From: a virus
DNA length: 64,000 bases
Virus record (IMG/VR): IMGVR_UViG_3300045988_179014
Location: 1-64,000 of that record
Reading direction: 5' to 3' (one strand)
This document shows positions 1-64,000 of this stretch, piece by piece. The notes under the pieces were generated by a model. That model did not search any database. It was given only the letters and a program-made list of their open reading frames with translations, and was not told the origin of the DNA. The translations under genes were made by a program, and so were the position numbers. Numbering within the stretch: the stretch's first letter is position 1; every line of letters begins with the position of its first letter.

Positions 1-1480
1 GAAAACCCCATACTCGAAAATCCTGCCCCCTATCAGCCAATTCTGACAAATTCATGTTTACAGGACCATAAAGTTCCGCGTTCAACTGCCATACCTGAAG
101 CGAAAACAGAATGCACGCTTCTGATGGCAATGACGCACGTGCTATCAGATTTACATATGGAAACAGATAAGGCATTCGTGTGATAGCCCCTGAAAATGAT
201 TCTCTCACAGTCAATCCAGCATGTTTCCCGCCTAATATGAAATCGCGGAAATCCACAATGTCCCCGTATTCTGATTGAACCATGGCCAAATATTGTTTCA
301 CGACAATATTACGAGTTTCGAGAAGAGTTGTGATGTATTTAGCTGTTCCTCCAGTTGCTACATCATCGTCAAACACTGTATAGGTACCTGATGGAATCTT
401 TGCCACTTGTTGAAGTATTGAGGATTCACCTAATGCTGTAATTCGTCCACAAGGTTGCCATTGTCCATCATGTGCATTGAAGATGCGTGTTTGTCTAATG
501 TTGAAATCACCTGGAACGAAAGCATCCAATGAAATGGTCTCGTCGTCCCCTGATATGGATGGAGCACTCAATGATGTACAATCCACCGAACATTTAGCAG
601 CATCACCAAGCCATGTTGCCACTTTCATCACATGAGAACATGTTGGTTGCACCTCACAATCTGAAAAAGCTTCCATAGAATCATTCCGAAGAAACATTGA
701 CTCTACTGGCGATGATTGTGTGGTATCGTATTCGGTCATCATAACAGGATTGTCACGAATGAAAGACGAGGACAGTTTTATTGTGTCCTCATCAGTGACA
801 ACGATTCTGTCATGTTTCAAAATGTTGATTGTCTCGTTGTATTGTGAAGAATGTCCCCCTCTCAACACGCACACTCCATAGCCATGTTCAAGAAAAGCAT
901 TGGCAAACATGTAGTTGTCGCTACCATAGACATACCACAACTTGATGTTACGATGTGGAAACATGCTGATAAGGTGACTATTGAACCAATCATAAATGTG
1001 AGTGAAATTCATACGTCCACTGGCCCACAAGGATGGCTGTGTGTTCACTCGCAACCAATCACTTCCTGCAAGAATTCGTTGAGCTTCACTTACACGACGA
1101 ACCGCTGGCCATTCATGTATTCTCTTCACAGCCATGTAAGCATCTGAATCCGGTGAAAAATAGCCAGCAACAACAGGTACACCAGTTGCTTCCTGTACTG
1201 CTATCCGTGCTCGTTCCATGGCTTCAATGTGTCCAGCATGCAACGGAGCATATCCACCTGTAGAAATCAGAACATTGATGTCATTGTACGGGGATTGTGC
1301 AATAGGCCCCAAATCAGCGACCAAAGGCATGTCAAAAGATACGGGCGAGGGGACTGGTACCAAATCCAGCCACCCCGCCTGTATGAGAAGTTCACGGTCA
1401 TAATCAACAAGCTCCGCATATCGGGTATAAAACTTATCTACATTTGTTGATGGAACTTTCAGTGAATCCATATTCGACAT
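1..1480 (-). CDS. Partial CDS (3' end beyond window start): nucleotidyltransferase with NMN/NaMN adenylyltransferase-type motif, part of a larger multidomain protein
   Basis: Hand translation of the minus strand from ATG at 1480-1478 stays open to position 1 (not in the ORF track because there is no stop in the window). It contains ...ISTGGYAPLHAGHIEAMERA..., fitting the GxFxPxHxGH (HxGH) signature of the NMNAT/cytidylyltransferase fold (closest to NadR-type YPLHTGH). The start lies 1 nt after the stop of the upstream gene. Confidence 0.45.
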   Translation of the reverse strand, partial: MSNMDSLKVPSTNVDKFYTRYAELVDYDRELLIQAGWLDLVPVPSPVSFDMPLVADLGPIAQSPYNDINVLISTGGYAPLHAGHIEAMERARIAVQEATGVPVVAGYFSPDSDAYMAVKRIHEWPAVRRVSEAQRILAGSDWLRVNTQPSLWASGRMNFTHIYDWFNSHLISMFPHRNIKLWYVYGSDNYMFANAFLEHGYGVCVLRGGHSSQYNETINILKHDRIVVTDEDTIKLSSSFIRDNPVMMTEYDTTQSSPVESMFLRNDSMEAFSDCEVQPTCSHVMKVATWLGDAAKCSVDCTSLSAPSISGDDETISLDAFVPGDFNIRQTRIFNAHDGQWQPCGRITALGESSILQQVAKIPSGTYTVFDDDVATGGTAKYITTLLETRNIVVKQYLAMVQSEYGDIVDFRDFILGGKHAGLTVRESFSGAITRMPYLFPYVNLIARASLPSEACILFSLQVWQLNAELYGPVNMNLSELADRGQDFRVWGF

Positions 1481-1481
1481 C

Positions 1482-2228
1482 TCAAACAACTCGTTGGAAC
1501 ATGATGTCTGTACGAATAATGATTTTCTCTCCTGACCCTTTCACTTCTTGTCCGTCATGCAACATTCTATGGTCGAAAACAATTGCATCCCCCAACTCAA
1601 CTGAAGGAACAGCAAACACTTCATCCAAATTTGCAAAACGAGGTTGGTCACTCAAGTCACGGTTTTTCACTGGAATGGCTTTTTGCGGGTCATTTAGGAA
1701 ACGTGTCCCTCCACCAGTAACATCATGCTTGGAAACATAAATCACCAGACTTTGTTGTGTCATCAAACCACCAACATCAGTATTGGTTTCCACATAAGGA
1801 AAATCATAGTGAATGTAGAGTTTGTTGCCATCTGTGTATTTGATGAATCTCCACAAAGGTGATACCCCAACCGGAATCCATGTCTGTCCTTCATCCCCAT
1901 CAATGTCACAAGGATGAACAATAGTACGTGATGGAATATGATGACCTATACGTTTCCATATTTTGTCAGCATATTCTTGGTTGTGAAGAGAAATCCTCCA
2001 AGAACCAATAGGGTCACCAGGTTGGTAATCCCCTTTGATTCCAGAGTATCCCACAGGCACCCAATCCATACCTGACAGTTGTTTCTGCAACTGTGTCAAT
2101 TCATTAAGTGAAAGAATTTTGTCAATGTACAAAGCGGTTGGACTCACCTCATCCAACCCGCGAACCGTAGATTCATGGTCTTGGTCGAAATCAACATGAA
2201 ATTCTTTCAGATTGACAAATTTGTTCAT
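1482..2228 (-). CDS. 2-oxoglutarate/Fe(II)-dependent dioxygenase (prolyl-4-hydroxylase-like)
   Basis: ORF-track ORF 1482..2345. HxD...H facial triad (LYIHYD ... FDHRMLHDG) and a C-terminal Arg (KIIIRTDIMF) typical of the 2OG-Fe(II) oxygenase fold. The likely start is the ATG at 2228-2226, 1 nt after the nadE stop (2232-2230); the longer ORF-track start overlaps nadE by 116 nt. Confidence 0.6.
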   Translation of the reverse strand: MNKFVNLKEFHVDFDQDHESTVRGLDEVSPTALYIDKILSLNELTQLQKQLSGMDWVPVGYSGIKGDYQPGDPIGSWRISLHNQEYADKIWKRIGHHIPSRTIVHPCDIDGDEGQTWIPVGVSPLWRFIKYTDGNKLYIHYDFPYVETNTDVGGLMTQQSLVIYVSKHDVTGGGTRFLNDPQKAIPVKNRDLSDQPRFANLDEVFAVPSVELGDAIVFDHRMLHDGQEVKGSGEKIIIRTDIMFQRVV

Positions 2229-2229
2229 G

Positions 2230-3177
2230 TCAGTAGTACCTTTCATTCTGCCATCCTCCTGGACAGTGTGATTTTTCCACTTCCAAGAAAACCGATGGGT
2301 ATTGATGCAAATATTTATGCTTGTTATATTCGTGCATACGTTCAATTCTGGTCACAATTTGGTTGTACAGCTCATTTTGGGATAAATCAGTACTGGAATA
2401 GCCCATTTGATTCAGCATAAACAATTCCAGCGCATCATAAGTGAACCCAAACAATTCCTCATCCGCCCGTCCATCAAACATGTCACCTGTAGGCACACGT
2501 GTAACCAAATGTTCTGGCACACCCAAAAACCTAGCCATTGTCAACACTTCGCTCTTGAAAAGGTCACTGATGATTTGTACATCAGTCATTCCATCAGCTG
2601 CTTTACCTACATATCCGATATAGCCACCTTCAGAAAGATTCGTGGTACCGAAAACTGCTGCTGGAGTACCCTCATCTGTTATCATGCTGCAAGCCCCGTA
2701 CAACATAGGAGTACGCAAATATGAAGTCAACTGTCCAACAGCCCAAGGAGACATGATATGTGCCCCTTGAGACAACGAATCAACAGCAACCTTTCGCAAA
2801 TCGCCCAAACACGGAAGAGACAAAAACTCCACCCCAAAATGTTCACACAGTTCTGAAGCTGCATTGTGTGAATCATTTTGTTTCGTGCTTCCAATGTTGT
2901 CCACGTCAGTCACAGAAACCCCAACAAGTTTCTCAATTGGTGACTCTGGTGTGTTTCGAACATGATTCAACAAAGCCAATGTTGCACTACTGTCTATACC
3001 ACCACTGACCCCAACAATTGCTCCACTAAGATTCCACTCTTTCATGTATCGCACGATTTGAGCGGTTTTCTGTTTTGTATGCTCTACAGGATTGAATTGA
3101 CGAGCGTTTTTGGCCTCCATCAATGCTGTTTCAAGGACTGTATCCAAAAACAGTATGTTCTCACTGTACAGTTTCAC
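2230..3177 (-). CDS. nadE: NH3-dependent NAD+ synthetase (PP-loop ATP pyrophosphatase)
   Basis: 315 aa with the PP-loop motif GVSGGIDSSATLALL. Length and motif order fit the NadE family. Confidence 0.7.
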   Translation of the reverse strand: MKLYSENILFLDTVLETALMEAKNARQFNPVEHTKQKTAQIVRYMKEWNLSGAIVGVSGGIDSSATLALLNHVRNTPESPIEKLVGVSVTDVDNIGSTKQNDSHNAASELCEHFGVEFLSLPCLGDLRKVAVDSLSQGAHIMSPWAVGQLTSYLRTPMLYGACSMITDEGTPAAVFGTTNLSEGGYIGYVGKAADGMTDVQIISDLFKSEVLTMARFLGVPEHLVTRVPTGDMFDGRADEELFGFTYDALELFMLNQMGYSSTDLSQNELYNQIVTRIERMHEYNKHKYLHQYPSVFLEVEKSHCPGGWQNERYY

Positions 3178-3366
3178 GTAACCATGTCTCCTTGTTCCAA
3201 TGTTGTTTAAATAGTCTCTATCGAGTTACAACTTCAACGCAATGCAATGTTTCTATGGTTTGTATCGTATATTTTTGTATTGATGGACAGCTGTGACATG
3301 AAGAACAATCTGATGTAGGTAACAAACACTGAAATCAAGACATAAAGTGTAATGTTGATTGATGAA

Positions 3367-4128
3367 TTAATTGTTGAAACGTGCAGTAGCAGTCAATGCA
3401 AACACTGCCGTCAATTCATTCCGGGATACTATTTTTGGGGGATTGGATGTTTTCAACCCACTGACGTAAGCTGCTCGTTCCCAAGCTTCACGCCCGTCAA
3501 AATCGTTGGCATGACCTTTTATGTCATAGCGAACCACATTGTTCTTTTGAATCTCATAAATATGCAATAATGGATACATTCCGGGAAGTATTAAAGACAA
3601 TCGATGTCCACCGTCAGAAGCGTCCAAATTTGCTGTTTCAATACTGAGAACACAACTACCATCAGTGTTGACTCTTGAACGTTCAGTAAAAGCGTACCAG
3701 TTGTTGTTGTCCCCAGCTATGATTTTTGATAGTCCTGACATTCGTTTGGTCATGACATTTTTGAAAACAGTTGTGGAAGCTGGTTCGTGATTGTTGGAAC
3801 AGTCTTCGTCGTCCCCTGTTATCAGCTCAATGTCATATACGGCTTGTGATGTGAACTGCTCAAAAAACCTCCCCATCACCCACAACATCCCGGTAGAGGT
3901 CAAACCAACATCATTAGACACTTCTGAAGGACCAATATTGAGCACAATCTGTCCATCATCCACTGTCAGTTTCAAGGTTCCCTGTTCTGACGGCCAGTGA
4001 CCCAAATTCCTGCGCCTGAAGAAATCCGCAACATCTCGGTCACTGTATTCACCTGGTGCAGCATTCGCCAGCGCCACCAGTTCATCCTTCTTCACAATGT
4101 CCCCTTGATTCCAACATGACCAATTCAA
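3367..4128 (-). CDS. Hypothetical protein (253 aa)
   Basis: Long intact ORF with complex, non-low-complexity composition. No motif recognised. Confidence 0.5.
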   Translation of the reverse strand: MNWSCWNQGDIVKKDELVALANAAPGEYSDRDVADFFRRRNLGHWPSEQGTLKLTVDDGQIVLNIGPSEVSNDVGLTSTGMLWVMGRFFEQFTSQAVYDIELITGDDEDCSNNHEPASTTVFKNVMTKRMSGLSKIIAGDNNNWYAFTERSRVNTDGSCVLSIETANLDASDGGHRLSLILPGMYPLLHIYEIQKNNVVRYDIKGHANDFDGREAWERAAYVSGLKTSNPPKIVSRNELTAVFALTATARFNN

Positions 4129-4279
4129 TCAGTGGGCATTTTACCAATGTTCTCAATACCATAGAAAACACAAAAACAGCTCATAACCGAATGGAAACAT
4201 ATATTATTGTTGAAATATGTTGATGTTTTCCTATAGAACAAATTATGCACAGACAAAGCAAAAGAAAGGTTGACAGATT

Positions 4280-4924
4280 GTGACTGTTCCAGTTTTTGGA
4301 GTCATGTTTGGACACGGGTTTTCAGTCGGGTCTTATTTTATGTCATGTATTGAAACGGCAGCCAGAAAATTGGGTGCTGTCAAAGACCGAGATTTTCCGA
4401 AAATAGTTTTATCGTCCATAGTGACAGATTGCATGGCACACAATGGTTCCATAGTAGACCAGAACAAATTCATGGTGGAGGCAGAAACAGCACGTCGTGT
4501 GTTTGAAGCTGCTGGTGTGACAGATGTGATTAACCTTTGTGTTTCATTGAATACATACACACAACAAATAATGAATCACACAAATTGGCGGTTTCACAAA
4601 TTGGATGCTGAATTCCCAGAAACCGATTTTGTGTTCATGTCTAAAGTAGCATATGAGTCCAAGGCATTTGATTCACTTCGCACAAACAACCGATTGGTGG
4701 CAGAAAAACTCATTGATGCTGCACAATACAATGATTATTCCACGATGAATGCTGAATTCAACAAACTATTGCAACCATTCACATTTTCACATGGGTCGAT
4801 ACTTTTGGGTTGTACTGACCTTTCTGTGCACTTGAATTGGTTCCAGAACACTTTTCACAATGAGTTCTTTGACCCTGTTGCAGACATAGCATGGAAGGTC
4901 GCTCAAATGAATGCTGAATCTTGA
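4280..4924 (+). CDS. Hypothetical protein, possible Asp/Glu/hydantoin-racemase superfamily
   Basis: 214-aa ORF. C-terminal GSILLGCTDLSV resembles the xxLGCTxL motif of Asp/Glu racemase-like enzymes; the N-terminal Gly-rich segment is less convincing. The coding strand is G/T-rich, opposite to the local + strand trend. Confidence 0.45.
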   Translation: MTVPVFGVMFGHGFSVGSYFMSCIETAARKLGAVKDRDFPKIVLSSIVTDCMAHNGSIVDQNKFMVEAETARRVFEAAGVTDVINLCVSLNTYTQQIMNHTNWRFHKLDAEFPETDFVFMSKVAYESKAFDSLRTNNRLVAEKLIDAAQYNDYSTMNAEFNKLLQPFTFSHGSILLGCTDLSVHLNWFQNTFHNEFFDPVADIAWKVAQMNAES

Positions 4925-5279
4925 AAAATGACTCACATCTTAAAACATTCCAATAATACAACACTTGTGGATTCAATTGTTGCATGGTTTATGGTTCCTA
5001 TATGGCTCTTAAACATCATATACTTGCAGAATCACTTCATTGTAAAACCGCAATCAGCCAATAGGTGAGACAAAACAACGGTTGACATATGTTGTAACAT
5101 GAATTGTTCAAGAATACATTTAGAGTACAGTAAACGCCAAACTACTATTTCCAAGCATGCAAACAACAGGAAACTCGACTCGTTTTAATATTGAATCAAA
5201 CGTTGCAGGATGGAGTCACATCCTTTTGCATAGTGAACTGTACTGGACTGCCTCGGCCCATCCATGTAATACAACTCTT

Positions 5280-5471
5280 TCAGTTGTGTGACAAATACGC
5301 TTCTTTGGCAATATGATGCAACACCTCTCGAACCGTGGATTCATGAGTTTCCAACAACTCAGATACCAAAGTTAACAATTGTTCTTTGATGTCGCTGTTT
5401 GGATTGTCCGGAAGGCTTTCAATGAGCTGTTTCATAGTTTCAATGGTATTGTGCATATGGTTTTCGCTCAT
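5280..5471 (-). CDS. Small hypothetical protein (63 aa, helical/acidic)
   Basis: ORF only. Confidence 0.3.
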   Translation of the reverse strand: MSENHMHNTIETMKQLIESLPDNPNSDIKEQLLTLVSELLETHESTVREVLHHIAKEAYLSHN

Positions 5472-5637
5472 CTAAAAACTCCAAAACAATAAAAATGAAT
5501 AGACTTAAATATGGACCGTAACATGACTTGAAAACAACTAAACCTGTATTTGTTTCCATACACAAAAACACAATCAATCTTGACTAAGACGGTTCGCAAA
5601 AACACAAAGAAAAACTCCACCTCTGACAAGAGAATGA

Positions 5638-5937
5638 TTACAGAAGTGTCTTTGAATTGACGGCAGTCACCCACTCCAACAAAAAGGGGTCTACTGAGGT
5701 AGCTCCAGCTGCTTCAGAATCAGCTATGGCTCTGTCCAAATATTGAATGGCCTTGTGCGCCAGATTTCTGATGGGTTCGGTTTTTTCAAGAGGTACCCGC
5801 ATCAGGGAGCGACTCAACGTCACCCGAGCTTGCTGCAACTCATCTTTCGCAATCAGAACTTTTACCATGACACCATCATACATCAAATACAAGATTTTAT
5901 CATTCGGATGCAACTCTAAAATAATACTTGATGTCAT
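5638..5937 (-). CDS. Hypothetical protein (99 aa)
   Basis: ORF only; ordinary composition. Confidence 0.35.
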   Translation of the reverse strand: MTSSIILELHPNDKILYLMYDGVMVKVLIAKDELQQARVTLSRSLMRVPLEKTEPIRNLAHKAIQYLDRAIADSEAAGATSVDPFLLEWVTAVNSKTLL

Positions 5938-5973
5938 TTCTACTCACTGAGACACAACTGATACACTGTCAAC

Positions 5974-6210
5974 ATGCACAACAAATCATTCGATGCCGGA
6001 AAATGGGTGGCACAACAACGAATGAAAGCTACTGTTCACTTTGTTATCGCTGGAGCTGTACTGGTTGCATGGATAATACACATAATTCCAATATTGACCT
6101 GGTTAGCGCAAAACACTAATCCGGGTTTGACCACATTTGTTGCTATCGTCCCAAGTCTTGTCATTGTAATCAAATTGTATCGCGCTGCCAAACAAATTAT
6201 TACAGGATGA
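5974..6210 (+). CDS. Small membrane protein (78 aa, two hydrophobic helices)
   Basis: Two hydrophobic helices: AGAVLVAWIIHIIPILTWL and LTTFVAIVPSLVIVI. Confidence 0.3.
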   Translation: MHNKSFDAGKWVAQQRMKATVHFVIAGAVLVAWIIHIIPILTWLAQNTNPGLTTFVAIVPSLVIVIKLYRAAKQIITG

Positions 6211-6423
6211 CCCCATTAAATGTTGTATTAATTGTTTAGGCCATTGATACAGAACAGCGGTTGTGGTTTTGTTATTGGGTCATTGTCAAACTTGGATTGA
6301 AACTTATATAAAACTGAATACAAACCAATGAATACTAAAGACGAATGAGGATAACGCCCAACAAATGAACGCTACCCTCATTCCAACCAGTCTTAACAAT
6401 TCGTTGAATGTCAGTGTGCCGAA

Positions 6424-7482
6424 TCACACAATCTGACCATAATCGTCCGACGTGTTGATGTCATATGCATCGTTTACATGTGTTGTGGTATCAGTTGAAT
6501 CTGGAAACCCCATGCAACCTTTATCCAACTCAATAGCAAAGTCGTCAGCTTCATTATTCTCAACTAGCTCTTCGTCGTCCCAGTCTTCATCTGAATCATC
6601 TGGGTTATCATCCCATATGATGTCTTTTCTGTCATGAGTAAAATCACCCGGAATGTCTGACAATACTTCGTACCTGGAAACACGGCATTTCTGGTAATCC
6701 TGGTCACTAGGAACACTCACCACATCACGTGGATTCACACTAACACTGACCAATGCCCCATCCGCAAAATCTTTGGCATACTCGAAACTACCAACATGCA
6801 AACCTTGTGCACAACCGTATTCTCTACTAGTCTCCACATAAGACCTAGGAATTTCCACAACATTCCCCGGGCTGTTGTTCAAGTGCGCATTAGCGAATTT
6901 CTCCCCCTGCACAACACCCGGTCCTGCATGAATAGAAGTATAATCATGACGTAGACCTTTGAACGCAATAAAATCCCCATTTTCCCGAAGAGTCAACCCT
7001 GTACGTTGTATAAAACTGTACAAGTGTTGAATCGATTCAGTAGAAGGGTTCTGGTACAACTTTTCTAGGAAGTTGACAATAGCGCGCCATGAAGGTTTGG
7101 AGCACGTATCATCGTCCCCATCATGTTTATCAACCGCCCCACTAATGTTCTCTTGTTTTAGCGCATTCAACAGCCACGCAGCAACCGAACTGTCGATTGG
7201 GTCATTGTCAAAATAAATTGTTGACCCATCACTTGAAACGCGTTCTGATAGTTTTGTCAAACGGTTCGATACCGTGGTTGCTATACTAATCAATTCTCGT
7301 AATCGTTCCTCTGGGTTATTGTCCCCATCACGAGGGAGAAGCGGCATGTTCTCAAGGAACGAGCTAATTTCATCGAACCTAGGGTGTGTTGATGGCACGC
7401 TGAAGGTCTCTCCATCAGAAAACATCCCACTAATACTGCTTTTGCAGTTTCCTTGTTCCACACTGGACCAGAAAATACCCAT
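6424..7482 (-). CDS. Hypothetical protein with acidic Asp/Glu-rich C-terminal tail (352 aa)
   Basis: Long intact ORF. C-terminus DDNPDDSDEDWDDEELVENNEADD. Confidence 0.55.
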   Translation of the reverse strand: MGIFWSSVEQGNCKSSISGMFSDGETFSVPSTHPRFDEISSFLENMPLLPRDGDNNPEERLRELISIATTVSNRLTKLSERVSSDGSTIYFDNDPIDSSVAAWLLNALKQENISGAVDKHDGDDDTCSKPSWRAIVNFLEKLYQNPSTESIQHLYSFIQRTGLTLRENGDFIAFKGLRHDYTSIHAGPGVVQGEKFANAHLNNSPGNVVEIPRSYVETSREYGCAQGLHVGSFEYAKDFADGALVSVSVNPRDVVSVPSDQDYQKCRVSRYEVLSDIPGDFTHDRKDIIWDDNPDDSDEDWDDEELVENNEADDFAIELDKGCMGFPDSTDTTTHVNDAYDINTSDDYGQIV

Positions 7483-7691
7483 AATTTACCCCTTTCTACA
7501 TGAGTTTACAAATTAGTTTCATCCTATCACAGGCAAGACAAGACATCAATCCCAAACACATGACAACGAACCCTCATGACCAGTAAATTCAAGTTCAATC
7601 ATGCAACATTTATAGACAGAGATTGAAACAGTCCTGTCAACAACCAACTTGGTCTGGATTGGTTGGACTCGTAGACACATGAGCAAAACTC

Positions 7692-8087
7692 ATGCCCAAG
7701 ACTTGTATGTGGTTCCATGTATGCTATTATGGAGTCATGACAAAGCGGTTCGAAGTCAAGCAAACAGTCGCCACTGACCTTGCGGTGAAACTGCTGACGT
7801 CAGTAGCTTCCACAAATCATTTCAAACAGGACCGCCAAGTACGTGCGCGCCATTGCCGGAAGTCGCCCGTGTATGCGGCTTATTTGGTAGATACAGGACA
7901 CCCTGCTGGGATGGAAGTCCACGTTGTTTGCCATAATGCAGAAGTACACGTATTTAATGTACGCACTGCTAAACGCATCACTATCCTCTTTGCTCGTCCT
8001 GGCCAAATTAGGCGGTATGGGATTGATAGCACCACCATTCTTGACCATGCACACGAGAACTGTGAGCGAGGGCTCAACAAGATTTGA
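7692..8087 (+). CDS. Hypothetical protein (131 aa); alternative to overlapping minus-strand ORFs 7800..8093
   Basis: Two overlapping ORFs on opposite strands, so only one can be real. The minus-strand alternative is contiguous with the small conserved MKSLFMIPASGS ORF of the inverted-repeat module. Confidence 0.25.
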   Translation: MPKTCMWFHVCYYGVMTKRFEVKQTVATDLAVKLLTSVASTNHFKQDRQVRARHCRKSPVYAAYLVDTGHPAGMEVHVVCHNAEVHVFNVRTAKRITILFARPGQIRRYGIDSTTILDHAHENCERGLNKI

Positions 8088-8130
8088 CCTCAATGGTGAA
8101 GTTGAATCAACAGTGATGCTTGTTGCGTAT

Positions 8131-8270
8131 CAGAAACGATTTTAAGCTTGGTTTTCTTGCTTCCTGATGCAGGTATCATAAACAAGGATTTCATGTAAAA
8201 CTTCCTGAAAACACGAAAAACGCCCCTGAATAAGCTAGGTACAATCTAACCTATTCAAGAGGCGTTACAG
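8131..8270 (+). repeat. Copy A of an about 140-bp repeated module (terminator hairpin + RBS + start of small ORF MKSLFMIPASGS... on the minus strand)
   Basis: Block-by-block alignment with the reverse complement of 57531-57670 gives about 88% identity. Includes hairpin aacgcccctgaataag...ctattcaagaggcgtt followed on the minus strand by TTTTTCG, AGGAAG and ATG. Confidence 0.7.
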
Positions 8271-8357
8271 AAAGCGATTTTATGGTTTTCTCCATCAGTC
8301 AAATTGACTTAAAATCGTGCTGTTCCTCTGCCATCCGTTGATTATAGCATTATGCCT

Positions 8358-9005
8358 TTAATCATTGACACGAAACACAGGGTCAATTTCAGGGAATGGT
8401 CGATTGTCCTTATTAACTGGAACAGGCGAAACCTGAGCCAACCAGAAACGTTCCTGTTGTAGCTCTGCTGAATAACCGCTTGCTTCCAGACTGGGATTGG
8501 GTTCAGAAGCGGCAAGATACCCTTCTTCAGGTGTCAATCCCCAACCATAATAAATGGCATGTGAATCAGGTATTAGCTCCATACACTGAAAATTAGGGGT
8601 TCTCTCATCAGAAAACCTCCATTCCAATCCTTCAAACTCCCACAAAAACGGGGCACGTGCCAATTTACACACTAACTCTGGGAACATTTCAACAAAATGA
8701 GTGTTGCCATCATCTGGCAGCGTGGTTGAGCTGACATACAACGCATTTGCTGGCGTGATATGGTCTGTGGAATCAAGAGCACCAACCCGCAAGTCTGCAT
8801 GACCATATTCTTCACGGTAATAGAATGGGTACTTTTCCAACAGTCCGCTAGCTTGAAACGGCCCCAATCCACCCGCTGATGCTACAATAAGACCTGGTAC
8901 TGTTTCACGTAAAAAATCCCAATCCTCAAGTTTCTGAGCATATGGGTCCCATGAAATTTGATGGTCGCTGTTGAGCCATGCTTCCCAAACGTTAAAATCT
9001 AACAT
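8358..9005 (-). CDS. Hypothetical protein (215 aa)
   Basis: Intact ORF with complex composition. Confidence 0.55.
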   Translation of the reverse strand: MLDFNVWEAWLNSDHQISWDPYAQKLEDWDFLRETVPGLIVASAGGLGPFQASGLLEKYPFYYREEYGHADLRVGALDSTDHITPANALYVSSTTLPDDGNTHFVEMFPELVCKLARAPFLWEFEGLEWRFSDERTPNFQCMELIPDSHAIYYGWGLTPEEGYLAASEPNPSLEASGYSAELQQERFWLAQVSPVPVNKDNRPFPEIDPVFRVND

Positions 9006-9167
9006 GTCGCCACCTATTTAATGGAATAGCTATATTATAACGTTCATCATAGTTCTTGACTCATCACCACGCACACAGAATCAACTCTATAGGGTCATGG
9101 GGCCAATCCATTGTTTTGTAGACACTATTACAAAAACTCAATACTGCGGAATATAATGACAAGATAT

Positions 9168-9755
9168 TCAGTCACACAAATCCTGGTAGTACTTCGACAA
9201 CCATACAAGAGCGTCAGTCACTCTCTTCGAGTCCTCCAGTTCACCCAACGATGACCCATGACGAATCACATCCTTTTTCCACTGCTCGTAGTCTGAGTCT
9301 ACATCATCACTGATATAGGGATATGGCCAAGTATCAGGCCCACAATCATACGTTCCCGTTTTGCCGAACCACACCATGGCATGACCTAGTGATTGAACTG
9401 GGTTGTACCCATGAGCATCTTTCAGCTCACGAATCACCTCAGGAAACTGTTTCCACAGCTTTGCCAGTTCCCAGAAAGAGCGAGCAACACGGTATTTATG
9501 GGCCTCAACTTCACGCTGATAAACTGAGAATGGGTAATTCGTATACCATTCCGGGGTATGTCCAGCACGGATTAGCCAAAGAACCCACTCAGGCTCTTTC
9601 TCATCAATTGCAGCAAAGTGATGTCTGAGAGACATTCCAATAGCGGGAATCAACTCAGTGTCAGCCCCAAGAGCCGCAATGCTCCATCGGGACCACCCCT
9701 GAGATGACATTTCTTTATCATGCGCCAATTCCATCTCTCCTGGCGTGTGATGCAT
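9168..9755 (-). CDS. Hypothetical protein (195 aa, Trp/aromatic-rich)
   Basis: Intact ORF. Confidence 0.55.
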   Translation of the reverse strand: MHHTPGEMELAHDKEMSSQGWSRWSIAALGADTELIPAIGMSLRHHFAAIDEKEPEWVLWLIRAGHTPEWYTNYPFSVYQREVEAHKYRVARSFWELAKLWKQFPEVIRELKDAHGYNPVQSLGHAMVWFGKTGTYDCGPDTWPYPYISDDVDSDYEQWKKDVIRHGSSLGELEDSKRVTDALVWLSKYYQDLCD

Positions 9756-10304
9756 ATGTGTCTACCTCTCAGTTATTCGTCCTGCTTTATATAGACTAGC
9801 AGAAAATACAAGAACTAGCAACACCTTAAGATTGCTACCATTGCTGAACAGTTTCAATATATAATAATAGTTATGCTTTCAATGTCATCTACTGGCGCTC
9901 AACCTATGGGTATTGTTAACAAATGTTTTAATAGTTGGTCTGCACCATAATAACAAATCAAAACACCAGAATAGGTTCTTATGAGTTTTGAGGATTAAAA
10001 AATTATGGATAATGCACTTCAAAACAGAATGAACAAGACTTACACAATTAATTATACTTGTACCGCACGATAACCCATTCTCGATGATGTACTTTTCGAC
10101 AATCCACATATGTTTTGCATCCTTTCAATATGACAGACTTGTACATCATTTGAATATAACATGACATTAGACGGATTATAGCTGTCGCTTTTTACGCTCA
10201 CGGTATAGAAACATGAACCACACAATAACCCCTTTCTGCATATTGATTCAAAGTCCTTGGGTTCTCAACTAAGAGACACAATGAATAGTTTCTAGTCGTG
10301 AAAC

Positions 10305-10352
10305 AAGAAAAACGCCCATCAAGTGTTGAAGTTAACTTGATGGGCGTTTTTC
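10305..10352. terminator. Bidirectional rho-independent terminator
   Basis: Perfect 14-bp inverted repeat aacgcccatcaagt (10311-10324) / acttgatgggcgtt (10335-10348), flanked by AAAAA on the left and TTTTT on the right. Sits immediately downstream of the stop of minus-strand ORF 10365..10640. Confidence 0.65.
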
Positions 10353-10364
10353 ATCGCAAATAAG

Positions 10365-10640
10365 TTATCGCCATTCATTAATTATTGATTCCCGCAAATC
10401 GCCAATATCAAGCTTACAATGTTCTGGCAAAGTAACATAAGCTCCGTCCAACATGGCCCACTCTGGCAAAAGTGTTGTTACTATCTCCACTAACTGATTG
10501 GTAGCTTTTTCCAGCTCAGAATCACTGATATCGGACGCTCCATATTGGCAACACATATTTAGAACAAAGTCTTTCCATGACTCTTCTCTAAACAGGGACT
10601 GACATAAATTAATACGAGACATGATAACACCTAAAAACAA
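10365..10640 (-). CDS. Hypothetical protein (91 aa)
   Basis: ORF followed by a strong terminator. Confidence 0.4.
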   Translation of the reverse strand: MFLGVIMSRINLCQSLFREESWKDFVLNMCCQYGASDISDSELEKATNQLVEIVTTLLPEWAMLDGAYVTLPEHCKLDIGDLRESIINEWR

Positions 10641-10649
10641 TATGCGATA

Positions 10650-11627
10650 ATTTAATTGAATACAAGAATATTGTCGTTAGTCCGGTTTTTGGAGCGCTAA
10701 TTATTAACAGTGGCAAACTGTCCACCGGAATCGCACCAGCGTGCATCTTTTAATCGGGTAATGCCATCCCCGTCCAAATCGGACTAACGAGTACCCTTAT
10801 CTGGAATCGAACCAGAATGCATGGCTCCATCAAGATACACGAAAGGGAAAAAATTTTGATGGAGAAAACATGGCTCTACCATTGAGCTATAAGGGTTTGT
10901 AGAACCACCTAGACTTAGTGGTTTAGATGATAGGCTTTTGCTGGATTATGGTTTCCCAGCGTGTCCGCAACCTCCCGGCTGCACCTATCGCGCCCGGTGA
11001 CTATTGGCCACCAAATCATTACGCTGAACACTACTCTGCTCATTTTGGTTCGGACAAGGGCCGCTAAACCCCTATCCTGCACTACTCTGATACAAAACCC
11101 ATTTCACCTTGCGGGCGAAACAGACCCTTGCTTCACATGGCGTGGCAAGGTTTAGGACGCTTTCGCATCCAGCGAGGAAAGTCTTGTGCATGTTATTATC
11201 ATAGAGGTTGAAAGGAATGTGCTTTCCTGGAGGCCACACACTCTTTTGGAGTGCACGATACCTCACATTCCCATACACTTTGGTGCCACCCATCGTGTAT
11301 CATAAAACACCCGAAAATGTCTTTCCGGCTATTTGTCAATGGTTGCCGCCCTTAACTGGCATGTTTCAGACTATGCAACCTTCCTGAAACAAGATGTGGC
11401 TTGTTTTGTGTAGTCACAGCCTATACTCATCAGTATAGGTGCTTCTAACTGCTCAGCATTTGCCATTGCAGCCAACTACACCCCTCACCACACCCCAAGC
11501 CGCGGATTTTCCCGACCTGGTTGGCTTCAGGATTGCTTGAATTGCCAAAACCAAAGTTCTGGTGGCAGGGTTTCAACCACCCCCGCCTTTCACCCCCTCA
11601 CGGAGGCTTATGCGTCAAGCCGCTTTG
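10650..11627. other. About 1 kb ORF-free, GC-richer segment with stem-rich sequence; possible structured RNA gene(s)
   Basis: No credible ORF and composition distinct from the flanks. Contains the tRNA-like element and GGGGGTGAAAGG / GAGGAAAGTC-type motifs loosely reminiscent of RNase P RNA. These could not be reconciled into a known secondary structure by eye. Confidence 0.3.
10792..10886 (-). ncRNA. tRNA-like gene with canonical acceptor, D and T arms but an aberrant 56-nt central (anticodon/variable) region
   Basis: Minus-strand reading: ACCCTTA-TA-GCTC AATGGTA GAGC-[56 nt containing the 10-bp hairpin TCTCCATCAA...TTGATGGAGA and a GAGCCATG direct duplication]-TCTGG TTCGATT CCAGA-TAAGGGT-A. 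The 7-bp acceptor, 4-bp D-stem and 5-bp T-stem all pair perfectly; no CCA is encoded. Confidence 0.5.
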
Positions 11628-11705
11628 TGCCTGTCACGGGATTCGAACCCGTAATCCTTGGAACCTAAATTAGTTAGGCGCGTATACCAATTCCGCCAGA
11701 CAAGT
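11628..11705 (-). tRNA. tRNA-Leu-like (divergent; anticodon loop region CTAAT/ACTAATT, possible UAA)
   Basis: D-arm GGCGGAATTGGTATACGCGCC as in bacterial tRNA-Leu; T-arm ACGGG TTCGAAT CCCGT. Acceptor stem has one A1:C72 mismatch and the anticodon loop is non-canonical (C33). Confidence 0.5.
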
Positions 11706-11728
11706 ATTTGGATAGATTGAACTATCTC

Positions 11729-11808
11729 TACTTGCCACAGGACTCGAACCTGTATTCCTTGGGACCTGAAGGTGGTTCAGGCGCGTATACCAATTCCGCC
11801 TGACAGGC
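11729..11808 (-). tRNA. tRNA-Leu-like (divergent tandem duplicate; anticodon loop ACCACCT is non-canonical)
   Basis: Shares a 22-nt identical D-arm segment and an 18-nt spacer motif (gatagattgaactatctc) with its neighbour. T-arm ACAGG TTCGAGT CCTGT. The acceptor has a mismatch and G:U pairs; this may be a pseudo-tRNA. Confidence 0.45.
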
Positions 11809-11837
11809 ATATATTTTTGATAGATTGAACTATCTCG

Positions 11838-11919
11838 TACCTCAGATGGGAGTCGAACCCACACCCCTTATCGGGACCTGATTTTGAGTCAGGCGCGTCT
11901 GCCATTCCGCCACTGAGGC
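11838..11919 (-). tRNA. tRNA-Leu (anticodon CAA), type II with long variable arm
   Basis: GCCTCAG-TG-GCGGAATGGCAGACGCG-CCTGA CTCAAAA TCAGG-TCCCGATAAGGGGTG-GTGGG TTCGACT CCCAT-CTGAGGT-A. The anticodon loop is canonical (U33, CAA, A37); 82 nt. Confidence 0.7.
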
Positions 11920-12893
11920 CTAAGATAAATATAAGATAAGCTAAGCTAAGTAAACTAATCTAAACTAACATAATTCAAACTAATTAACTAAAAACAGTTT
12001 TGCAGTACTGTCCACCAGCCTCCCTTGTACTGCTATTCTTGCGCCTTTAGCCGTTTATCCCAACACCTCCTGACAAACAACAGCAACAAGAACAATAAGT
12101 CAATTCTTGTATTCCGCATGAGCGGCAGTCAACACCTAAGTTTCCGAACACGTCTCACGACGTTTACATCACTGTTCAACAACAGTGTCAACTCCCAGAC
12201 TTCCCTATTGACGGTACGCTCTGGTCAGCGCAGGGTCTTCCTCCCCCAGTATGCCTAACTGGGCCTCTTTATTGTATTTTTCACCTTATTGGTGTGTTTC
12301 CATTTTAGCACATTTGCCTCAGTTGTCAACTTTGGCTCATGTCTAAAATTTCTTTTTACTAGTTCTATCCAAGCAATCAGTTTTTTGTTGTTTCACCATC
12401 TTAACACATCGGTTTTGGTATGTCAACCTTATGTCAGCTGATGTTGTATATAACAACTCTATCATATCCTTTAAGAAGTTTCAACTCTTGTTGTGTGCCT
12501 CGTAGTCACTCTGGACCAGTCATCGTACACACAGAGTTATCAACTCCGTCTCGGACCTATCTTGAGTTGTTCAATACATCCATTCTGCCTGATAGATGTT
12601 TGGATGTCAAGTCGAAACCACAAGTTTTTTGATTTTTCTCAACTGGAGCCAACTTTAACGAATAACTGATTCCTCATAGTAAAACAAAGAGCACAGAATT
12701 GGGTGCTTCACGAAAATGCAGATAGAGGGGATATGACGGATACCTAGAAACTGTCAGCACTGGAATCCCATTGGTTGAGCTTTTAACCAATTGTGTTTAA
12801 CATATGTAGACACTTTTGATTTTGGCAATCAACAGAAAAGTGGCGCGGAGTAAAAAACTCCGCGCCACTGATTGAGGGCGAGGCATCATCCGC

Positions 12894-13103
12894 TCAATCA
12901 TCTTCATCTGGAAGCGCCGATTTTTCAACGGCCTCCCAGAAACCTTCCTCAGGAGTAATGATGTGAATTTTACCATTTTCCCAATAACTTACCAAGTTGG
13001 CAAGTAGGGGAATGTCCCACTTGCTATCTGTACCATCGGCTTCCTTCATGAGCAAATCAAGATAGTTGATTACATCCTGAATCGTCGTAAAAGTTCGTGA
13101 CAT
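12894..13103 (-). CDS. Small acidic hypothetical protein (69 aa)
   Basis: ORF preceded by RBS GAAAGGGAG and a canonical sigma70 promoter. Confidence 0.45.
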   Translation of the reverse strand: MSRTFTTIQDVINYLDLLMKEADGTDSKWDIPLLANLVSYWENGKIHIITPEEGFWEAVEKSALPDEDD

Positions 13104-13134
13104 GATAACTCCCTTTCATGTTTTTGCTATTTCC

Positions 13135-13163
13135 ATCATAACAGGAGAACACAGCACTGTCAA
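13135..13163 (-). promoter_or_regulatory. Sigma70-type promoter (TTGACA-17 nt-TATGAT) for ORF 12894..13103
   Basis: Minus-strand -35 TTGACA (13163-13158), 17-nt spacer, -10 TATGAT (13140-13135). RBS lies 8 nt before the ATG at 13103. Confidence 0.5.
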
Positions 13164-13686
13164 CTCTCATACGTATCTCTCATAATAGAGGTATTGATTA
13201 CATAATCACTACATACGGTTTTTCACATATTTCTGTCAAAATATTTGGCTGCAACTGTACTTTATGCAATCTTCGTCGTCCCCTATTGCAGGCTTGGAGT
13301 GCTTTCCTCAACCATGACCCCAACAATCCACTCCACAGTTGTATACACAAGTGTTTATATGCTATCTGTTGGCATCAAACAAACTCTTTAAACAGGGTAG
13401 GGTAGCGCATCAACAAACACCCAAAAACCAAAGATTCTCCATATTGAAACAAAATCCACTTGGAAACAAAACTAGTTATTTCAACACATGAAAACATTCA
13501 TCATTCAGAAACGCCCCTCCTACCCTCCAGTAACAAAAGAAGGTCCCAAGACACCAATCTCAGGACCTTCCACACGAACAATATTGGACACACCAAACAC
13601 ATGCCAACACAACATTCGCAATTTGGGAGCAACTTATACGTAAATTCTCATGTTAGTAAAACACACCAAGCCATATTCTAGACAAT

Positions 13687-13956
13687 TCAAATATTGGCTA
13701 CTTCCTCAACGAACTTTTTGAACGTGTTTTTGGACATAGCGCCTGAACGCTCCCCAAGAACTGTTCCACCGTCATCAACTATTCGAACAGTAGGAACAGA
13801 CAGAATTCCAGGTGTAGGGGTTTTGTCCACATCCACATCCTCCAAAGTGATGTTCACTCCTTCAGACCGTAATTCTTCAACTACTTTATGAACAATTGGG
13901 GCGAACTTTTTACAGGGAGCACACCACTCAGCGCTGTATTTCACAACTTTGACCAT
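13687..13956 (-). CDS. Thioredoxin
   Basis: 89 aa with the CxxC active site WCAPCK (thioredoxin WCGPCK-like). Size and fold-consistent sequence. Confidence 0.7.
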   Translation of the reverse strand: MVKVVKYSAEWCAPCKKFAPIVHKVVEELRSEGVNITLEDVDVDKTPTPGILSVPTVRIVDDGGTVLGERSGAMSKNTFKKFVEEVANI

Positions 13957-14657
13957 AACATCATCCTTTCATCAACGACAAATCTCCCAACCAAACATGA
14001 ACCAATGAGACCATCTGTCAACTTCCACAAGAACAATCTGAGTAGCTGCCACAAATTGAGGACTTCTGTTTGGTGTCATATCTGGTTTCTTCACCAGTGT
14101 AACCAATTAGCACAGGCAGAGAGACTGTTGAGTTGGCTTCAAGCACAAGCATTTTGAGGTTCACAAAACACCTGAACATTATGTTGATAGCATTTTGACA
14201 ACAAGGTAGCTATTTGTATGCATTCTGTTGAAAATGATGTTTTGCCATTTCAGTGCTGATTGTGGGCTGTTGAATCAGAAGTGTCAAAAATTGGATGCAT
14301 ATGTTCAATAAGGAACAAATCAAGACCAATCCAAATATTGACTCATGACTCATAAAACCAAGAGACGTGTCCAATTCGCCAATATTCATACAATCATATG
14401 GACGTTTAACAACCATGACCTTTTGTCGTAACTACCAAAATCGTCGTCCCCCTGTTGGGCTTCATGAACTGGTCAGGTCAATACAAGCATTTCTCATTTC
14501 ATAACAACTATGTTTGTATGTTGTTACGAAAATGTTCTCAAAACGCAAAAAGGAAACAAGCAGCTACAAACAAGGACTGGGAACTCATTCCGGTATTGTG
14601 GATGATGTGATACTTGTACCTATCCCTTTTAAAGTAGCTAGAACTTGGCACATGAAA

Positions 14658-15107
14658 CTAGGACATCAACCCCAACTCGGTAACGATTTTCCAATTGACC
14701 AACTCAATAAAATTGATTGATGGGAGACCCCTCCCACCCCATGAATCCTCATTAGGTCCAACCCAGCGCAATGACAATAAACCAATCAAGAACATATTAA
14801 TCAAGTTCTTGGCATCATTGGTCTTGTAACATGGTACCTCTGCACGAAACCATTGTCGTCCAAAAACAGTCCTGACATACAAATTACAGGAATCCAGGAC
14901 AGGTTTCAAATCCAACAATTCCCAATGGAGCGTTGGTAGGGTGTTATGGAATTCGATTGTCCCTTCCAGCCCCTCATAAAAACGAGCGGTATTGGTTACT
15001 TCTACATCTTTTACAATACGCGGAAGTAACTGTTTACATGTATCAAACACGTCTTCAGTAATCACGGAGTTTCCCATGCCCTTTCCTTGTGTGCAAGAAA
15101 ATCCCAA
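14658..15107 (-). CDS. Paralog family member 1 (conserved C-terminal INFVELVDW tail)
   Basis: C-terminus ...LPSINFIELVNWKIVTELGLMS. Internal block NLINMFLIGLLSLRWVGP; N-terminal LLPRIV...YEGLEGTIEF. Confidence 0.55.
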   Translation of the reverse strand: MGFSCTQGKGMGNSVITEDVFDTCKQLLPRIVKDVEVTNTARFYEGLEGTIEFHNTLPTLHWELLDLKPVLDSCNLYVRTVFGRQWFRAEVPCYKTNDAKNLINMFLIGLLSLRWVGPNEDSWGGRGLPSINFIELVNWKIVTELGLMS

Positions 15108-15583
15108 TCAATTAGTTCAACAAAATTGATTGATGGGGGATAACGGTCTTCTGAGGAATATTTCTGGTTCCCCTTATACAGCATTTGTTTAATACGTTGT
15201 TTCCATGATTTTGGAGAAACATCTCTCCACTTGCTGGGACCAGAGCCAGACCTCGGTACCCAAGCCAAAGACAACCATGTGGAGAGAAAAGCCAAAACCA
15301 CATCATCTGCTGAATCAACTGCAAAATATGGAATGCTTGCACTGAACCAATAACCATTCTGGATGTCCAATACGTGGCAATTCTTGGCTGTTGGTGGACT
15401 AAGAGTCAAAACCCAATGGAACTTATGTCGCAATGGAACCCGGATACGTCCAACCCAATCCCAACCAAATACGTCAGTCACAACACAACTAGGAAGTATT
15501 TGCGACAGTGTTTCGCTCGCATGATTGATTGTTTCTGGGGAGAAGATTGGTGCATTCTCACCCATGTTGGATACCTCATCCAT
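15062..15583 (-). CDS. Paralog family member 2
   Basis: C-terminus ...PPSINFVELIDWDFLAHKE. Internal DDVVLAFLSTWLSLAWVP. Confidence 0.55.
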   Translation of the reverse strand: MDEVSNMGENAPIFSPETINHASETLSQILPSCVVTDVFGWDWVGRIRVPLRHKFHWVLTLSPPTAKNCHVLDIQNGYWFSASIPYFAVDSADDVVLAFLSTWLSLAWVPRSGSGPSKWRDVSPKSWKQRIKQMLYKGNQKYSSEDRYPPSINFVELIDWDFLAHKERAWETP

Positions 15584-15677
15584 ATGTATTCCCTAAATGC
15601 GAAAACGCCCTATGGCTGGGCATTGTTGACAATTCATTGTTCAAATAGTACCAGAACTTGACTGCCAGAACAACGCG

Positions 15678-16154
15678 TCAACTATCAGACAGTCTCAATC
15701 TAGTCACCACATCCCAATCCACTAGCTCCACAAAATTAATGGATGGAAGATGGACCCTAGAGGATTGAGAATGCCTCTTGGCGATTCTACGTATCCACTT
15801 TCGGAACCAGTTGGACGGAGTTGTCATCACACACATGTCATCAGACCCAATCCAACGTAGAGTCAGAAATCCGGTCAAGAAAATGCTAATCAAATCATAT
15901 GACGAATTGATTTTGCGATATGGAATTCTCGATAGGAATATTGAGCCTGACTTCTTTGCCAACTCTAATTGGTACCAACTCGAAGAAAACCTCGGGTTTG
16001 TAAAGTACCAGCACAAATCTATATTGTATTTAGGTATTTGGATAGTGCCTTCTATCCCATCATAGAACGACGCGTCAAACACCATGCAATTTTTTATTAC
16101 ACGTGGCAGCCAATTTCTGCCATGTGTTAATAAATCAGGCATAAAGACACTCAT
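15678..16154 (-). CDS. Paralog family member 3
   Basis: C-terminus ...LPSINFVELVDWDVVTRLRLSDS. Internal YDLISIFLTGFLTLRWIG; N-terminal WLPRVIKN...YDGIEGTIQI. Confidence 0.6.
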   Translation of the reverse strand: MSVFMPDLLTHGRNWLPRVIKNCMVFDASFYDGIEGTIQIPKYNIDLCWYFTNPRFSSSWYQLELAKKSGSIFLSRIPYRKINSSYDLISIFLTGFLTLRWIGSDDMCVMTTPSNWFRKWIRRIAKRHSQSSRVHLPSINFVELVDWDVVTRLRLSDS

Positions 16155-16803
16155 CTTGAGCCAGAAAACCCCAATTCAACAACTCGCTGAAATGAATCTC
16201 GGGCAAATAACTTCGAACTGACATTTGATTATAGGCATTTTTGGGCCTAGAGGAGGTAACCGGCCTCCACTCATACTTCTCTGAGTCGTTCCATGACAAC
16301 TCATAGTGAATCAATGCATCCTGAAGGTAACCTGGAGTTACAAACTTACTTGACGGGATGTCCTCCAGCATGAGCCAGCAAGTCAGAAAAACCCAAATAA
16401 CATCATTTACATTGATGATTGGTCTGTAGTCAATTTTTGCGAATGACACAGTATCCTTACCAAATCGAATTTGCAAACCATGAGACTGTCGGGTTTCTAC
16501 AGAGCTGAGGTACAACAACCACTCAAAATGAAGTCCATTATGTTCCAATGTTCCAGTTATGCCAGACGCCTGAACATGGGAAACCGTCAGTCCCCGAATG
16601 AATTTTGGCAGTATTGAGATGAGTCGCTTGCTCATGTCCTGTCCATCCCGGTCAACGAGCATCTCAGTCATGGTTTCCCTTTCGCTGGTAATCATGAATA
16701 CATCATATACCACCCAATCCATGAAATCAACATGGACGTACACAAGTTCACAAGAAGAATCATAGACTGGATTCACACCAAGCTGCATTCTTGATTTGTA
16801 CAA
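16135..16803 (-). CDS. Paralog family member 4 (most divergent, longer N-terminus)
   Basis: C-terminus ...LPEIHFSELLNWGFLAQDECLYA. Internal VNDVIWVFLTCWLMLEDIP. Confidence 0.5.
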   Translation of the reverse strand: MYKSRMQLGVNPVYDSSCELVYVHVDFMDWVVYDVFMITSERETMTEMLVDRDGQDMSKRLISILPKFIRGLTVSHVQASGITGTLEHNGLHFEWLLYLSSVETRQSHGLQIRFGKDTVSFAKIDYRPIINVNDVIWVFLTCWLMLEDIPSSKFVTPGYLQDALIHYELSWNDSEKYEWRPVTSSRPKNAYNQMSVRSYLPEIHFSELLNWGFLAQDECLYA

Positions 16804-17422
16804 ACTTCCACATGTTTAAATGGCTAAATAGAGTATAAGGTCATTCCAAAACCGACTCAACCCAATCGAACTTGTTGTCATTACGAAACTAAAGATTAAT
16901 CTGATTGAACTTGTATTCCCAATATTGATGCTATCTCACTAATAGTCCATTATGGTTCGTTCGTGTTTTATGGATGGAATACACATACAACAAAGCCATC
17001 AACACTTTTTGTCGTCCCCCTTCATATCCAAAAACATACACCCCAAATAATCAAGACATCTTAAACAAACCCATTTCACACAATCAACAGACGCCCCAAA
17101 CCCCTCACCTCGTAATCTGTCGTCAAAGATTTTCAACCACCAACAACACTAATGGGATTACTTGCACACCTATGATTGACCAAGCAACTTCTATCAGGTG
17201 TAGTATTATTTCCAGCTCAACTATCATATAACGCAAGTATCTCATCAAATCAAAGAGTGCTCATACTCACAATTGATGAAAAACACTCCATTCTGAGTAG
17301 CAATTCTAAAAATCACACAATATACCAGTCCATCAACCCTAATCAAACATAGGAGGGATTCAAATTGATTTTCATGAACGTGTTGTATACAATTTGATTG
17401 ATTTATAGCTTGGAAGGATTGT

Positions 17423-17854
17423 ATGTTGAATACTGTCGTGCTGGAAGAAGGGTGCGAACTTCTATCCAAAACCATTCCCAGTTGTGGTGTGACTTACATG
17501 AACCGTCAGAACAGTTTGAGTGGAGAATTTGCAACACGTTCACACCATGGCATGTGGAAACTAATGCTCACCAACAATCCAGAATATAGTTACAAACTAG
17601 TTGCTTGGGTTGATAACACATCTGGGAACTTTCATACTTCCATCCAGCCCCATGTTCTGAAAACCGGAAATGACTTAATCATGGTTTTCCTCAGTGGATG
17701 GCTCAACCTGAAACCACATGCACACTCTTCACTTACTGTACCACCCCCACCAATCAATTTTGTGGAACTGGTGGATTGGGAAGCTGTGATTGAACTGGGA
17801 TTGGGAAAATACATGGAAACAACCGATTCCCCGTATAATAACACAGATGACTGA
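17423..17854 (+). CDS. Paralog family member 5
   Basis: C-terminus ...PPPPINFVELVDWEAVIELGLGK. Internal NDLIMVFLSGWLNLKP. Confidence 0.6.
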   Translation: MLNTVVLEEGCELLSKTIPSCGVTYMNRQNSLSGEFATRSHHGMWKLMLTNNPEYSYKLVAWVDNTSGNFHTSIQPHVLKTGNDLIMVFLSGWLNLKPHAHSSLTVPPPPINFVELVDWEAVIELGLGKYMETTDSPYNNTDD

Positions 17855-17928
17855 ATTCCTAACATCCAATTCCAAAAATTGCTACTATAATCGAATCAAC
17901 TCATTACAACTGAGAAACAGAGAGACCA

Positions 17929-18456
17929 ATGAACAACTTGTCAATTTATGAGCCTTTTGCTATCAGTGAAGGCAAAACAGTGTTGACAAAAGTGGTACCA
18001 AATGTTTTAACCGTTCTCGTGGCTCATCAAAGTTTCTGGGGTGGAACGTTGGAAATCCCGTCCTGTCCAGTCTTTCGTTGGGAATTCTGTCCAAATACAG
18101 AAACCTCCCAAGGTCGTTACTTTTTACGAATGATTTTAAATGAAACAATTTGGTTCAATACCCAAATCATTGATTACTCCATTAACACCATCAACGATTT
18201 TATCACACGATTCCTTGGGTGCTGGTTAACCCTTTCATGGACAGGGGGAGCCAATGAAATCACATGGCACGGATTGGTGAGGAGACGCGACAGTGTTCAT
18301 ACATCCGAAAAATCATGGGCACGACAAATCGGCGTATGTCTTGGTGGGAAACAAGTACGAGGGAAAATACGACCATCCAAGTTATGCACCCATTACTATC
18401 CATCCATTAATTTTGTGGAGCTAGTGGATTGGGATGTAGTTGCCAAATTGAAGTAG
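17929..18456 (+). CDS. Paralog family member 6
   Basis: C-terminus ...YYPSINFVELVDWDVVAKLK. Internal INDFITRFLGCWLTLSWTG. Confidence 0.6.
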   Translation: MNNLSIYEPFAISEGKTVLTKVVPNVLTVLVAHQSFWGGTLEIPSCPVFRWEFCPNTETSQGRYFLRMILNETIWFNTQIIDYSINTINDFITRFLGCWLTLSWTGGANEITWHGLVRRRDSVHTSEKSWARQIGVCLGGKQVRGKIRPSKLCTHYYPSINFVELVDWDVVAKLK

Positions 18457-18551
18457 AGGAACCAAACCCGAAATCGTTAATGTTTGGTTGTAAAATTTTT
18501 AACGTTCCGTTCGCCACTTCTAATTCTCTTGGGGTCATAATTTTGCAATGA

Positions 18552-18629
18552 GGGTTATTCACAGCCTTCCTCAAGTGCGCCCTGACTAGGTATTTTACTG
18601 GCCGCCACGCCGTCTGTGAATAAGCCTCA
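18552..18629 (+). repeat. About 80-nt hairpin element, copy 1 (10-bp stem ttattcacag/ctgtgaataa, conserved loop motifs cctcaagtg and gactag)
   Basis: Stem ttattcacag (18556-18565) pairs with ctgtgaataa (18614-18623). Homologous second copy at 19993-20070. Confidence 0.5.
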
Positions 18630-19992
18630 ATACTCCTACACGAGAAAATAAATGGCTTTCACAAACAAATCTCTAAACCAGCAAAATAAATCCATGTAAC
18701 TGGGTTCTCACAAAATTTGTCGTCGTCCCCTTTTACAAGCCACACAACAAGACGGAACAAACACCAGCAAGACAGTATGACCGTTTGTTGATGTATTGAA
18801 CCAGAGCACAAACATTACGAACAATAATCATTTGACCAATACATGAAATCACTAGCAAATGACGACAAACTGTGTTGCCATGTAAGTGCAAAATGCTTCT
18901 GTCACCATCCATGCTGAAAACAGATGATTTAATCGTATTACACTTCCTGTCGTTTCAATACATTCTTAGTACATTGGACAAACTAGCCAAATATATGTAT
19001 GCCACAATCTTGGACGAAACCCAGTATAAGTAATTCACGCATATTGACAGGTTCATTGTTCAACAATCATGACACAAACATATCCCCAAAACACAGCCAA
19101 ATTACACAGTAATCAAATCAGCCATTCAACTGTCACCCCACTCCAGAGACAACAGATGAAACAGCAGCAAACAAAAAACATCATTGGTGGTAGCACTTTC
19201 AGTCCAGTTCATTGATTCACACTAAACACACCAAAAAATGTTTGTTCATGCTCAACTAACAACCGAATATACCATACACAAAAGGTGATGAGAAGAAATT
19301 CAAGGAATCAATCAAAACGGGCATGTTCACTTCGCCCATAACTCATGAACAACAACATCTGTAGTCTCACTAGACGCCCTCAATCGGCTGTAAATCCCCT
19401 TAACAACGCCAACAGCAAAGGGGTTTAAGGGTGTGGTCATCCCAAGCTCTCAGAAACCATTCTATGGCGAATCACAGCATACTCTGTCCAAACCAAGTCA
19501 AAAGTTAAGCAAACAAATAAACAAATTACAAAACCCAATCAAATCAGTCATCAACAGGAACAAACACAAGAACTGCCCCCACCGGTTATGTTCGATGTTG
19601 GAAATCACGAAATAGACCCAATTCGATTGCCAATACCCGGAAACAATCAAGCCCAAATAATTACAATAGCACCTCTACAAAGAAGTACCAGGAGAACCAA
19701 AACCAATCTTTTGAATCTCTTGACGGGAATCCAAACAAAAACCCTAATGAAGAACCCTATCTGAAAACCAATTAACCACTCTCAACTGTTTCCAGACTGA
19801 ACCATCACATTATGAGACCGGCCAAGAGAGCTAATACGCCAACCCAACCCGAAATCAAAGTGCCTCAATTCAAAATTCACACATGTCAGTCAATACAACA
19901 TCTCTTTCGTCGTCCCTAGGTAGGTTAAAATATCTTCTTCTTGAAACAACGAATACACAATTGATTACAGGAAGAACATTAATTGTACCTAT

Positions 19993-20070
19993 GTGGCTTA
20001 TTCATAACTCCCCCTCAAGTGTGTAGGTTGACTAGAAGCCGCTTGAAATGCCGCCTGTGAATAAGCCTCC
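19993..20070 (+). repeat. About 80-nt hairpin element, copy 2
   Basis: Stem ggcttattca (19995-20004) pairs with tgaataagcc (20058-20067). The loop carries ctcaagtg...gactag...gccgc...gccgcctgtgaataagcctc, as in copy 1. Confidence 0.5.
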
Positions 20071-23000
20071 ATGATTCGCTACATTGTTTTCCTTCCAGAT
20101 TCAAAACAAGAATTCAAACAAGTAACTATCGTCCCAACCAGTTCATTGGATTGTTGTTGTATTTACCTGTACTCCATTCATTGAAGACCTCAAATCTTGA
20201 CTCACCCAGTCTCCAAATCATGTGACAACATTTGTATCAGCTTTAGCATTACCCCCTTTAGTATTACCCATCCACTTATGTAGCGAAGGTAAATTCGGCA
20301 AATACAATAGGTAAAACCACAAGTTTTCTGCTACAAATGTCAACACAGTACTTGTAGCGAGAAAACAATGAGTTCATGATTAAGCAAGATTCTACCGCAC
20401 GTTTTTAGATAACAGGAGAATTGTTCACTTTTGTAGCGAAGAACCAATTGAAATAAGATAGAGGGGTATTTTGAAACGGGAATAAAGCCCATAACTCTAA
20501 CTCACTTCATTCAACCACAACACAAACTGAACAGGGGGTAAACCTCTCTTGAAACAAAAACCAAATCAGCATGTTACATGTAATGAGACCCTGAACCCAG
20601 ACATCTCTTACAACACCATAATAGTCAAATGTTCCAGTCCCATAAAAACATCAATCATCTCATTCATATATATTCTCAGCTTTTTGAGACTTTTTCAAAC
20701 TGCTCCACTCCACAGAAGCTCAACACACAAGCCATCAAGTTCTAAACACATGCTTTAACCCTGTTGTCAATCGTCGTCCCCAGTTGTTCGAAAACTATCA
20801 ATCATACACACTTGCCCCAAAGTCAAAACAGGCATCAAAAATACTGCAAATGCGCCCTCGTCAACATCCGCCAACCCAAACAATCAAAAACACAACCCAC
20901 TGCACCCCAATAAACCCCATCCATTCAAAACCAAACAACAATAAACAAAAATACAACATGACAGCAACTTCACTACTGTCACAGAACCAACTACTAATCA
21001 AACAACTTCTCTTGTCGTCACTTCATTCAACAACAAGCCCAAATTCGAATAAAGACATCAACGCAGCAGCCAAATTCAACCAACACGCTCGTCACAATTC
21101 CAAAAACCAAACAGTAACCATCTCTCCCACTGAATCCAACAACATGCTGACAATCAACAAGAAACACACTACTCCACGCACCTACCAAACTGCATTACCT
21201 GATTCAAACAGTATGTCATCATTGAAACACTCTTCCTCGTAACACAACCCCCTTCACACATCAAGCAAACACCATTTTTACAATTAAATGGGATTCAGCC
21301 GCCGTTCAACCAAAATCAATACATCAAATCAACATTCACCAACCAGCATGCAACATGTACAAAGCAAACACTCAAATCATTGTTGATGCTATTGACAAAA
21401 TCTAAGCAATGCAATTCAACGAAAACGATACAACAGCAATTGCAACACCCTCAACAACATGTAATACTCGCACACGCTTAGAGCAAAAACAAACAATTGG
21501 TACAGGACAAACAGACTTCTCGCTATGAAACAATCGAAACAGATTCCATCAACCTTGTAGAATTGCAGAACTCCTTCATTCAGGGAGGTGCAATCATGAG
21601 AACACCATCACAGTCCCCCCCCACCACCAAGACCGCAAATCAAGCAAAGATTCAGTACCAAACTGTATACAACCGCTCCTATCAATGCACTTCTGCACTA
21701 ATAAGCTCAGGAATCACTGTTGAACAAGTTGAATAGTATGGACACACCACTGGATTGTGTGCATTGTATTCAACAATTGGAACACTCGCCTACATTGATG
21801 AAATACAGCACACATCATATTATGAAAAAACACATTCCACAACACTTGATACATGACAAATAACACACACCTGAAAACAACAAGCAATCATCAACACTGT
21901 TCATACAGCGGTCACGCCATTGTTCACACTAGTCATTGAAAATCAAATTCAACAAAACGGCAAATCAACACCCCACTATCTCGCCAGTATTCATAACAGG
22001 TCAACAACTGTATCCAACCCATAAAGCAATGAAAACAAGCCCACTTCACCAAACATCAACTACCTGAACCTGCATCAGCGAGAAACAGTTCCATCAGTTT
22101 TGTCGTCCCCTCCCACTCCACAACCAATCCTACTTCATGATAAGCCAATAACGTTTATACATCCCCCATGAAACAAACACCAAAAACACACATACGGTTT
22201 CACATCACGTGTTTCAGAAAACCACAAAGATTCACCAACACACAAAACACCAACAGTTCAAGAAACCCCAACCTCGAATCCAGAACCCAGACAATCAAGA
22301 CTTGGATTCACAACATGCTCCCATATATACCTTGTATGGGGGTAAACTCAACCCTTCATCCAATACCCAAACCCATCCCGCCAGCAATTTAAAGCAACAA
22401 CAAAAACAAACTACACAAACAGACATCACAATGGGTATATGAACAAATTATGCTTTGATGAAAAGACATACTTGAACTGTATTCACAGTATCCAAAACAT
22501 TATTTCAGAATTGAACCATGTGAACAGTAGACAATACAAAACCACACTGACAAAAACTCCAACAAGTGCACAGTTCACATTCACGGTAATCGCGCCCAAC
22601 TGAAGAAACCAATAATCCAGCTTACACAGCAACTATAGACATTACCAGCCAAATCCAAAGCACCACAAAGATTCTATTGCTCAAGACATGCAAAAACAAA
22701 CCCAAGGAAATCAGCATCTACCCAAAGCACGCCCACTGTCAACACTTGCATGCACATCAAGACACAAACACCTGGAACCAATCAACAAAATCCCCAAGCA
22801 TCCAACTAGCCCCAAAACGATGCAACCTAATACAAACTTTTCATATTTCGTCGTCCCCGAGCAAGCAGTGAACACAAACCGCAATGAAACACCACATCTC
22901 AACAAACAAGGACGTAAAAACAAAAGAGGCAACAGTTGGCCACGAATCATTTGCGCTCATCAACAACACAAACAATCTATCATGGAATCAATACCAACTG

Positions 23001-26000
23001 TATCCATTCATGCCACCACATACTGACAATTTGAATCATGGTCAAACTACGTACTCTTTACACTCCACAATAATTCATTACCATGGCATGATTACAGCTC
23101 AATGGAAGCATCTTTCCCCAACTTGATTTGTTCACACTTGGTTCTGAATCATGAACTGTTGGTGAGTGTTCGTTTTTGTTTCACAGTTGTATGAAATGTT
23201 CGCAAGTTTGAGTGGGAGCAAGAAATACAGGGAAAGATTTGAAACATGGGGCCATTGTGCTCTGATGTGTGTTTTGTTGTTGTCAGTACTGAATGTCAAC
23301 ATGACCAAAGTTGTATGGTTGTGAGAATTCAATAACTGGTTTTGTGCATGTGCAGTAGAAGCTGCATGTTTTCGTGATTGTGTTTGCGGTTTTTGTATGC
23401 AATTGCCAATGAATGTAAGTGTAAAACATCAATCCTGTGGTCAATAGGGACAAATCATTTGCTGGAAAGTATCAAATGGTCATGAGTGCTTGCAGAATGA
23501 GCGTGTTTAGTGTGTGATGGCAGCATTTTTGTCAACAAGTGTATGTATTGATTTATTCTGATGGTTTATAGTTTTTGACAGGTTGGTGGGAAACTTTGGG
23601 AACAGAATGTTTTTCAAACCATGGTAATGCAGTGTAAACAAACCCACACTATAATCTAAGATTCACATCAACAGTTATCCGTCGTCCCCAGTACGGCTAC
23701 ACTTTTTGGCTATTGAAGACAGCATTTCAGTTTACAACGAAAGCAAACCAGTCAAACACATTGAAAAATCAAGAACCACAAAACCCAAACTCTTGCATCA
23801 AACACCTATAACAAATCACCAACATTCTGCCCTCACACATCCCAGCAATCAATACACCAACTCATGTATTGCGTGTTGCATCCAAAAACAAAACCAGAAA
23901 CAGCAACAAGAGAACTGTATCTCATTGTTGACATCACAGACTCAACAGGAGCACTATTTGTTACCCCCACTTTTCATACATCTGAACACGGCCCGAAATC
24001 ATAGCACTGTAATTCTCTCACACCCACCAATACCTCATTCTTACAGCACCACAACTCACACCCTGTTCTGGGCAAACACTCGTTGACCCTACACCCCCAA
24101 CCGTGCTACAAAACCCAAAATGTAAACAAAACCAGCAAAGAAACCCAATAAACCATCCCCAAAAAGAAACACTCTCAAAACCTCACCCAAACACGCAAAT
24201 ACACAAACACATGAAACACAACAACCCATACTCCCCAATAAGCAATCTCCGTAGAAACATACAAACCACTACCTATACCGAACCAAGCACATCTCAATCC
24301 AGACACAACACAACCAAATACTTCAATGAACCACAATTTCACAAACCATTCCCCCACAAACCGAATCGAGAAAAAACAATAAACAAGCAATCATATGAAC
24401 AGACTGATTAATACCAGGCAATGGACAACAAACGAAGACTGACAGCAATTCAAAATCTTCTATCGTCCCCCATTCAAACAGAAAATCTTCTCTACCACTG
24501 AAAACTATGTCCAATCATGTTTTTGAAACACCACAAAACCACGAACCGGACTCATACAGTTTCATCCAAGCCCCTTGAAGATGCATAACTCAAAGAAAGT
24601 GATAAACAACACATTGTGTTCATACACTGTCGTAATCGAACTTGTCACATAACACCAAAAGCACACGCGTTTTTTACAGAACCAACAATTTCAAACATAC
24701 TCCATCATATGTTTTCAATTTGGACAAGTAATCGCTGCTATGAAAAACATGTAATCAACCTTTAACACTTGAACCACATAACACGTAATTAGATTAACAG
24801 GGTTCAGCAAAATTCGCAGGTTCAACAGCCGCCAACCCCAGTTCACACAATGTTTCAATGATTCATCAACTATACATAAAGAAGATGTGCATATAACCAC
24901 ACAATACACAACGCCCATTTGCAATCACAATCATGGACACACTATGAACCGAACACACCTGACTACTGCACACACTTACTCTGTATCAACTCATGCCATG
25001 ACCATCACCACCAAAACCATGTGAATCATATATACGTTGACTGCAAACAAATCATTACCACAACATTTAACTTTGGTCACAACTTGATTAACGTCTTATC
25101 TCGCCCCAACTCACACCATTGCGACTTAAAACACTGACATCTCCCAACGTGCTGAGAATCCCACAAATGCACATAACATCAACCTGTAATGCCAACATGT
25201 GCAGATAGACAAACTCCCACCACCTACAAACATGCTCCTCAGAAAGAATGATTTGTCAACATCTGTGCACCATCAAAACCAAACATGTTCACCCAATCAA
25301 TTTCGTTTGTGACAGTTGACTTCCTCATAAACTTTAATACTCAAAATTCAAAGAAGATTTTTGCATCCCATTAGCACTAGACAAAACACTCTCATCAGTT
25401 TCATCATCACTCAGCAAACCACCCAACAAAACCGCAAAACCATCAACACCCACATCCCACACATAGTCCATTGACAATCAATAACATGAGCAGAAACCCA
25501 AAACCCAACTCAACCAATACCATCCCCCTCAAAACCGTCGTCGTCCCCAAGCAAAACAAACCAAACACCCAACCAGTAAGCTTTTCCAGACAGCAAAAAC
25601 ACAACCCACAACAATAACCAACATCAGAACCAAACCATTGAAACATGCTATACATCATTAGTTCATGTACATTCATAGTTTCCAACTACTTACAACAATC
25701 TTTGTCAACAGTCATAATCATGATGAGGGCAGCACATAGTCAACTAAATCTTTTCAAAAACAAGTTGATTCAAATTGATTACAAAACCCCATAATCTTTG
25801 GCGACCCCTCAAAACCAAAACCCAATACTACAAAACCCAGAAACAACAAAGTCAAAATATAGCAAATTCAACCGTTTACAAAGCAGGAGGGAATATTTTC
25901 AGCACAGACAAGACATTCAACAGGGTAACGTGTATTGTCAAGAGGCATATAGGTCGGGTTGTTGAAACTGTAGACGATGAATACAATATGCAAACATAGA

Positions 26001-26982
26001 ACATATAGGTTTTGCCGGTTTGTGCATGACCATTGAAAATTCACAGTGAGTTTGAAGATGTTGACATCTGGTTTCAGGTTTGTGGGCTCTGTAAAGGTTG
26101 AATGACTCATGGTTTTCATTACAAAGTCCACATATCTTTTTCATTGGTTGTGTTTTTGTGTGAAGCAAAGATTGGATGAACTTTGTTTGAGGAAAGATTA
26201 TTCAAACTGGTGAGACCGTGTTTGCTCGTTCAAACTGATAGAGTTATGTTTGTTCAATAAGTGATTTTTGCCATTTGAGATAGTTGATGTTCCTCAATTG
26301 CTGCGGTTGATGTTTGAGATACGGTTTCACTTCTATCATATTAGCGCTCATTGGGTGGTATCAAATTATCAAAACCCGATACGACAACACACAATTCTGT
26401 ACAACATGCAAACAGTCTCAACATTCACATCACACAAATCCACAAAACACACAAGCTTTCGTCGTCCCCATACTATAAAGACCACAAACAACTAACACTC
26501 CCATATGCATTTGAACCCACCCAACACAAGCGACCAAAAACACAAACAAACTCCACAAGAACAAAAACCAATTCTCTGACATCCCCAACCATGCTCTCAG
26601 TCACTTAGAACCAAGCACCCATGCTATTTGTCAACAAAGTAGTACCCAACAACACAAACAAAAATCACCATTCAACTCGAACCCCACACAGCATCTCCCC
26701 CCATCATGACCAAAACACAGTTCATACATACTCAACCAAACACAAAACAATGCCAAACCACACTCACACGTTTTTACAAAGTATTCCCACACACTAACCC
26801 ACAAACCAAAGAAACCAAACACTAATTCAACAACCAACACCATTAGAACCATAACAAGAAACAACAACCATTGAACACAAAAACCAACCCCACACCCAGT
26901 CACCAACCAAACACAGAAACAACAACAGAGTCATGTTTCCATATTTGTCAGCCATAAGTAAAAGACAGCAACCCAATGTATC

Positions 26983-27004
26983 CATGTTCATATGTCAACA
27001 CTGG
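26983..27004 (+). repeat. 22-mer catgttcatatgtcaacactgg (copy 1) followed by ttgttgtgtgaaat
   Basis: Exact repeat of the 22-mer at 29567-29588; the minus strand reads ccagTGTTGACAtatgaacatg (contains TTGACA). Confidence 0.45.
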
Positions 27005-29566
27005 TATTTGTTGTGTGAAATGCGTTCAACTCGCAACTTGACACGATTGAACACATGTACAGCAAAGCAGTGTTCATCAATAAGGTCAAAGTCTACCAAT
27101 GATAAGATTCCAGAACACTACATTGACCACCCAATTCCCAAACACTGTCTACATGTTGGTTGTATCCAGTACAATCCCTGATTAGCCTCAACAACATGTT
27201 TGCTTTCAGTTCAAGTATGATGCTCGCTTCTATCAGTAGGAAGATAAGACAACACTAACATCCCCATACATCACCCAACAGAAACACATTCAAACAAGAA
27301 AACCATAGACCCATTTCTGACAACACAATCAGCCACTCATTGGATGAAACTGCTCGTATCAGATTAAAGCGCATAGAGGTCACACTACTAACATTCACAG
27401 CCTCATCCATCACATTGACACATTCTCGCATCCAAAACAGCTGAAACACAAGAATACTATCCAATCACCAAACCCATAAAATGTTACAAAACCTCTCCAC
27501 AACGATTCACAAAAACATTCCCGTAGAAACCTTGTTCACATCAACACCAGAACAATAACAAACACCAATACAGAAGGATTGCAAAGAAAACACAAGAAAG
27601 CGACAAACCAACAAACATCCTCCCCATAACCATGTAACTGTTTCACACCATTATTTCACTTGCAGCCCAAATACCGACTGAACACAAATTTACACAGCTC
27701 AATTTCATCTACCGCCACTTTCACCAATTGGAAATCCAGCTCATCATAACCCATTCCCACCAACTACTTATCTCACTCATCATGTAACACCAGTTGACCT
27801 AATATATTCATTATGGCCCTACACAGTTCAAGGAATAATGTTTTCTGTTGTATGGGTGTTTAATAGTATTACGACTGTTGTCTTTCGTTCTTTTTGTTCA
27901 TTGGTTGCCTGAACAGTACAACTACTTGTCAACAATAGAACAAATGCTACAAAGGTTGAAAATCATAGATGTGTTATTTATAGGGGGCACATAGGTTTTC
28001 CTGTACTTGTTGAAAATATTTTCGTATGTTCTATGGTAGTAGTCATGGAACCTGGTTCATCAAGCGACAGGAACAAGGTATTGATTACATGTCCACACAA
28101 ACCATAATTTCACACAGACGGATAAACAAACAACAAAACAAATACACCCCTGTAACAAATCGTTGTCAGAAGCCATGGCAGTTATCAACAACCCATACTA
28201 AAACAGTAAACAGAGACAACCTTCATTGCACAGAATATTACAGTTGGCAACGTTTTGAATCCACATCACCATGCACTACTCTCTTTGCATGTTTTGAAAT
28301 CAACCAGCAATCTGAACAAACACAGAATCACCATACTGGCACACATTGATGAAAGAGTATCAACTGAGCCAAAAACATTACCTCACAACCATCAACCGTT
28401 TTCCATCTATTGACAGAATCCCAACCACTCAAAATTCTTCAACACCACAATTGCCCACGACATTGACAGTAGTAGACATCAACCAACAATAAACAGCGGT
28501 ACTCAACAATCAATCACATACAACACAAACACGAAACGAATTCATATCCTTCAAATATGCCTCAACCAGACTCTTCCACAATAGTTGGGAAACTAACTGT
28601 TACACATTATGTCATCATGCTGTAGTTCTCTCACCAGTTTGTTTTTCACATCCCTGTTTGGCATCCTATTCAAAAATACATTCAAGGTTAAACTCTGCAA
28701 CAACAATGTATTACAAGAGAGACATCCGTTTTATTACCCGTTTACTCATCCATGTGAAATTGTGTTTTTGTTAACATTTAGTCAGTACCATGTTCGTGTT
28801 GTTTGGCGGACTAGGTTTGGTAATTACTGTCGTAAGATGTGCAAAGATGTTTTCAGCCAATGTCGGAAACTCATTCAACCCACTATGAATAAACACCTGC
28901 GATTTTGAATTTTTGAGCCCCTGTTCTACCGTCGACGAGTTACCGTACTTTTTGGGTAATCAATGAATGAAAACGAAAGAAGAGGCAACAGTTGCAATGC
29001 TGTAAATCACTGAGATAGCGGAAAACATTTATTTGTCAAACTCCATAGACCCCCAATGGGAATGGTCACTCAGTATTACATGATGAAGAATTGACGGAAT
29101 AGACTATGATGACAAGTTTGACTGTTAATAAGCGAAAACAGCAACAGAGACAACCAAACCCGTATTAATTGGTATCCATCCAGTACTTGAAACACAAGCA
29201 AAGTAAAGACGCAAAACAACCACAGGAAGAACATTCATTGATTCTTTGCTATCCTGTGTTTCTCTGCAATCTCCTGCACCAATTTTTTACTGTTGCGATG
29301 CTGATGCAAACAGAACTCTACAAAGATGGCTCATAAATTGTTGTGAGAAAAGGTTACAACATTTCATGGGCTCAAACGATTGATGTTACACTCTCATGTT
29401 TTCAGCTGCTTCTGATGCAAAAATATACCAATGCGGCAAATGAAACACCGAAAGCAAACGACGCAACCACCACTCACCTTAATCCAATACAAACAGTTTC
29501 CTCCAACAGGCTACTTGATTATGTTGTCAGAAACAGGTCACAGTCTTCCTGTTCAAATACTGTGTT

Positions 29567-29588
29567 CATGTTCATATGTCAACACTGG
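29567..29588 (+). repeat. 22-mer catgttcatatgtcaacactgg (copy 2) followed by gttgttgtgtaata
   Basis: Exact match to 26983-27004. Confidence 0.45.
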
Positions 29589-30354
29589 GGGCGGCAGTCG
29601 GGCTGGTTTATAATCTTGAGTGGGTTGTTGTGTAATAGAGTTGTTGAGTGTAATCAGAGGTGTTGAATGCAGTTGTTATATTTCCGGGTTTGTTTTCATT
29701 GTGTAAAAACTGTAATCTGATGTGTTCATGCCGATGGATGACTAGAACACTGTATTACCAAAATCATCTTTCCCAATGAAGATTGAACAAAAACACAGTG
29801 AACAACTGACTATCATGTTTGGGCCGTTTAATTATGTATAGCGCAGCAGTTTTCGTTGACAGTGTTCATTATCAGAAATGAACCGCCACAATGCCACATT
29901 GACCATCCAGCACCAAAACACTATTAACACGACATCATCACCTCTGTGCCTGGTTCGCATGCAATCACGATGAACACATTACTGTTATGTTTGAGAACCG
30001 GTAATTATGCATGCTTGATGATTGAACACCAGAATCAACTGTGTTCATTCTTGTATTCGTGGTATCAATAATGTTTCAAGCCAGAATTCATTCATGTAAA
30101 CAATGAGCATATACACCAACTGGGGAAACAACACGCAAGCCACGAACAAAACCAAAAACACAAAATTACCAACCCAACCTCTCTTGACAACACAATGGAA
30201 ACAACAATCAACAAATAAACACAACTGAAAACATTGAACAAAAAAGAAAAAGAGGGACCAAACACACATCCGCACAATTCAACCCCACTCAACAACTCGT
30301 TCCCCACAACTCACACCCCAACCACCTGCCAACACTTCCCCCACCTTCCACCAT

Positions 30355-30393
30355 TTGTAAACACTTGCCCCCATTGTAAACACTTGTAAACAA
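30355..30393 (+). repeat. 3x direct repeat TTGTAAACA(CTTG) at the compositional-polarity switch point
   Basis: ttgtaaacacttg at 30355-30367 and 30374-30386, and ttgtaaaca at 30385-30393. + strand A/C-rich polarity ends and G/T-rich polarity begins at about 30400-30420. Confidence 0.6.
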
Positions 30394-30704
30394 TACTCGC
30401 ACAGCTCGTTCACTGTTTGTTCCAATCATCGGTGGCTGTTTTTACTGCTGCCGTTTTGTGCTTCTTCTGTCTTCGGGCTTGACCCCATCGTTTCGCTCCC
30501 GCCTTCTTCTCTCCCTACGGTCGGTCATCGGCGTCCGCTTCACTGTGGTTCCTGCACCCAACTTTGTTGCTTTCATTGGTTGCTGTTGTTGGCTGCTTGT
30601 GTTGATTGTTTTCAATTGTGTTGGTGCTGTGTGTTGTTGTATTGGTTTTTACTGCTTGGTTGTGTGTTGTTCTTGTTTTGTACATATGTTTGTTGTGTTG
30701 TTCT

Positions 30705-31036
30705 GCGCACACTTGTTTTCGTTTGTTGTTTGGTTGTTGGGTGGTTTTTCTTTCCTTTGTCGCTCTCTTCTATACTGTGTAGCGCACACTTCTGTTTCCC
30801 CATGTTTCATTTCTTCTATCATGTGTATTGTTGTTTGCTTGTTTCCATTTGTTGTCAATCATGTGCGCATACTTCTTTTCATCATATTGTGTTGGCTATT
30901 ATGTGTAGTATTGGTTGTGGCGATTGGATTGTTTTTGTTCATCATCACTACTGTTGACATTCTGTTTCCGTTTGTGTGTTGTGTACATGTGTTGGCGGTT
31001 GTTTTCGTCCTGCTTCCATGGTGGTGCGCACACTTT
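30705..31036 (+). repeat. Four phased iteron-like repeats GCGCA(C/T)ACTT (core palindrome GTGCGCAC)
   Basis: gcgcacacttg at 30705, gcgcacacttc at 30782, gcgcatacttc at 30865 and gcgcacacttt at 31026. Spacing is 77, 83 and 161 bp (about 80-bp phasing). Confidence 0.55.
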
Positions 31037-31164
31037 CTTGTATTCATTTTTGTGTTGGTGTGGCAGGTTTGTTGTGGAATCAGTTTGGGTGCTTTTGTTT
31101 TCATTTTGGTTGCTCGGGTCGGATTCCGCGGCTTCGGTTTTTGCGGCGATTTCCGTGGTAGCGT

Positions 31165-31310
31165 ATTCTTGAGATAATTTACATATGAACTATTTTCACA
31201 GATATAAAATGTGATTTCTTCAAAATTTGATATTTTTTTGTAACCATTTTGGGGCATTTTTATGTGTGTATTTTAGTACACTTGATTGCATTTTTGAGCA
31301 TTTTGTGTGC
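31165..31310. promoter_or_regulatory. AT-rich tract (candidate DNA-unwinding element / promoter region) upstream of the rep-relaxation gene
   Basis: gagataatttacatatgaactattttcacagatataaaatgtgatttcttcaaaatttgatatttttttgtaaccattttgg... Locally much more AT-rich than the flanks. TTGACA at 31326-31331 and GGAGG RBS at 31343-31347 precede the GTG start at 31357. Confidence 0.4.
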
Positions 31311-31356
31311 TTTTGTGTACATGTGTTGACAGTGTTTGTGCTTGTGAGGAGTTATT

Positions 31357-33357
31357 GTGGAGTTCAAACGATTGGATTTCGGGGTTGGGTCGGTTTCTGG
31401 GACTGATGGGACCGAGAATACGGTTGATGCATATGTTGACAATGTGTCTGAAGATGATGCGCACATGTCTGATTCGGCGGATTCTGCTGTTTTGCCTCAT
31501 TTTCGTCGTTTGGTTTTACCAGGTATGGGGGATTCCAACGGTTCTAATGATTCCAATAATTCTGAGGATGGTTCTGTTGTGAATGATTGTTCTGTGAATG
31601 GTTCATTTGCTGCTGAGTTGGTGGATGAAGATTTTGGCAGTGATTCTTCTGATGCTTCTAATGTTGATGGGGTTGGACATGATTCGTTGGTGAGTGATTC
31701 TGGAAACAGTGTTAACAGTGGTGTTTATGTTAATACTGGTTTGGGTGATGGTGCTGCAAATGTGGTTGGCGGTTCGTTTTCTGAGGTTGGGGGTGTTTCT
31801 TCGGGCGAGGTTTTACACAGTGTGGACAATGTTGTGGATAAGTCTGTGGATAATGTGGTGACGGGTTCGTTGGGGTCTTGTGCTGGTTCTGGTGTGCGGG
31901 ATTCTTTGTTGGGGGATGATGTTTCTGTGACATGTCAGACTTCAGGTGCCGTCATGAGGGGTGAAGAAAATGCTGTGGGTTCGGTGGTGGATTCAGGACA
32001 TGATGCTTCTTTTGGGATATCTTCTGCTGTTGAGAATACCTACGATGATGTCAATGATGGGGATGTGGGCGTTGATGGTTTTGGGGTTTTGTTGGGTGGT
32101 TTGTTGAGTGATGACGAAACTGATGAGAGTGTTTCGGTTGTTGTTGATGGTGCTGGGCGGGAGCGTGTTGGTGAGGGTGCTCCGGGGGTTGGGGTGCACC
32201 GGAATGAGTCTGTTGGCGGACGTGAGAAGACTGAGGTTGTTCGTGGTGCGGTGAGGATGAATGTGCGGGAGTTGGGGTTTTTCCGTAATTTGTCTTCAAC
32301 CAAGAGTGGTGTTTTGAATGATGAGTCGTTGGTTCGTGCGTTACGTGGACCGGTTTCGGGTAAGGAATCTGCTGGGGAACGTCGTGAGCGTTTGCGTTTG
32401 CACGGTCAAGGGTTGCGGGGTCGGCGAGTGTTTGAGCGGGGGTCTCGGTTGAGGTTCAGTGGACGTGACCGTGAGGTGTTGCGGTTTCTGGCAATGTTCC
32501 GGTATGCAACGGATTCTCAGTTGTCTCGTATGTTCTCTGTTGTTCCTCGTACCATGCTGAACCGTTTACTGAAGCTGCGGAAACAGGGTTTGGTTATTGA
32601 CCGTAAAATGTATGGTGCTCGTCCTATTTGGTTTTTGACTGAGGCTGGGTTGTTGTTGTCTGGTTTGGATTTGCCTCGGGTGACTGAATCCAAGTTGACT
32701 TTTTCCATGTTTCCACATCAGTTCACTGTTAATCATGTGGCTGCTAATTTGTGGGGGGCGAATGTGAACGTGTTGGGGTTGAAGGATTTTCCGGCAAAGA
32801 ATCGGGTTGATGGTCAGGGTGTTGTAACGTTTGGCGAGGAGCTTGTTTCAGAGTTGGAGATTCAGTCTTCATTCGGAAAGATTAAAATGTTCGACAAAGC
32901 TGAGGTGTATCGCCCTGGTTTGTTGAAGTCTATTGCGAATGAGTTTCAGGTGTGGGAGGAGTCTGGTGGGGTTTCGTTTGGGCCTTCTCCGGAAATGGTT
33001 TTGGGTAATGAGTACATGTGGGCTTTGATGCCTCCTACTATTGTCGGGTTGGCATATCATGTGCCGGATTTGGTTGTGAAACGTGAACGTGCTGCTGATG
33101 GGTCGCCTCGTAGTATTGCTGTTGAAGTGGAAATCAACAACAAACCTACACACAATTATGAGAAAACTTTGCGTGCTTATCGTGATGATATGAGATTGTA
33201 TGAGAAGGTTGTGTGGGTGTGTAAAAACATTGGTCCTGCTCGGAAACTTGAAAACATTGCCAAGGAGATTGGTTTGTGGCAGGAGGGGCGGATTGAGATT
33301 TTGCCTATTGTTACTGCGGATGGTGTTTTCAAGGAGAGGGATTTGTGGACAATTTGA
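31357..33357 (+). CDS. Replication-relaxation family protein (putative replication initiator / relaxase accessory) with about 330-aa acidic disordered N-terminal extension
   Basis: The C-terminal half starts with the wHTH pattern typical of the Replic_Relax (PF13814) family: VLRFLAMFRYATDSQLSRMFSVVPRTMLNRLLKLRKQGLVIDR, followed by FPHQFTVNHVAANLW. The N-terminal 330 aa are Asp/Ser/Val/Gly-rich low complexity, yet the frame stays open despite a stop-prone composition. GTG start with GGAGG RBS. Confidence 0.55.
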   Translation: MEFKRLDFGVGSVSGTDGTENTVDAYVDNVSEDDAHMSDSADSAVLPHFRRLVLPGMGDSNGSNDSNNSEDGSVVNDCSVNGSFAAELVDEDFGSDSSDASNVDGVGHDSLVSDSGNSVNSGVYVNTGLGDGAANVVGGSFSEVGGVSSGEVLHSVDNVVDKSVDNVVTGSLGSCAGSGVRDSLLGDDVSVTCQTSGAVMRGEENAVGSVVDSGHDASFGISSAVENTYDDVNDGDVGVDGFGVLLGGLLSDDETDESVSVVVDGAGRERVGEGAPGVGVHRNESVGGREKTEVVRGAVRMNVRELGFFRNLSSTKSGVLNDESLVRALRGPVSGKESAGERRERLRLHGQGLRGRRVFERGSRLRFSGRDREVLRFLAMFRYATDSQLSRMFSVVPRTMLNRLLKLRKQGLVIDRKMYGARPIWFLTEAGLLLSGLDLPRVTESKLTFSMFPHQFTVNHVAANLWGANVNVLGLKDFPAKNRVDGQGVVTFGEELVSELEIQSSFGKIKMFDKAEVYRPGLLKSIANEFQVWEESGGVSFGPSPEMVLGNEYMWALMPPTIVGLAYHVPDLVVKRERAADGSPRSIAVEVEINNKPTHNYEKTLRAYRDDMRLYEKVVWVCKNIGPARKLENIAKEIGLWQEGRIEILPIVTADGVFKERDLWTI

Positions 33358-33389
33358 GCAAGTTTTCAAAGAGTTGGAGGATGTTGTCC

Positions 33390-35072
33390 ATGTTGGGTTC
33401 TGATGTGAGTAATCCTTTGTTGGATGATGAGGATGAAGTTTATCCAGTTGTTGAAAATCCTGTTGTTGAGCGGTCTGGAATGTCACAGCGGGGTTCATCA
33501 ACTCGTGGTGGGGAATCCATTGTTGAGGAGCATTTACCAAAAGAGGATTCGTTTTTTGGTTATGGGGCTTTTTCTGGTTCGGGTGTTTCCTCTGCTGTAA
33601 TTGATGCGAATGATAACACGTTTGATGATGTGGCACGTTTTGAACAGGATTTTCCGGATGGCCATGGGAACTGGGTGGAATCTGTTCATAGGATGGATAA
33701 ATCTTTTGATGATGTGTCTGATACTGTTGTAGCGGGATTTGATTCTTCTTCTACTGACGATTTCGTTGACAGTGTTGGTGTTTCTGATGGGTTGTCAAGC
33801 GATGATGCTGAACCATTGTCTTTTGGTGGGGATTCGTTGGAGGATTTGTTGGGTCCGGTTGATGGGTCTGATGATGTTGCTGCGTCGGAGGATTTGTATG
33901 ACAGTATGGATTCCATTTTAGCGGCTGCTGATGGGGCTTTGAATGAGGATGATTCCAGTTATTATGCTGTGACTGATGATGACGATGAGTTGGGTGGCTT
34001 GTCATTGGATGCAATTATTGGTCAGGCGATTGAGATGGAGGCGTCGGATATTCATCTTTCATCGGACGACATGGTTGCGTTCACTATTCTGGGGGAGATT
34101 CATCGGATACCGGATTGGGGGGTTTTGAATTCGGTTCAGGTTCAGCGAATTTATACGTCTATTGCATCGCACGTTTCTCAGGACGATTTTGCGAAAGATT
34201 TGGAGTTGGATACGTCATATGTTGTGAAGACTGGTAGGCATCGTGGGCGTCGTTTGCGTTTGTCGGTTGGTAGGTCTTTTCACAATGTTTTCATGGTTTT
34301 TCGTGTGATTGCTGATGTGATTCCGACGCCTCAGGAGTTGGGTGTTTCTGGGAGTTTGTTGGAGTGGTGTAATTTGCCTAATGGTTTGGTGATGATGAAT
34401 GGTCCGACTGGTACGGGTAAATCAACTACTTTGGCTTCGTTGTTGCGGCAGATTCAGTTGACTCGTCCTGCGAAGATTATCACGATTGAGAAACCTATTG
34501 AGTTTGTGTATGGCACTGATGGTAAGGCGTTGGTGACTCAGCGTGAGGTTGGTGGTCGTGATACTCGAACTTTTGCTGGGGCTTTGACTTCTGCGATGCG
34601 TCAGGCTCCGGATATCATCATGTTGGGTGAGGTTCGAAATCAGGTTGAGGTGAATGAGCTGTTGCGTGCTGCTGAGACTGGGCATTTGGCGATTTCCACG
34701 ATGCACACAAATTCGGCTCCTGCTACTGTGAACCGTATCAAGGGTTTGTATCAGGGGGATGACCAGATTCGTATTTTGGGGTCTTTGTCTGAGGTGGTTC
34801 GTGGTTTTGCGAATCAGGTTTTGTTGAAGACTCCTGATGGTAGTGGCAGGTTTGCGGTGCGCGAGGTCTTGGACGTTGATGAAACTGTGTCGCGTATGAT
34901 TCTGCGTGGGGATGTCGAGGGTATCAAAAACTATCAAATGTCCAATGGTATCACGATGGAACATGAGTTGGTGAAAGTTGTGTTGGATGGTCGTGCGAAT
35001 CGTGAGGAAGCCCGTAGAGCAACTTCGAATGTGGCTCGTTTTGACCATTTGTTGAAACAAGCTATGCAGTGA
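33390..35072 (+). CDS. PilT/PilB-family (type II/IV secretion) ATPase with about 230-aa acidic N-terminal extension
   Basis: Walker A GPTGTGKSTT, Asp box ITIEKPIEFVY...TQREVG, Walker B DIIMLGEVR, His box HLAISTMHTNSA. T2SSE N-domain-like segment EASDIHLSSDDMVAFTILGEIHRIP. The ORF track starts at GTG 33345 (overlapping the upstream stop); ATG 33390 has GGAGG 9 nt upstream. Confidence 0.7.
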   Translation: MLGSDVSNPLLDDEDEVYPVVENPVVERSGMSQRGSSTRGGESIVEEHLPKEDSFFGYGAFSGSGVSSAVIDANDNTFDDVARFEQDFPDGHGNWVESVHRMDKSFDDVSDTVVAGFDSSSTDDFVDSVGVSDGLSSDDAEPLSFGGDSLEDLLGPVDGSDDVAASEDLYDSMDSILAAADGALNEDDSSYYAVTDDDDELGGLSLDAIIGQAIEMEASDIHLSSDDMVAFTILGEIHRIPDWGVLNSVQVQRIYTSIASHVSQDDFAKDLELDTSYVVKTGRHRGRRLRLSVGRSFHNVFMVFRVIADVIPTPQELGVSGSLLEWCNLPNGLVMMNGPTGTGKSTTLASLLRQIQLTRPAKIITIEKPIEFVYGTDGKALVTQREVGGRDTRTFAGALTSAMRQAPDIIMLGEVRNQVEVNELLRAAETGHLAISTMHTNSAPATVNRIKGLYQGDDQIRILGSLSEVVRGFANQVLLKTPDGSGRFAVREVLDVDETVSRMILRGDVEGIKNYQMSNGITMEHELVKVVLDGRANREEARRATSNVARFDHLLKQAMQ

Positions 35073-36043
35073 TTCCATGTGTATAGCAATGTTGGCAATG
35101 ATGACTGTATGTTGACTTTGAGTACTGTTTGCAAATAATACGGCTTGGGTTAGTAATGCTTTAGGCGCAATAATTCTGGTGGATGAATGTCAACATTTTT
35201 CAACGAATGTTTCAATGTGGTTATGTTAATGGTTGTGGACAGATAGACATAATGGCTCTTCGTGAATTGAACAATTTTAAGTCATGTGCGGGTTGTCATA
35301 TTTTAAAACATGAAAATGGTTCCCAGCTTCAACCACGGAACCACGGAAACATGAACCAACAAACGTCACACTGCTCATCAATGAAAACATATTCCCAAAC
35401 AACAATCTGTTTATTGCATGTTCTTCTACTATGTGTTGTAACAATGTTTACACTAAACCCCACAATAATCACAAAACATGGATTGATACCTTATGTAGTT
35501 GGCCGGAGGGTCCCAGTTGTCAGTCAATAATAGACGTGATGGCTATATTCAGAGTGATTACAATTTAGCTCAGTTCTCATCTACACCGTTTTGAAGAATA
35601 GCTGTAAGTTTATATAATTCCAGTATGAAAGCGGCCAAACTGTAACAGCTCTACGGTCATTGTTGTATAACTCGTTTTTGGAGCACATCTGGACATCAAT
35701 GTTTCCTGTTGTTTTCAACTTTGTTTCAATCATGTGGATTCAGTTACGAGAATATGGTTCGGTGTTTTCATGTAGTCACTAATTCGTGCTTCTGTTTTTC
35801 ATTGTGTGTTGCGTATCGTATAAGGTTTATTACTATGGTTGTCTTCTGTTTTGTTGTAAGCAGGTTGTATGAAAATGTTGGGAGAATCGTTTGTGCAGGA
35901 CAGATTGGTTGCGAATTGACAATATTGGGGTTTTGCTTGTTTGGTTGATGGTGCTGGTATTGCGAAGTTCAGTTCATGGGTCTTGTTGAGTATGTTTGTG
36001 AGAAGAATTGGGACTTGTGGTTTTGTTGCGCTTCTTTGATGGG

Positions 36044-36080
36044 TTGTTGAATTCTAGTTGTTGAATTCTAGTTGTTGATT
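36044..36080 (+). repeat. Tandem repeat (ttgttgaattctag)x2.6
   Basis: 36044-36057 and 36058-36071 are identical 14-mers; a partial third copy ends at 36080. Inside the ORF-poor stretch 35.1-38.4 kb. Confidence 0.6.
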
Positions 36081-36374
36081 TTTGGCGTTCTGATTTTATG
36101 GTTCTGTTGACAAGTATGTTGGTGGATATGTATGGAATTCAGGTTGGTGGTATGGTTTATCAGGTTCTATGTATCCAAATATGATTGATTGCCTCAAACG
36201 GGCGATGAGACTGGTTTGTAGTAATGCAGTTCCTCCCCCCCCCTGTCACAGAAGCAGACATCTATATCCTATACAGTGGCGGGTTGACCTTTCATGGGTT
36301 TGTTCCTCTAGCACATAAGTCCGGATTCAACGAATACAGCTGGAATCAGGGCTTGTATGTGTTTTGGCTCAGAA

Positions 36375-36620
36375 TTATGTGGAGGAGGAAGACGGTAAGG
36401 TGTCAATTAAGTAGCCCAGAGAACTCAATGTGTCCATCAAGTGCGCGAGGATTTCTTTGAATCTGCTTTTGGTGGCTTCAACATTGGAAGCAGTGACTTC
36501 AATTCCAAAATCTCTCATGAAGTTGACCAAATACTCATCTTCATAATCGGATTGTCGTAGCATCCACCATACTGCTTCTCGTGATGCTTTATCAATCATT
36601 CTTGCTTGCTCTTCTGTCAT
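36375..36620 (-). CDS. Small hypothetical protein (81 aa)
   Basis: Isolated ORF in the otherwise ORF-poor G/T-rich stretch. Confidence 0.3.
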   Translation of the reverse strand: MTEEQARMIDKASREAVWWMLRQSDYEDEYLVNFMRDFGIEVTASNVEATKSRFKEILAHLMDTLSSLGYLIDTLPSSSST

Positions 36621-38349
36621 GTTCTTTCTCTATATTGTTGGTTTGCTTGGTGTTAAATTCAGTATACAGCATGGTCTGTTTGGGGCTGTTCATATGGTTG
36701 GGAACTGATGGTTGAGAATGTAGTCTGTGTGACAAGGAGTTTTGAAAACAAATGTTGACATAATCAATTGAATCAGTCACCGGTCATCATGTATCAAACA
36801 GTTTAGTTCGGGTTCGTATTGGTCAGCTGAAGGAAGTAACATGTATCCAAATTGTCGTTCAACAGATGAATGAAGCAACAGGTGGTTTTACAGAACCAAT
36901 AACTTTTGAACATCACGAAAGGTCAATACAACGATTTATTGCAACCATGTCTAAATGTTTTCACTATAGACAGATGTTAATGGTTTCGCTTTGTCAATTC
37001 ATTATAGTTGGGTAGCGTGATTTTGGCAGAACGTATTACTGGCGTTTTAACCATCAGTAGGGCAATGATTGTTGACTTTTGGGGATACATGATTTTGCAT
37101 CATTCTTCCATACAATAGAGTTTGTTGTGTTAATTGGTATGAAGTCTCTAACATTGTGGGGCCCTATTTAAAGGAAACAATGGTGTTTTGTTCTATAAAC
37201 ACGGTTAGCTCTGTTATCCAACATGATGAAAATATGAAAACACTCTTCGGGTCATAGATGCTAGTAACACAAGGTTCAATGTTTCTGTCATCTGCAACAA
37301 CCAGTTCACGCTTCATCCATTGTATTCAATTTAATCAAACTCAATCAGTGAAGCACTTGTTTCATGATGTAATCATGTTTGAATATACAAAGAAGCATAA
37401 TCGTGAAGGGATGGCGTTCTTCCCCCATTTGCAAAAATAATGTACGCTATGAGACGGTCGATTCCGAAGAATACAACAGTAACATTGTTCATGATGCAAC
37501 ATTGAACCATGTGAAAGTAGCGTCTTCAGATGATGTATTTCGTTCAGGGTGAATTCATATCAAGGATTGGGGTTTCAATCTTCTCAAATAGTAATGCTGT
37601 CTGGTTAGCTTAATATGACCAGCCCATAATGTTTTCGTCAGTGTTCACTCTTGCGTTAACAGATTCTTGACAAGTTGAATACATTCGGTACTGGTTGTTT
37701 TTCCTCTTGGTTCTTGATTGTTCACTGTTCATTGACTTTGTTTGGAGCGATTGGGGCTGAAACCGTGTATGCTCAAGATAAGGTTTTTGGTGTTCATGTG
37801 TTTGAGATTCTGTTGTGCTTTTGAGTTGTTAAGGTTTGAAGATGTCATCGGATTACATTGCTTATACTGGTTGATAGATTGTTTGCAATGTTTTCTGTGT
37901 TGGTTTGTATTGTTGTGTTATTGGGCTATGTTGGTCGTATCAGTGATTATCTGCATAGGATGTCATGATTGAATGAGCATGGGGTGTTGTGGGAATACAT
38001 GATTGTGTTCTTTTGGAAGTAAGCGATTATGACTACTATGAGCTGTTTTCCCTGATTGCTTTTGGAGTCTGGAATCGCTTCCTGTAACGTCCCTAAAAAA
38101 CCTTGGTGGCATCAAGCATAAATAGGTACATAATGCCGTAATTGATTAAAATTTGTTTCAAAATGCTTACTGTGAACAAGGACATTGCAAATTGAGCTGA
38201 AAAGGCTTCTTGTTACGTTTGTTCATGTTGTTTGGTGTTTACAGATTATGTTTACAAATTTGCGGGTTGATAGATTTTTGTTGACATTGTTTTGATTCTA
38301 CAATGTGTATGAGCAATGATTAACCAATTTTCCCAGTGATGTTTCGTAT

Positions 38350-38394
38350 GGAATAGAATAATCCCCACCTCAATTTGGCATCTTGGGTGGGGAT
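38350..38394 (-). terminator. Putative terminator hairpin downstream of ligA
   Basis: atccccacc (38361-38369) pairs with ggtggggat (38386-38394) around a 16-nt loop. The minus strand continues TTATTCTATTCC, 24 nt after the ligA stop. Confidence 0.4.
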
Positions 38395-38417
38395 TGTATT
38401 ACTGTGGGGTCTTGAAC

Positions 38418-40535
38418 CTATTGTGTATATTGGGTTGTGAATTCTCTGGGGCTGATGAAACTGATTCCTAGGTCGTGTGCTTTTTGAATCTTGCTTGATG
38501 TTCCATTTGGGTTGGCTATCATGTGTGTGGTGTTGGCTTTTGGTGTTGAGTGGAATGCTCCTCCATGGGATTCAATATATGCGATTAGACTGTTTCGATT
38601 GGAGAACGGTTCTGGCACTGGTCCACTGATGGAGAATGCCAATCCATTGAGGTCTATTTTTGACATATTGGTGTTGTGGTTGGTGTCTGTATCAGTTGTT
38701 TCAATAGTTGTTTCAGTTTGTCCGAAAGTGACTCCGCCTGCTGCCATTGCTTCCAAAACGGGTTGACGGTCTTTGAGTCCTTGATGAATTGAGTGTGCTT
38801 TTACAGTTCCAAGACCGGGGATGTTTTCCAATTCTTCAATGTTGGCTTGTTGCAATGCTTCCAAAGTGGGATAACGATTGACCAGTATTCTTGCGGTTCG
38901 GTTTCCTAGTGTTGGAATGGCAAGTGCAGGAAGAATTCGTGTCAGTGGGAGATGGCGGGATTGTTCAATATGTTTCATGATGTGAGCAGCAGTTTTTCGT
39001 CCCAGTTTACGAATATTTCCAGTTGATGTTGTTCCTATTTCAGCATTGGCCAAATCGTCTTCAGTGAGATAATACAGGTCAGCTATACTGTTTATTTTGC
39101 CTGTTTCGTGTAAATACGCCAGTGTTGCTTCTGAGAGTCGGTCAATGTCCAAAACGGTTCTTCCTACAGCCGCTTTGAGAGCAGAAAAATCACGACTGGC
39201 ACATGCATTGTTGGGGCATAGCAATGTTTTGGGTGGCCATATGTTTCCAGGGTGTTCCAATTGTTTGTTACATACTGGACATATGATAGGTGTTTCAACT
39301 GGTTCGCTGTTTAGGGATTGGTTGATTACTGCAACAATTTGTGGAATGATTTCGTTGGCTTTTTCTACTATTACTGTACTTCCTACACGAATGTCTTTTT
39401 GTGCAATGAGGTGAAAGTTGTGAAGTGATGCTTGTGAAACTGTGCTTCCGTCCAACTTGATGGGGTCAAAAGTAGCGACAGGTGTGATTCGTCCAGTTTT
39501 ACCTACTGTAATATTAATACTTCGAACAGTGGTTGTGCCTTGTTCAGCAGGATATTTCCATGCAATCTGGGATACAGGATGATGGGATGTGGAGCCCATA
39601 CGGTTGTGCATTATGCTTTCATGATGAGGTTTCAGCACAATACCGTCAGTTGGAAAACTCAAGGTGTCTCTAATTTCTCCAAATGTGTCAATGGTGTTGT
39701 ATATTTCCTCATTTGTTTGTAAATTAGTGAATTGTATGGCGGGGGCTTCTTTGGTGGTTAACTGATTCACTGTGATGAAGTTGGTGTCTTCAGCCAGTAT
39801 GTCCACACCTGCTAGTGAACCATTGACAACAGTAGAATAGGCGGCAAAAGTTAGATGTATTTCATGAGGGAGCCCATATCCGGCTTTTTTGATTATTCCA
39901 CTGGCTGCATTACGAGAGTTCTCAAATGGCGCGTTACCAGTATTGATACGTGCTGTGTTCGCTTTATGAAATTGTTCTTGAGTGAAGAAAATTTCGCCGC
40001 GTACTTCAAATTTCTGTTTGATACTGGTCGTGTGTGGGAGTCCAGCAATATACAGTTTTTCTGTATTCAACAAGTAGCTGATGTTTTCTCCTGTTGTTCC
40101 ATCACCTCGGGTTGCCAACAAAACTATATGACCATTGTTGTAGTGGGCACTGAGCGCGATGCCGTCAATTTTTGCTTGAAGGTGAAATGTGGTTTCTCCG
40201 GCTTCACGGATACGACGAATTCTTGCATCCAGTTCGGTTCGAGTTTTGGCTTTGGCGAGGGATAGCATTGGAACATGATGAGTTACTGGTTCAGTATTCG
40301 GTCGGGTTGGTACGGCTCCTAAAAGCGGCTCCCCTTCCAATATTCTGGCTCCAATGGTTCCTGGTTCGAACAGGTCTGGAAACTGGTTCACGAAAGTCAT
40401 CAGATAGGTTTGTTTTGCATCAAATTCTGCATCAGTGAGTGGAGAATTCGTTCCTTCCAAATAGTACTGCTGTGATGCGTCTTGAAGTTCTTGGATAAGG
40501 CTTTGAACGGCTTCTCTGGTCATTGTTGTTCTCAT
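38418..40535 (-). CDS. ligA: NAD+-dependent DNA ligase
   Basis: 705 aa with adenylation motif LQAKIDGIALS (KxDG), Cys4 zinc finger CPVCNKQLEHPGNIWPPKTLLCPNNACAS, an HhH region and a C-terminal BRCT (ISGPVP...KIQKAHDLGISF). Canonical LigA domain order. Confidence 0.9.
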   Translation of the reverse strand: MRTTMTREAVQSLIQELQDASQQYYLEGTNSPLTDAEFDAKQTYLMTFVNQFPDLFEPGTIGARILEGEPLLGAVPTRPNTEPVTHHVPMLSLAKAKTRTELDARIRRIREAGETTFHLQAKIDGIALSAHYNNGHIVLLATRGDGTTGENISYLLNTEKLYIAGLPHTTSIKQKFEVRGEIFFTQEQFHKANTARINTGNAPFENSRNAASGIIKKAGYGLPHEIHLTFAAYSTVVNGSLAGVDILAEDTNFITVNQLTTKEAPAIQFTNLQTNEEIYNTIDTFGEIRDTLSFPTDGIVLKPHHESIMHNRMGSTSHHPVSQIAWKYPAEQGTTTVRSINITVGKTGRITPVATFDPIKLDGSTVSQASLHNFHLIAQKDIRVGSTVIVEKANEIIPQIVAVINQSLNSEPVETPIICPVCNKQLEHPGNIWPPKTLLCPNNACASRDFSALKAAVGRTVLDIDRLSEATLAYLHETGKINSIADLYYLTEDDLANAEIGTTSTGNIRKLGRKTAAHIMKHIEQSRHLPLTRILPALAIPTLGNRTARILVNRYPTLEALQQANIEELENIPGLGTVKAHSIHQGLKDRQPVLEAMAAGGVTFGQTETTIETTDTDTNHNTNMSKIDLNGLAFSISGPVPEPFSNRNSLIAYIESHGGAFHSTPKANTTHMIANPNGTSSKIQKAHDLGISFISPREFTTQYTQ

Positions 40536-40737
40536 GGTGTAAAAAGGTGTTCCTAGGTGCTGTAAATGCGTCCAAGCGGCTTTATAAGGCCATTGAGGAC
40601 AAGTTTAGAAGAATATGGTGCAGCGAATAGGTTAATGTTTGATGTATGTTTTTGGTTTTGAATGGTTTAATTGCAATGATTGTGTCATTCTTGCTGTATT
40701 GTATCTGTTTGATGATGAATATAAATGTGGACATAGC

Positions 40738-40780
40738 AAAGTGGCACACAACCCCCTACCACTGAGGTGTGTGCCACTTT
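40738..40780. other. 13-bp perfect inverted repeat aaagtggcacaca / tgtgtgccacttt downstream of the tad cluster's last gene
   Basis: Strong hairpin (17-nt loop) but no adjacent T-run on either strand. Could be a terminator variant, a REP-like element or a protein-binding palindrome. Confidence 0.35.
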
Positions 40781-40800
40781 GGGGCTCCCGGAAAGGGAAG

Positions 40801-42201
40801 TCAGTTGATGTTTTCGCTGAGACGGTATCTTTTACCAATGACGGCACGAGCCAATCGTCTGACGGCATCACGAAGGTCTGGATGTTTCAGCACTGTTTCC
40901 ATGGATTGAAGATTAGCAGCATGGGCCAACAGTTTTGCATTATTGGGGATAACGGTCACTACGGGGAGACCTAGTGCGGAACGAGCAATCCGGTCTCCAC
41001 TCATGTTGATGTTGTCCATCGCTTTGTTGACGACAATACCGATTTTCTTCTTGGAGATGCCCATGCCTTGTTCAGCTTTGGATTTGGTTACTTCTTGAAT
41101 CCATCGGGTCATGGAGAAAACAGAATGAACCACGATATCACTGACGAAAATGATTTGGTCAGCTAGTGGGTAAGCAACTTTCTCCAGTAATGGGTCTAGA
41201 TAATTGACTGAGGTGTCCAAAATTACGTAATCATAGTGCCGTTTTAGGAATTGGATTAGTTCAAGATAGAATTCAGCTGGGGTGTCCATGGAAAGGCGTG
41301 GACGTTTCGGAGCCAACAATAGGTCAAGTTTTAGGCGGTCACTGTGAATAACTGTTTCCTGTAGTGTGTCTAAAGCAATACCACTGGAGCGCATGTGTAG
41401 TACGGTTGGTTTTAAATGACCCGTCAGGAATCCAATTTGACCATCACGCACGTCGAGGTCAAGAATAACAATCTTCAGGGGTCGTTCTTCCAATCCTTCA
41501 GCTACAGCGTTACTGGAAGCATGTGCCAAATATGTTCCCAGAGTAAGTGCAACCGTGCTTTTACCTGACCCGCCTTTACTGGAGGTAACTGCAACCACTT
41601 GCCCTAGATAGTTTTCATCAAGTTCATCTTCCCAATCGTATTTTGGAGGTTGCTGTGCATGAACGGGCTCCATGGAAGTTGGAGTAGTTGTTTGAACATC
41701 ATTGACTAGTTCAGGGTCTTGTCCACTTAGGATTGCCACTACTTCAGTGTTGTCGCTGTTGTAAAGGTAATTGTCAATTGCTCTGTCTAAGCTGGAGTTT
41801 GGTTTTTGGGGGTCAATAAAGTACAGTTCTCGGATGTCTCCTTGACCTATTGTTGCTGATTCAATTGAAACACGCTGACGAATTTGGTCTTGATATGCTG
41901 GATGGTAGGAGATTATGGCGAAGAAACAGTATGGTGTCATTGCGGCCACTAACTGTTCCAGTGCAAAGTCTTTACCTTCTGGGTCAAAGAAACTGTCCAG
42001 TGTGATGATTATTTGAACATCATCATCAATGGTTTGTGCTGATAGTCCATCCCATAATTCTTGAATGGTGTCAACTATGGCTACAAAGTTCCAGTTTGGT
42101 CGCTTGTTTACAAAGAATTGTCCTATTTGAGCAGGGCCGACAAAAATTGCTTTAGGTGTTGGCATTGGATTACCTTTTCTTTCTGGCAACGAGGAGACCA
42201 T
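40801..42201 (-). CDS. TadZ/CpaE-like pilus assembly ATPase (ParA/MinD fold with N-terminal receiver-like domain)
   Basis: Deviant Walker A VVAVTSSKGGSGKSTVALTLGTYLA in the C-terminal half and a roughly 190-aa N-terminal domain. Sits in the Tad-like cluster. Confidence 0.6.
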   Translation of the reverse strand: MVSSLPERKGNPMPTPKAIFVGPAQIGQFFVNKRPNWNFVAIVDTIQELWDGLSAQTIDDDVQIIITLDSFFDPEGKDFALEQLVAAMTPYCFFAIISYHPAYQDQIRQRVSIESATIGQGDIRELYFIDPQKPNSSLDRAIDNYLYNSDNTEVVAILSGQDPELVNDVQTTTPTSMEPVHAQQPPKYDWEDELDENYLGQVVAVTSSKGGSGKSTVALTLGTYLAHASSNAVAEGLEERPLKIVILDLDVRDGQIGFLTGHLKPTVLHMRSSGIALDTLQETVIHSDRLKLDLLLAPKRPRLSMDTPAEFYLELIQFLKRHYDYVILDTSVNYLDPLLEKVAYPLADQIIFVSDIVVHSVFSMTRWIQEVTKSKAEQGMGISKKKIGIVVNKAMDNINMSGDRIARSALGLPVVTVIPNNAKLLAHAANLQSMETVLKHPDLRDAVRRLARAVIGKRYRLSENIN

Positions 42202-42214
42202 GATTTAACATTGG

Positions 42215-43156
42215 TCAGCCTTCCTCGTCGTTGGTGGTAGACGAAGAATTGGTGGGGGTTGGAGTTGAAGAGGATTCTGTTGATGGGTTGCAGTCCTCTC
42301 CGTTGACCTTGGCGTTTCCATGTCCACAGTTTTCCACTTGTTCGACAGGGCGTCCAAAATTGTCACGTTTAACATTGGAGAAGGTTTGGTCAGTTACTTC
42401 ACCATTATCGCTCTTACCTGGCCAGATAGGTCCTTGGTTTTGTTCATAAGAAAACATTCCATTGTAAGAGGCAAGTTGTGGTTTGTCGTATTCGTTTTGG
42501 CGCGGGGAAAGAACCAAGCGCACGTTACCATTACCGTATTTCTGCATAATGTTTTGTAGTCGTGCAGCATCACCAGGAGTCATCCCCACAACATATTGAG
42601 TGGTTTGTCCTTTGTGTGCTTCTTCAGAATCGGCAGCTGAAGCAGATGATGCATTGTTTAGGTCAACAGTGGTGTCCAAAGCCAAAACGTTCACAAATGG
42701 GTAAAAAGACCCGTTTTCGGTGGTTACCATCATGTCAAAGTATGTTCCACGTTTGATACGACCACCAACAGCATTGTCAGCTGATACGGAAAAGTTTGTC
42801 ACTACCCATGAATCAGGAATACCAGTGGCGATGTCTTCCATCCCTCCCACGTTTGATTTGGTTAGGATGTCACCAGCCAACAAGGGATATTGAGTATACA
42901 AATTACCTGTTTGAATTTCTGCAAGTCCAATAGCAGCTTTAGGTGCAGTACCTTCTGAAGCTACCACAGGTTCCAACATGTCAGGAGTAACTTGAGTGCG
43001 TGTTGGAACATCTTCTTTGAGAACGTAGTAAGTTTCTGTTTGGAACAGTTTACTTGCCAGAATAGTTACGCCAACAAAGATAGCCAAGGCAACTAGCACA
43101 ATGGCACTGAGAAGTAGGACGTTTTTGTTTGTGCCCTTGGCTTTGATGTTCGCCAT
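42215..43156 (-). CDS. CpaB/RcpC-like Flp pilus assembly protein
   Basis: N-terminal TM helix (LLLSAIVLVALAIFVGVTILA), then a SAF-like segment YYVLKEDVPTRTQVTPDMLEPVVAS. Ser/Thr-rich C-terminal tail. Confidence 0.55.
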   Translation of the reverse strand: MANIKAKGTNKNVLLLSAIVLVALAIFVGVTILASKLFQTETYYVLKEDVPTRTQVTPDMLEPVVASEGTAPKAAIGLAEIQTGNLYTQYPLLAGDILTKSNVGGMEDIATGIPDSWVVTNFSVSADNAVGGRIKRGTYFDMMVTTENGSFYPFVNVLALDTTVDLNNASSASAADSEEAHKGQTTQYVVGMTPGDAARLQNIMQKYGNGNVRLVLSPRQNEYDKPQLASYNGMFSYEQNQGPIWPGKSDNGEVTDQTFSNVKRDNFGRPVEQVENCGHGNAKVNGEDCNPSTESSSTPTPTNSSSTTNDEEG

Positions 43157-43247
43157 GTTTAGTCATTTCCTTCCTACAAAACTATTTCTGTAGTAGTTGG
43201 TTATTTCGGTTAGCAATATCGGAAACAGTAGATTAATTCATGTATGT

Positions 43248-44432
43248 TCAATTGTTCGATACAGAATCCTGTTGTTTGGCCTCTGCCATTTTTCTGCGAC
43301 GTTCTGCACGCATTTTTTCCAAAGGATTTGTTTCAAAAGCTGTGGTCCATTTTTCTTTCCAATCAGACACATGTATTGTGGAATAGCGTCCCATCCAGTC
43401 ACGCATTAAACATTCCCCTGGATTCAAATTGGTTAATGCCGCTTCAAATCCTTCACCAGGGGGCAACTGCATACCTTCAACAATTTGTGTAGCTTCTTTA
43501 GGGTCAGTGTTGAATGCAAAACGTGTGGTAATGGTGTTTTTAATGTTCAAATCGCCCAAATCTCTATCGTTTTGTGTTATCAATACAAGTGCGAGCGCTC
43601 TTGAACGACCTAAACGAGCTGCTGCCTCAATACAGTCAGCTCCAGCCGAACTTGCAAGAACAGCCCATGCCTCGTCAATAATGAGGGTTTTCGGATTTTG
43701 TGATTCGTCATGATGCATAATACGACGGATAAAATCTGTAATCAGGAAAAAGACTGTGGCACTTAACCGAGAAATGTTCCCAATATTTGATTTCAGCTCT
43801 AATCCAACCATGGTCACCACAGTAAGTCCTGAATCAAGTTTTAAAGTGGCTCGACGTCTGTTGCCAGGAGCAAAACATAAACTGGCAAAAGGCAGTCGCC
43901 GGATAAGGTCCAAACTGGCTCCAAGGTTTCTGGCTTCATCTTTATCTGACATGAGCAATGCTTCCGTTACTGCCAACAAGGAAGGTACATCGCTTTCAAT
44001 TACATCTTTTACAATGGGGGATAATACCGTGAATTGTTCATCTTTGATTCCACCTACGAGCATGTCAATAACGTTGATGACCAAGTTTAATTGTTCACCT
44101 TTGTCGCTCGCCATGTAGAAGGGGTCTAATATGCCTTTTTTCTTTGGGTCACTCAGATTCCAGAAGTTGATATCTCCGATTTCATCTTTCAATGACATCA
44201 AAGAGATAAAATCACCTTTGGGGTCCAACACGATGGTGGTTTTCCCTAAAATTGAACAAATAGTCGTGAGAGTCAAGGCCAGGAAAGTTTTACCGGAACC
44301 GGGCTTGCCTGTAATGATTGTACCTGGTGGTTGATTGTTAAAAATGGCAGTGTGTGTGTCAAAGAAAACTGGTTGGGCGACGCCTTGAGTGGTTTCCCCG
44401 ATAAACATGCTGGTGGAGTAGTTGATGTCCAT
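43248..44432 (-). CDS. VirB4/VirD4(TraG)-family conjugation-type AAA ATPase (short, cytoplasmic)
   Basis: Walker A GKPGSGKT and DPKGD (the DPKGE motif of coupling proteins), Walker B LIIDEAW, and GRSRALALVLITQ resembling the VirD4/VirB4 arginine finger/Q region. 394 aa with no TM segment. Confidence 0.55.
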   Translation of the reverse strand: MDINYSTSMFIGETTQGVAQPVFFDTHTAIFNNQPPGTIITGKPGSGKTFLALTLTTICSILGKTTIVLDPKGDFISLMSLKDEIGDINFWNLSDPKKKGILDPFYMASDKGEQLNLVINVIDMLVGGIKDEQFTVLSPIVKDVIESDVPSLLAVTEALLMSDKDEARNLGASLDLIRRLPFASLCFAPGNRRRATLKLDSGLTVVTMVGLELKSNIGNISRLSATVFFLITDFIRRIMHHDESQNPKTLIIDEAWAVLASSAGADCIEAAARLGRSRALALVLITQNDRDLGDLNIKNTITTRFAFNTDPKEATQIVEGMQLPPGEGFEAALTNLNPGECLMRDWMGRYSTIHVSDWKEKWTTAFETNPLEKMRAERRRKMAEAKQQDSVSNN

Positions 44433-44494
44433 ACTGCCGTATCTCTCTTAATTGGTGATTATTGTCTGAATTGGTTTGAAGTTGATGGATGATT

Positions 44495-44998
44495 CTACTT
44501 TTTACGCTTTTTATTGCGGAAAGTTACATTACCGGAGGCTAAATCTTCCCGTTCTTTCATGTCAGCCAGCATTTGCAGTTCCCGACGTCGAGAAATCCAA
44601 ATTTCACTTTCCGTGAAGTACACAGTTCGGTCCAGTAAATTGTTGGCATTGAGGTCGGTCCATCCTTTGGGTTCTTTGATGTAATTGACTGTTGTTTTCA
44701 AATAATCAATCAGGCCTCGTCCACCCCATACTGGTTTTGCAGCCAGATTTCCTAAAATGATGGGTGGAGCAAATGCCAAAACAGCAAACAAGAAGTTGAA
44801 TTGAAGTCCCAAAAACACTATTACTGGCACTGTCCACAAAATAAGGAATGCGGTTGTGTAAGCAACTTTTTTCAGTGAAACAGGCTTCCGGAATTTGATG
44901 TCGCCCAGACTGTACATGTATAGTTCACGATTGAAAAAGTTTGTCATGTTGACTACATGAACATATTGAGGTTCCGTCATTCTCCTTGGCCCTTCCAA
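44495..44998 (-). CDS. Membrane protein, TcpE-like (conjugative-transfer small membrane protein) candidate
   Basis: N-terminal YMYSLGDIKFRKPVSLKKVAYT followed by two TM helices (FLILWTVPVIVFLGL, FLFAVLAFAPPIILGNLA). This resembles the TcpE/ConD family layout; the call comes from pattern memory only. Confidence 0.35.
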   Translation of the reverse strand: MEGPRRMTEPQYVHVVNMTNFFNRELYMYSLGDIKFRKPVSLKKVAYTTAFLILWTVPVIVFLGLQFNFLFAVLAFAPPIILGNLAAKPVWGGRGLIDYLKTTVNYIKEPKGWTDLNANNLLDRTVYFTESEIWISRRRELQMLADMKEREDLASGNVTFRNKKRKK

Positions 44999-45172
44999 TC
45001 TTTTTAAACATTAAATCATCCAATACCAATATCCACACATCAGACGTAATCAAAAGGCTTACTTATTCCAATAAGTAATTGTTTTGAGTTTTTACACCTG
45101 TCTCATTGGAACAGTTTTGGAACAATATTCGGATTACAAAATATACTGAGAACCATATGTGAGATTATGCCC

Positions 45173-45790
45173 TCAGAAGTAATTGTGGGTTTGGATTTCT
45201 GGCGTGGTTACATATTGTGTAGGGTCTACTGATTCAATGTCCAAAACAATGGTGTATGTGTCTTTAATTCCTGACAATCCCCCGTAATGGAATGCGGTTT
45301 CTACTAAATGACTGAAATCATCATCATCCCACCAACTGGCATCGCTGAGTCCATCAACAAGAGCTTTCACAGTAGGATAAAAGTTTGGTGGGTCTATTCG
45401 CCGTTTAGTAGGGGCCAGTATGGTAACTGTAATACGAAAATGATGAAACATGACGGGTACTTCAACTGGTTCCGTATTGTTACTACGAGAATTGAATTCA
45501 CGTATAACTTTTTGGATGGCTTCATCGATTTCTTCCGTACTGGCTTTCATCTTGTTCAGACGTTTGGTGATACGTGCTTTGCGTACAGAAAGTTCAGCAG
45601 CATCCAAAATTTGATTGTATCGTTCTTCTGCTAATTGTGGGTGGTCGTGATTTTCCAGCCCTTTTTTTGCACCTTGTTCGCGAATATAATTAGCCATTTT
45701 GGATTTGACCACGAATTGGTTTGGCATGCGATTCGAGTTGAGTGTTTCTTTCCCTGAAAAGTTGAAACGTAATTGTTTATGTGTTGTCAT
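45173..45790 (-). CDS. Hypothetical protein (205 aa)
   Basis: Intact ORF inside the pilus/transfer operon. Confidence 0.5.
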   Translation of the reverse strand: MTTHKQLRFNFSGKETLNSNRMPNQFVVKSKMANYIREQGAKKGLENHDHPQLAEERYNQILDAAELSVRKARITKRLNKMKASTEEIDEAIQKVIREFNSRSNNTEPVEVPVMFHHFRITVTILAPTKRRIDPPNFYPTVKALVDGLSDASWWDDDDFSHLVETAFHYGGLSGIKDTYTIVLDIESVDPTQYVTTPEIQTHNYF

Positions 45791-45814
45791 GTGTGGTAGT
45801 TTTCGTTTGTTAGG

Positions 45815-46765
45815 TTACAGGTTTTTGATGGCGTCGACTTGTCTTTTCACCAAGAACAATCCGCCAGCATAGAGTAGTCCGGTTGCTGCTAATGCCGCCC
45901 AGGACAAAGGCTCTTGGAACCAGAAGTCTTTAGCAGCACCATCAAAGAAGAAGCTGAACAGGAATGCACCAGGAATTGCTATAGTGGCTATAATCATGGC
46001 TGGCATAGCGGATTGTACAGCGCGATTGATTTCATCTTGAACTTTTCGACGTTGTTCCAGCACTTTTTGAATGTTAACCAGCTGACTTTCCATATTTGCT
46101 CCGCTTGTTGTTGCTTGAATGAGACAAGCAGTCAAAAATTGAAGGTCACGTGAAGCAGTTTTACGGGACAATTCCTCCAACGCTTCACGGAAAGACGAAC
46201 TGGCCAAGAGTTTGTGTTTTACAACAACCAAATCTTCGTACAAAGGTGAGGGCATGTTGTCAATAATTTTCAGCATTGCACGTTCGTAGGTGTCAGATGC
46301 TTGAATATTGGCTTTAAGTGCTGAGATGAAACCTGGTAGTTGATAGTTAATAGCGTTTGATTTACGGTTTGCCATTCCTCGGGTCAACATGATAATGCCA
46401 CCAGTTAAAGCGAATGCCAAAACTATACCGGCAATAGCGTTTTGAGTTACTAATCCTATGATGAGCGCTATTGTCACTATTCCAATCAGCACATCACGAC
46501 CAGCATTATTGTTTTCTTCCCCATAGCGAGACAATCCAGCACCACGAAACAGTTTCCCCCAATAGCTATTCCATCGTTGGGTGAGAGTTAGCTTGGGTTC
46601 TGGTTTTTCGCCATGCTCATCTTCAAGTAGTTCCTGAAGCTGTTCATCATAGTTTTTACGGCCAGCACTGGAACGAATATAGAAGAAAATGAGCACACCC
46701 AAGAGAACCAGCAAAACAGTAAATATGGCAGCTACTAGAATTGGAAACAGTTGTATGTTCATCAT
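45815..46765 (-). CDS. TadB/TadC-type (T2SSF/GspF family) inner-membrane platform protein
   Basis: Cytoplasmic T2SSF-like domain (...LSRKTASRDLQFLTACLIQATTSGANMESQLVNIQKVLEQRRK...) flanked by TM helices. 4-nt ATGA overlap with the cpaF stop. Confidence 0.6.
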   Translation of the reverse strand: MMNIQLFPILVAAIFTVLLVLLGVLIFFYIRSSAGRKNYDEQLQELLEDEHGEKPEPKLTLTQRWNSYWGKLFRGAGLSRYGEENNNAGRDVLIGIVTIALIIGLVTQNAIAGIVLAFALTGGIIMLTRGMANRKSNAINYQLPGFISALKANIQASDTYERAMLKIIDNMPSPLYEDLVVVKHKLLASSSFREALEELSRKTASRDLQFLTACLIQATTSGANMESQLVNIQKVLEQRRKVQDEINRAVQSAMPAMIIATIAIPGAFLFSFFFDGAAKDFWFQEPLSWAALAATGLLYAGGLFLVKRQVDAIKNL

Positions 46766-48480
46766 GCGTTTGGTAGCTCCTGTTCCACGATGCTGCTTAA
46801 TTCTTGAAGTTCTGCCCAGTCAAGGTCTTCTTCGATATCCAGCAGTTTATTGGCTCTTCTTTCAGGGCTAATATCACCGACTTTGACCCAATGCCCCGTC
46901 ACTTTGTTGTTTGCGTCCAAACCGTCATCAACGAATTTCCAGATTGGGTTCACAGGAAGCGTGAGTCGCCCGTTGATTTCCATTGGTTCGCGGCCAACTT
47001 CATCAACAGATATGATTCGTCTTGAACCATCCAGAGGAAAGTGTTTCAAGGAGACGATAAAATCAAAAGCGGAAGCAATGAGTTCCAAGGCCCCCTCTGT
47101 GGTCACCAATCCGCCTTGTGCAATAAGTGATGACAAACGTGGAATAGCCTCTTGTGAGCTGTTGGCGTGAATAGTGGAAGCACCAGCATGTCCAGTGTTC
47201 AGAGCTTGGCACAAATCATACGCGGCATCATCAGTAACCTCACCCACAATGATGACATCAGGACGCATTTGTAGTGATGCTTTGACCAAATCACGCATCG
47301 TCACACCATGGTCATTTCCCCGGTCCATTGCAGGCATACGACATTCCATTGCAGCAGCCAACAGTTTTTTAGGATTTGGTTTCATTTCAATATTGTCTTC
47401 TAGCGTCAAAATACGCACAGCAGGTTTGTAAAACCCTGTAATAGCATTCAACATGGAGGTTTTTCCACTGTGTGTACCTCCAGACACCAGAAAGCTGGCT
47501 CCTTTGTGAACCATGTTTCCAATGAATGACATCACTTCTTCTGAGGATGAGCCGCGACGTACTAGAGCACTGGGTGTCCAGAAAGTACTTGGGTGTCTAC
47601 GAATGGAAAAATTGGGTCCATCTGGAGCAATAGTTGGATGCACTGCAAACATTCTGCTTTTATCGTGTAAACGTCCTTTTACAAGAGGAGTTGTTTGACT
47701 GACGGTTTTACCAATGGCGCTATAGAGTCGGTCAATCAAATCCAACAAATGTTTACTGTTTTTGAATTTGCATCCTGGAACTTTTCGAACTTCCCCGCGA
47801 ATTTCCACTTGCACATCCCGAGGGCCATTGCACATGATTTCATCAATAGAAGAATCACGCCACAAGGGCTCTAAACGTCCAAATCCAACAACCTCATTAC
47901 ATATAAAACTGAGGATTGTCGCACGTTGTATCTCTCCCCATCCTTTACGGGAACGAGACATGTATTCAGACGCCAAACTCTGCACTTTGAAGAATGCTTT
48001 ATCTTGATATGCGTCATCAGTTGGATTGTCTTGTGCATCCCTGATTACATCTGATGCGCCAGAACCAGCCAATTCGTCACGAACATACTGGACCCCGTTT
48101 TGAATTTCATCCTCAAACACATCGAAGTACCCGTCTGGTGCTTTCATGAGAACCGCTGCGGTAATGTAACGAGATGCTTTGATACCGCCTGTTGGATAAC
48201 GTTTCTTCAATTCATTCATGTTATTCTGAATTGCCAACAGTGTGGGGTCATTGGCATCATTCAAATAATTGGATACATGACTGATTCTTCCTGCTTTTTG
48301 AGCTTGCTGAAAAGCAGTTTCCTCATCATCCTGGTCATCAATCAACGGGTTCCGATTTGCATTCATGTGTGGTAATGTATTGGGAATACGTGATGAGGCA
48401 TTGGTGATACTGGTGGGTAATCTACTGCTGCGCATATCGGATTCTTGCGTATCGGGTTTTTTGAGAGGGTTTAAAGACAT
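46762..48480 (-). CDS. CpaF/TadA-type pilus assembly ATPase
   Basis: Walker A VSGGTHSGKTSMLNA, ILTLEDNIEM, Walker B PDVIIVGEV, His box GHAGASTIHANS. Start reassigned to ATG 48480 (MSLNPLKK..., GGAAG RBS), 4 nt after the upstream gene's stop; the ORF track extends to 48537. Confidence 0.8.
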   Translation of the reverse strand: MSLNPLKKPDTQESDMRSSRLPTSITNASSRIPNTLPHMNANRNPLIDDQDDEETAFQQAQKAGRISHVSNYLNDANDPTLLAIQNNMNELKKRYPTGGIKASRYITAAVLMKAPDGYFDVFEDEIQNGVQYVRDELAGSGASDVIRDAQDNPTDDAYQDKAFFKVQSLASEYMSRSRKGWGEIQRATILSFICNEVVGFGRLEPLWRDSSIDEIMCNGPRDVQVEIRGEVRKVPGCKFKNSKHLLDLIDRLYSAIGKTVSQTTPLVKGRLHDKSRMFAVHPTIAPDGPNFSIRRHPSTFWTPSALVRRGSSSEEVMSFIGNMVHKGASFLVSGGTHSGKTSMLNAITGFYKPAVRILTLEDNIEMKPNPKKLLAAAMECRMPAMDRGNDHGVTMRDLVKASLQMRPDVIIVGEVTDDAAYDLCQALNTGHAGASTIHANSSQEAIPRLSSLIAQGGLVTTEGALELIASAFDFIVSLKHFPLDGSRRIISVDEVGREPMEINGRLTLPVNPIWKFVDDGLDANNKVTGHWVKVGDISPERRANKLLDIEEDLDWAELQELSSIVEQELPNA

Positions 48481-48484
48481 TGTT

Positions 48485-49390
48485 TCAACTTCCAAGTGTT
48501 CCGAGCATTGAGAAAAGCGATGGTGCAAGCACAACAATAAGAAGTGCAGGCATGAGAGTAGGTGTTAACGCAATAAAGATTTTGGATTCCAATTGGCCGG
48601 TTTTTTGGTGAATCAAGGCAAAAAACTCTTGTCGACTGGCATCCACTTGATTTGCTAATGTTTCCACCATTGGAGAGTTTACCGCTACGGCGCTTTGGAT
48701 TGCTCGAATGAATGAAATGATGCTCTCATTTGGTGCACGAGTAGCAAAATTGTCTAATACTTCATCCAATGTTTTACCCGTGTCCATTCCTTTAACCATG
48801 GTGCGGAATTCCTCTTTCAATACACTTTCCTCCATGGTGGGAATAATTTCACGCAATGATTGAGCAAAAGTACGTCCACCAGAAAGAGAAATAATGAGCA
48901 AATCCAATGCTTCTGGTAGTTCACGTTTGAATTCCAAGTCACGGCGTTTGGCTTCATCACGGTAGCGAATTCGGGGAAAGAAAAAACCAAATAATGTTAC
49001 CAGTGGAACCACAATCCACCATGCTAGACCAGTGAAAGGAGTGGTGGCGACCCAGAGGAACCATCCAGCAACGAAACCTATTATTCCACTCAAGTATTGC
49101 ATGAAAATGAATTCATCTGGTCTCAACCCCCATGGATTACCAGACTTTATCAACAATGTTTCAATTTGTGGATGCACACGATTACGACGATTTGCAACCA
49201 TGCCAGCGGGAAGTGCTTTGTAAAAATCATTCCCCAAAACATTCATTAACCGCAGCATTGGTTTTTTAGCGGCTTGTTCCTCATTGTTGGGGTTGAATGT
49301 ACGATTACCTTTAGGCACAAACAATGTATACAGTATCAACACAGACAGGAGTGATACCAACCCGCTTATTACCAGAATTGAGGTGTCCAT
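48485..49390 (-). CDS. TadB/TadC-type (T2SSF family) membrane protein
   Basis: T2SSF-like segment LDLLIISLSGGRTFAQSLREIIPTMEE...MVETLANQVDASRQEF with N- and C-terminal TM helices. Confidence 0.6.
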   Translation of the reverse strand: MDTSILVISGLVSLLSVLILYTLFVPKGNRTFNPNNEEQAAKKPMLRLMNVLGNDFYKALPAGMVANRRNRVHPQIETLLIKSGNPWGLRPDEFIFMQYLSGIIGFVAGWFLWVATTPFTGLAWWIVVPLVTLFGFFFPRIRYRDEAKRRDLEFKRELPEALDLLIISLSGGRTFAQSLREIIPTMEESVLKEEFRTMVKGMDTGKTLDEVLDNFATRAPNESIISFIRAIQSAVAVNSPMVETLANQVDASRQEFFALIHQKTGQLESKIFIALTPTLMPALLIVVLAPSLFSMLGTLGS

Positions 49391-49445
49391 AAATGTCCTT
49401 TACGGTCAAAGAGCTTTATGAGCGAAATATCGAATGGTTAGGGCA

Positions 49446-49480
49446 AATATAAAAAGGGAGAGGTTATTATCCCTCTCCCT
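49446..49480 (-). terminator. Rho-independent terminator immediately after the pilin-like gene
   Basis: agggagagg (49455-49463) pairs with cctctccct (49472-49480) around an 8-nt loop. The minus strand continues TTTTTATATTT. 18 nt downstream of the stop of 49498..49797. Confidence 0.6.
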
Positions 49481-49497
49481 AGTGCTTAAGCGACAAA

Positions 49498-49797
49498 TCA
49501 GCCGAAACGTCCCTTGTAGGCGCCATCTTTCTTGAATGAATTGTCTTTGGAATGGTCAGTGTTCTTACAAATTTCAGCGGAATTAGATGATTTGTATGTA
49601 TTGGACCCTTCAATGCAGGTAGCAGTGTCAGCGGCCTTGTTTAGGATTGCGGTTGAGAACCAGTTGACCAATGTTAACGCAGCAATGGCGAATCCAGCGG
49701 TCAAAATGAGAGTCTGCACTAGGTCGCCACGGTCACGGTCGATTTCTGTAACCGCATCAGCGGCGAAAGACTCCTTAATGTTGTTGATAAAGGTCAT
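49498..49797 (-). CDS. Flp/Fap-type pilin-like protein (candidate major pilin)
   Basis: Charged leader ...EIDRDRG followed by a hydrophobic helix DLVQTLILTAGFAIAALTLVNWF. This mimics the class-III prepilin (G | hydrophobic) architecture. It is the first gene of the operon and is followed by a terminator. Longer than typical Flp, and the EY motif is absent. Confidence 0.4.
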   Translation of the reverse strand: MTFINNIKESFAADAVTEIDRDRGDLVQTLILTAGFAIAALTLVNWFSTAILNKAADTATCIEGSNTYKSSNSAEICKNTDHSKDNSFKKDGAYKGRFG

Positions 49798-49955
49798 GGT
49801 CGTTCTGTCCTCGTGTGTAGAATAGGATTTTATGATGTTTTGTGTTCATGACAAGGCATCATGGCACAAATATCAATACGATGATTTCAATTCTGTCACA
49901 GAAAGTAATGGTCACTACCCTACAAAGAGATAGTGACCATTAAAAGCCGTTTTAT

Positions 49956-50951
49956 TTATGACAGCTTATCTATTTCAGACATACTCCACTTCCACATTTT
50001 ATATGCTTTTTCTTTGACGTTTTCCACCCAAGTTTTGAAGTGTTTACCGTCAGAGACAACATCACTAGAAAGAGGATAGCTGCTTTTAATAACTTCAAAA
50101 ATAATAGCACGAGCACGCACGTGGCTGCCTAACGACAAATCCGGTTTCTCAAGTGGTATAGTACGATTACTGTATACATCTATTTGCAGTTGATTGGCAA
50201 TACTGAGCATCGCCTTCGCTATCGCGATTCTTTCTTTTTCGCTGAAGCTGATGTTGTGTTCTCGTTCCCATTCTGTTACGTACCCATAATTTGTGATAAG
50301 GATACCAACGGAACGGTCACCAGGGTCGACTTTACCATCCGAGTTACGAGCAGACCACGGCATGGATTCAGGCGAGTTCTTTGAGGATGTGGATTGATTG
50401 GATGATGTTTTCTTGTTGTTGAGTTCGTCATTGCTCATGGTGTTGGCTGAATAAATTCCTCCAGGAGCAGGGTCTTCTTTCATATTGGTGCGAGCCATTG
50501 AACTAATAGTCCATTCAGACTCATCATCAAACCGAACAGCTGCAAGAGATTTGAAAATGTTGGATTTGGCTGCATTCATGTCACCAGGTGGAGCAACTTC
50601 TGACATTGGCAACGACCGGTCAACGCCTTCTTTACGATGGTTCTCCAATCGAAAATGAATAGGCTCATTGTTGTCATGAGCTTTTTTGACTTTGCTGAGA
50701 ATGGCTTGGTCAGGAACCCATCCAGAAGGCAAATATTGACTGTTGTCAACTTTGAATTTAATGTTGTGTGAATTTCCTTTTTTGGAAGTTTCGATTTCTG
50801 CTACATGACCGAAGCCGGTAATGACTTTGACTTCTGCTCGCACCCCTTTCTCATCTACTCCATCATAGGAAATAAAGGGTTTCCGGCTGAAGGTTTTCAT
50901 GTCGCCATTATTGTTGGTCATGCGATTCTCCTTGCTTACTTGGCGCGGCAA
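49956..50951 (-). CDS. Hypothetical protein (331 aa)
   Basis: Intact ORF; no motif recognised. Confidence 0.5.
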   Translation of the reverse strand: MPRQVSKENRMTNNNGDMKTFSRKPFISYDGVDEKGVRAEVKVITGFGHVAEIETSKKGNSHNIKFKVDNSQYLPSGWVPDQAILSKVKKAHDNNEPIHFRLENHRKEGVDRSLPMSEVAPPGDMNAAKSNIFKSLAAVRFDDESEWTISSMARTNMKEDPAPGGIYSANTMSNDELNNKKTSSNQSTSSKNSPESMPWSARNSDGKVDPGDRSVGILITNYGYVTEWEREHNISFSEKERIAIAKAMLSIANQLQIDVYSNRTIPLEKPDLSLGSHVRARAIIFEVIKSSYPLSSDVVSDGKHFKTWVENVKEKAYKMWKWSMSEIDKLS

Positions 50952-51051
50952 TTATAGTGTTCAGATACTTCCCTATTTTACCAAAACCCTCTAATACAGA
51001 CATCACATAAACTGTATAAGGGCCAATAAAGATAAAAAAATGACTGTTTAA

Positions 51052-51267
51052 TCATGGGGTGAAAAGTTTCCGAAACCAGCTTTGACCAGAAAACCAATCT
51101 GAAATACCTGTAATAATCCCAACAACACTATTCCAAATCCAAGTGATAACACTGAACGGATTCCAATGAAAGATTTTAAAAACGGCAACCAACAATCCTG
51201 CTAAAACAAGATATAACAAAATTCGTCCAGCTCCTTTAAATACACCGTTTCCGGTTCTTGTCGCCAT
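51052..51267 (-). CDS. Small membrane protein (71 aa)
   Basis: Two hydrophobic helices. Confidence 0.35.
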   Translation of the reverse strand: MATRTGNGVFKGAGRILLYLVLAGLLVAVFKIFHWNPFSVITWIWNSVVGIITGISDWFSGQSWFRKLFTP

Positions 51268-51321
51268 TTCTTACAATCTCCCTAATGAATTTAAATCATG
51301 TTGTTTTCTAACAAAGAATGA

Positions 51322-51855
51322 TTAATCTTCATCTGATGCATCTTCCATATCGTGGATGGCTTCTTGCAATCGAGCATAATCTTCCTCCTGTTTCTTTGCT
51401 CTCATACGGCGCAACTCTCGAAGCTGTTCCCGTTCCGCACGGTCAGGAGGTACACGCAAATGAGCCAGAAAACGGTTTGCGGAAGAGTTTAAATCCATAT
51501 CATCAATGTCAATTTGAAGTTTTGGTCTGCCATCTTCGTCCAACTCGCTTTTAGGAATCAGTTCATAGATTTTTCCAGTTCTTTTATCTCGAACCATATC
51601 AGGCCCTAATTCTGGCATGAACTCATATTTTAACTGTTTAGGTGTAGTATTGTGTTTAGATGTTTTAGTTCGTTTAGCAGATGAACCAGAACTGCTACGT
51701 GTCTTAGACGGTTTTTCAGCAGTTGGTTTAGAAGAGATACCATCAACTACCCTATCTGATTCATCTTGAGAAAGTTTGGAGGCATTCTGGGAGCGTTGAA
51801 GAGGCTTTCTGGGTACACGTGAAGACCCAGAAGGTCTTTGACTGGGAATTGGCAT
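51322..51855 (-). CDS. Hypothetical basic/acidic disordered protein
   Basis: ORF-track ORF 51322..51909. The likelier start is ATG 51855 (MPIPSQRPSG...) with GAGAGG 9 nt upstream. Lys/Ser/Arg-rich N-half and acidic C-terminus. Confidence 0.45.
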   Translation of the reverse strand: MPIPSQRPSGSSRVPRKPLQRSQNASKLSQDESDRVVDGISSKPTAEKPSKTRSSSGSSAKRTKTSKHNTTPKQLKYEFMPELGPDMVRDKRTGKIYELIPKSELDEDGRPKLQIDIDDMDLNSSANRFLAHLRVPPDRAEREQLRELRRMRAKKQEEDYARLQEAIHDMEDASDED

Positions 51856-51919
51856 AATCAATAGCCTCTCTTCTACATTAAACAAACATTGATTAAGGCA
51901 AAATATCAATGGTTTCTAT

Positions 51920-53311
51920 TTACGAACCAAGTAGAGAACCTAGCTCTTTGACTGATGTTATCGTATTGATTTGAATATTAATATGAGCGGTAAGATGCTT
52001 TTGAGCAAATTTTGGAATAATAATACGTTCAAACCCTAAACGTTCTGCTTCCTTGACTTTTTGTTCCACCATGAAAGAACCTCGAACCTGTCCTGTAAGA
52101 CTCAATTCACCAACAAAAGCGGTACGCGTTCTAAATGCTTTTTCTTTGAGAGAGGAAAGAATCGCAGCTGCCAATGCCAAATCCGTTAATGGGTCTTTAA
52201 CATGAATACCGGAAACAGTGCTCATGAAAACATCATTCTCATATAATCTGGTGTTACAGAATTTATCCAAAATAGCACATACAATTTGTCCTCGATTATA
52301 ATTAACTCCACTGAATTGTTTACGTGGTGTGGGCAAATTTGATGAAGTGACCAATGATTGTATCTCAACTGGGATTTGTCTTATACCCTCACTGATGAAA
52401 CTACACGCAGTACCAGGAAGTTTGATTTCATCATCTGTTTCAAGAAGAATGCCACTTGGGTCAGTTACTTCCTGAAGCCCGTTTTCTGCATGTTGAAACA
52501 CTCCCACTTCAGTAGTATCTCCAAAACGATTTTTGGTAGCTCGAAGAAACTTCAAGGGTGTTTCTGAATCCGATTCTAACATGAGTGCGGCATCAACTAT
52601 GTGCTGAATGGACTCTGAACCGGAAAACTCCCCTGACTTGACAATTTGGTTGATGAGAAACATGGTAATTCCCCGAGTTTTGGCCAAATGTGTCAAAGTG
52701 TGTGCTGCTTCTTTGGATTGAGCAACAGAACCAATGGAACTATTGATTGCAGTACTGGCCAGAGTTTGCAAAGAATCCACAATGAGAAAATCTGGTTTTT
52801 CAGCATCAATATGTCCTAATAGTGTTTCCAGATTGGTTTCATTGATGATTCGAATACTGGGATTGCTAACACCCATTCGCTGAGCCCGTAATCCAATTTG
52901 TTGTTCTGATTCTTCCCCTGATGAGTACAGAACTTTCCGGCCCAGAGCAGCAAATCTTTCTGCCATGGCCAACGCGAGGGTGCTTTTGCCGGCCCCTGGT
53001 TGTCCTGCACATAGAACAACTTCTGCATCCACAAAACCTCCACCCAAAACCCTATCCAATTCATTGATTCCCGTTTTGGTTCGTTGTATAGGAGTACTGT
53101 TTAATTCACTGATTGTAGCTGCTCTTTTTAATGGTTTCACAGCTCCAGAAGTTTTCAGCCCTGCACGAGATGGATTGGAGGGACCTTTTGGGGTTGTTGC
53201 TTCTTCCACAAATGTTTGAAATGACCCACAATTAGAACATTTCCCCATAGGTCTTCTAGTGTGTATTGTTTGACATTCAGTACATCTATAAACAGTGGTC
53301 GGTTTAGCCAT
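51920..53311 (-). CDS. radA: DNA repair protein RadA/Sms
   Basis: N-terminal zinc finger CTECQTIHTRRPMGKCSNCG, Walker A GQPGAGKSTLAL, RadA-specific KNRFG motif (ATKNRFGDT) and a Lon-protease-like C-terminal domain; 463 aa. Confidence 0.85.
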   Translation of the reverse strand: MAKPTTVYRCTECQTIHTRRPMGKCSNCGSFQTFVEEATTPKGPSNPSRAGLKTSGAVKPLKRAATISELNSTPIQRTKTGINELDRVLGGGFVDAEVVLCAGQPGAGKSTLALAMAERFAALGRKVLYSSGEESEQQIGLRAQRMGVSNPSIRIINETNLETLLGHIDAEKPDFLIVDSLQTLASTAINSSIGSVAQSKEAAHTLTHLAKTRGITMFLINQIVKSGEFSGSESIQHIVDAALMLESDSETPLKFLRATKNRFGDTTEVGVFQHAENGLQEVTDPSGILLETDDEIKLPGTACSFISEGIRQIPVEIQSLVTSSNLPTPRKQFSGVNYNRGQIVCAILDKFCNTRLYENDVFMSTVSGIHVKDPLTDLALAAAILSSLKEKAFRTRTAFVGELSLTGQVRGSFMVEQKVKEAERLGFERIIIPKFAQKHLTAHINIQINTITSVKELGSLLGS

Positions 53312-53420
53312 GTTAGCATTCTATCAACCAAGACTATTTTGTTACTGAATTGTTGTGGTTTTCACATATACAACAATCCGTGTTTTGAAGTATTGACTTA
53401 ATGATTGAACAGCTCTAATT

Positions 53421-53969
53421 CTAGGAAACATCTTCCAGTATTGTCACTGAACTGACATTGGAGTGAATATTTTGGTCTGACACATCATTGTTTATGCTAG
53501 AAACAGTGTTGAGTGCGAAACCTCTGAAACACAATGAACCAATAGCGTGCTTCGTTGCCTCAGTCAATTCTGCATCCTCAACTATCAACTTACGAAAACT
53601 ATCATAACTTGTTTTGTTGCCAACAAAGTATTGATTGATTATGTCATTGGTATTGGCGATAGAGTCAATGGCTTGAACAGGCATTTTCCCATAAGTGTTT
53701 AATGCAGCAAGAATACGTTCTTGTTCAGCTGTAAGAAGAGTTGATGTAGTAGTACCATGAGAGGTCGCGGTTGAACAAGAATTTTGAATTGGTTTTTCTG
53801 CTTTGTTCAATGTCTCGTCCAAATTGTTGGAATAGTTCGTGCTGTTGTTCTCGTCATGAAGATGATGACAAGTTTCCTCTGTTGTTGAACAAGGTTTTAC
53901 TTTTTGGTGATTGTTAGTGTGGTATTTCATCATGTTGCGCCTCCTCTCCATAATATCTTGTTTCGTCAT
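53421..53969 (-). CDS. Hypothetical protein (182 aa; His/Asn/Thr-rich N-terminus)
   Basis: ORF; LTAEQERILAAL weakly resembles an HTH-like segment. Confidence 0.4.
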   Translation of the reverse strand: MTKQDIMERRRNMMKYHTNNHQKVKPCSTTEETCHHLHDENNSTNYSNNLDETLNKAEKPIQNSCSTATSHGTTTSTLLTAEQERILAALNTYGKMPVQAIDSIANTNDIINQYFVGNKTSYDSFRKLIVEDAELTEATKHAIGSLCFRGFALNTVSSINNDVSDQNIHSNVSSVTILEDVS

Positions 53970-53975
53970 CTTTAT

Positions 53976-54863
53976 TCATTGTCCAATAGTCATGTCTAAA
54001 ATGATTTTTCCCAAAGATACTAAACTCAATACAAGAAAAGCAGGAACAAAAAGGTAATTCTCTACGGGTCCTCCTGCTTTGATGGGCAGGAAGCGTGTCG
54101 TCCACCAGAATTTTCCTCTTAGAACAGCTGATAAAGGAAACAGAATAGGGGCTCCTGCGGTGGTGAAACAATCCCCTAAAACATGGATGGCGCTCCCAAA
54201 AGCTACCGCAACACCGAGCCACCAGAAATCGGTTTCGACAGGAATATTGGTCATGATAAGCACAGCAATGATAGCTGAAACTGTTAATGCAACTATTTCA
54301 CCTATTGCAACAGATTTCTTGATTTTATCCATTGCCTCTTTCATCAAGGTGGACAATGTCAAATGTACCAGAACAGCAAGAATCAAAAAGGCAAAGAAAG
54401 CCCCCCAAGTAATGTTGCCCAAGAATGGAAGTGTTATGTTGCCTTCAATTCGCGTCAACATCCACACAATGAAACCCAGAAGTAAACACGCAGGAAGAGT
54501 GTGCCATGCTCCTCGGTGTGGATTAGGGTCAGGGTCATCACGTTTGGTGCGAATGGTTGTTTGCAAAACAGTTGATGTAGTTCGGAACAAACCACTGAGA
54601 ACAATACCAAAAGGACCTAAATCACTTTTGGCTCTGGATGATGTGTTGTCAAGGTCAGGGATGAGAACACTCCCTGTAGCGGCAAGAATCGCAGCAGCAA
54701 AAACCCAGCCATTGTGCGTATTGAGAACATTTCCCACAACGCCAGGAACAAAAGCAATACAGGCCAAGGTGATTCCAAGAGCACTGATGGCATGTGTATA
54801 GCCCATGAAACCATCATCAGATTTCGTTCTTGTTCCCATATGGTGCCGTAACAGATGCAACAT
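53976..54863 (-). CDS. Polytopic membrane protein (possibly membrane-bound metal-dependent hydrolase, YdjM-like)
   Basis: 295 aa with 7 or more hydrophobic helices and His-rich ends. Family assignment is tentative. Confidence 0.4.
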   Translation of the reverse strand: MLHLLRHHMGTRTKSDDGFMGYTHAISALGITLACIAFVPGVVGNVLNTHNGWVFAAAILAATGSVLIPDLDNTSSRAKSDLGPFGIVLSGLFRTTSTVLQTTIRTKRDDPDPNPHRGAWHTLPACLLLGFIVWMLTRIEGNITLPFLGNITWGAFFAFLILAVLVHLTLSTLMKEAMDKIKKSVAIGEIVALTVSAIIAVLIMTNIPVETDFWWLGVAVAFGSAIHVLGDCFTTAGAPILFPLSAVLRGKFWWTTRFLPIKAGGPVENYLFVPAFLVLSLVSLGKIILDMTIGQ

Positions 54864-54950
54864 TTTTACAACCCTTCTTGTTGTGGGAAAATCATTGGAA
54901 AAATATCACAGAAATAGAATTCCAATTCATCCTGTTTCAACAAGTGTTTA

Positions 54951-57422
54951 TTACATTGTGAATACATCATAGCTTCCCAAAATTACATCCATTGTGAAAT
55001 CCACACCCCTGTATGAACGTTTTACAACAGGTGGAAGGTTTATAGTGTTGTGTGTTGCTCGGGAGACACATGCTGCAACATTTGTACCTGCATAAGCTGT
55101 TACCAGTTTTTCTTCTCCTGGTTTGAAGATTTGAGTTGCTACACCCATTGTGCCTTTCCCTTTAGGCGGAATCTCAGACAACAATGTACGTTTAATAGTT
55201 TTTCCAGAATAAGTCACTATCATATTCTCAGTGTTTTTAAGGGAATCGGCCCAACCAAAACTGATAACTGCATCATCGTCTGATTTCAGCTTCATGCCTC
55301 GCACACCACCAGCTTTGTGTCCAGTTTCTCGAACACTCTTGGCATCAAACACCAAAACATTACCAGCTTTGGAAACGAATACGAAATAGCTCCCTGTCAA
55401 TGCTCTACCAAGCCAACGACAATCCACCACTTCATCTTTTTCGTCCAATGTGATAACTGGAAATTCTTCACGGTTTGGAAAATCACATTTGGAAATTTTC
55501 ACTCCACCATTGCGTGTTCCCAAAGCTAAACCAACATCTGATTTCATTGGGTCTACTTTGGCCATTCCAACAATGTGAACACTTTTATCAAGTTCCAACC
55601 CCAAATCAACAGCATTAACAGCTCTATCAGTGCCCAAGAATGACAGAGGAACTTTGTGCCCTATACCATCACTGCTGACAATAACCAGACTATCTTTGGT
55701 TTTCATCTTGATTTGTTCAACAACTGGAGTGTGAAGAAGTTTTCTGCTGTTGGGTTCATAACCAAATGGGCTTTCGCTTTTCAGGAGTGTACCATTGGCG
55801 AATCGTGTCACATAGCAGGTCAAGTTCTTGTCACCATTACGATTGGCTGCGGCGACTTCTTTTGCTTGAGCTTTCACATCTTCAGAGGTCAGACCCAAGA
55901 TTTTGCTACGACGTGTGTCCCCAATGGTTTTCAACGTGGAGCGAAGGTCAGCATCCACACGCTCAATCAGCTTGTTCGCATCAGACATAACCGCTTGTTC
56001 ATTGGTTTTTTCCGTATCCAATTTCGCTTTCTCTTCTTTGATGGCCAACGAATCTGCTTTGGTAAGCCGACGTAACTGCATGGAAAGAATGTATTCAGCT
56101 TGTTCTTTGCTGATTTTGAAGGTTTTCTGCAATTTGACACATGCAGTCTCCGAAGTGTCAGCTTTACGAATAATGGAAATAGCCTTATCAATGTCAACCA
56201 GTACAGCTAACATTGCGTCCAGTTGTATTAATCGTTCCTCAATCTTACCCAGTCTGTGTTCAGCTTTTTGCATAGTGCAGGTTTTACGGAACTCAATGAA
56301 ACCGCGAAGCATATCCAAAATGGGGGATTGTACTGGATGGTTGTCCAACAGAACCGTATTGTTCACTGAGAATGGAATTTGCAGTGGTGTGGTTTTGAAC
56401 AGCTCATTGATTACTTGTAAATGGTTTGACCCTTGAGTGGTTTCAAACACCAACCGTAATCCGTGTTTCATATCAGTCAAATCTTTTACTGATGAAATGC
56501 CTTTTGTCAGCTTTTCGTTGGCAGGAACACTGACTTTCTTTCCACGTACTGTTTTCTCTTGTGAGGTTCTCAATTCAGACACTTTGGTCATGACTTGTTC
56601 TGCTGACACTCCATAAGGAAGTTCATGGAAAATGATTTTTACACGTCCGCGAGTCAAATGTTCAATTTTGTAACGTGCACGAATAATAAACCTGCCATTG
56701 CCAGTTTCATAATAGTTTTTGATTCCATCTATCTCCAGAATCTCCCCACCTGTTGGAAAATCAGGACCAGGCATTATTTTGAGCAATTCGTCAACAGTCA
56801 ATTCCGGATTGTGCAGTAGAGCAATACAGGCTTCCATGACCTCTGTGGGATTATGGCTTGGTATTTTGGATGCAAAACCAACGGCGAGTCCTTGTGTACC
56901 GTTGATGATGTCATTTGGCCAACGAACGGGAAGCAGTACAGGTTCCACTTTGGTTCCATCAAAATTGGGAACCAACTCAACAGCTCCTTCTTTGCTTTCT
57001 TGAAGAAGCTCCATTGCCGCTTTAGTGAGTCTGGCTTCCCAGTACCGTGGAGCGGCTGGTTTGTCACCTGTTACGAAACCTACTGTTCCCGATGGCTCAA
57101 TCAACGGAACACGGAGAGAGAAGTTCTGGGCCATTCGTGCCAAAGCGTCCGAGATTGAAGCATCACCATGAGGGTGGTAATTGTTGGCATCAGATGCAAC
57201 AATCTGAGCTTTCTTGTGACTAGAGTTGGGACCCAAACCTGAATCATACATGCTCCACAAAATACGACGATTAACAGGCTTCAATCCATCCTCAGCCAAT
57301 AATGCTCGGTCACGGATGGTGTAAAGAGCATAAACAATGTACTCATTAGGTAACCACTCATGTACTGGTTGACGAACAATTTCAGCAGCAATTTGATTTG
57401 TGGTCTTTTTCTCTTTAGCCAT
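54951..57422 (-). CDS. Type IIA topoisomerase subunit A (GyrA/ParC family)
   Basis: 823 aa with YHPHGDASI, active-site region AAPRYWEARLTKAAMEL (catalytic Tyr in the RYxE context) and a C-terminal beta-pinwheel region. No gyrB/parE is adjacent in the window, so GyrA and ParC cannot be told apart. Confidence 0.85.
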   Translation of the reverse strand: MAKEKKTTNQIAAEIVRQPVHEWLPNEYIVYALYTIRDRALLAEDGLKPVNRRILWSMYDSGLGPNSSHKKAQIVASDANNYHPHGDASISDALARMAQNFSLRVPLIEPSGTVGFVTGDKPAAPRYWEARLTKAAMELLQESKEGAVELVPNFDGTKVEPVLLPVRWPNDIINGTQGLAVGFASKIPSHNPTEVMEACIALLHNPELTVDELLKIMPGPDFPTGGEILEIDGIKNYYETGNGRFIIRARYKIEHLTRGRVKIIFHELPYGVSAEQVMTKVSELRTSQEKTVRGKKVSVPANEKLTKGISSVKDLTDMKHGLRLVFETTQGSNHLQVINELFKTTPLQIPFSVNNTVLLDNHPVQSPILDMLRGFIEFRKTCTMQKAEHRLGKIEERLIQLDAMLAVLVDIDKAISIIRKADTSETACVKLQKTFKISKEQAEYILSMQLRRLTKADSLAIKEEKAKLDTEKTNEQAVMSDANKLIERVDADLRSTLKTIGDTRRSKILGLTSEDVKAQAKEVAAANRNGDKNLTCYVTRFANGTLLKSESPFGYEPNSRKLLHTPVVEQIKMKTKDSLVIVSSDGIGHKVPLSFLGTDRAVNAVDLGLELDKSVHIVGMAKVDPMKSDVGLALGTRNGGVKISKCDFPNREEFPVITLDEKDEVVDCRWLGRALTGSYFVFVSKAGNVLVFDAKSVRETGHKAGGVRGMKLKSDDDAVISFGWADSLKNTENMIVTYSGKTIKRTLLSEIPPKGKGTMGVATQIFKPGEEKLVTAYAGTNVAACVSRATHNTINLPPVVKRSYRGVDFTMDVILGSYDVFTM

Positions 57423-57530
57423 TCTTTCTCCATCGGATTATGCTCTGGTGTCAAACAACTCTAGTATTTTATCGAAAACAGCTTCCAACAGGACAAAACA
57501 ACCCAATACAGCCAGCAACGAAAAGCTCTC

Positions 57531-57670
57531 CTGTAACGCCCCTTGAATAGGTCAGATTCCACCTAGCTTATTCAGGGGCGTTTTTCGTGTTTTCAGGAAA
57601 TTTTACATGAAATCCTTGTTTATGATACCTACATCAGGAAGCAACAAAATCTTGCTTAAAACGACTCCTG
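57531..57670 (-). repeat. Copy B (inverted) of the about 140-bp repeated module
   Basis: Reverse complement aligns to 8131-8270 at about 88% identity. Contains hairpin aacgccccttgaatag...cttattcaggggcgtt + TTTTT, then AGGAAA RBS and an ATG at 57607. Confidence 0.7.
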
Positions 57671-57792
57671 ATGTGCTTGGACAAGAACGTGTCAAACGTG
57701 TATTTCAAAAACATGGTAGATACCCAGAAAACGAAATAACCACTAATGAAGAAAAATTAAAACAACCATATGGTATTGAGTATGTCATATGA
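57607..57792 (+). CDS. Small ORF (61 aa) with N-terminus MKSLFMIPTSGS conserved with the small ORF in repeat copy A
   Basis: The first 12 codons match the copy-A small ORF (MKSLFMIPASGS...; minus strand about 8196-8095), then diverge. RBS present. Confidence 0.3.
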   Translation: MKSLFMIPTSGSNKILLKTTPDVLGQERVKRVFQKHGRYPENEITTNEEKLKQPYGIEYVI

Positions 57793-58088
57793 ATTGTGAT
57801 TACACATTCATGAATACACAGTGAATCATGTCACAATCAAAAAATGGATGGCGACTGGTTTGTTTGTTGGTTTGCAAGGTTTTATCCTGTTTATTGTCTT
57901 GAACCAATTCGATTGACTAAGACAATTCAAATAAGTTCGTAAAGAACAGTAAAACTTGTGTACACATTCAACAATCAATGATGTAATATACAAAGTATTA
58001 ACAATTTGGAACGTCATGTGTATGGAAACAGAATGTTCATAAATTCCAAACAATGAACAACAAACTGGTTGTATTGTCACGAATGGTT

Positions 58089-58577
58089 TCAGCGGAAGTC
58101 ACGCATAGCATCCAAATTCAAACCGCTGGATAAACATGGTTGCACATTTGGTTTGTCTTCAACCACTGTGCCCAACATTGAAACCATCAAACTAGGAGGC
58201 ATGCCATTACTGCTTTCACGGAAAACTTCCATCAAATCGTTAGCACTCAAACGAAGGCCTTCTTGAGCTGCATTCTCCAAACCAGAAACCGCTTCTTTCA
58301 ACTCGGTTTCATCCACATCCAATGAATCCAACAGAAACAAAACAACATGTAGTGGCTGAACATATGGTGACAATTTATTAACAAACTGAACAAGCCCACT
58401 GGGTATTAGTCCATCAATAATTCGCAAACTGTCACGTTGTTCCAAGAGCTGTGATTCCTGCCCACTGATAGGAGAAGCAGGCGTTCCTTGTTCAATCAAT
58501 TTACGAAGAAAAACAGGTCGTAATTCTAGTTCGCTGAAATCATTCATGTTATTTGCCTTCTTGTTTTCTATCGGCAA
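58089..58577 (-). CDS. Hypothetical protein (162 aa)
   Basis: Intact ORF. Confidence 0.45.
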   Translation of the reverse strand: MPIENKKANNMNDFSELELRPVFLRKLIEQGTPASPISGQESQLLEQRDSLRIIDGLIPSGLVQFVNKLSPYVQPLHVVLFLLDSLDVDETELKEAVSGLENAAQEGLRLSANDLMEVFRESSNGMPPSLMVSMLGTVVEDKPNVQPCLSSGLNLDAMRDFR

Positions 58578-58592
58578 ATATCAATGCTGAAA

Positions 58593-59165
58593 TCAGTCGA
58601 AGTTCTTAGAAACCCAATTCATGACATCACTCATGGAAAATCCGCGTCCCACCAAATGCCGTACAGCTTTTTGTCGTGCTTTAACTGTATCCAATTTTTG
58701 AAATGATGATGAATGAAGAAGTTTGCTCCCCACCCTGTTCAAAGCATCCAGTTCCGCTTCCTCATCTTTCAACACTTCATCCAAAGCATGATTGACTTGC
58801 TCCATGCTGAACTTTTGCTCATAAAGTTTGGAACGTATGACTGTTGCGCCTTTACCCTGTCTCAACAATGATTCCGCTCTATTGATTGCCAAAGAAAAAT
58901 CATCCAGAATCAGCAGGTCTTTCAACTTTTGGATACACTCTTCCACCATGTCATGTGATGTTGTGGTCCCATCAGATTGAGCAACTGATACTGATTCTTT
59001 TGGATAACCTTTCATATAGAGTTTTTCCCGAATTTGGTTACTGTTGCGACCATAATTCATTGTGTAGTATAAAGCGCTATTGTAGGCATGGCGACTCAAT
59101 TCATCATATTCTTCCAATGCCAATGGCCGGTCAAATAGAACATGTACTTTCTTGGCTCTTTTCAT
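58593..59165 (-). CDS. RecX-like regulatory protein
   Basis: 190 aa built from three-helix repeats with the RecX signature spacing: ...REKLYMKGYPKE..., ...LLRQGKGATVIRSKLYEQKFSMEQVNHAL..., ...KARQKAVRHLVGRGFSMSDVMNWV. No recA in the window. Confidence 0.5.
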   Translation of the reverse strand: MKRAKKVHVLFDRPLALEEYDELSRHAYNSALYYTMNYGRNSNQIREKLYMKGYPKESVSVAQSDGTTTSHDMVEECIQKLKDLLILDDFSLAINRAESLLRQGKGATVIRSKLYEQKFSMEQVNHALDEVLKDEEAELDALNRVGSKLLHSSSFQKLDTVKARQKAVRHLVGRGFSMSDVMNWVSKNFD

Positions 59166-59185
59166 GTTTTCATTTTCTCAAACAT

Positions 59186-59482
59186 TCACGACACTTTGGT
59201 CAGTTCATCCTGAAATGTAGCAGAAACATGTCCATGGCGTATTTTCTCAACTTGGTTACTGACAACTTGGGGGTCAAATGTTGGAGGGTTGGTATCAGAC
59301 AAACCCATAATGAAACCAATAACAAACAACACCAAAACATAAACTACAGGAATAACAATCCCTATAATCAAAACACGGCGCAGAAGCTTTTCTTTACGAT
59401 AAATGATGTTATCATTGTCAACAGATGTGGATACAGTATCAACATCAACAGTAGAAGACGAATGCTGTATAGAAGAATCCAT
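59186..59482 (-). CDS. Small membrane protein (98 aa, one TM)
   Basis: Hydrophobic helix LIIGIVIPVVYVLVLFVIGFIMGL. Confidence 0.4.
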   Translation of the reverse strand: MDSSIQHSSSTVDVDTVSTSVDNDNIIYRKEKLLRRVLIIGIVIPVVYVLVLFVIGFIMGLSDTNPPTFDPQVVSNQVEKIRHGHVSATFQDELTKVS

Positions 59483-59662
59483 TACAGTGAACCTCCAATG
59501 ATTGGTTACTGTTTAAACATATCCACCACATCATTTAGCAGTCAGTCGTATTTGTGCCTAATACCAAAACATTACAGCAGTTATTGGTTCTCAAGATGAC
59601 TTTGAATAGTCAGAAACCAGTTACAATCAAATGTTGGCACACTCGATTGTTTCGTTGTATAT

Positions 59663-60655
59663 TTATAGTAGTTCCACGCCTTTTAGCAGAACTTCAGTTT
59701 CAGGTTGAGCTGCAAACGCTTCCTGCATCTTTGCATACGGTTTGACCATCGCTTGAGGACAGGCACGAACCAAAGGACACCAACTGCAAAGAAAAGATGG
59801 ACTGAACTCAAACCAATTCGTTTCAATCATGTTGTCAAGACGGGTGTCAGCTTCCTCAACATTTTTGATAACCCGTTGCATCAATGCCTCATCAGTACAG
59901 TCAACATTCACAATTGTTCGTGCTACAGGGTAAATGAGTCGTGCTCCACTCACCTGAATCCCGTGTTGTTCCAGCAGCATTTTGTACATCAACTGTTGGC
60001 GCTGCTCAGCCAAACCCTCCTCAGATTTTGTTGTAGGGTTCCATCGCTTTGCCTTGCTCCCAGTTTTCCAGTCTTCAATGAGAACTGAACCATCATTCTT
60101 TCGAACATCCAACACCAAACGGTCCACAAACCCCACCACAGGTCGTTTTGCAGTCCCAATAGTCCCTTTGACGAAAACTTCCAAACCTTTCTGTACTGTA
60201 TCGGTTTTGTCTCCAATGGCAATATTGGCCACAATCACTTTTTGAGGGTCCCCACCCATTCTGTAATACCCATTCACAGCTTCACGGACCCAATTCAGTA
60301 CATCTTTATTGTCACGCAAATCCCTGAAATCATCACTGTCCAATGTTGCAGTTACCAGTTCTTTCACTTGAGCTTTGGTGCGCTGTTCAGGCTCCAATGC
60401 GAACAAATCTTCCATTATCTTGTGGAAAATGGACCCACGACGTGCAGCTGTATCTGACAATTCCTCAATAATCTCATCCTTGACAAAAGATTCAAACAAC
60501 CAGCGAGCAGCACAACTGGTTTCACCTACCAAAGCTGTTACCAACGAAGCGGAAAGATTCTTTTTCTCTAGTTTGTCAGACACTTTCTGTGATAATACAT
60601 GCAAACCGTGTTCATCCATAGACACCAAGGGCAAAGGGTTAAGAACGTCTTTCAT
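59663..60655 (-). CDS. PD-(D/E)xK nuclease with Fe-S cysteine cluster (Cas4/AddB/RecB-nuclease-domain-like)
   Basis: N-terminal Cys (ETSCAARW). Nuclease motifs GFVDRL (motif II D), LIEDWKTG (motif III E-x-K) and QLMYKML (QxxxY). C-terminal CSWCPLVRACP (CxxCxxxxxC), the Cas4/AddB 4Fe-4S arrangement. Confidence 0.6.
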   Translation of the reverse strand: MKDVLNPLPLVSMDEHGLHVLSQKVSDKLEKKNLSASLVTALVGETSCAARWLFESFVKDEIIEELSDTAARRGSIFHKIMEDLFALEPEQRTKAQVKELVTATLDSDDFRDLRDNKDVLNWVREAVNGYYRMGGDPQKVIVANIAIGDKTDTVQKGLEVFVKGTIGTAKRPVVGFVDRLVLDVRKNDGSVLIEDWKTGSKAKRWNPTTKSEEGLAEQRQQLMYKMLLEQHGIQVSGARLIYPVARTIVNVDCTDEALMQRVIKNVEEADTRLDNMIETNWFEFSPSFLCSWCPLVRACPQAMVKPYAKMQEAFAAQPETEVLLKGVELL

Positions 60656-60921
60656 ACCAACATTTTACCTGCTGCAAACACCTAAACTAGCAAAAACCTC
60701 CATTTAATGAGCGTATTTGCTGCCCAATGTTCTTTCTTAAAGATTGTAGATAGTCAATGCCGACCGAACCACATACTCGTTTCATATGTTGTTGGAAAAC
60801 AAATGCAAATTAGCAGTATTCACCAATCCGAGAATAAGTTGTTTCATGTCATCAGATTCGTATTGTGAATAATTAGGAGAATTAGCAACATATCACTATG
60901 AATAACGAATTCAGTTATTTA

Positions 60922-61659
60922 CTATGCCAAAGTAATCAAAACGACTGTGAGCAAATTATAGGTCACGTGTAACGCATATGATGGATAAATGGAATCCGTC
61001 TTCCACAGAAACAATCCTGTCACCAAACCCATGACAGTACTCCATGCGATGACGAAAAAATCGCTAACCGTTGAGAACCCTTGAGTGTGAGCCAAACCAA
61101 ATGCCACTGAAGAAACAATTAAACCAACAATAGCGCCCTTTTTCTTATCACTGAAAGAATCCTGAACAAACCCCATTGTGTAGCCACGGAAGAAAACCTC
61201 TTCAACGAATGGTACAACAATTGGAGCCACCAGAAGCATGATGAAATAACGCCAGAAGCCATCCAACTGACCAATAGAAGCGGATGTATTACTGGATGCC
61301 AACGAAACACCCATACTCTTCAACACAATCGCAATACATTGAAGCAAAACTAGCATGAAAACACCAGCAAAAGCTCCAAACATGATAGTTTTCCACTGGA
61401 AGTTCTGAATTCTTAGTTTTTGTTTCCAATCAGAGACGACCTCAGCTGTATTCAAGCCAACATAAATAACCAGTACTTCAGCTGCAACAGTGGCTATAAC
61501 CGCTGTTCCTACATTGAGCATGTTTAAAATTGCAAACGGAACAACCATAACCGCGCTTGTCAATAAAAGCATTGGTAATGAAAAAAGGCCCAACAATCTG
61601 TTACGCATTGCATAATCTTTCACCACAACAACACGTGGCTCCTGAAGAGGTTCGCTCAT
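60922..61659 (-). CDS. CPBP-family intramembrane metalloprotease (CAAX protease / Abi-domain protein)
   Basis: Motif 1 EEVFFRGY (PFVEEVFFRGYTMGF), motif FGLAH, and about 7 TM helices. Confidence 0.65.
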   Translation of the reverse strand: MSEPLQEPRVVVVKDYAMRNRLLGLFSLPMLLLTSAVMVVPFAILNMLNVGTAVIATVAAEVLVIYVGLNTAEVVSDWKQKLRIQNFQWKTIMFGAFAGVFMLVLLQCIAIVLKSMGVSLASSNTSASIGQLDGFWRYFIMLLVAPIVVPFVEEVFFRGYTMGFVQDSFSDKKKGAIVGLIVSSVAFGLAHTQGFSTVSDFFVIAWSTVMGLVTGLFLWKTDSIYPSYALHVTYNLLTVVLITLA

Positions 61660-62206
61660 ATTCCTCGTACACCTTTCCTATGGATGAAACCACTGTACCC
61701 TGAACACACGGGTTTCATCATCTACCATCCTAGTTTATCAGGAACACAACAATTCAACCAACACAGAAACCATGAATGCAAACACAAACCCAAACAAGTA
61801 TGAGAAAAGCAACAAGAGTCCATGCGCTGTCAACCAACACCTAAAAAAGAGAACGTTGAGTCATTTAATCGGGTAAACATGACGTAACACCAACAATATA
61901 CAATCTAATAGCAAATTACATCAAAGATTAACCAACATGGAAACAAAACAAGTATGCGAATACGATTCGAGCTTGTGAAGGCGTGAACCTACTTTGACAA
62001 CGGAATTTGAGGACTGTGAGAATCAAGTAATTGTTAGTAGTGGATTAACAAGTGGTCAAAACAAGCAACAACTACATTGACCAAAAGATGAAACTCTCTA
62101 GTCAGATTGCTTTTACTTCTATGGGGAGGACACAATGATAAATACAACCCAAATAAGAACAACATCAAGTAATAAGTGTTGATTCATTCAGTTGTGTAGC
62201 ATTCAA

Positions 62207-63313
62207 TCAGTCATTGTTTTCAGCTATCAGGTCTTCTAGTTCCATGTCCCACGAATCCTCAGGACGGGAGAAGTCCTTCTTTTCCCCAAGACCCAACTCT
62301 GGTCTTCCCAGCTTGTCTTCAGAAGCGTCAGCTGTCACATCATCATTGAGACCGAATTCCTCCAAATCCAACTCGTCATCATCCATGTTGTTGGATTCCT
62401 CTTGACGGATTTGTTCAATCACGGAAGAATTGTCAACACCTTCCCGTGAATCCAAATCACCTTCCTCAAATTGAGACATGTCAACAACAGTAGCAAGTTT
62501 GGAACGCTTCTTACTGATAGGAGTTCCATCCGGGTTAAGTCCTTTACGGGCCAAATATTCATCAATCCAAGCTGGGTCAGCAAAAAGCCCTTGACCATGA
62601 TTACCAACACCATAAATACTAAGATAAAGACGGCCACGTGGGTTGGCTCTTACACGTAACCCCTCACTATTACCCAGAATCATGAGAGAAGCGTTGGTGT
62701 CAGTTCGTCCACAGTTGATACGTACACCCAAGTTGGCTTTGGTTTCACCTTTGAGAATCGTGGCATCAGGACGCTGAGTGGCAACAACAAGATGAACCCC
62801 AGCAGCACGACCAAGACGGGCAATGGAACCAAGAATCATGGCTGCTTCGCCTTTCAACTCATCATTGGCTTTACCTTCTTCGGTTTTCACTCCTTCAGGT
62901 GAGAGGAGCTCCCCCATTTCATCAACCATGACCATAAGCGCTTGCCCCTTTTCTGGCAGGTCGAGGAAGTTCTTGATTCCAAGTTGTTCCATCTCAGAAT
63001 AGCGTTTCATCATGGTCTGCTGTGCGAAACGCAATACCGTCAAAGCATCCTCCAGAGTAGTGGCAACACCTAAAACCACATTGCTGTAGGCACGAAAATC
63101 GCTTAGTTCCACTCGTTTGAGGTCAATTCCCAAGAACCGCCAATGTTCTGGACGAAGAATACACCCAAGAACAATGTTTCGTTGAACAACCGAATTGTGG
63201 GTTATCACTGAATGCCCATCATCACCACCCGCAGCGAACAACCGGTCTGGACTGTCCACGGAAATACAGCGTGATGGTACAGGGGTGATTTCTCGGGCTG
63301 ATTTTATTCGCAC
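62207..63313 (-). CDS. FtsK/SpoIIIE-family protein with degenerate Walker A (C-terminal motor-like domain)
   Basis: VHLVVATQRPDATILKGETKANLGVRINCGRTD matches the FtsK LVLATQRP...IPTRIAF region. Walker B-like MVMVDEMGEL. The position where GxTGSGKS should be instead reads RLFAAGGDDGHSVIT. Acidic C-terminal tail. Confidence 0.55.
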   Translation of the reverse strand: MRIKSAREITPVPSRCISVDSPDRLFAAGGDDGHSVITHNSVVQRNIVLGCILRPEHWRFLGIDLKRVELSDFRAYSNVVLGVATTLEDALTVLRFAQQTMMKRYSEMEQLGIKNFLDLPEKGQALMVMVDEMGELLSPEGVKTEEGKANDELKGEAAMILGSIARLGRAAGVHLVVATQRPDATILKGETKANLGVRINCGRTDTNASLMILGNSEGLRVRANPRGRLYLSIYGVGNHGQGLFADPAWIDEYLARKGLNPDGTPISKKRSKLATVVDMSQFEEGDLDSREGVDNSSVIEQIRQEESNNMDDDELDLEEFGLNDDVTADASEDKLGRPELGLGEKKDFSRPEDSWDMELEDLIAENND

Positions 63314-63394
63314 AGAAAATCCTCGTTTCAGATTTTGTCAGGATTCCAATGCCTCAAATATCAACGAATTCTTCTAATTGTTTTGATTTGTGTT

Positions 63395-63916
63395 TCAACG
63401 AGTCCATATAAAAGTTTTGGTTCCAGCATCATGAACTGGTAGATATCCTTCGTTCAGAAGAATTTGAGCATTACTGATTGGGTTTCCTGAAGAATCCTCC
63501 AAACTATAGCGTTCCCCAACCTTGAAACCAAGAATTCTGTCAGCTGATACACGTCTGGCTGTGTTGTCTCGGATGTATGCTGGTTTACTTGTATCATTGT
63601 TCATGCGCACCCAAGTAATGCTGGGTTTGTTGTGTTTCAATGCTTTCCATCCAGAGAATTTGGATTCCGTGTTTCCATGACTTGTGTTCATATCCACATA
63701 ACTGATAACAGATGTGGGGTTTTTAGTTCTGAAAAAATGCGTGTCACAACGACTGAAAGCACCTGGAATATGATGTCTTATCTTGCTGCACGACCTGATG
63801 GCCTCCCATTCTGCTGAAGTGTTGAAACGACTTTTACCATAAGTTTGAACATGTACCAGCATATCGTCATGAAACATTCCCAGACAGAAAGTTTGTTTGT
63901 TGGATGCTCCCAGCAA
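63395..63916 (-). CDS. Hypothetical protein (173 aa) upstream of the FtsK-like gene
   Basis: Intact ORF in a different frame from 62207..63313 with an 81-nt gap. Could be a separate gene or the frameshifted N-terminal part of the FtsK-like protein. Confidence 0.35.
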   Translation of the reverse strand: MLGASNKQTFCLGMFHDDMLVHVQTYGKSRFNTSAEWEAIRSCSKIRHHIPGAFSRCDTHFFRTKNPTSVISYVDMNTSHGNTESKFSGWKALKHNKPSITWVRMNNDTSKPAYIRDNTARRVSADRILGFKVGERYSLEDSSGNPISNAQILLNEGYLPVHDAGTKTFIWTR

Positions 63917-64000
63917 ATGATTTTCTCGGAGAAAACGATTTGCTTCTGATTGGGTTATTTCTTTTACAACACATGTACGTCCATGAATACAGATTGGCAG

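Follow-up and report, generated by a model that had tools for sequence, protein, structure and literature searches.

PAPI-1 moves DNA with a type IV pilus and, beyond that, only VirB4 and VirD4; in pRAW a T7SS serves together with VirB4/VirD4, and pT33-3 relies on VirB4/VirD4 alone (PMC12857230). Plasmids of C. acnes carry a tad locus adjoining genes for VirB4, TcpC and FtsK (PMC5696575). Tad pili are chiefly adhesins, and Tad loci are often found on plasmids (PMC6668835; PMC5696575), while in M. luteus DNA uptake and transformation need Flp pili (PMC4322843). The published "Inocle" elements showed a 16-fold enrichment in the cell fraction; their authors classed them as plasmid-like and inferred possible horizontal transmission from VirB4 and VirD4 calls (PMC12340149).

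The locus described here places TcpE and VirB4 genes inside a Tad pilus operon; as a putative transfer machine it would be analogous to PAPI-1, with its type IV pilus and VirB4/VirD4. An earlier note had proposed an undescribed DNA-transfer system built on a Tad pilus chassis. "Undescribed" claims too much, since the Inocle VirB4/VirD4 calls, chimeric pilus plus VirB4/VirD4 systems and the C. acnes tad/VirB4 plasmids were already known.

The element and its setting

The window analysed, 64,000 nucleotides in length, belongs to an extrachromosomal contig of about 340 kb from the human oral microbiome, which was not found among GTDB species genomes. In IMG/VR the element and its relatives are filed as viral, on contigs of 189-438 kb. 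It resembles the Inocles and is related to them, but is compositionally distinct, with a GC content of 42% versus 32% or 24%.

Among the contents of the window are an rIIB-like gene (E 7e-48), a fragment of an HNH homing endonuclease and a GOLLD RNA with tRNAs. Searches of its 64 kb detected no protein of the capsid, portal, terminase or tail kind. The ATPases of relatives have intein-like insertions. The operon's flanks contain RadA, RecX, a PD-(D/E)XK exonuclease, LigA and a member of the SOS-associated YdjM family.

Organization of the operon

Nine ORFs occupy positions 40801-49797, all on the minus strand, with the coordinates and order given in the earlier note. In minus-strand order, the operon and its candidate promoter comprise:

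49827-49854, minus strand: sigma-70-like promoter candidate, TTGTCA-16-TAAAAT
49498-49797, minus strand: Flp/type IV-like prepilin, 99 aa
49455-49480, minus strand: intrinsic-terminator-like hairpin
48485-49390, minus strand: TadB-like platform protein (T2SSF), 301 aa
46762-48537, minus strand: CpaF/TadA-type pilus assembly ATPase, 591 aa from the first start codon
45815-46765, minus strand: TadC-like platform protein (T2SSF), 316 aa
45173-45790, minus strand: RusA-like protein, 205 aa
44495-44998, minus strand: TcpE-family (VirB3-like) membrane protein, 167 aa
43248-44432, minus strand: VirB4/TcpF-type ATPase, C-terminal ATPase domain only, 394 aa
42215-43156, minus strand: CpaB/RcpC-like protein, 313 aa
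40801-42201, minus strand: TadZ/CpaE-like MinD/ParA-family ATPase, 466 aa

The genes overlap or are closely spaced, and the VirB4 module is embedded among the pilus genes as had been claimed: TadB, TadA and TadC lie upstream of it and CpaB downstream. The promoter candidate, with 10/12 matches in a consensus scan, precedes the pilin gene; it is a candidate only, because such sites are no more numerous in this region than in shuffles. The single strong terminator stands 3′ of the pilin gene, between it and tadB, where it had been noted before; it has a 9-bp stem with six G-C pairs followed by the T-run TTTTTATATTT, and is probably an attenuator that sets the ratio of pilin to machinery. Within the operon no promoter or terminator of any strength was found separating the pilus and VirB4 modules. 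A scan of about 60 window ORFs likewise bore out the reported lack of a secretin, a prepilin peptidase and TadD/TadG, and yielded no TadE or TadF.

Tad pilus genes

The prepilin has no Pfam or NCBIfam match. Its leader, MTFINNIKESFAADAVTEIDRDRG, is followed by DLVQT and a hydrophobic helix (one TM segment predicted, residues 26-44), and its C-terminal part has two conserved Cys. An alignment of eight relatives shows a leader of 20-25 residues ending in Gly, Q/E 4-6 residues further on and a 22-residue hydrophobic helix; the Gly, the helix and C61/C77 are kept. The canonical form G|AETVE is seen in one relative, and GALTTIE also occurs. In relatives the pilin gene is always directly upstream of TadB.

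TadB (PF00482, 46 bits; cutoff 25.2) and TadC (PF00482, 30 bits) each have four predicted TM segments. The CpaF/TadA ATPase matches T2SSE (PF00437, 113 bits), and among solved structures it is closest to CpaF (8rjf and 9e24, E 4e-58); the match to TIGR03819, at 187 bits, is below the family cutoff. Gene callers give 572 aa for this ORF on identical contigs, with a start near 48480, and its stop overlaps the tadC start. The CpaB-like protein has an N-terminal membrane anchor (TM residues 14-32) and sub-cutoff matches to TIGR03177 (34.5 bits against 71, E 1.2e-8) and RcpC (20.5 bits against 28.8, E 4.6e-4). It is confined to lineages that also have Tad genes.

The TcpE/VirB4 module

The TcpE assignment made previously holds (PF12648, 42.2 bits; cutoff 29.9). 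The protein has a predicted TM hairpin and, in alignment, an invariant cytoplasmic WISRRRE motif. Its gene is immediately upstream of virB4, as in pCW3-type and characterised Gram-positive conjugation systems (PMC12857230).

The neighbouring ATPase had been assigned to the VirB4/VirD4 family; it is of the VirB4/TcpF type, not the VirD4 type, and corresponds to the C-terminal half only. It matches AAA_10 (PF12846, 168.7 bits) and the VirB4 C-terminal domain structure 4ag5, its best NCBIfam match is TcpF (positions 467-809 of 813, E 7e-38), and it aligns only with the C-terminal halves of plasmid VirB4s of about 850 aa (about 33% identity). All the motifs quoted earlier are present, namely Walker A GKPGSGKT, DPKGD, DEAW (within Walker B IIDEAW) and RSRALALVLITQ, and the catalytic residues do not vary among 13 homologues at 49-71% identity. 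VirB4s of this short kind, in about 60 clusters at 50% identity, make up a large separate clade beside the full-length Gram-positive VirB4s. In known systems the N-terminal domain of VirB4 binds VirB3 and the membrane complex. That domain is missing here, and the 64-kb window of the element yielded no VirB6-like channel, no VirB8-like protein, no cell-wall hydrolase and no pseudopilin; this is therefore not a Tcp/ICEBs1-type T4SS.

The 205-aa gene previously left as hypothetical encodes a RusA-like protein (phrog_34, "RusA-like Holliday junction resolvase", E 3e-14). An N-terminal extension of about 110 aa precedes the RusA-like core, with the motif RRIDPPN...K...D...DDDD. It weakly matches RusA structure 1q8r (E 0.72), and a relative weakly matches PF05866 (E 0.029). 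The second catalytic Asp of RusA is replaced, giving D-P-P-N where RusA has D-x-D-N. The gene is found at the same position in every relative, including those without Tad genes.

The TadZ-like protein has an N-terminal domain of about 195 aa and matches CbiA (34 bits) and AAA_31 (31.6 bits), as well as MinD and actinobacterial CpaE-homologue families and a ParA-like PHROG. It too is kept beside virB4 in Tad-less relatives.

Other genes in the window

Four genes outside the nine may bear on DNA handling or transfer:

49956-50951, minus strand: conserved 331-aa protein, upstream of the pilin gene
31357-33357, plus strand: origin-proximal protein
33345-35072, plus strand: PilT-family hexameric ATPase
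62207-63313, minus strand: FtsK/SpoIIIE-like protein (PF01580, 44 bits)

The cluster-associated 331-aa protein has an N-terminal OB-fold and a C-terminal helical domain. In the origin-proximal protein a variable low-complexity N-terminus is followed by a winged helix and a PD-(D/E)xK-like domain. The earlier note called it a replication-relaxation protein, of which a sub-threshold Replic_Relax match stands (16.2 bits, E 0.012); a profile-profile test of the relaxase assignment was negative. We regard it as a candidate MOB_C/Replic_Relax-type relaxase or initiator, and possibly the counterpart of Inocle InoC. Together with the RusA-like protein, these two are potential DNA-handling partners in or near the operon.

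The PilT-like ATPase was correctly recognised (TIGR01420, 262 bits; PilT structures, E 7e-51) and also matches the TraJ and DotB families. Its N-terminus is extended by 220 aa, its gene starts within the end of the one before it, and it is kept in Tad-less relatives. For the FtsK-like protein the domain was confirmed, with E-values of 1e-12 to 1e-14 against structures labelled FtsK and "DNA translocase coupling protein", but not the coupling type that had been proposed: there is no P-loop/Walker A in any of six relatives aligned, although VDE and ATQRPD are invariant, and no TM segment is predicted, relatives included. Its role as a coupling protein is doubtful.

Conservation across lineages

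The same order (pilin, TadB, TadA, TadC, RusA-like, TcpE, VirB4, CpaB, TadZ) is found in nine lineages with GC contents of 28-56% and VirB4 proteins 31-48% identical, and the interleaving persists down to 25-31% protein identity. Conservation across such deep divergence argues against a chance juxtaposition and against a purely adhesive locus. Part of it may reflect general genome conservation and not functional coupling, since the whole origin-proximal region (GyrA, YdjM, RadA ... LigA) is syntenic in relatives. Three lineages have neither pilin, TadB, TadA, TadC nor CpaB, and keep the RusA-like, TcpE, VirB4 and TadZ-like genes. The cluster is thus more than an adhesion locus, and the "Tad chassis" is better reversed, with the VirB4 module as the core and the pilus as a dispensable add-on.

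These losses, which imply that the two modules can work apart, count against a single chimeric machine. They would suit two independent systems sharing an operon, a Tad pilus for host adhesion, aggregation or oral-surface colonisation and an unrelated TcpE/VirB4/RusA-like/MinD-like set for element maintenance or pilus-free transfer. The adhesive role and frequent plasmid location of Tad loci (PMC6668835; PMC5696575) agree with this, as does the modularity seen in CpaB, which co-varies with the Tad genes while the TadZ-like gene does not. A split of the Tad genes around the VirB4 module in nine lineages would nevertheless be hard to keep without co-regulation or coupling, and no separate promoter or terminator divides the modules. 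We judge this explanation unlikely, if deserving of serious consideration.

Possible import, pilus or virion functions

A second alternative is DNA import and repair, in which the pilus captures cells or DNA and the VirB4-like ATPase pulls DNA in, feeding the adjacent recombination genes, a scheme reminiscent of Ups pili and the Ced system in archaea, or of transformation through Flp pili. M. luteus provides a precedent for the latter (PMC4322843), VirB4 has a match, far under the cutoff, to the DNA-import family CedB (E 6e-10), and repair genes flank the operon, with the RusA-like gene inside it. The TcpF similarity is far stronger than that to CedB, however, the window yielded neither a ComEC/ComEA-type channel nor a CedA-like protein, and the repair genes may be no more than the replication/repair core of the element, beside its origin; import seems to us quite improbable.

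A presumed role of VirB4 in T4SS pilus biogenesis is to pull pilin out of the membrane. VirB4 and TcpE might accordingly have been recruited into a Tad pilus machine as an extra ATPase with no DNA substrate, which would fit the interleaved genes, the loss of the domain that normally docks to T4SS-specific partners and the absence of other T4SS channel genes from the window. We give this little credence, as TcpE and VirB4 survive where the pilin, both platform proteins and CpaF are lost, and the pilin is of the one-helix Flp type, not the VirB2 type.

Conjugation-like transfer would be less expected of a virus, which is how IMG/VR files the element. In a huge phage-like element the FtsK/HerA-superfamily ATPase and a small membrane protein could act in packaging or delivery of the genome, as in membrane-containing phages, while the pilus modified host behaviour or excluded competitors. 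The filing and size of the contigs, the rIIB-like gene, homing-endonuclease fragment and GOLLD RNA, the intein-like insertions and a VirB4 match (E 7.5e-11) to a PHROG that bears the annotation terminase large subunit point this way, but with 64 kb devoid of detected virion genes, an ATPase nearest conjugative TcpF in the T4SS-typical TcpE-VirB4 adjacency, and related Inocles that are cell-enriched and plasmid-like (PMC12340149), such a function is highly unlikely.

Proposed function of the operon

The hybrid DNA-transfer interpretation is partly supported: the TcpE and VirB4 assignments hold and the locus is not purely adhesive. No outcome that the earlier note had listed as fatal to its hypothesis was observed. 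We tentatively favour, at somewhat less than an even chance, a chimeric, contact-dependent pilus/T4SS DNA-transfer apparatus of a giant oral extrachromosomal element. Weighing against such a machine are the missing VirB4 N-terminal domain, the weak relaxase candidate, the FtsK-like protein without Walker A and the altered RusA catalytic Asp, along with the lack of VirB6-like, VirB8-like, hydrolase, prepilin peptidase and pseudopilin genes in the 64-kb window.

The chimeric apparatus would consist of a monoderm-type Tad/Flp pilus machine (prepilin, TadB, CpaF/TadA, TadC and CpaB-like) and a T4SS-derived inner-membrane set (TcpE, short VirB4, the RusA-like DNA-junction protein and the TadZ/MinD-like positioning ATPase). 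Preparation of the DNA would fall to the winged-helix/PD-(D/E)xK protein near the origin, together with the PilT-like ATPase coupled to it, and the MinD-like ATPase may position the machine or the DNA-protein complex. The Tad pilus would find, hold or pull in a partner cell, and the TcpE/VirB4 module would power passage of the substrate through the cytoplasmic membrane. The VirB4 module would be ancestral and indispensable, and the pilus module an addition retained by most lineages, though not all.

Organization of the operon

Nine head-to-tail ORFs run from 49797 to 40801 on the minus strand. They form a real, co-oriented and deeply conserved operon in which a monoderm-type Tad set is interleaved with a VirB3-like/VirB4 module and a RusA-like gene. 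A Tad-like minus-strand operon had been recognized here in an earlier note made from the sequence alone, and the profile searches that it proposed support most of its calls. The products, in operon order, are:

minus strand, prepilin-like ORF, 99 aa: leader, glycine and helix pattern from an alignment (eight relatives)
minus strand, TadB platform protein, 301 aa: T2SSF (PF00482), 46 bits (cutoff 25.2)
minus strand, CpaF/TadA-type assembly ATPase, 591 aa: T2SSE, 113 bits; nearest solved structures are CpaF (E 4e-58, residues 188-549)
minus strand, TadC platform protein, 316 aa: T2SSF (PF00482), 30 bits (cutoff 25.2)
minus strand, RusA-like protein, 205 aa: phrog_34, E 3e-14
minus strand, TcpE-family (VirB3-like) protein, 167 aa: PF12648, 42.2 bits (cutoff 29.9)
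minus strand, VirB4-type ATPase, 394 aa: AAA_10, 168.7 bits; top NCBIfam match conjugal ATPase TcpF, E 7e-38
minus strand, CpaB/RcpC-like protein, 313 aa: TIGR03177, 34.5 bits (cutoff 71), and RcpC, 20.5 bits (cutoff 28.8), both sub-cutoff
minus strand, TadZ-like protein, 466 aa: MinD/CpaE-homologue ATPase domain preceded by an N-terminal region of 195 aa

TadB and TadC have four predicted transmembrane segments apiece, and their genes flank that of the assembly ATPase. The prepilin-like ORF has no profile matches in Pfam or NCBIfam; the alignment with eight relatives reveals a charged leader of 20-25 residues with a terminal glycine, a Q or E 4-6 residues further on, a 22-residue hydrophobic helix and two conserved cysteines. 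At the putative cleavage site (marked by a slash) the window reads G/DLVQT, with Q at +4, and relatives read G/TLVET, GA/LTTIE and, in one case, the canonical G/AETVE (class III signal standard: G / xxxxE-Y). The terminator that the earlier note placed after the pilin gene is real, a strong hairpin and T-run lying 3′ of that gene at 49480-49455. The CpaB-like protein possesses an N-terminal transmembrane anchor, as expected of the family. Actinobacterial T4SS clusters encode a MinD-like protein; a derivation of the TadZ-like protein from it was rejected, the resemblance being generic P-loop similarity only (21% identity over 173 aa).

The Tad set lacks a secretin and a prepilin peptidase, as had been noted. 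There are no matches to a secretin (RcpA) in the window, which is normal for monoderm Tad systems (PMC6668835). Neither a prepilin peptidase (TadV) nor the pseudopilins TadE/TadF were found among the window ORFs scanned or within the ±10 kb flanks of the relatives' loci; these functions could be supplied by a host enzyme or by a gene elsewhere in the element.

The tcpE gene is located directly upstream of virB4, with a gap of 63 bp, and its product, previously called TcpE-like, clears the Pfam cutoff. The ATPase had been assigned to the VirB4/VirD4 family on motifs that are all present in the translation; it proves to be VirB4-type and not VirD4-type, and to comprise the C-terminal ATPase half only. 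It aligns solely to positions 467-809 of the 813 in the TcpF model, matches only the C-terminal halves of plasmid VirB4s of ~850 aa (~33% identity), and is coextensive with the VirB4 C-terminal domain solved by crystallography (4ag5). No upstream ORF encodes the missing N-terminal ~450 residues. Walker A, Walker B and further catalytic positions are invariant among 13 homologues.

Between TadC and TcpE lies the 205-aa protein formerly listed as hypothetical; the ORF is real, and its product is RusA-like. Matches to the RusA structure and, in a relative, to Pfam RusA are weak but consistent with this assignment. The motif is D-P-P-N versus D-x-D-N in RusA. A defence system was also considered and rejected, PADLOC having returned generic ATPase matches only.

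Distribution and history of the two modules

An exhaustive search for VirB4 yielded 431 representative proteins (E <= 1e-10), and a neighbour-joining tree was built on the ATPase domain. About 60 short VirB4s (365-443 aa) form a single clade in this tree, apart from the full-length Gram-positive VirB4s; the sole long member of the clade has an intein-like insertion in the P-loop. Such inserts occur right after the P-loop lysine in the VirB4 and TadA of relatives, measuring ~415 aa and ~300 aa, with intein-like boundaries (GSGK/DLDVDTLI...THN/T and GAGK/AIHN...HCN/T). Pfam intein models detected no inteins in these proteins. The insert-bearing relatives are:

locus L022, 5702-8203: protein P0121
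locus L024, 5443-7977

Gene neighbourhoods were read for members throughout the short-VirB4 clade. The order pilin-TadB-TadA-TadC-RusA-like-TcpE-VirB4-CpaB-TadZ is found in the window and at the relatives' loci L009, L011, L022, L024, L027, L029, L030 and L031, so that the ATPase and TcpE-like genes are conserved inside tad loci in nine lineages, the neighbourhood check that the earlier note had suggested. These loci range in GC from 28 to 56%, with VirB4 identity as low as 31% and TadB/TadC identity as low as 25%.

Three lineages (L019, L020/L021 and L032/L034) are without the pilin, TadB, TadA, TadC and CpaB. They retain the OB-fold protein (conserved, 331 aa, encoded ahead of the pilin gene, its N-terminal domain an OB-fold), the RusA-like protein, TcpE, VirB4, the TadZ-like protein, and the PilT-like ATPase with its partner. 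The VirB4 module is thus the invariant part of the operon. Across lineages CpaB strictly co-occurs with the Tad genes and the TadZ-like protein travels with VirB4; since it is retained in the Tad-less relatives, the latter may be a member of the VirB4 module. Two of the three Tad-less lineages occupy separate positions in the VirB4 tree, and the simplest history would consequently be an ancestral hybrid operon from which the pilus module has been lost repeatedly.

Candidate transfer-related genes outside the operon

The window covers 64 kb of an element of ~340 kb, and within it there are no Pfam matches to a VirB6-like protein, a VirB8-like protein or a cell-wall hydrolase. The only large polytopic membrane proteins in the window are TadB, TadC, YdjM and a CAAX protease. 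Genes distant from the operon that bear on the transfer hypothesis include:

31357-33357, plus strand: winged-helix/nuclease-like protein, 666 aa; PF13814, 16.2 bits (cutoff 25.3), sub-threshold
62207-63313, minus strand: FtsK/SpoIIIE-like protein; matches to FtsK and to the structure of a conjugative coupling protein

The second of these had been put forward as an FtsK/SpoIIIE-like coupling protein. The FtsK-type match stands. Walker A is missing, however, in all six aligned relatives, and the protein has no membrane segments, so that it does not qualify as a conventional coupling protein. In the family (the window and loci L037-L043) AAGGDDGHS or SVISNNQNGS takes the place of Walker A, and Walker B (VDE) and ATQRPD are invariant; this points to a pseudo-ATPase or to an unusual motor dependent on a partner.

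The first gene had been read as encoding a replication-relaxation protein. PF13814 (Replic_Relax) is the Pfam equivalent of the MOB_C relaxase superfamily (PMC5357655); besides the sub-threshold match here, 2 of 91 homologues carry the domain, and plasmid Replic_Relax proteins gave no match in a profile-profile comparison (hhalign). The conserved C-terminal 367 residues are predicted (pLDDT 90.7) to form a winged helix followed by a second domain with an invariant PD-(D/E)xK motif, H-x-P-D...E-x-E...K. The N-terminal ~300 residues (31357-32250, plus strand) are low-complexity, rich in G/S/V/D, and not conserved; their length differs among strains, the protein being 666 aa here and 805-817 aa on contigs with an identical VirB4. 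The gene is overlapped by that of the PilT-like ATPase, which is a PilT-family protein, as claimed earlier, and also matches TraJ (136 bits) and DotB (111 bits).

Both GC skew and AT skew reverse near 30.3 kb. Iteron-like dispersed repeats (TTGTGTACATGTGTTG, four copies; GCGCACACTT, four copies) adjoin this switch at 30600-31340, just upstream of the winged-helix/nuclease gene. The skew change and the repeated motifs together suggest a candidate replication origin at about 30.6-31.3 kb. Other genes of the window are:

38418-40535 and 51920-60655, minus strand: replication/repair set flanking the operon and syntenic in distant relatives; LigA (NAD-dependent), RadA/Sms, YdjM-family membrane hydrolase, GyrA/ParC-like topoisomerase subunit, RecX, PD-(D/E)XK exonuclease
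60922-61659: CAAX protease
2230-3177: NAD synthase

Nature and relatives of the element

The exact VirB4 protein occurs on contigs of 337-345 kb from several human oral metagenomes. GTDB, with one genome per species, holds no close relative (best match 28% identity); phage and plasmid collections contain nothing close, and megablast of the 9-kb region was empty. A cellular, Saccharibacteria-type origin, suggested by contigs of 0.5-0.8 Mb, was dropped on the strength of the GTDB result. IMG/VR includes this element, a 99%-identical FtsK-like gene being located on a 189-kb UViG, as well as relatives on records of 244-438 kb, and a relative from a JGI metagenome lies on an 828-kb contig. The family as a whole (L009, L020, L031 and others) comprises contigs of about 190 kb to 828 kb with a GC content of 28% to 61%, which implies many different hosts and sizes far above the published Inocle range.

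Phage-type genes in the window are an rIIB-like gene and a fragment of an HNH homing endonuclease; there is also a GOLLD RNA with tRNAs.

6424-7482, minus strand: RIIB-like protein, 352 aa; phrog_609 (phage RIIB lysis-inhibitor), E 7e-48; phage-typical, the element being otherwise described as plasmid-like
63395-63916, minus strand: 173-aa ORF; phrog_559 HNH/homing endonuclease, E 2.5e-17, C-terminal part only; probably a fragment or else a small domain on its own
10907-11273, within 10792-11919, minus strand: GOLLD RNA (RF02032, 175.9 bits, cutoff 150), flanked by four tRNA-like genes, two of them tRNA-Leu by ARAGORN

Two long stretches, 18500-30300 and 35530-38400, are poor in ORFs, and neither tandem arrays nor Rfam matches account for them. 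Reading TGA, TAG or TAA as sense gave no ORF of at least 185 aa at 18.5-30.3 kb, so that an alternative genetic code was rejected. Strand bias is extreme there (plus strand A 36%, C 26%, G 14%; GC skew to -0.45) and changes sign at ~30.3 kb.

The Inocles, giant extrachromosomal elements of oral Streptococcus (Kiguchi 2025, PMC12340149), have much in common with the element: human oral origin, absence from isolate genomes, gyrase and DNA-repair genes, and a VirB4 call together with a replication-relaxation-domain marker, the domain match here being sub-threshold. Inocles are circular replicons whose sizes are given as 293-395 kb and, more widely, as about 245-395 kb, compared with the contigs of 337-345 kb here, and a VirD4 call was made for them by ICEscreen (PMC12340149). 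Their marker protein, InoC, is ~454 aa with an N-terminal PF13814 and >70% identity among Inocles, whereas the candidate here has 666 aa and a sub-threshold match. Pili and Tad genes go unmentioned in the Inocle paper (PMC12340149), and the Tad-less L032 and L034, at 31% GC, are a better fit to Inocles than the window is. Because the GC of the window (39-47%, mean ~42%) departs from the ~32% (alpha to gamma) or 24% (delta) of Inocles, we see in the element not a described Inocle but a sister lineage belonging to a wider family.

Comparison with known transfer systems

A close parallel in design is the PAPI-1 island of Pseudomonas aeruginosa, a mobile element whose type IVb pilus works with only VirB4 and VirD4 (Carter 2010, reviewed in PMC12857230). 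Both combine a type-IV-filament pilus with just a few of the T4SS signature proteins, VirB4 among them, and in both the pilus is proposed to act together with the VirB4 module in DNA transfer. PAPI-1 nonetheless belongs to a diderm, its pilus is of type IVb (PilS2), its VirB4 is full-length and its VirD4 canonical, whereas the element has a Tad/Flp-type pilus of a secretin-less, monoderm-type set, genes interleaved in a single operon, the C-terminal domain of VirB4 only, and no functional-looking T4CP in the window. Reduced sets are also known from pRAW (VirB4/VirD4 with a T7SS) and pT33-3 (VirB4/VirD4 alone) (PMC12857230).

Like the MPF_FA systems (pCW3 Tcp, ICEBs1 and ICESt3), the operon has a TcpE-family VirB3-like gene directly upstream of that for a TcpF/VirB4-type ATPase. 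These systems differ in having VirB4s of ~800 aa with the N-terminal domain and no type IV filament genes. Their VirB6-like (TcpH/ConG) and VirB8-like (TcpC/ConB) proteins, hydrolase (TcpG/CwlT) and FtsK-like T4CP (TcpA/ConQ; membrane-anchored with an active P-loop) have no counterparts found in the window.

Plasmids p15.1.R1 and p11-79 of Cutibacterium acnes likewise unite a Tad/Flp locus with T4SS-like genes on a monoderm extrachromosomal element; the tad locus is beside FtsK-, VirB4- and TcpC-like genes, and a functional link was raised by the authors (PMC5696575). There the loci are adjacent and not interleaved, the plasmids are ~55 kb, and VirB4 and TcpC appear conventional as described (PMC5696575). 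IncI R64 is a conjugative element with a mating-stabilising type IV pilus (type IVb thin) and, as part of its transfer system, a PilT/DotB-like ATPase, TraJ; unlike the element, it has a complete Dot/Icm-like T4SS at its own locus and requires the pilus only when mating in liquid.

Microcystis phage MaAM05 (MW495066.1, L045) was set aside as an uninformative comparison, its CpaF match lying in a canonical diderm Tad locus. That locus includes a secretin and adjoins the genes of ribosomal proteins (rpsA, rplU, rpmA), ruvA and isoprenoid genes, and this jumbo-phage record looks like bacterial sequence.

Possible functions

It is plausible that the operon encodes a chimeric contact-dependent DNA-transfer machine. 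PAPI-1, pRAW, pT33-3 and the C. acnes plasmids serve as precedents, as does M. luteus, which requires Flp pili for DNA uptake (PMC4322843). Against this reading, the window has no channel components, no coupling protein and no firm relaxase, and the pilus and VirB4 modules are demonstrably separable. Moreover, the entire origin-proximal region is syntenic in relatives, which makes synteny weaker as evidence of coupling.

Four other explanations are kept. The separable modules may represent an independent adhesion pilus and a VirB4 with a function of its own, to be weighed with their interleaving in one operon. DNA import and repair would follow the example of Ups and Ced in Sulfolobales, where a contact type IV pilus, the VirB4/HerA-like CedB and small membrane proteins serve repair-linked DNA exchange; this system differs in being archaeal and in having separate loci, and the match to the CedB model is 38 bits against a cutoff of 700. 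VirB4 could also be a pilus-assembly factor, a role to be read beside both the gene order shared by nine lineages and the lineages that keep VirB4 but lack the pilus. Lastly, a virus-related packaging or delivery role is conceivable for elements that automated pipelines call viral, though no virion genes were found in the 64-kb window.

To return to DNA transfer, a bolder form of this reading, which we think improbable, is that the TcpE/short-VirB4/MinD-like/RusA-like/OB-fold set and the origin-proximal nuclease/PilT-like pair are the transmission engine of a so far unrecognised, highly diverse class of giant capsid-less elements (0.2-0.8 Mb) filed as viruses, driving a Tad pilus as conduit or grappling device in most lineages. 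Were it true, the operon would define a new monoderm conjugation type (MPF class), with a type IV filament replacing the VirB6/VirB8 channel.

Significance

The earlier note considered the system undescribed. Neither pilus/T4SS chimeras nor the VirB4/VirD4 calls of Inocles are new as ideas. The interleaved Tad/TcpE/VirB4 operon itself is apparently undescribed, as are the C-terminal-only VirB4 clade, the RusA-like and MinD-like core partners, and the spread of the operon or module through a very diverse family of 0.2-0.8-Mb elements. A literature search found no publication joining Tad, VirB4 and TcpE and none on TIGR03819, nor any pertinent work on phage, VirB4, CpaF and megaphage.

Inocles and similar giant extrachromosomal elements are reported from most human mouths and are lost in culture. 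For elements of this kind, the conserved operon joining a Tad pilus to a pared-down VirB3/VirB4 module is the best candidate for the machinery of transmission or host interaction. For secretion biology it would add a monoderm, Tad-based counterpart of the PAPI-1 pilus/T4SS chimera and a large VirB4 clade working without the N-terminal domain and, in lineages that carry or lack the pilus module, a natural experiment on combining type IV filaments with T4SS parts.
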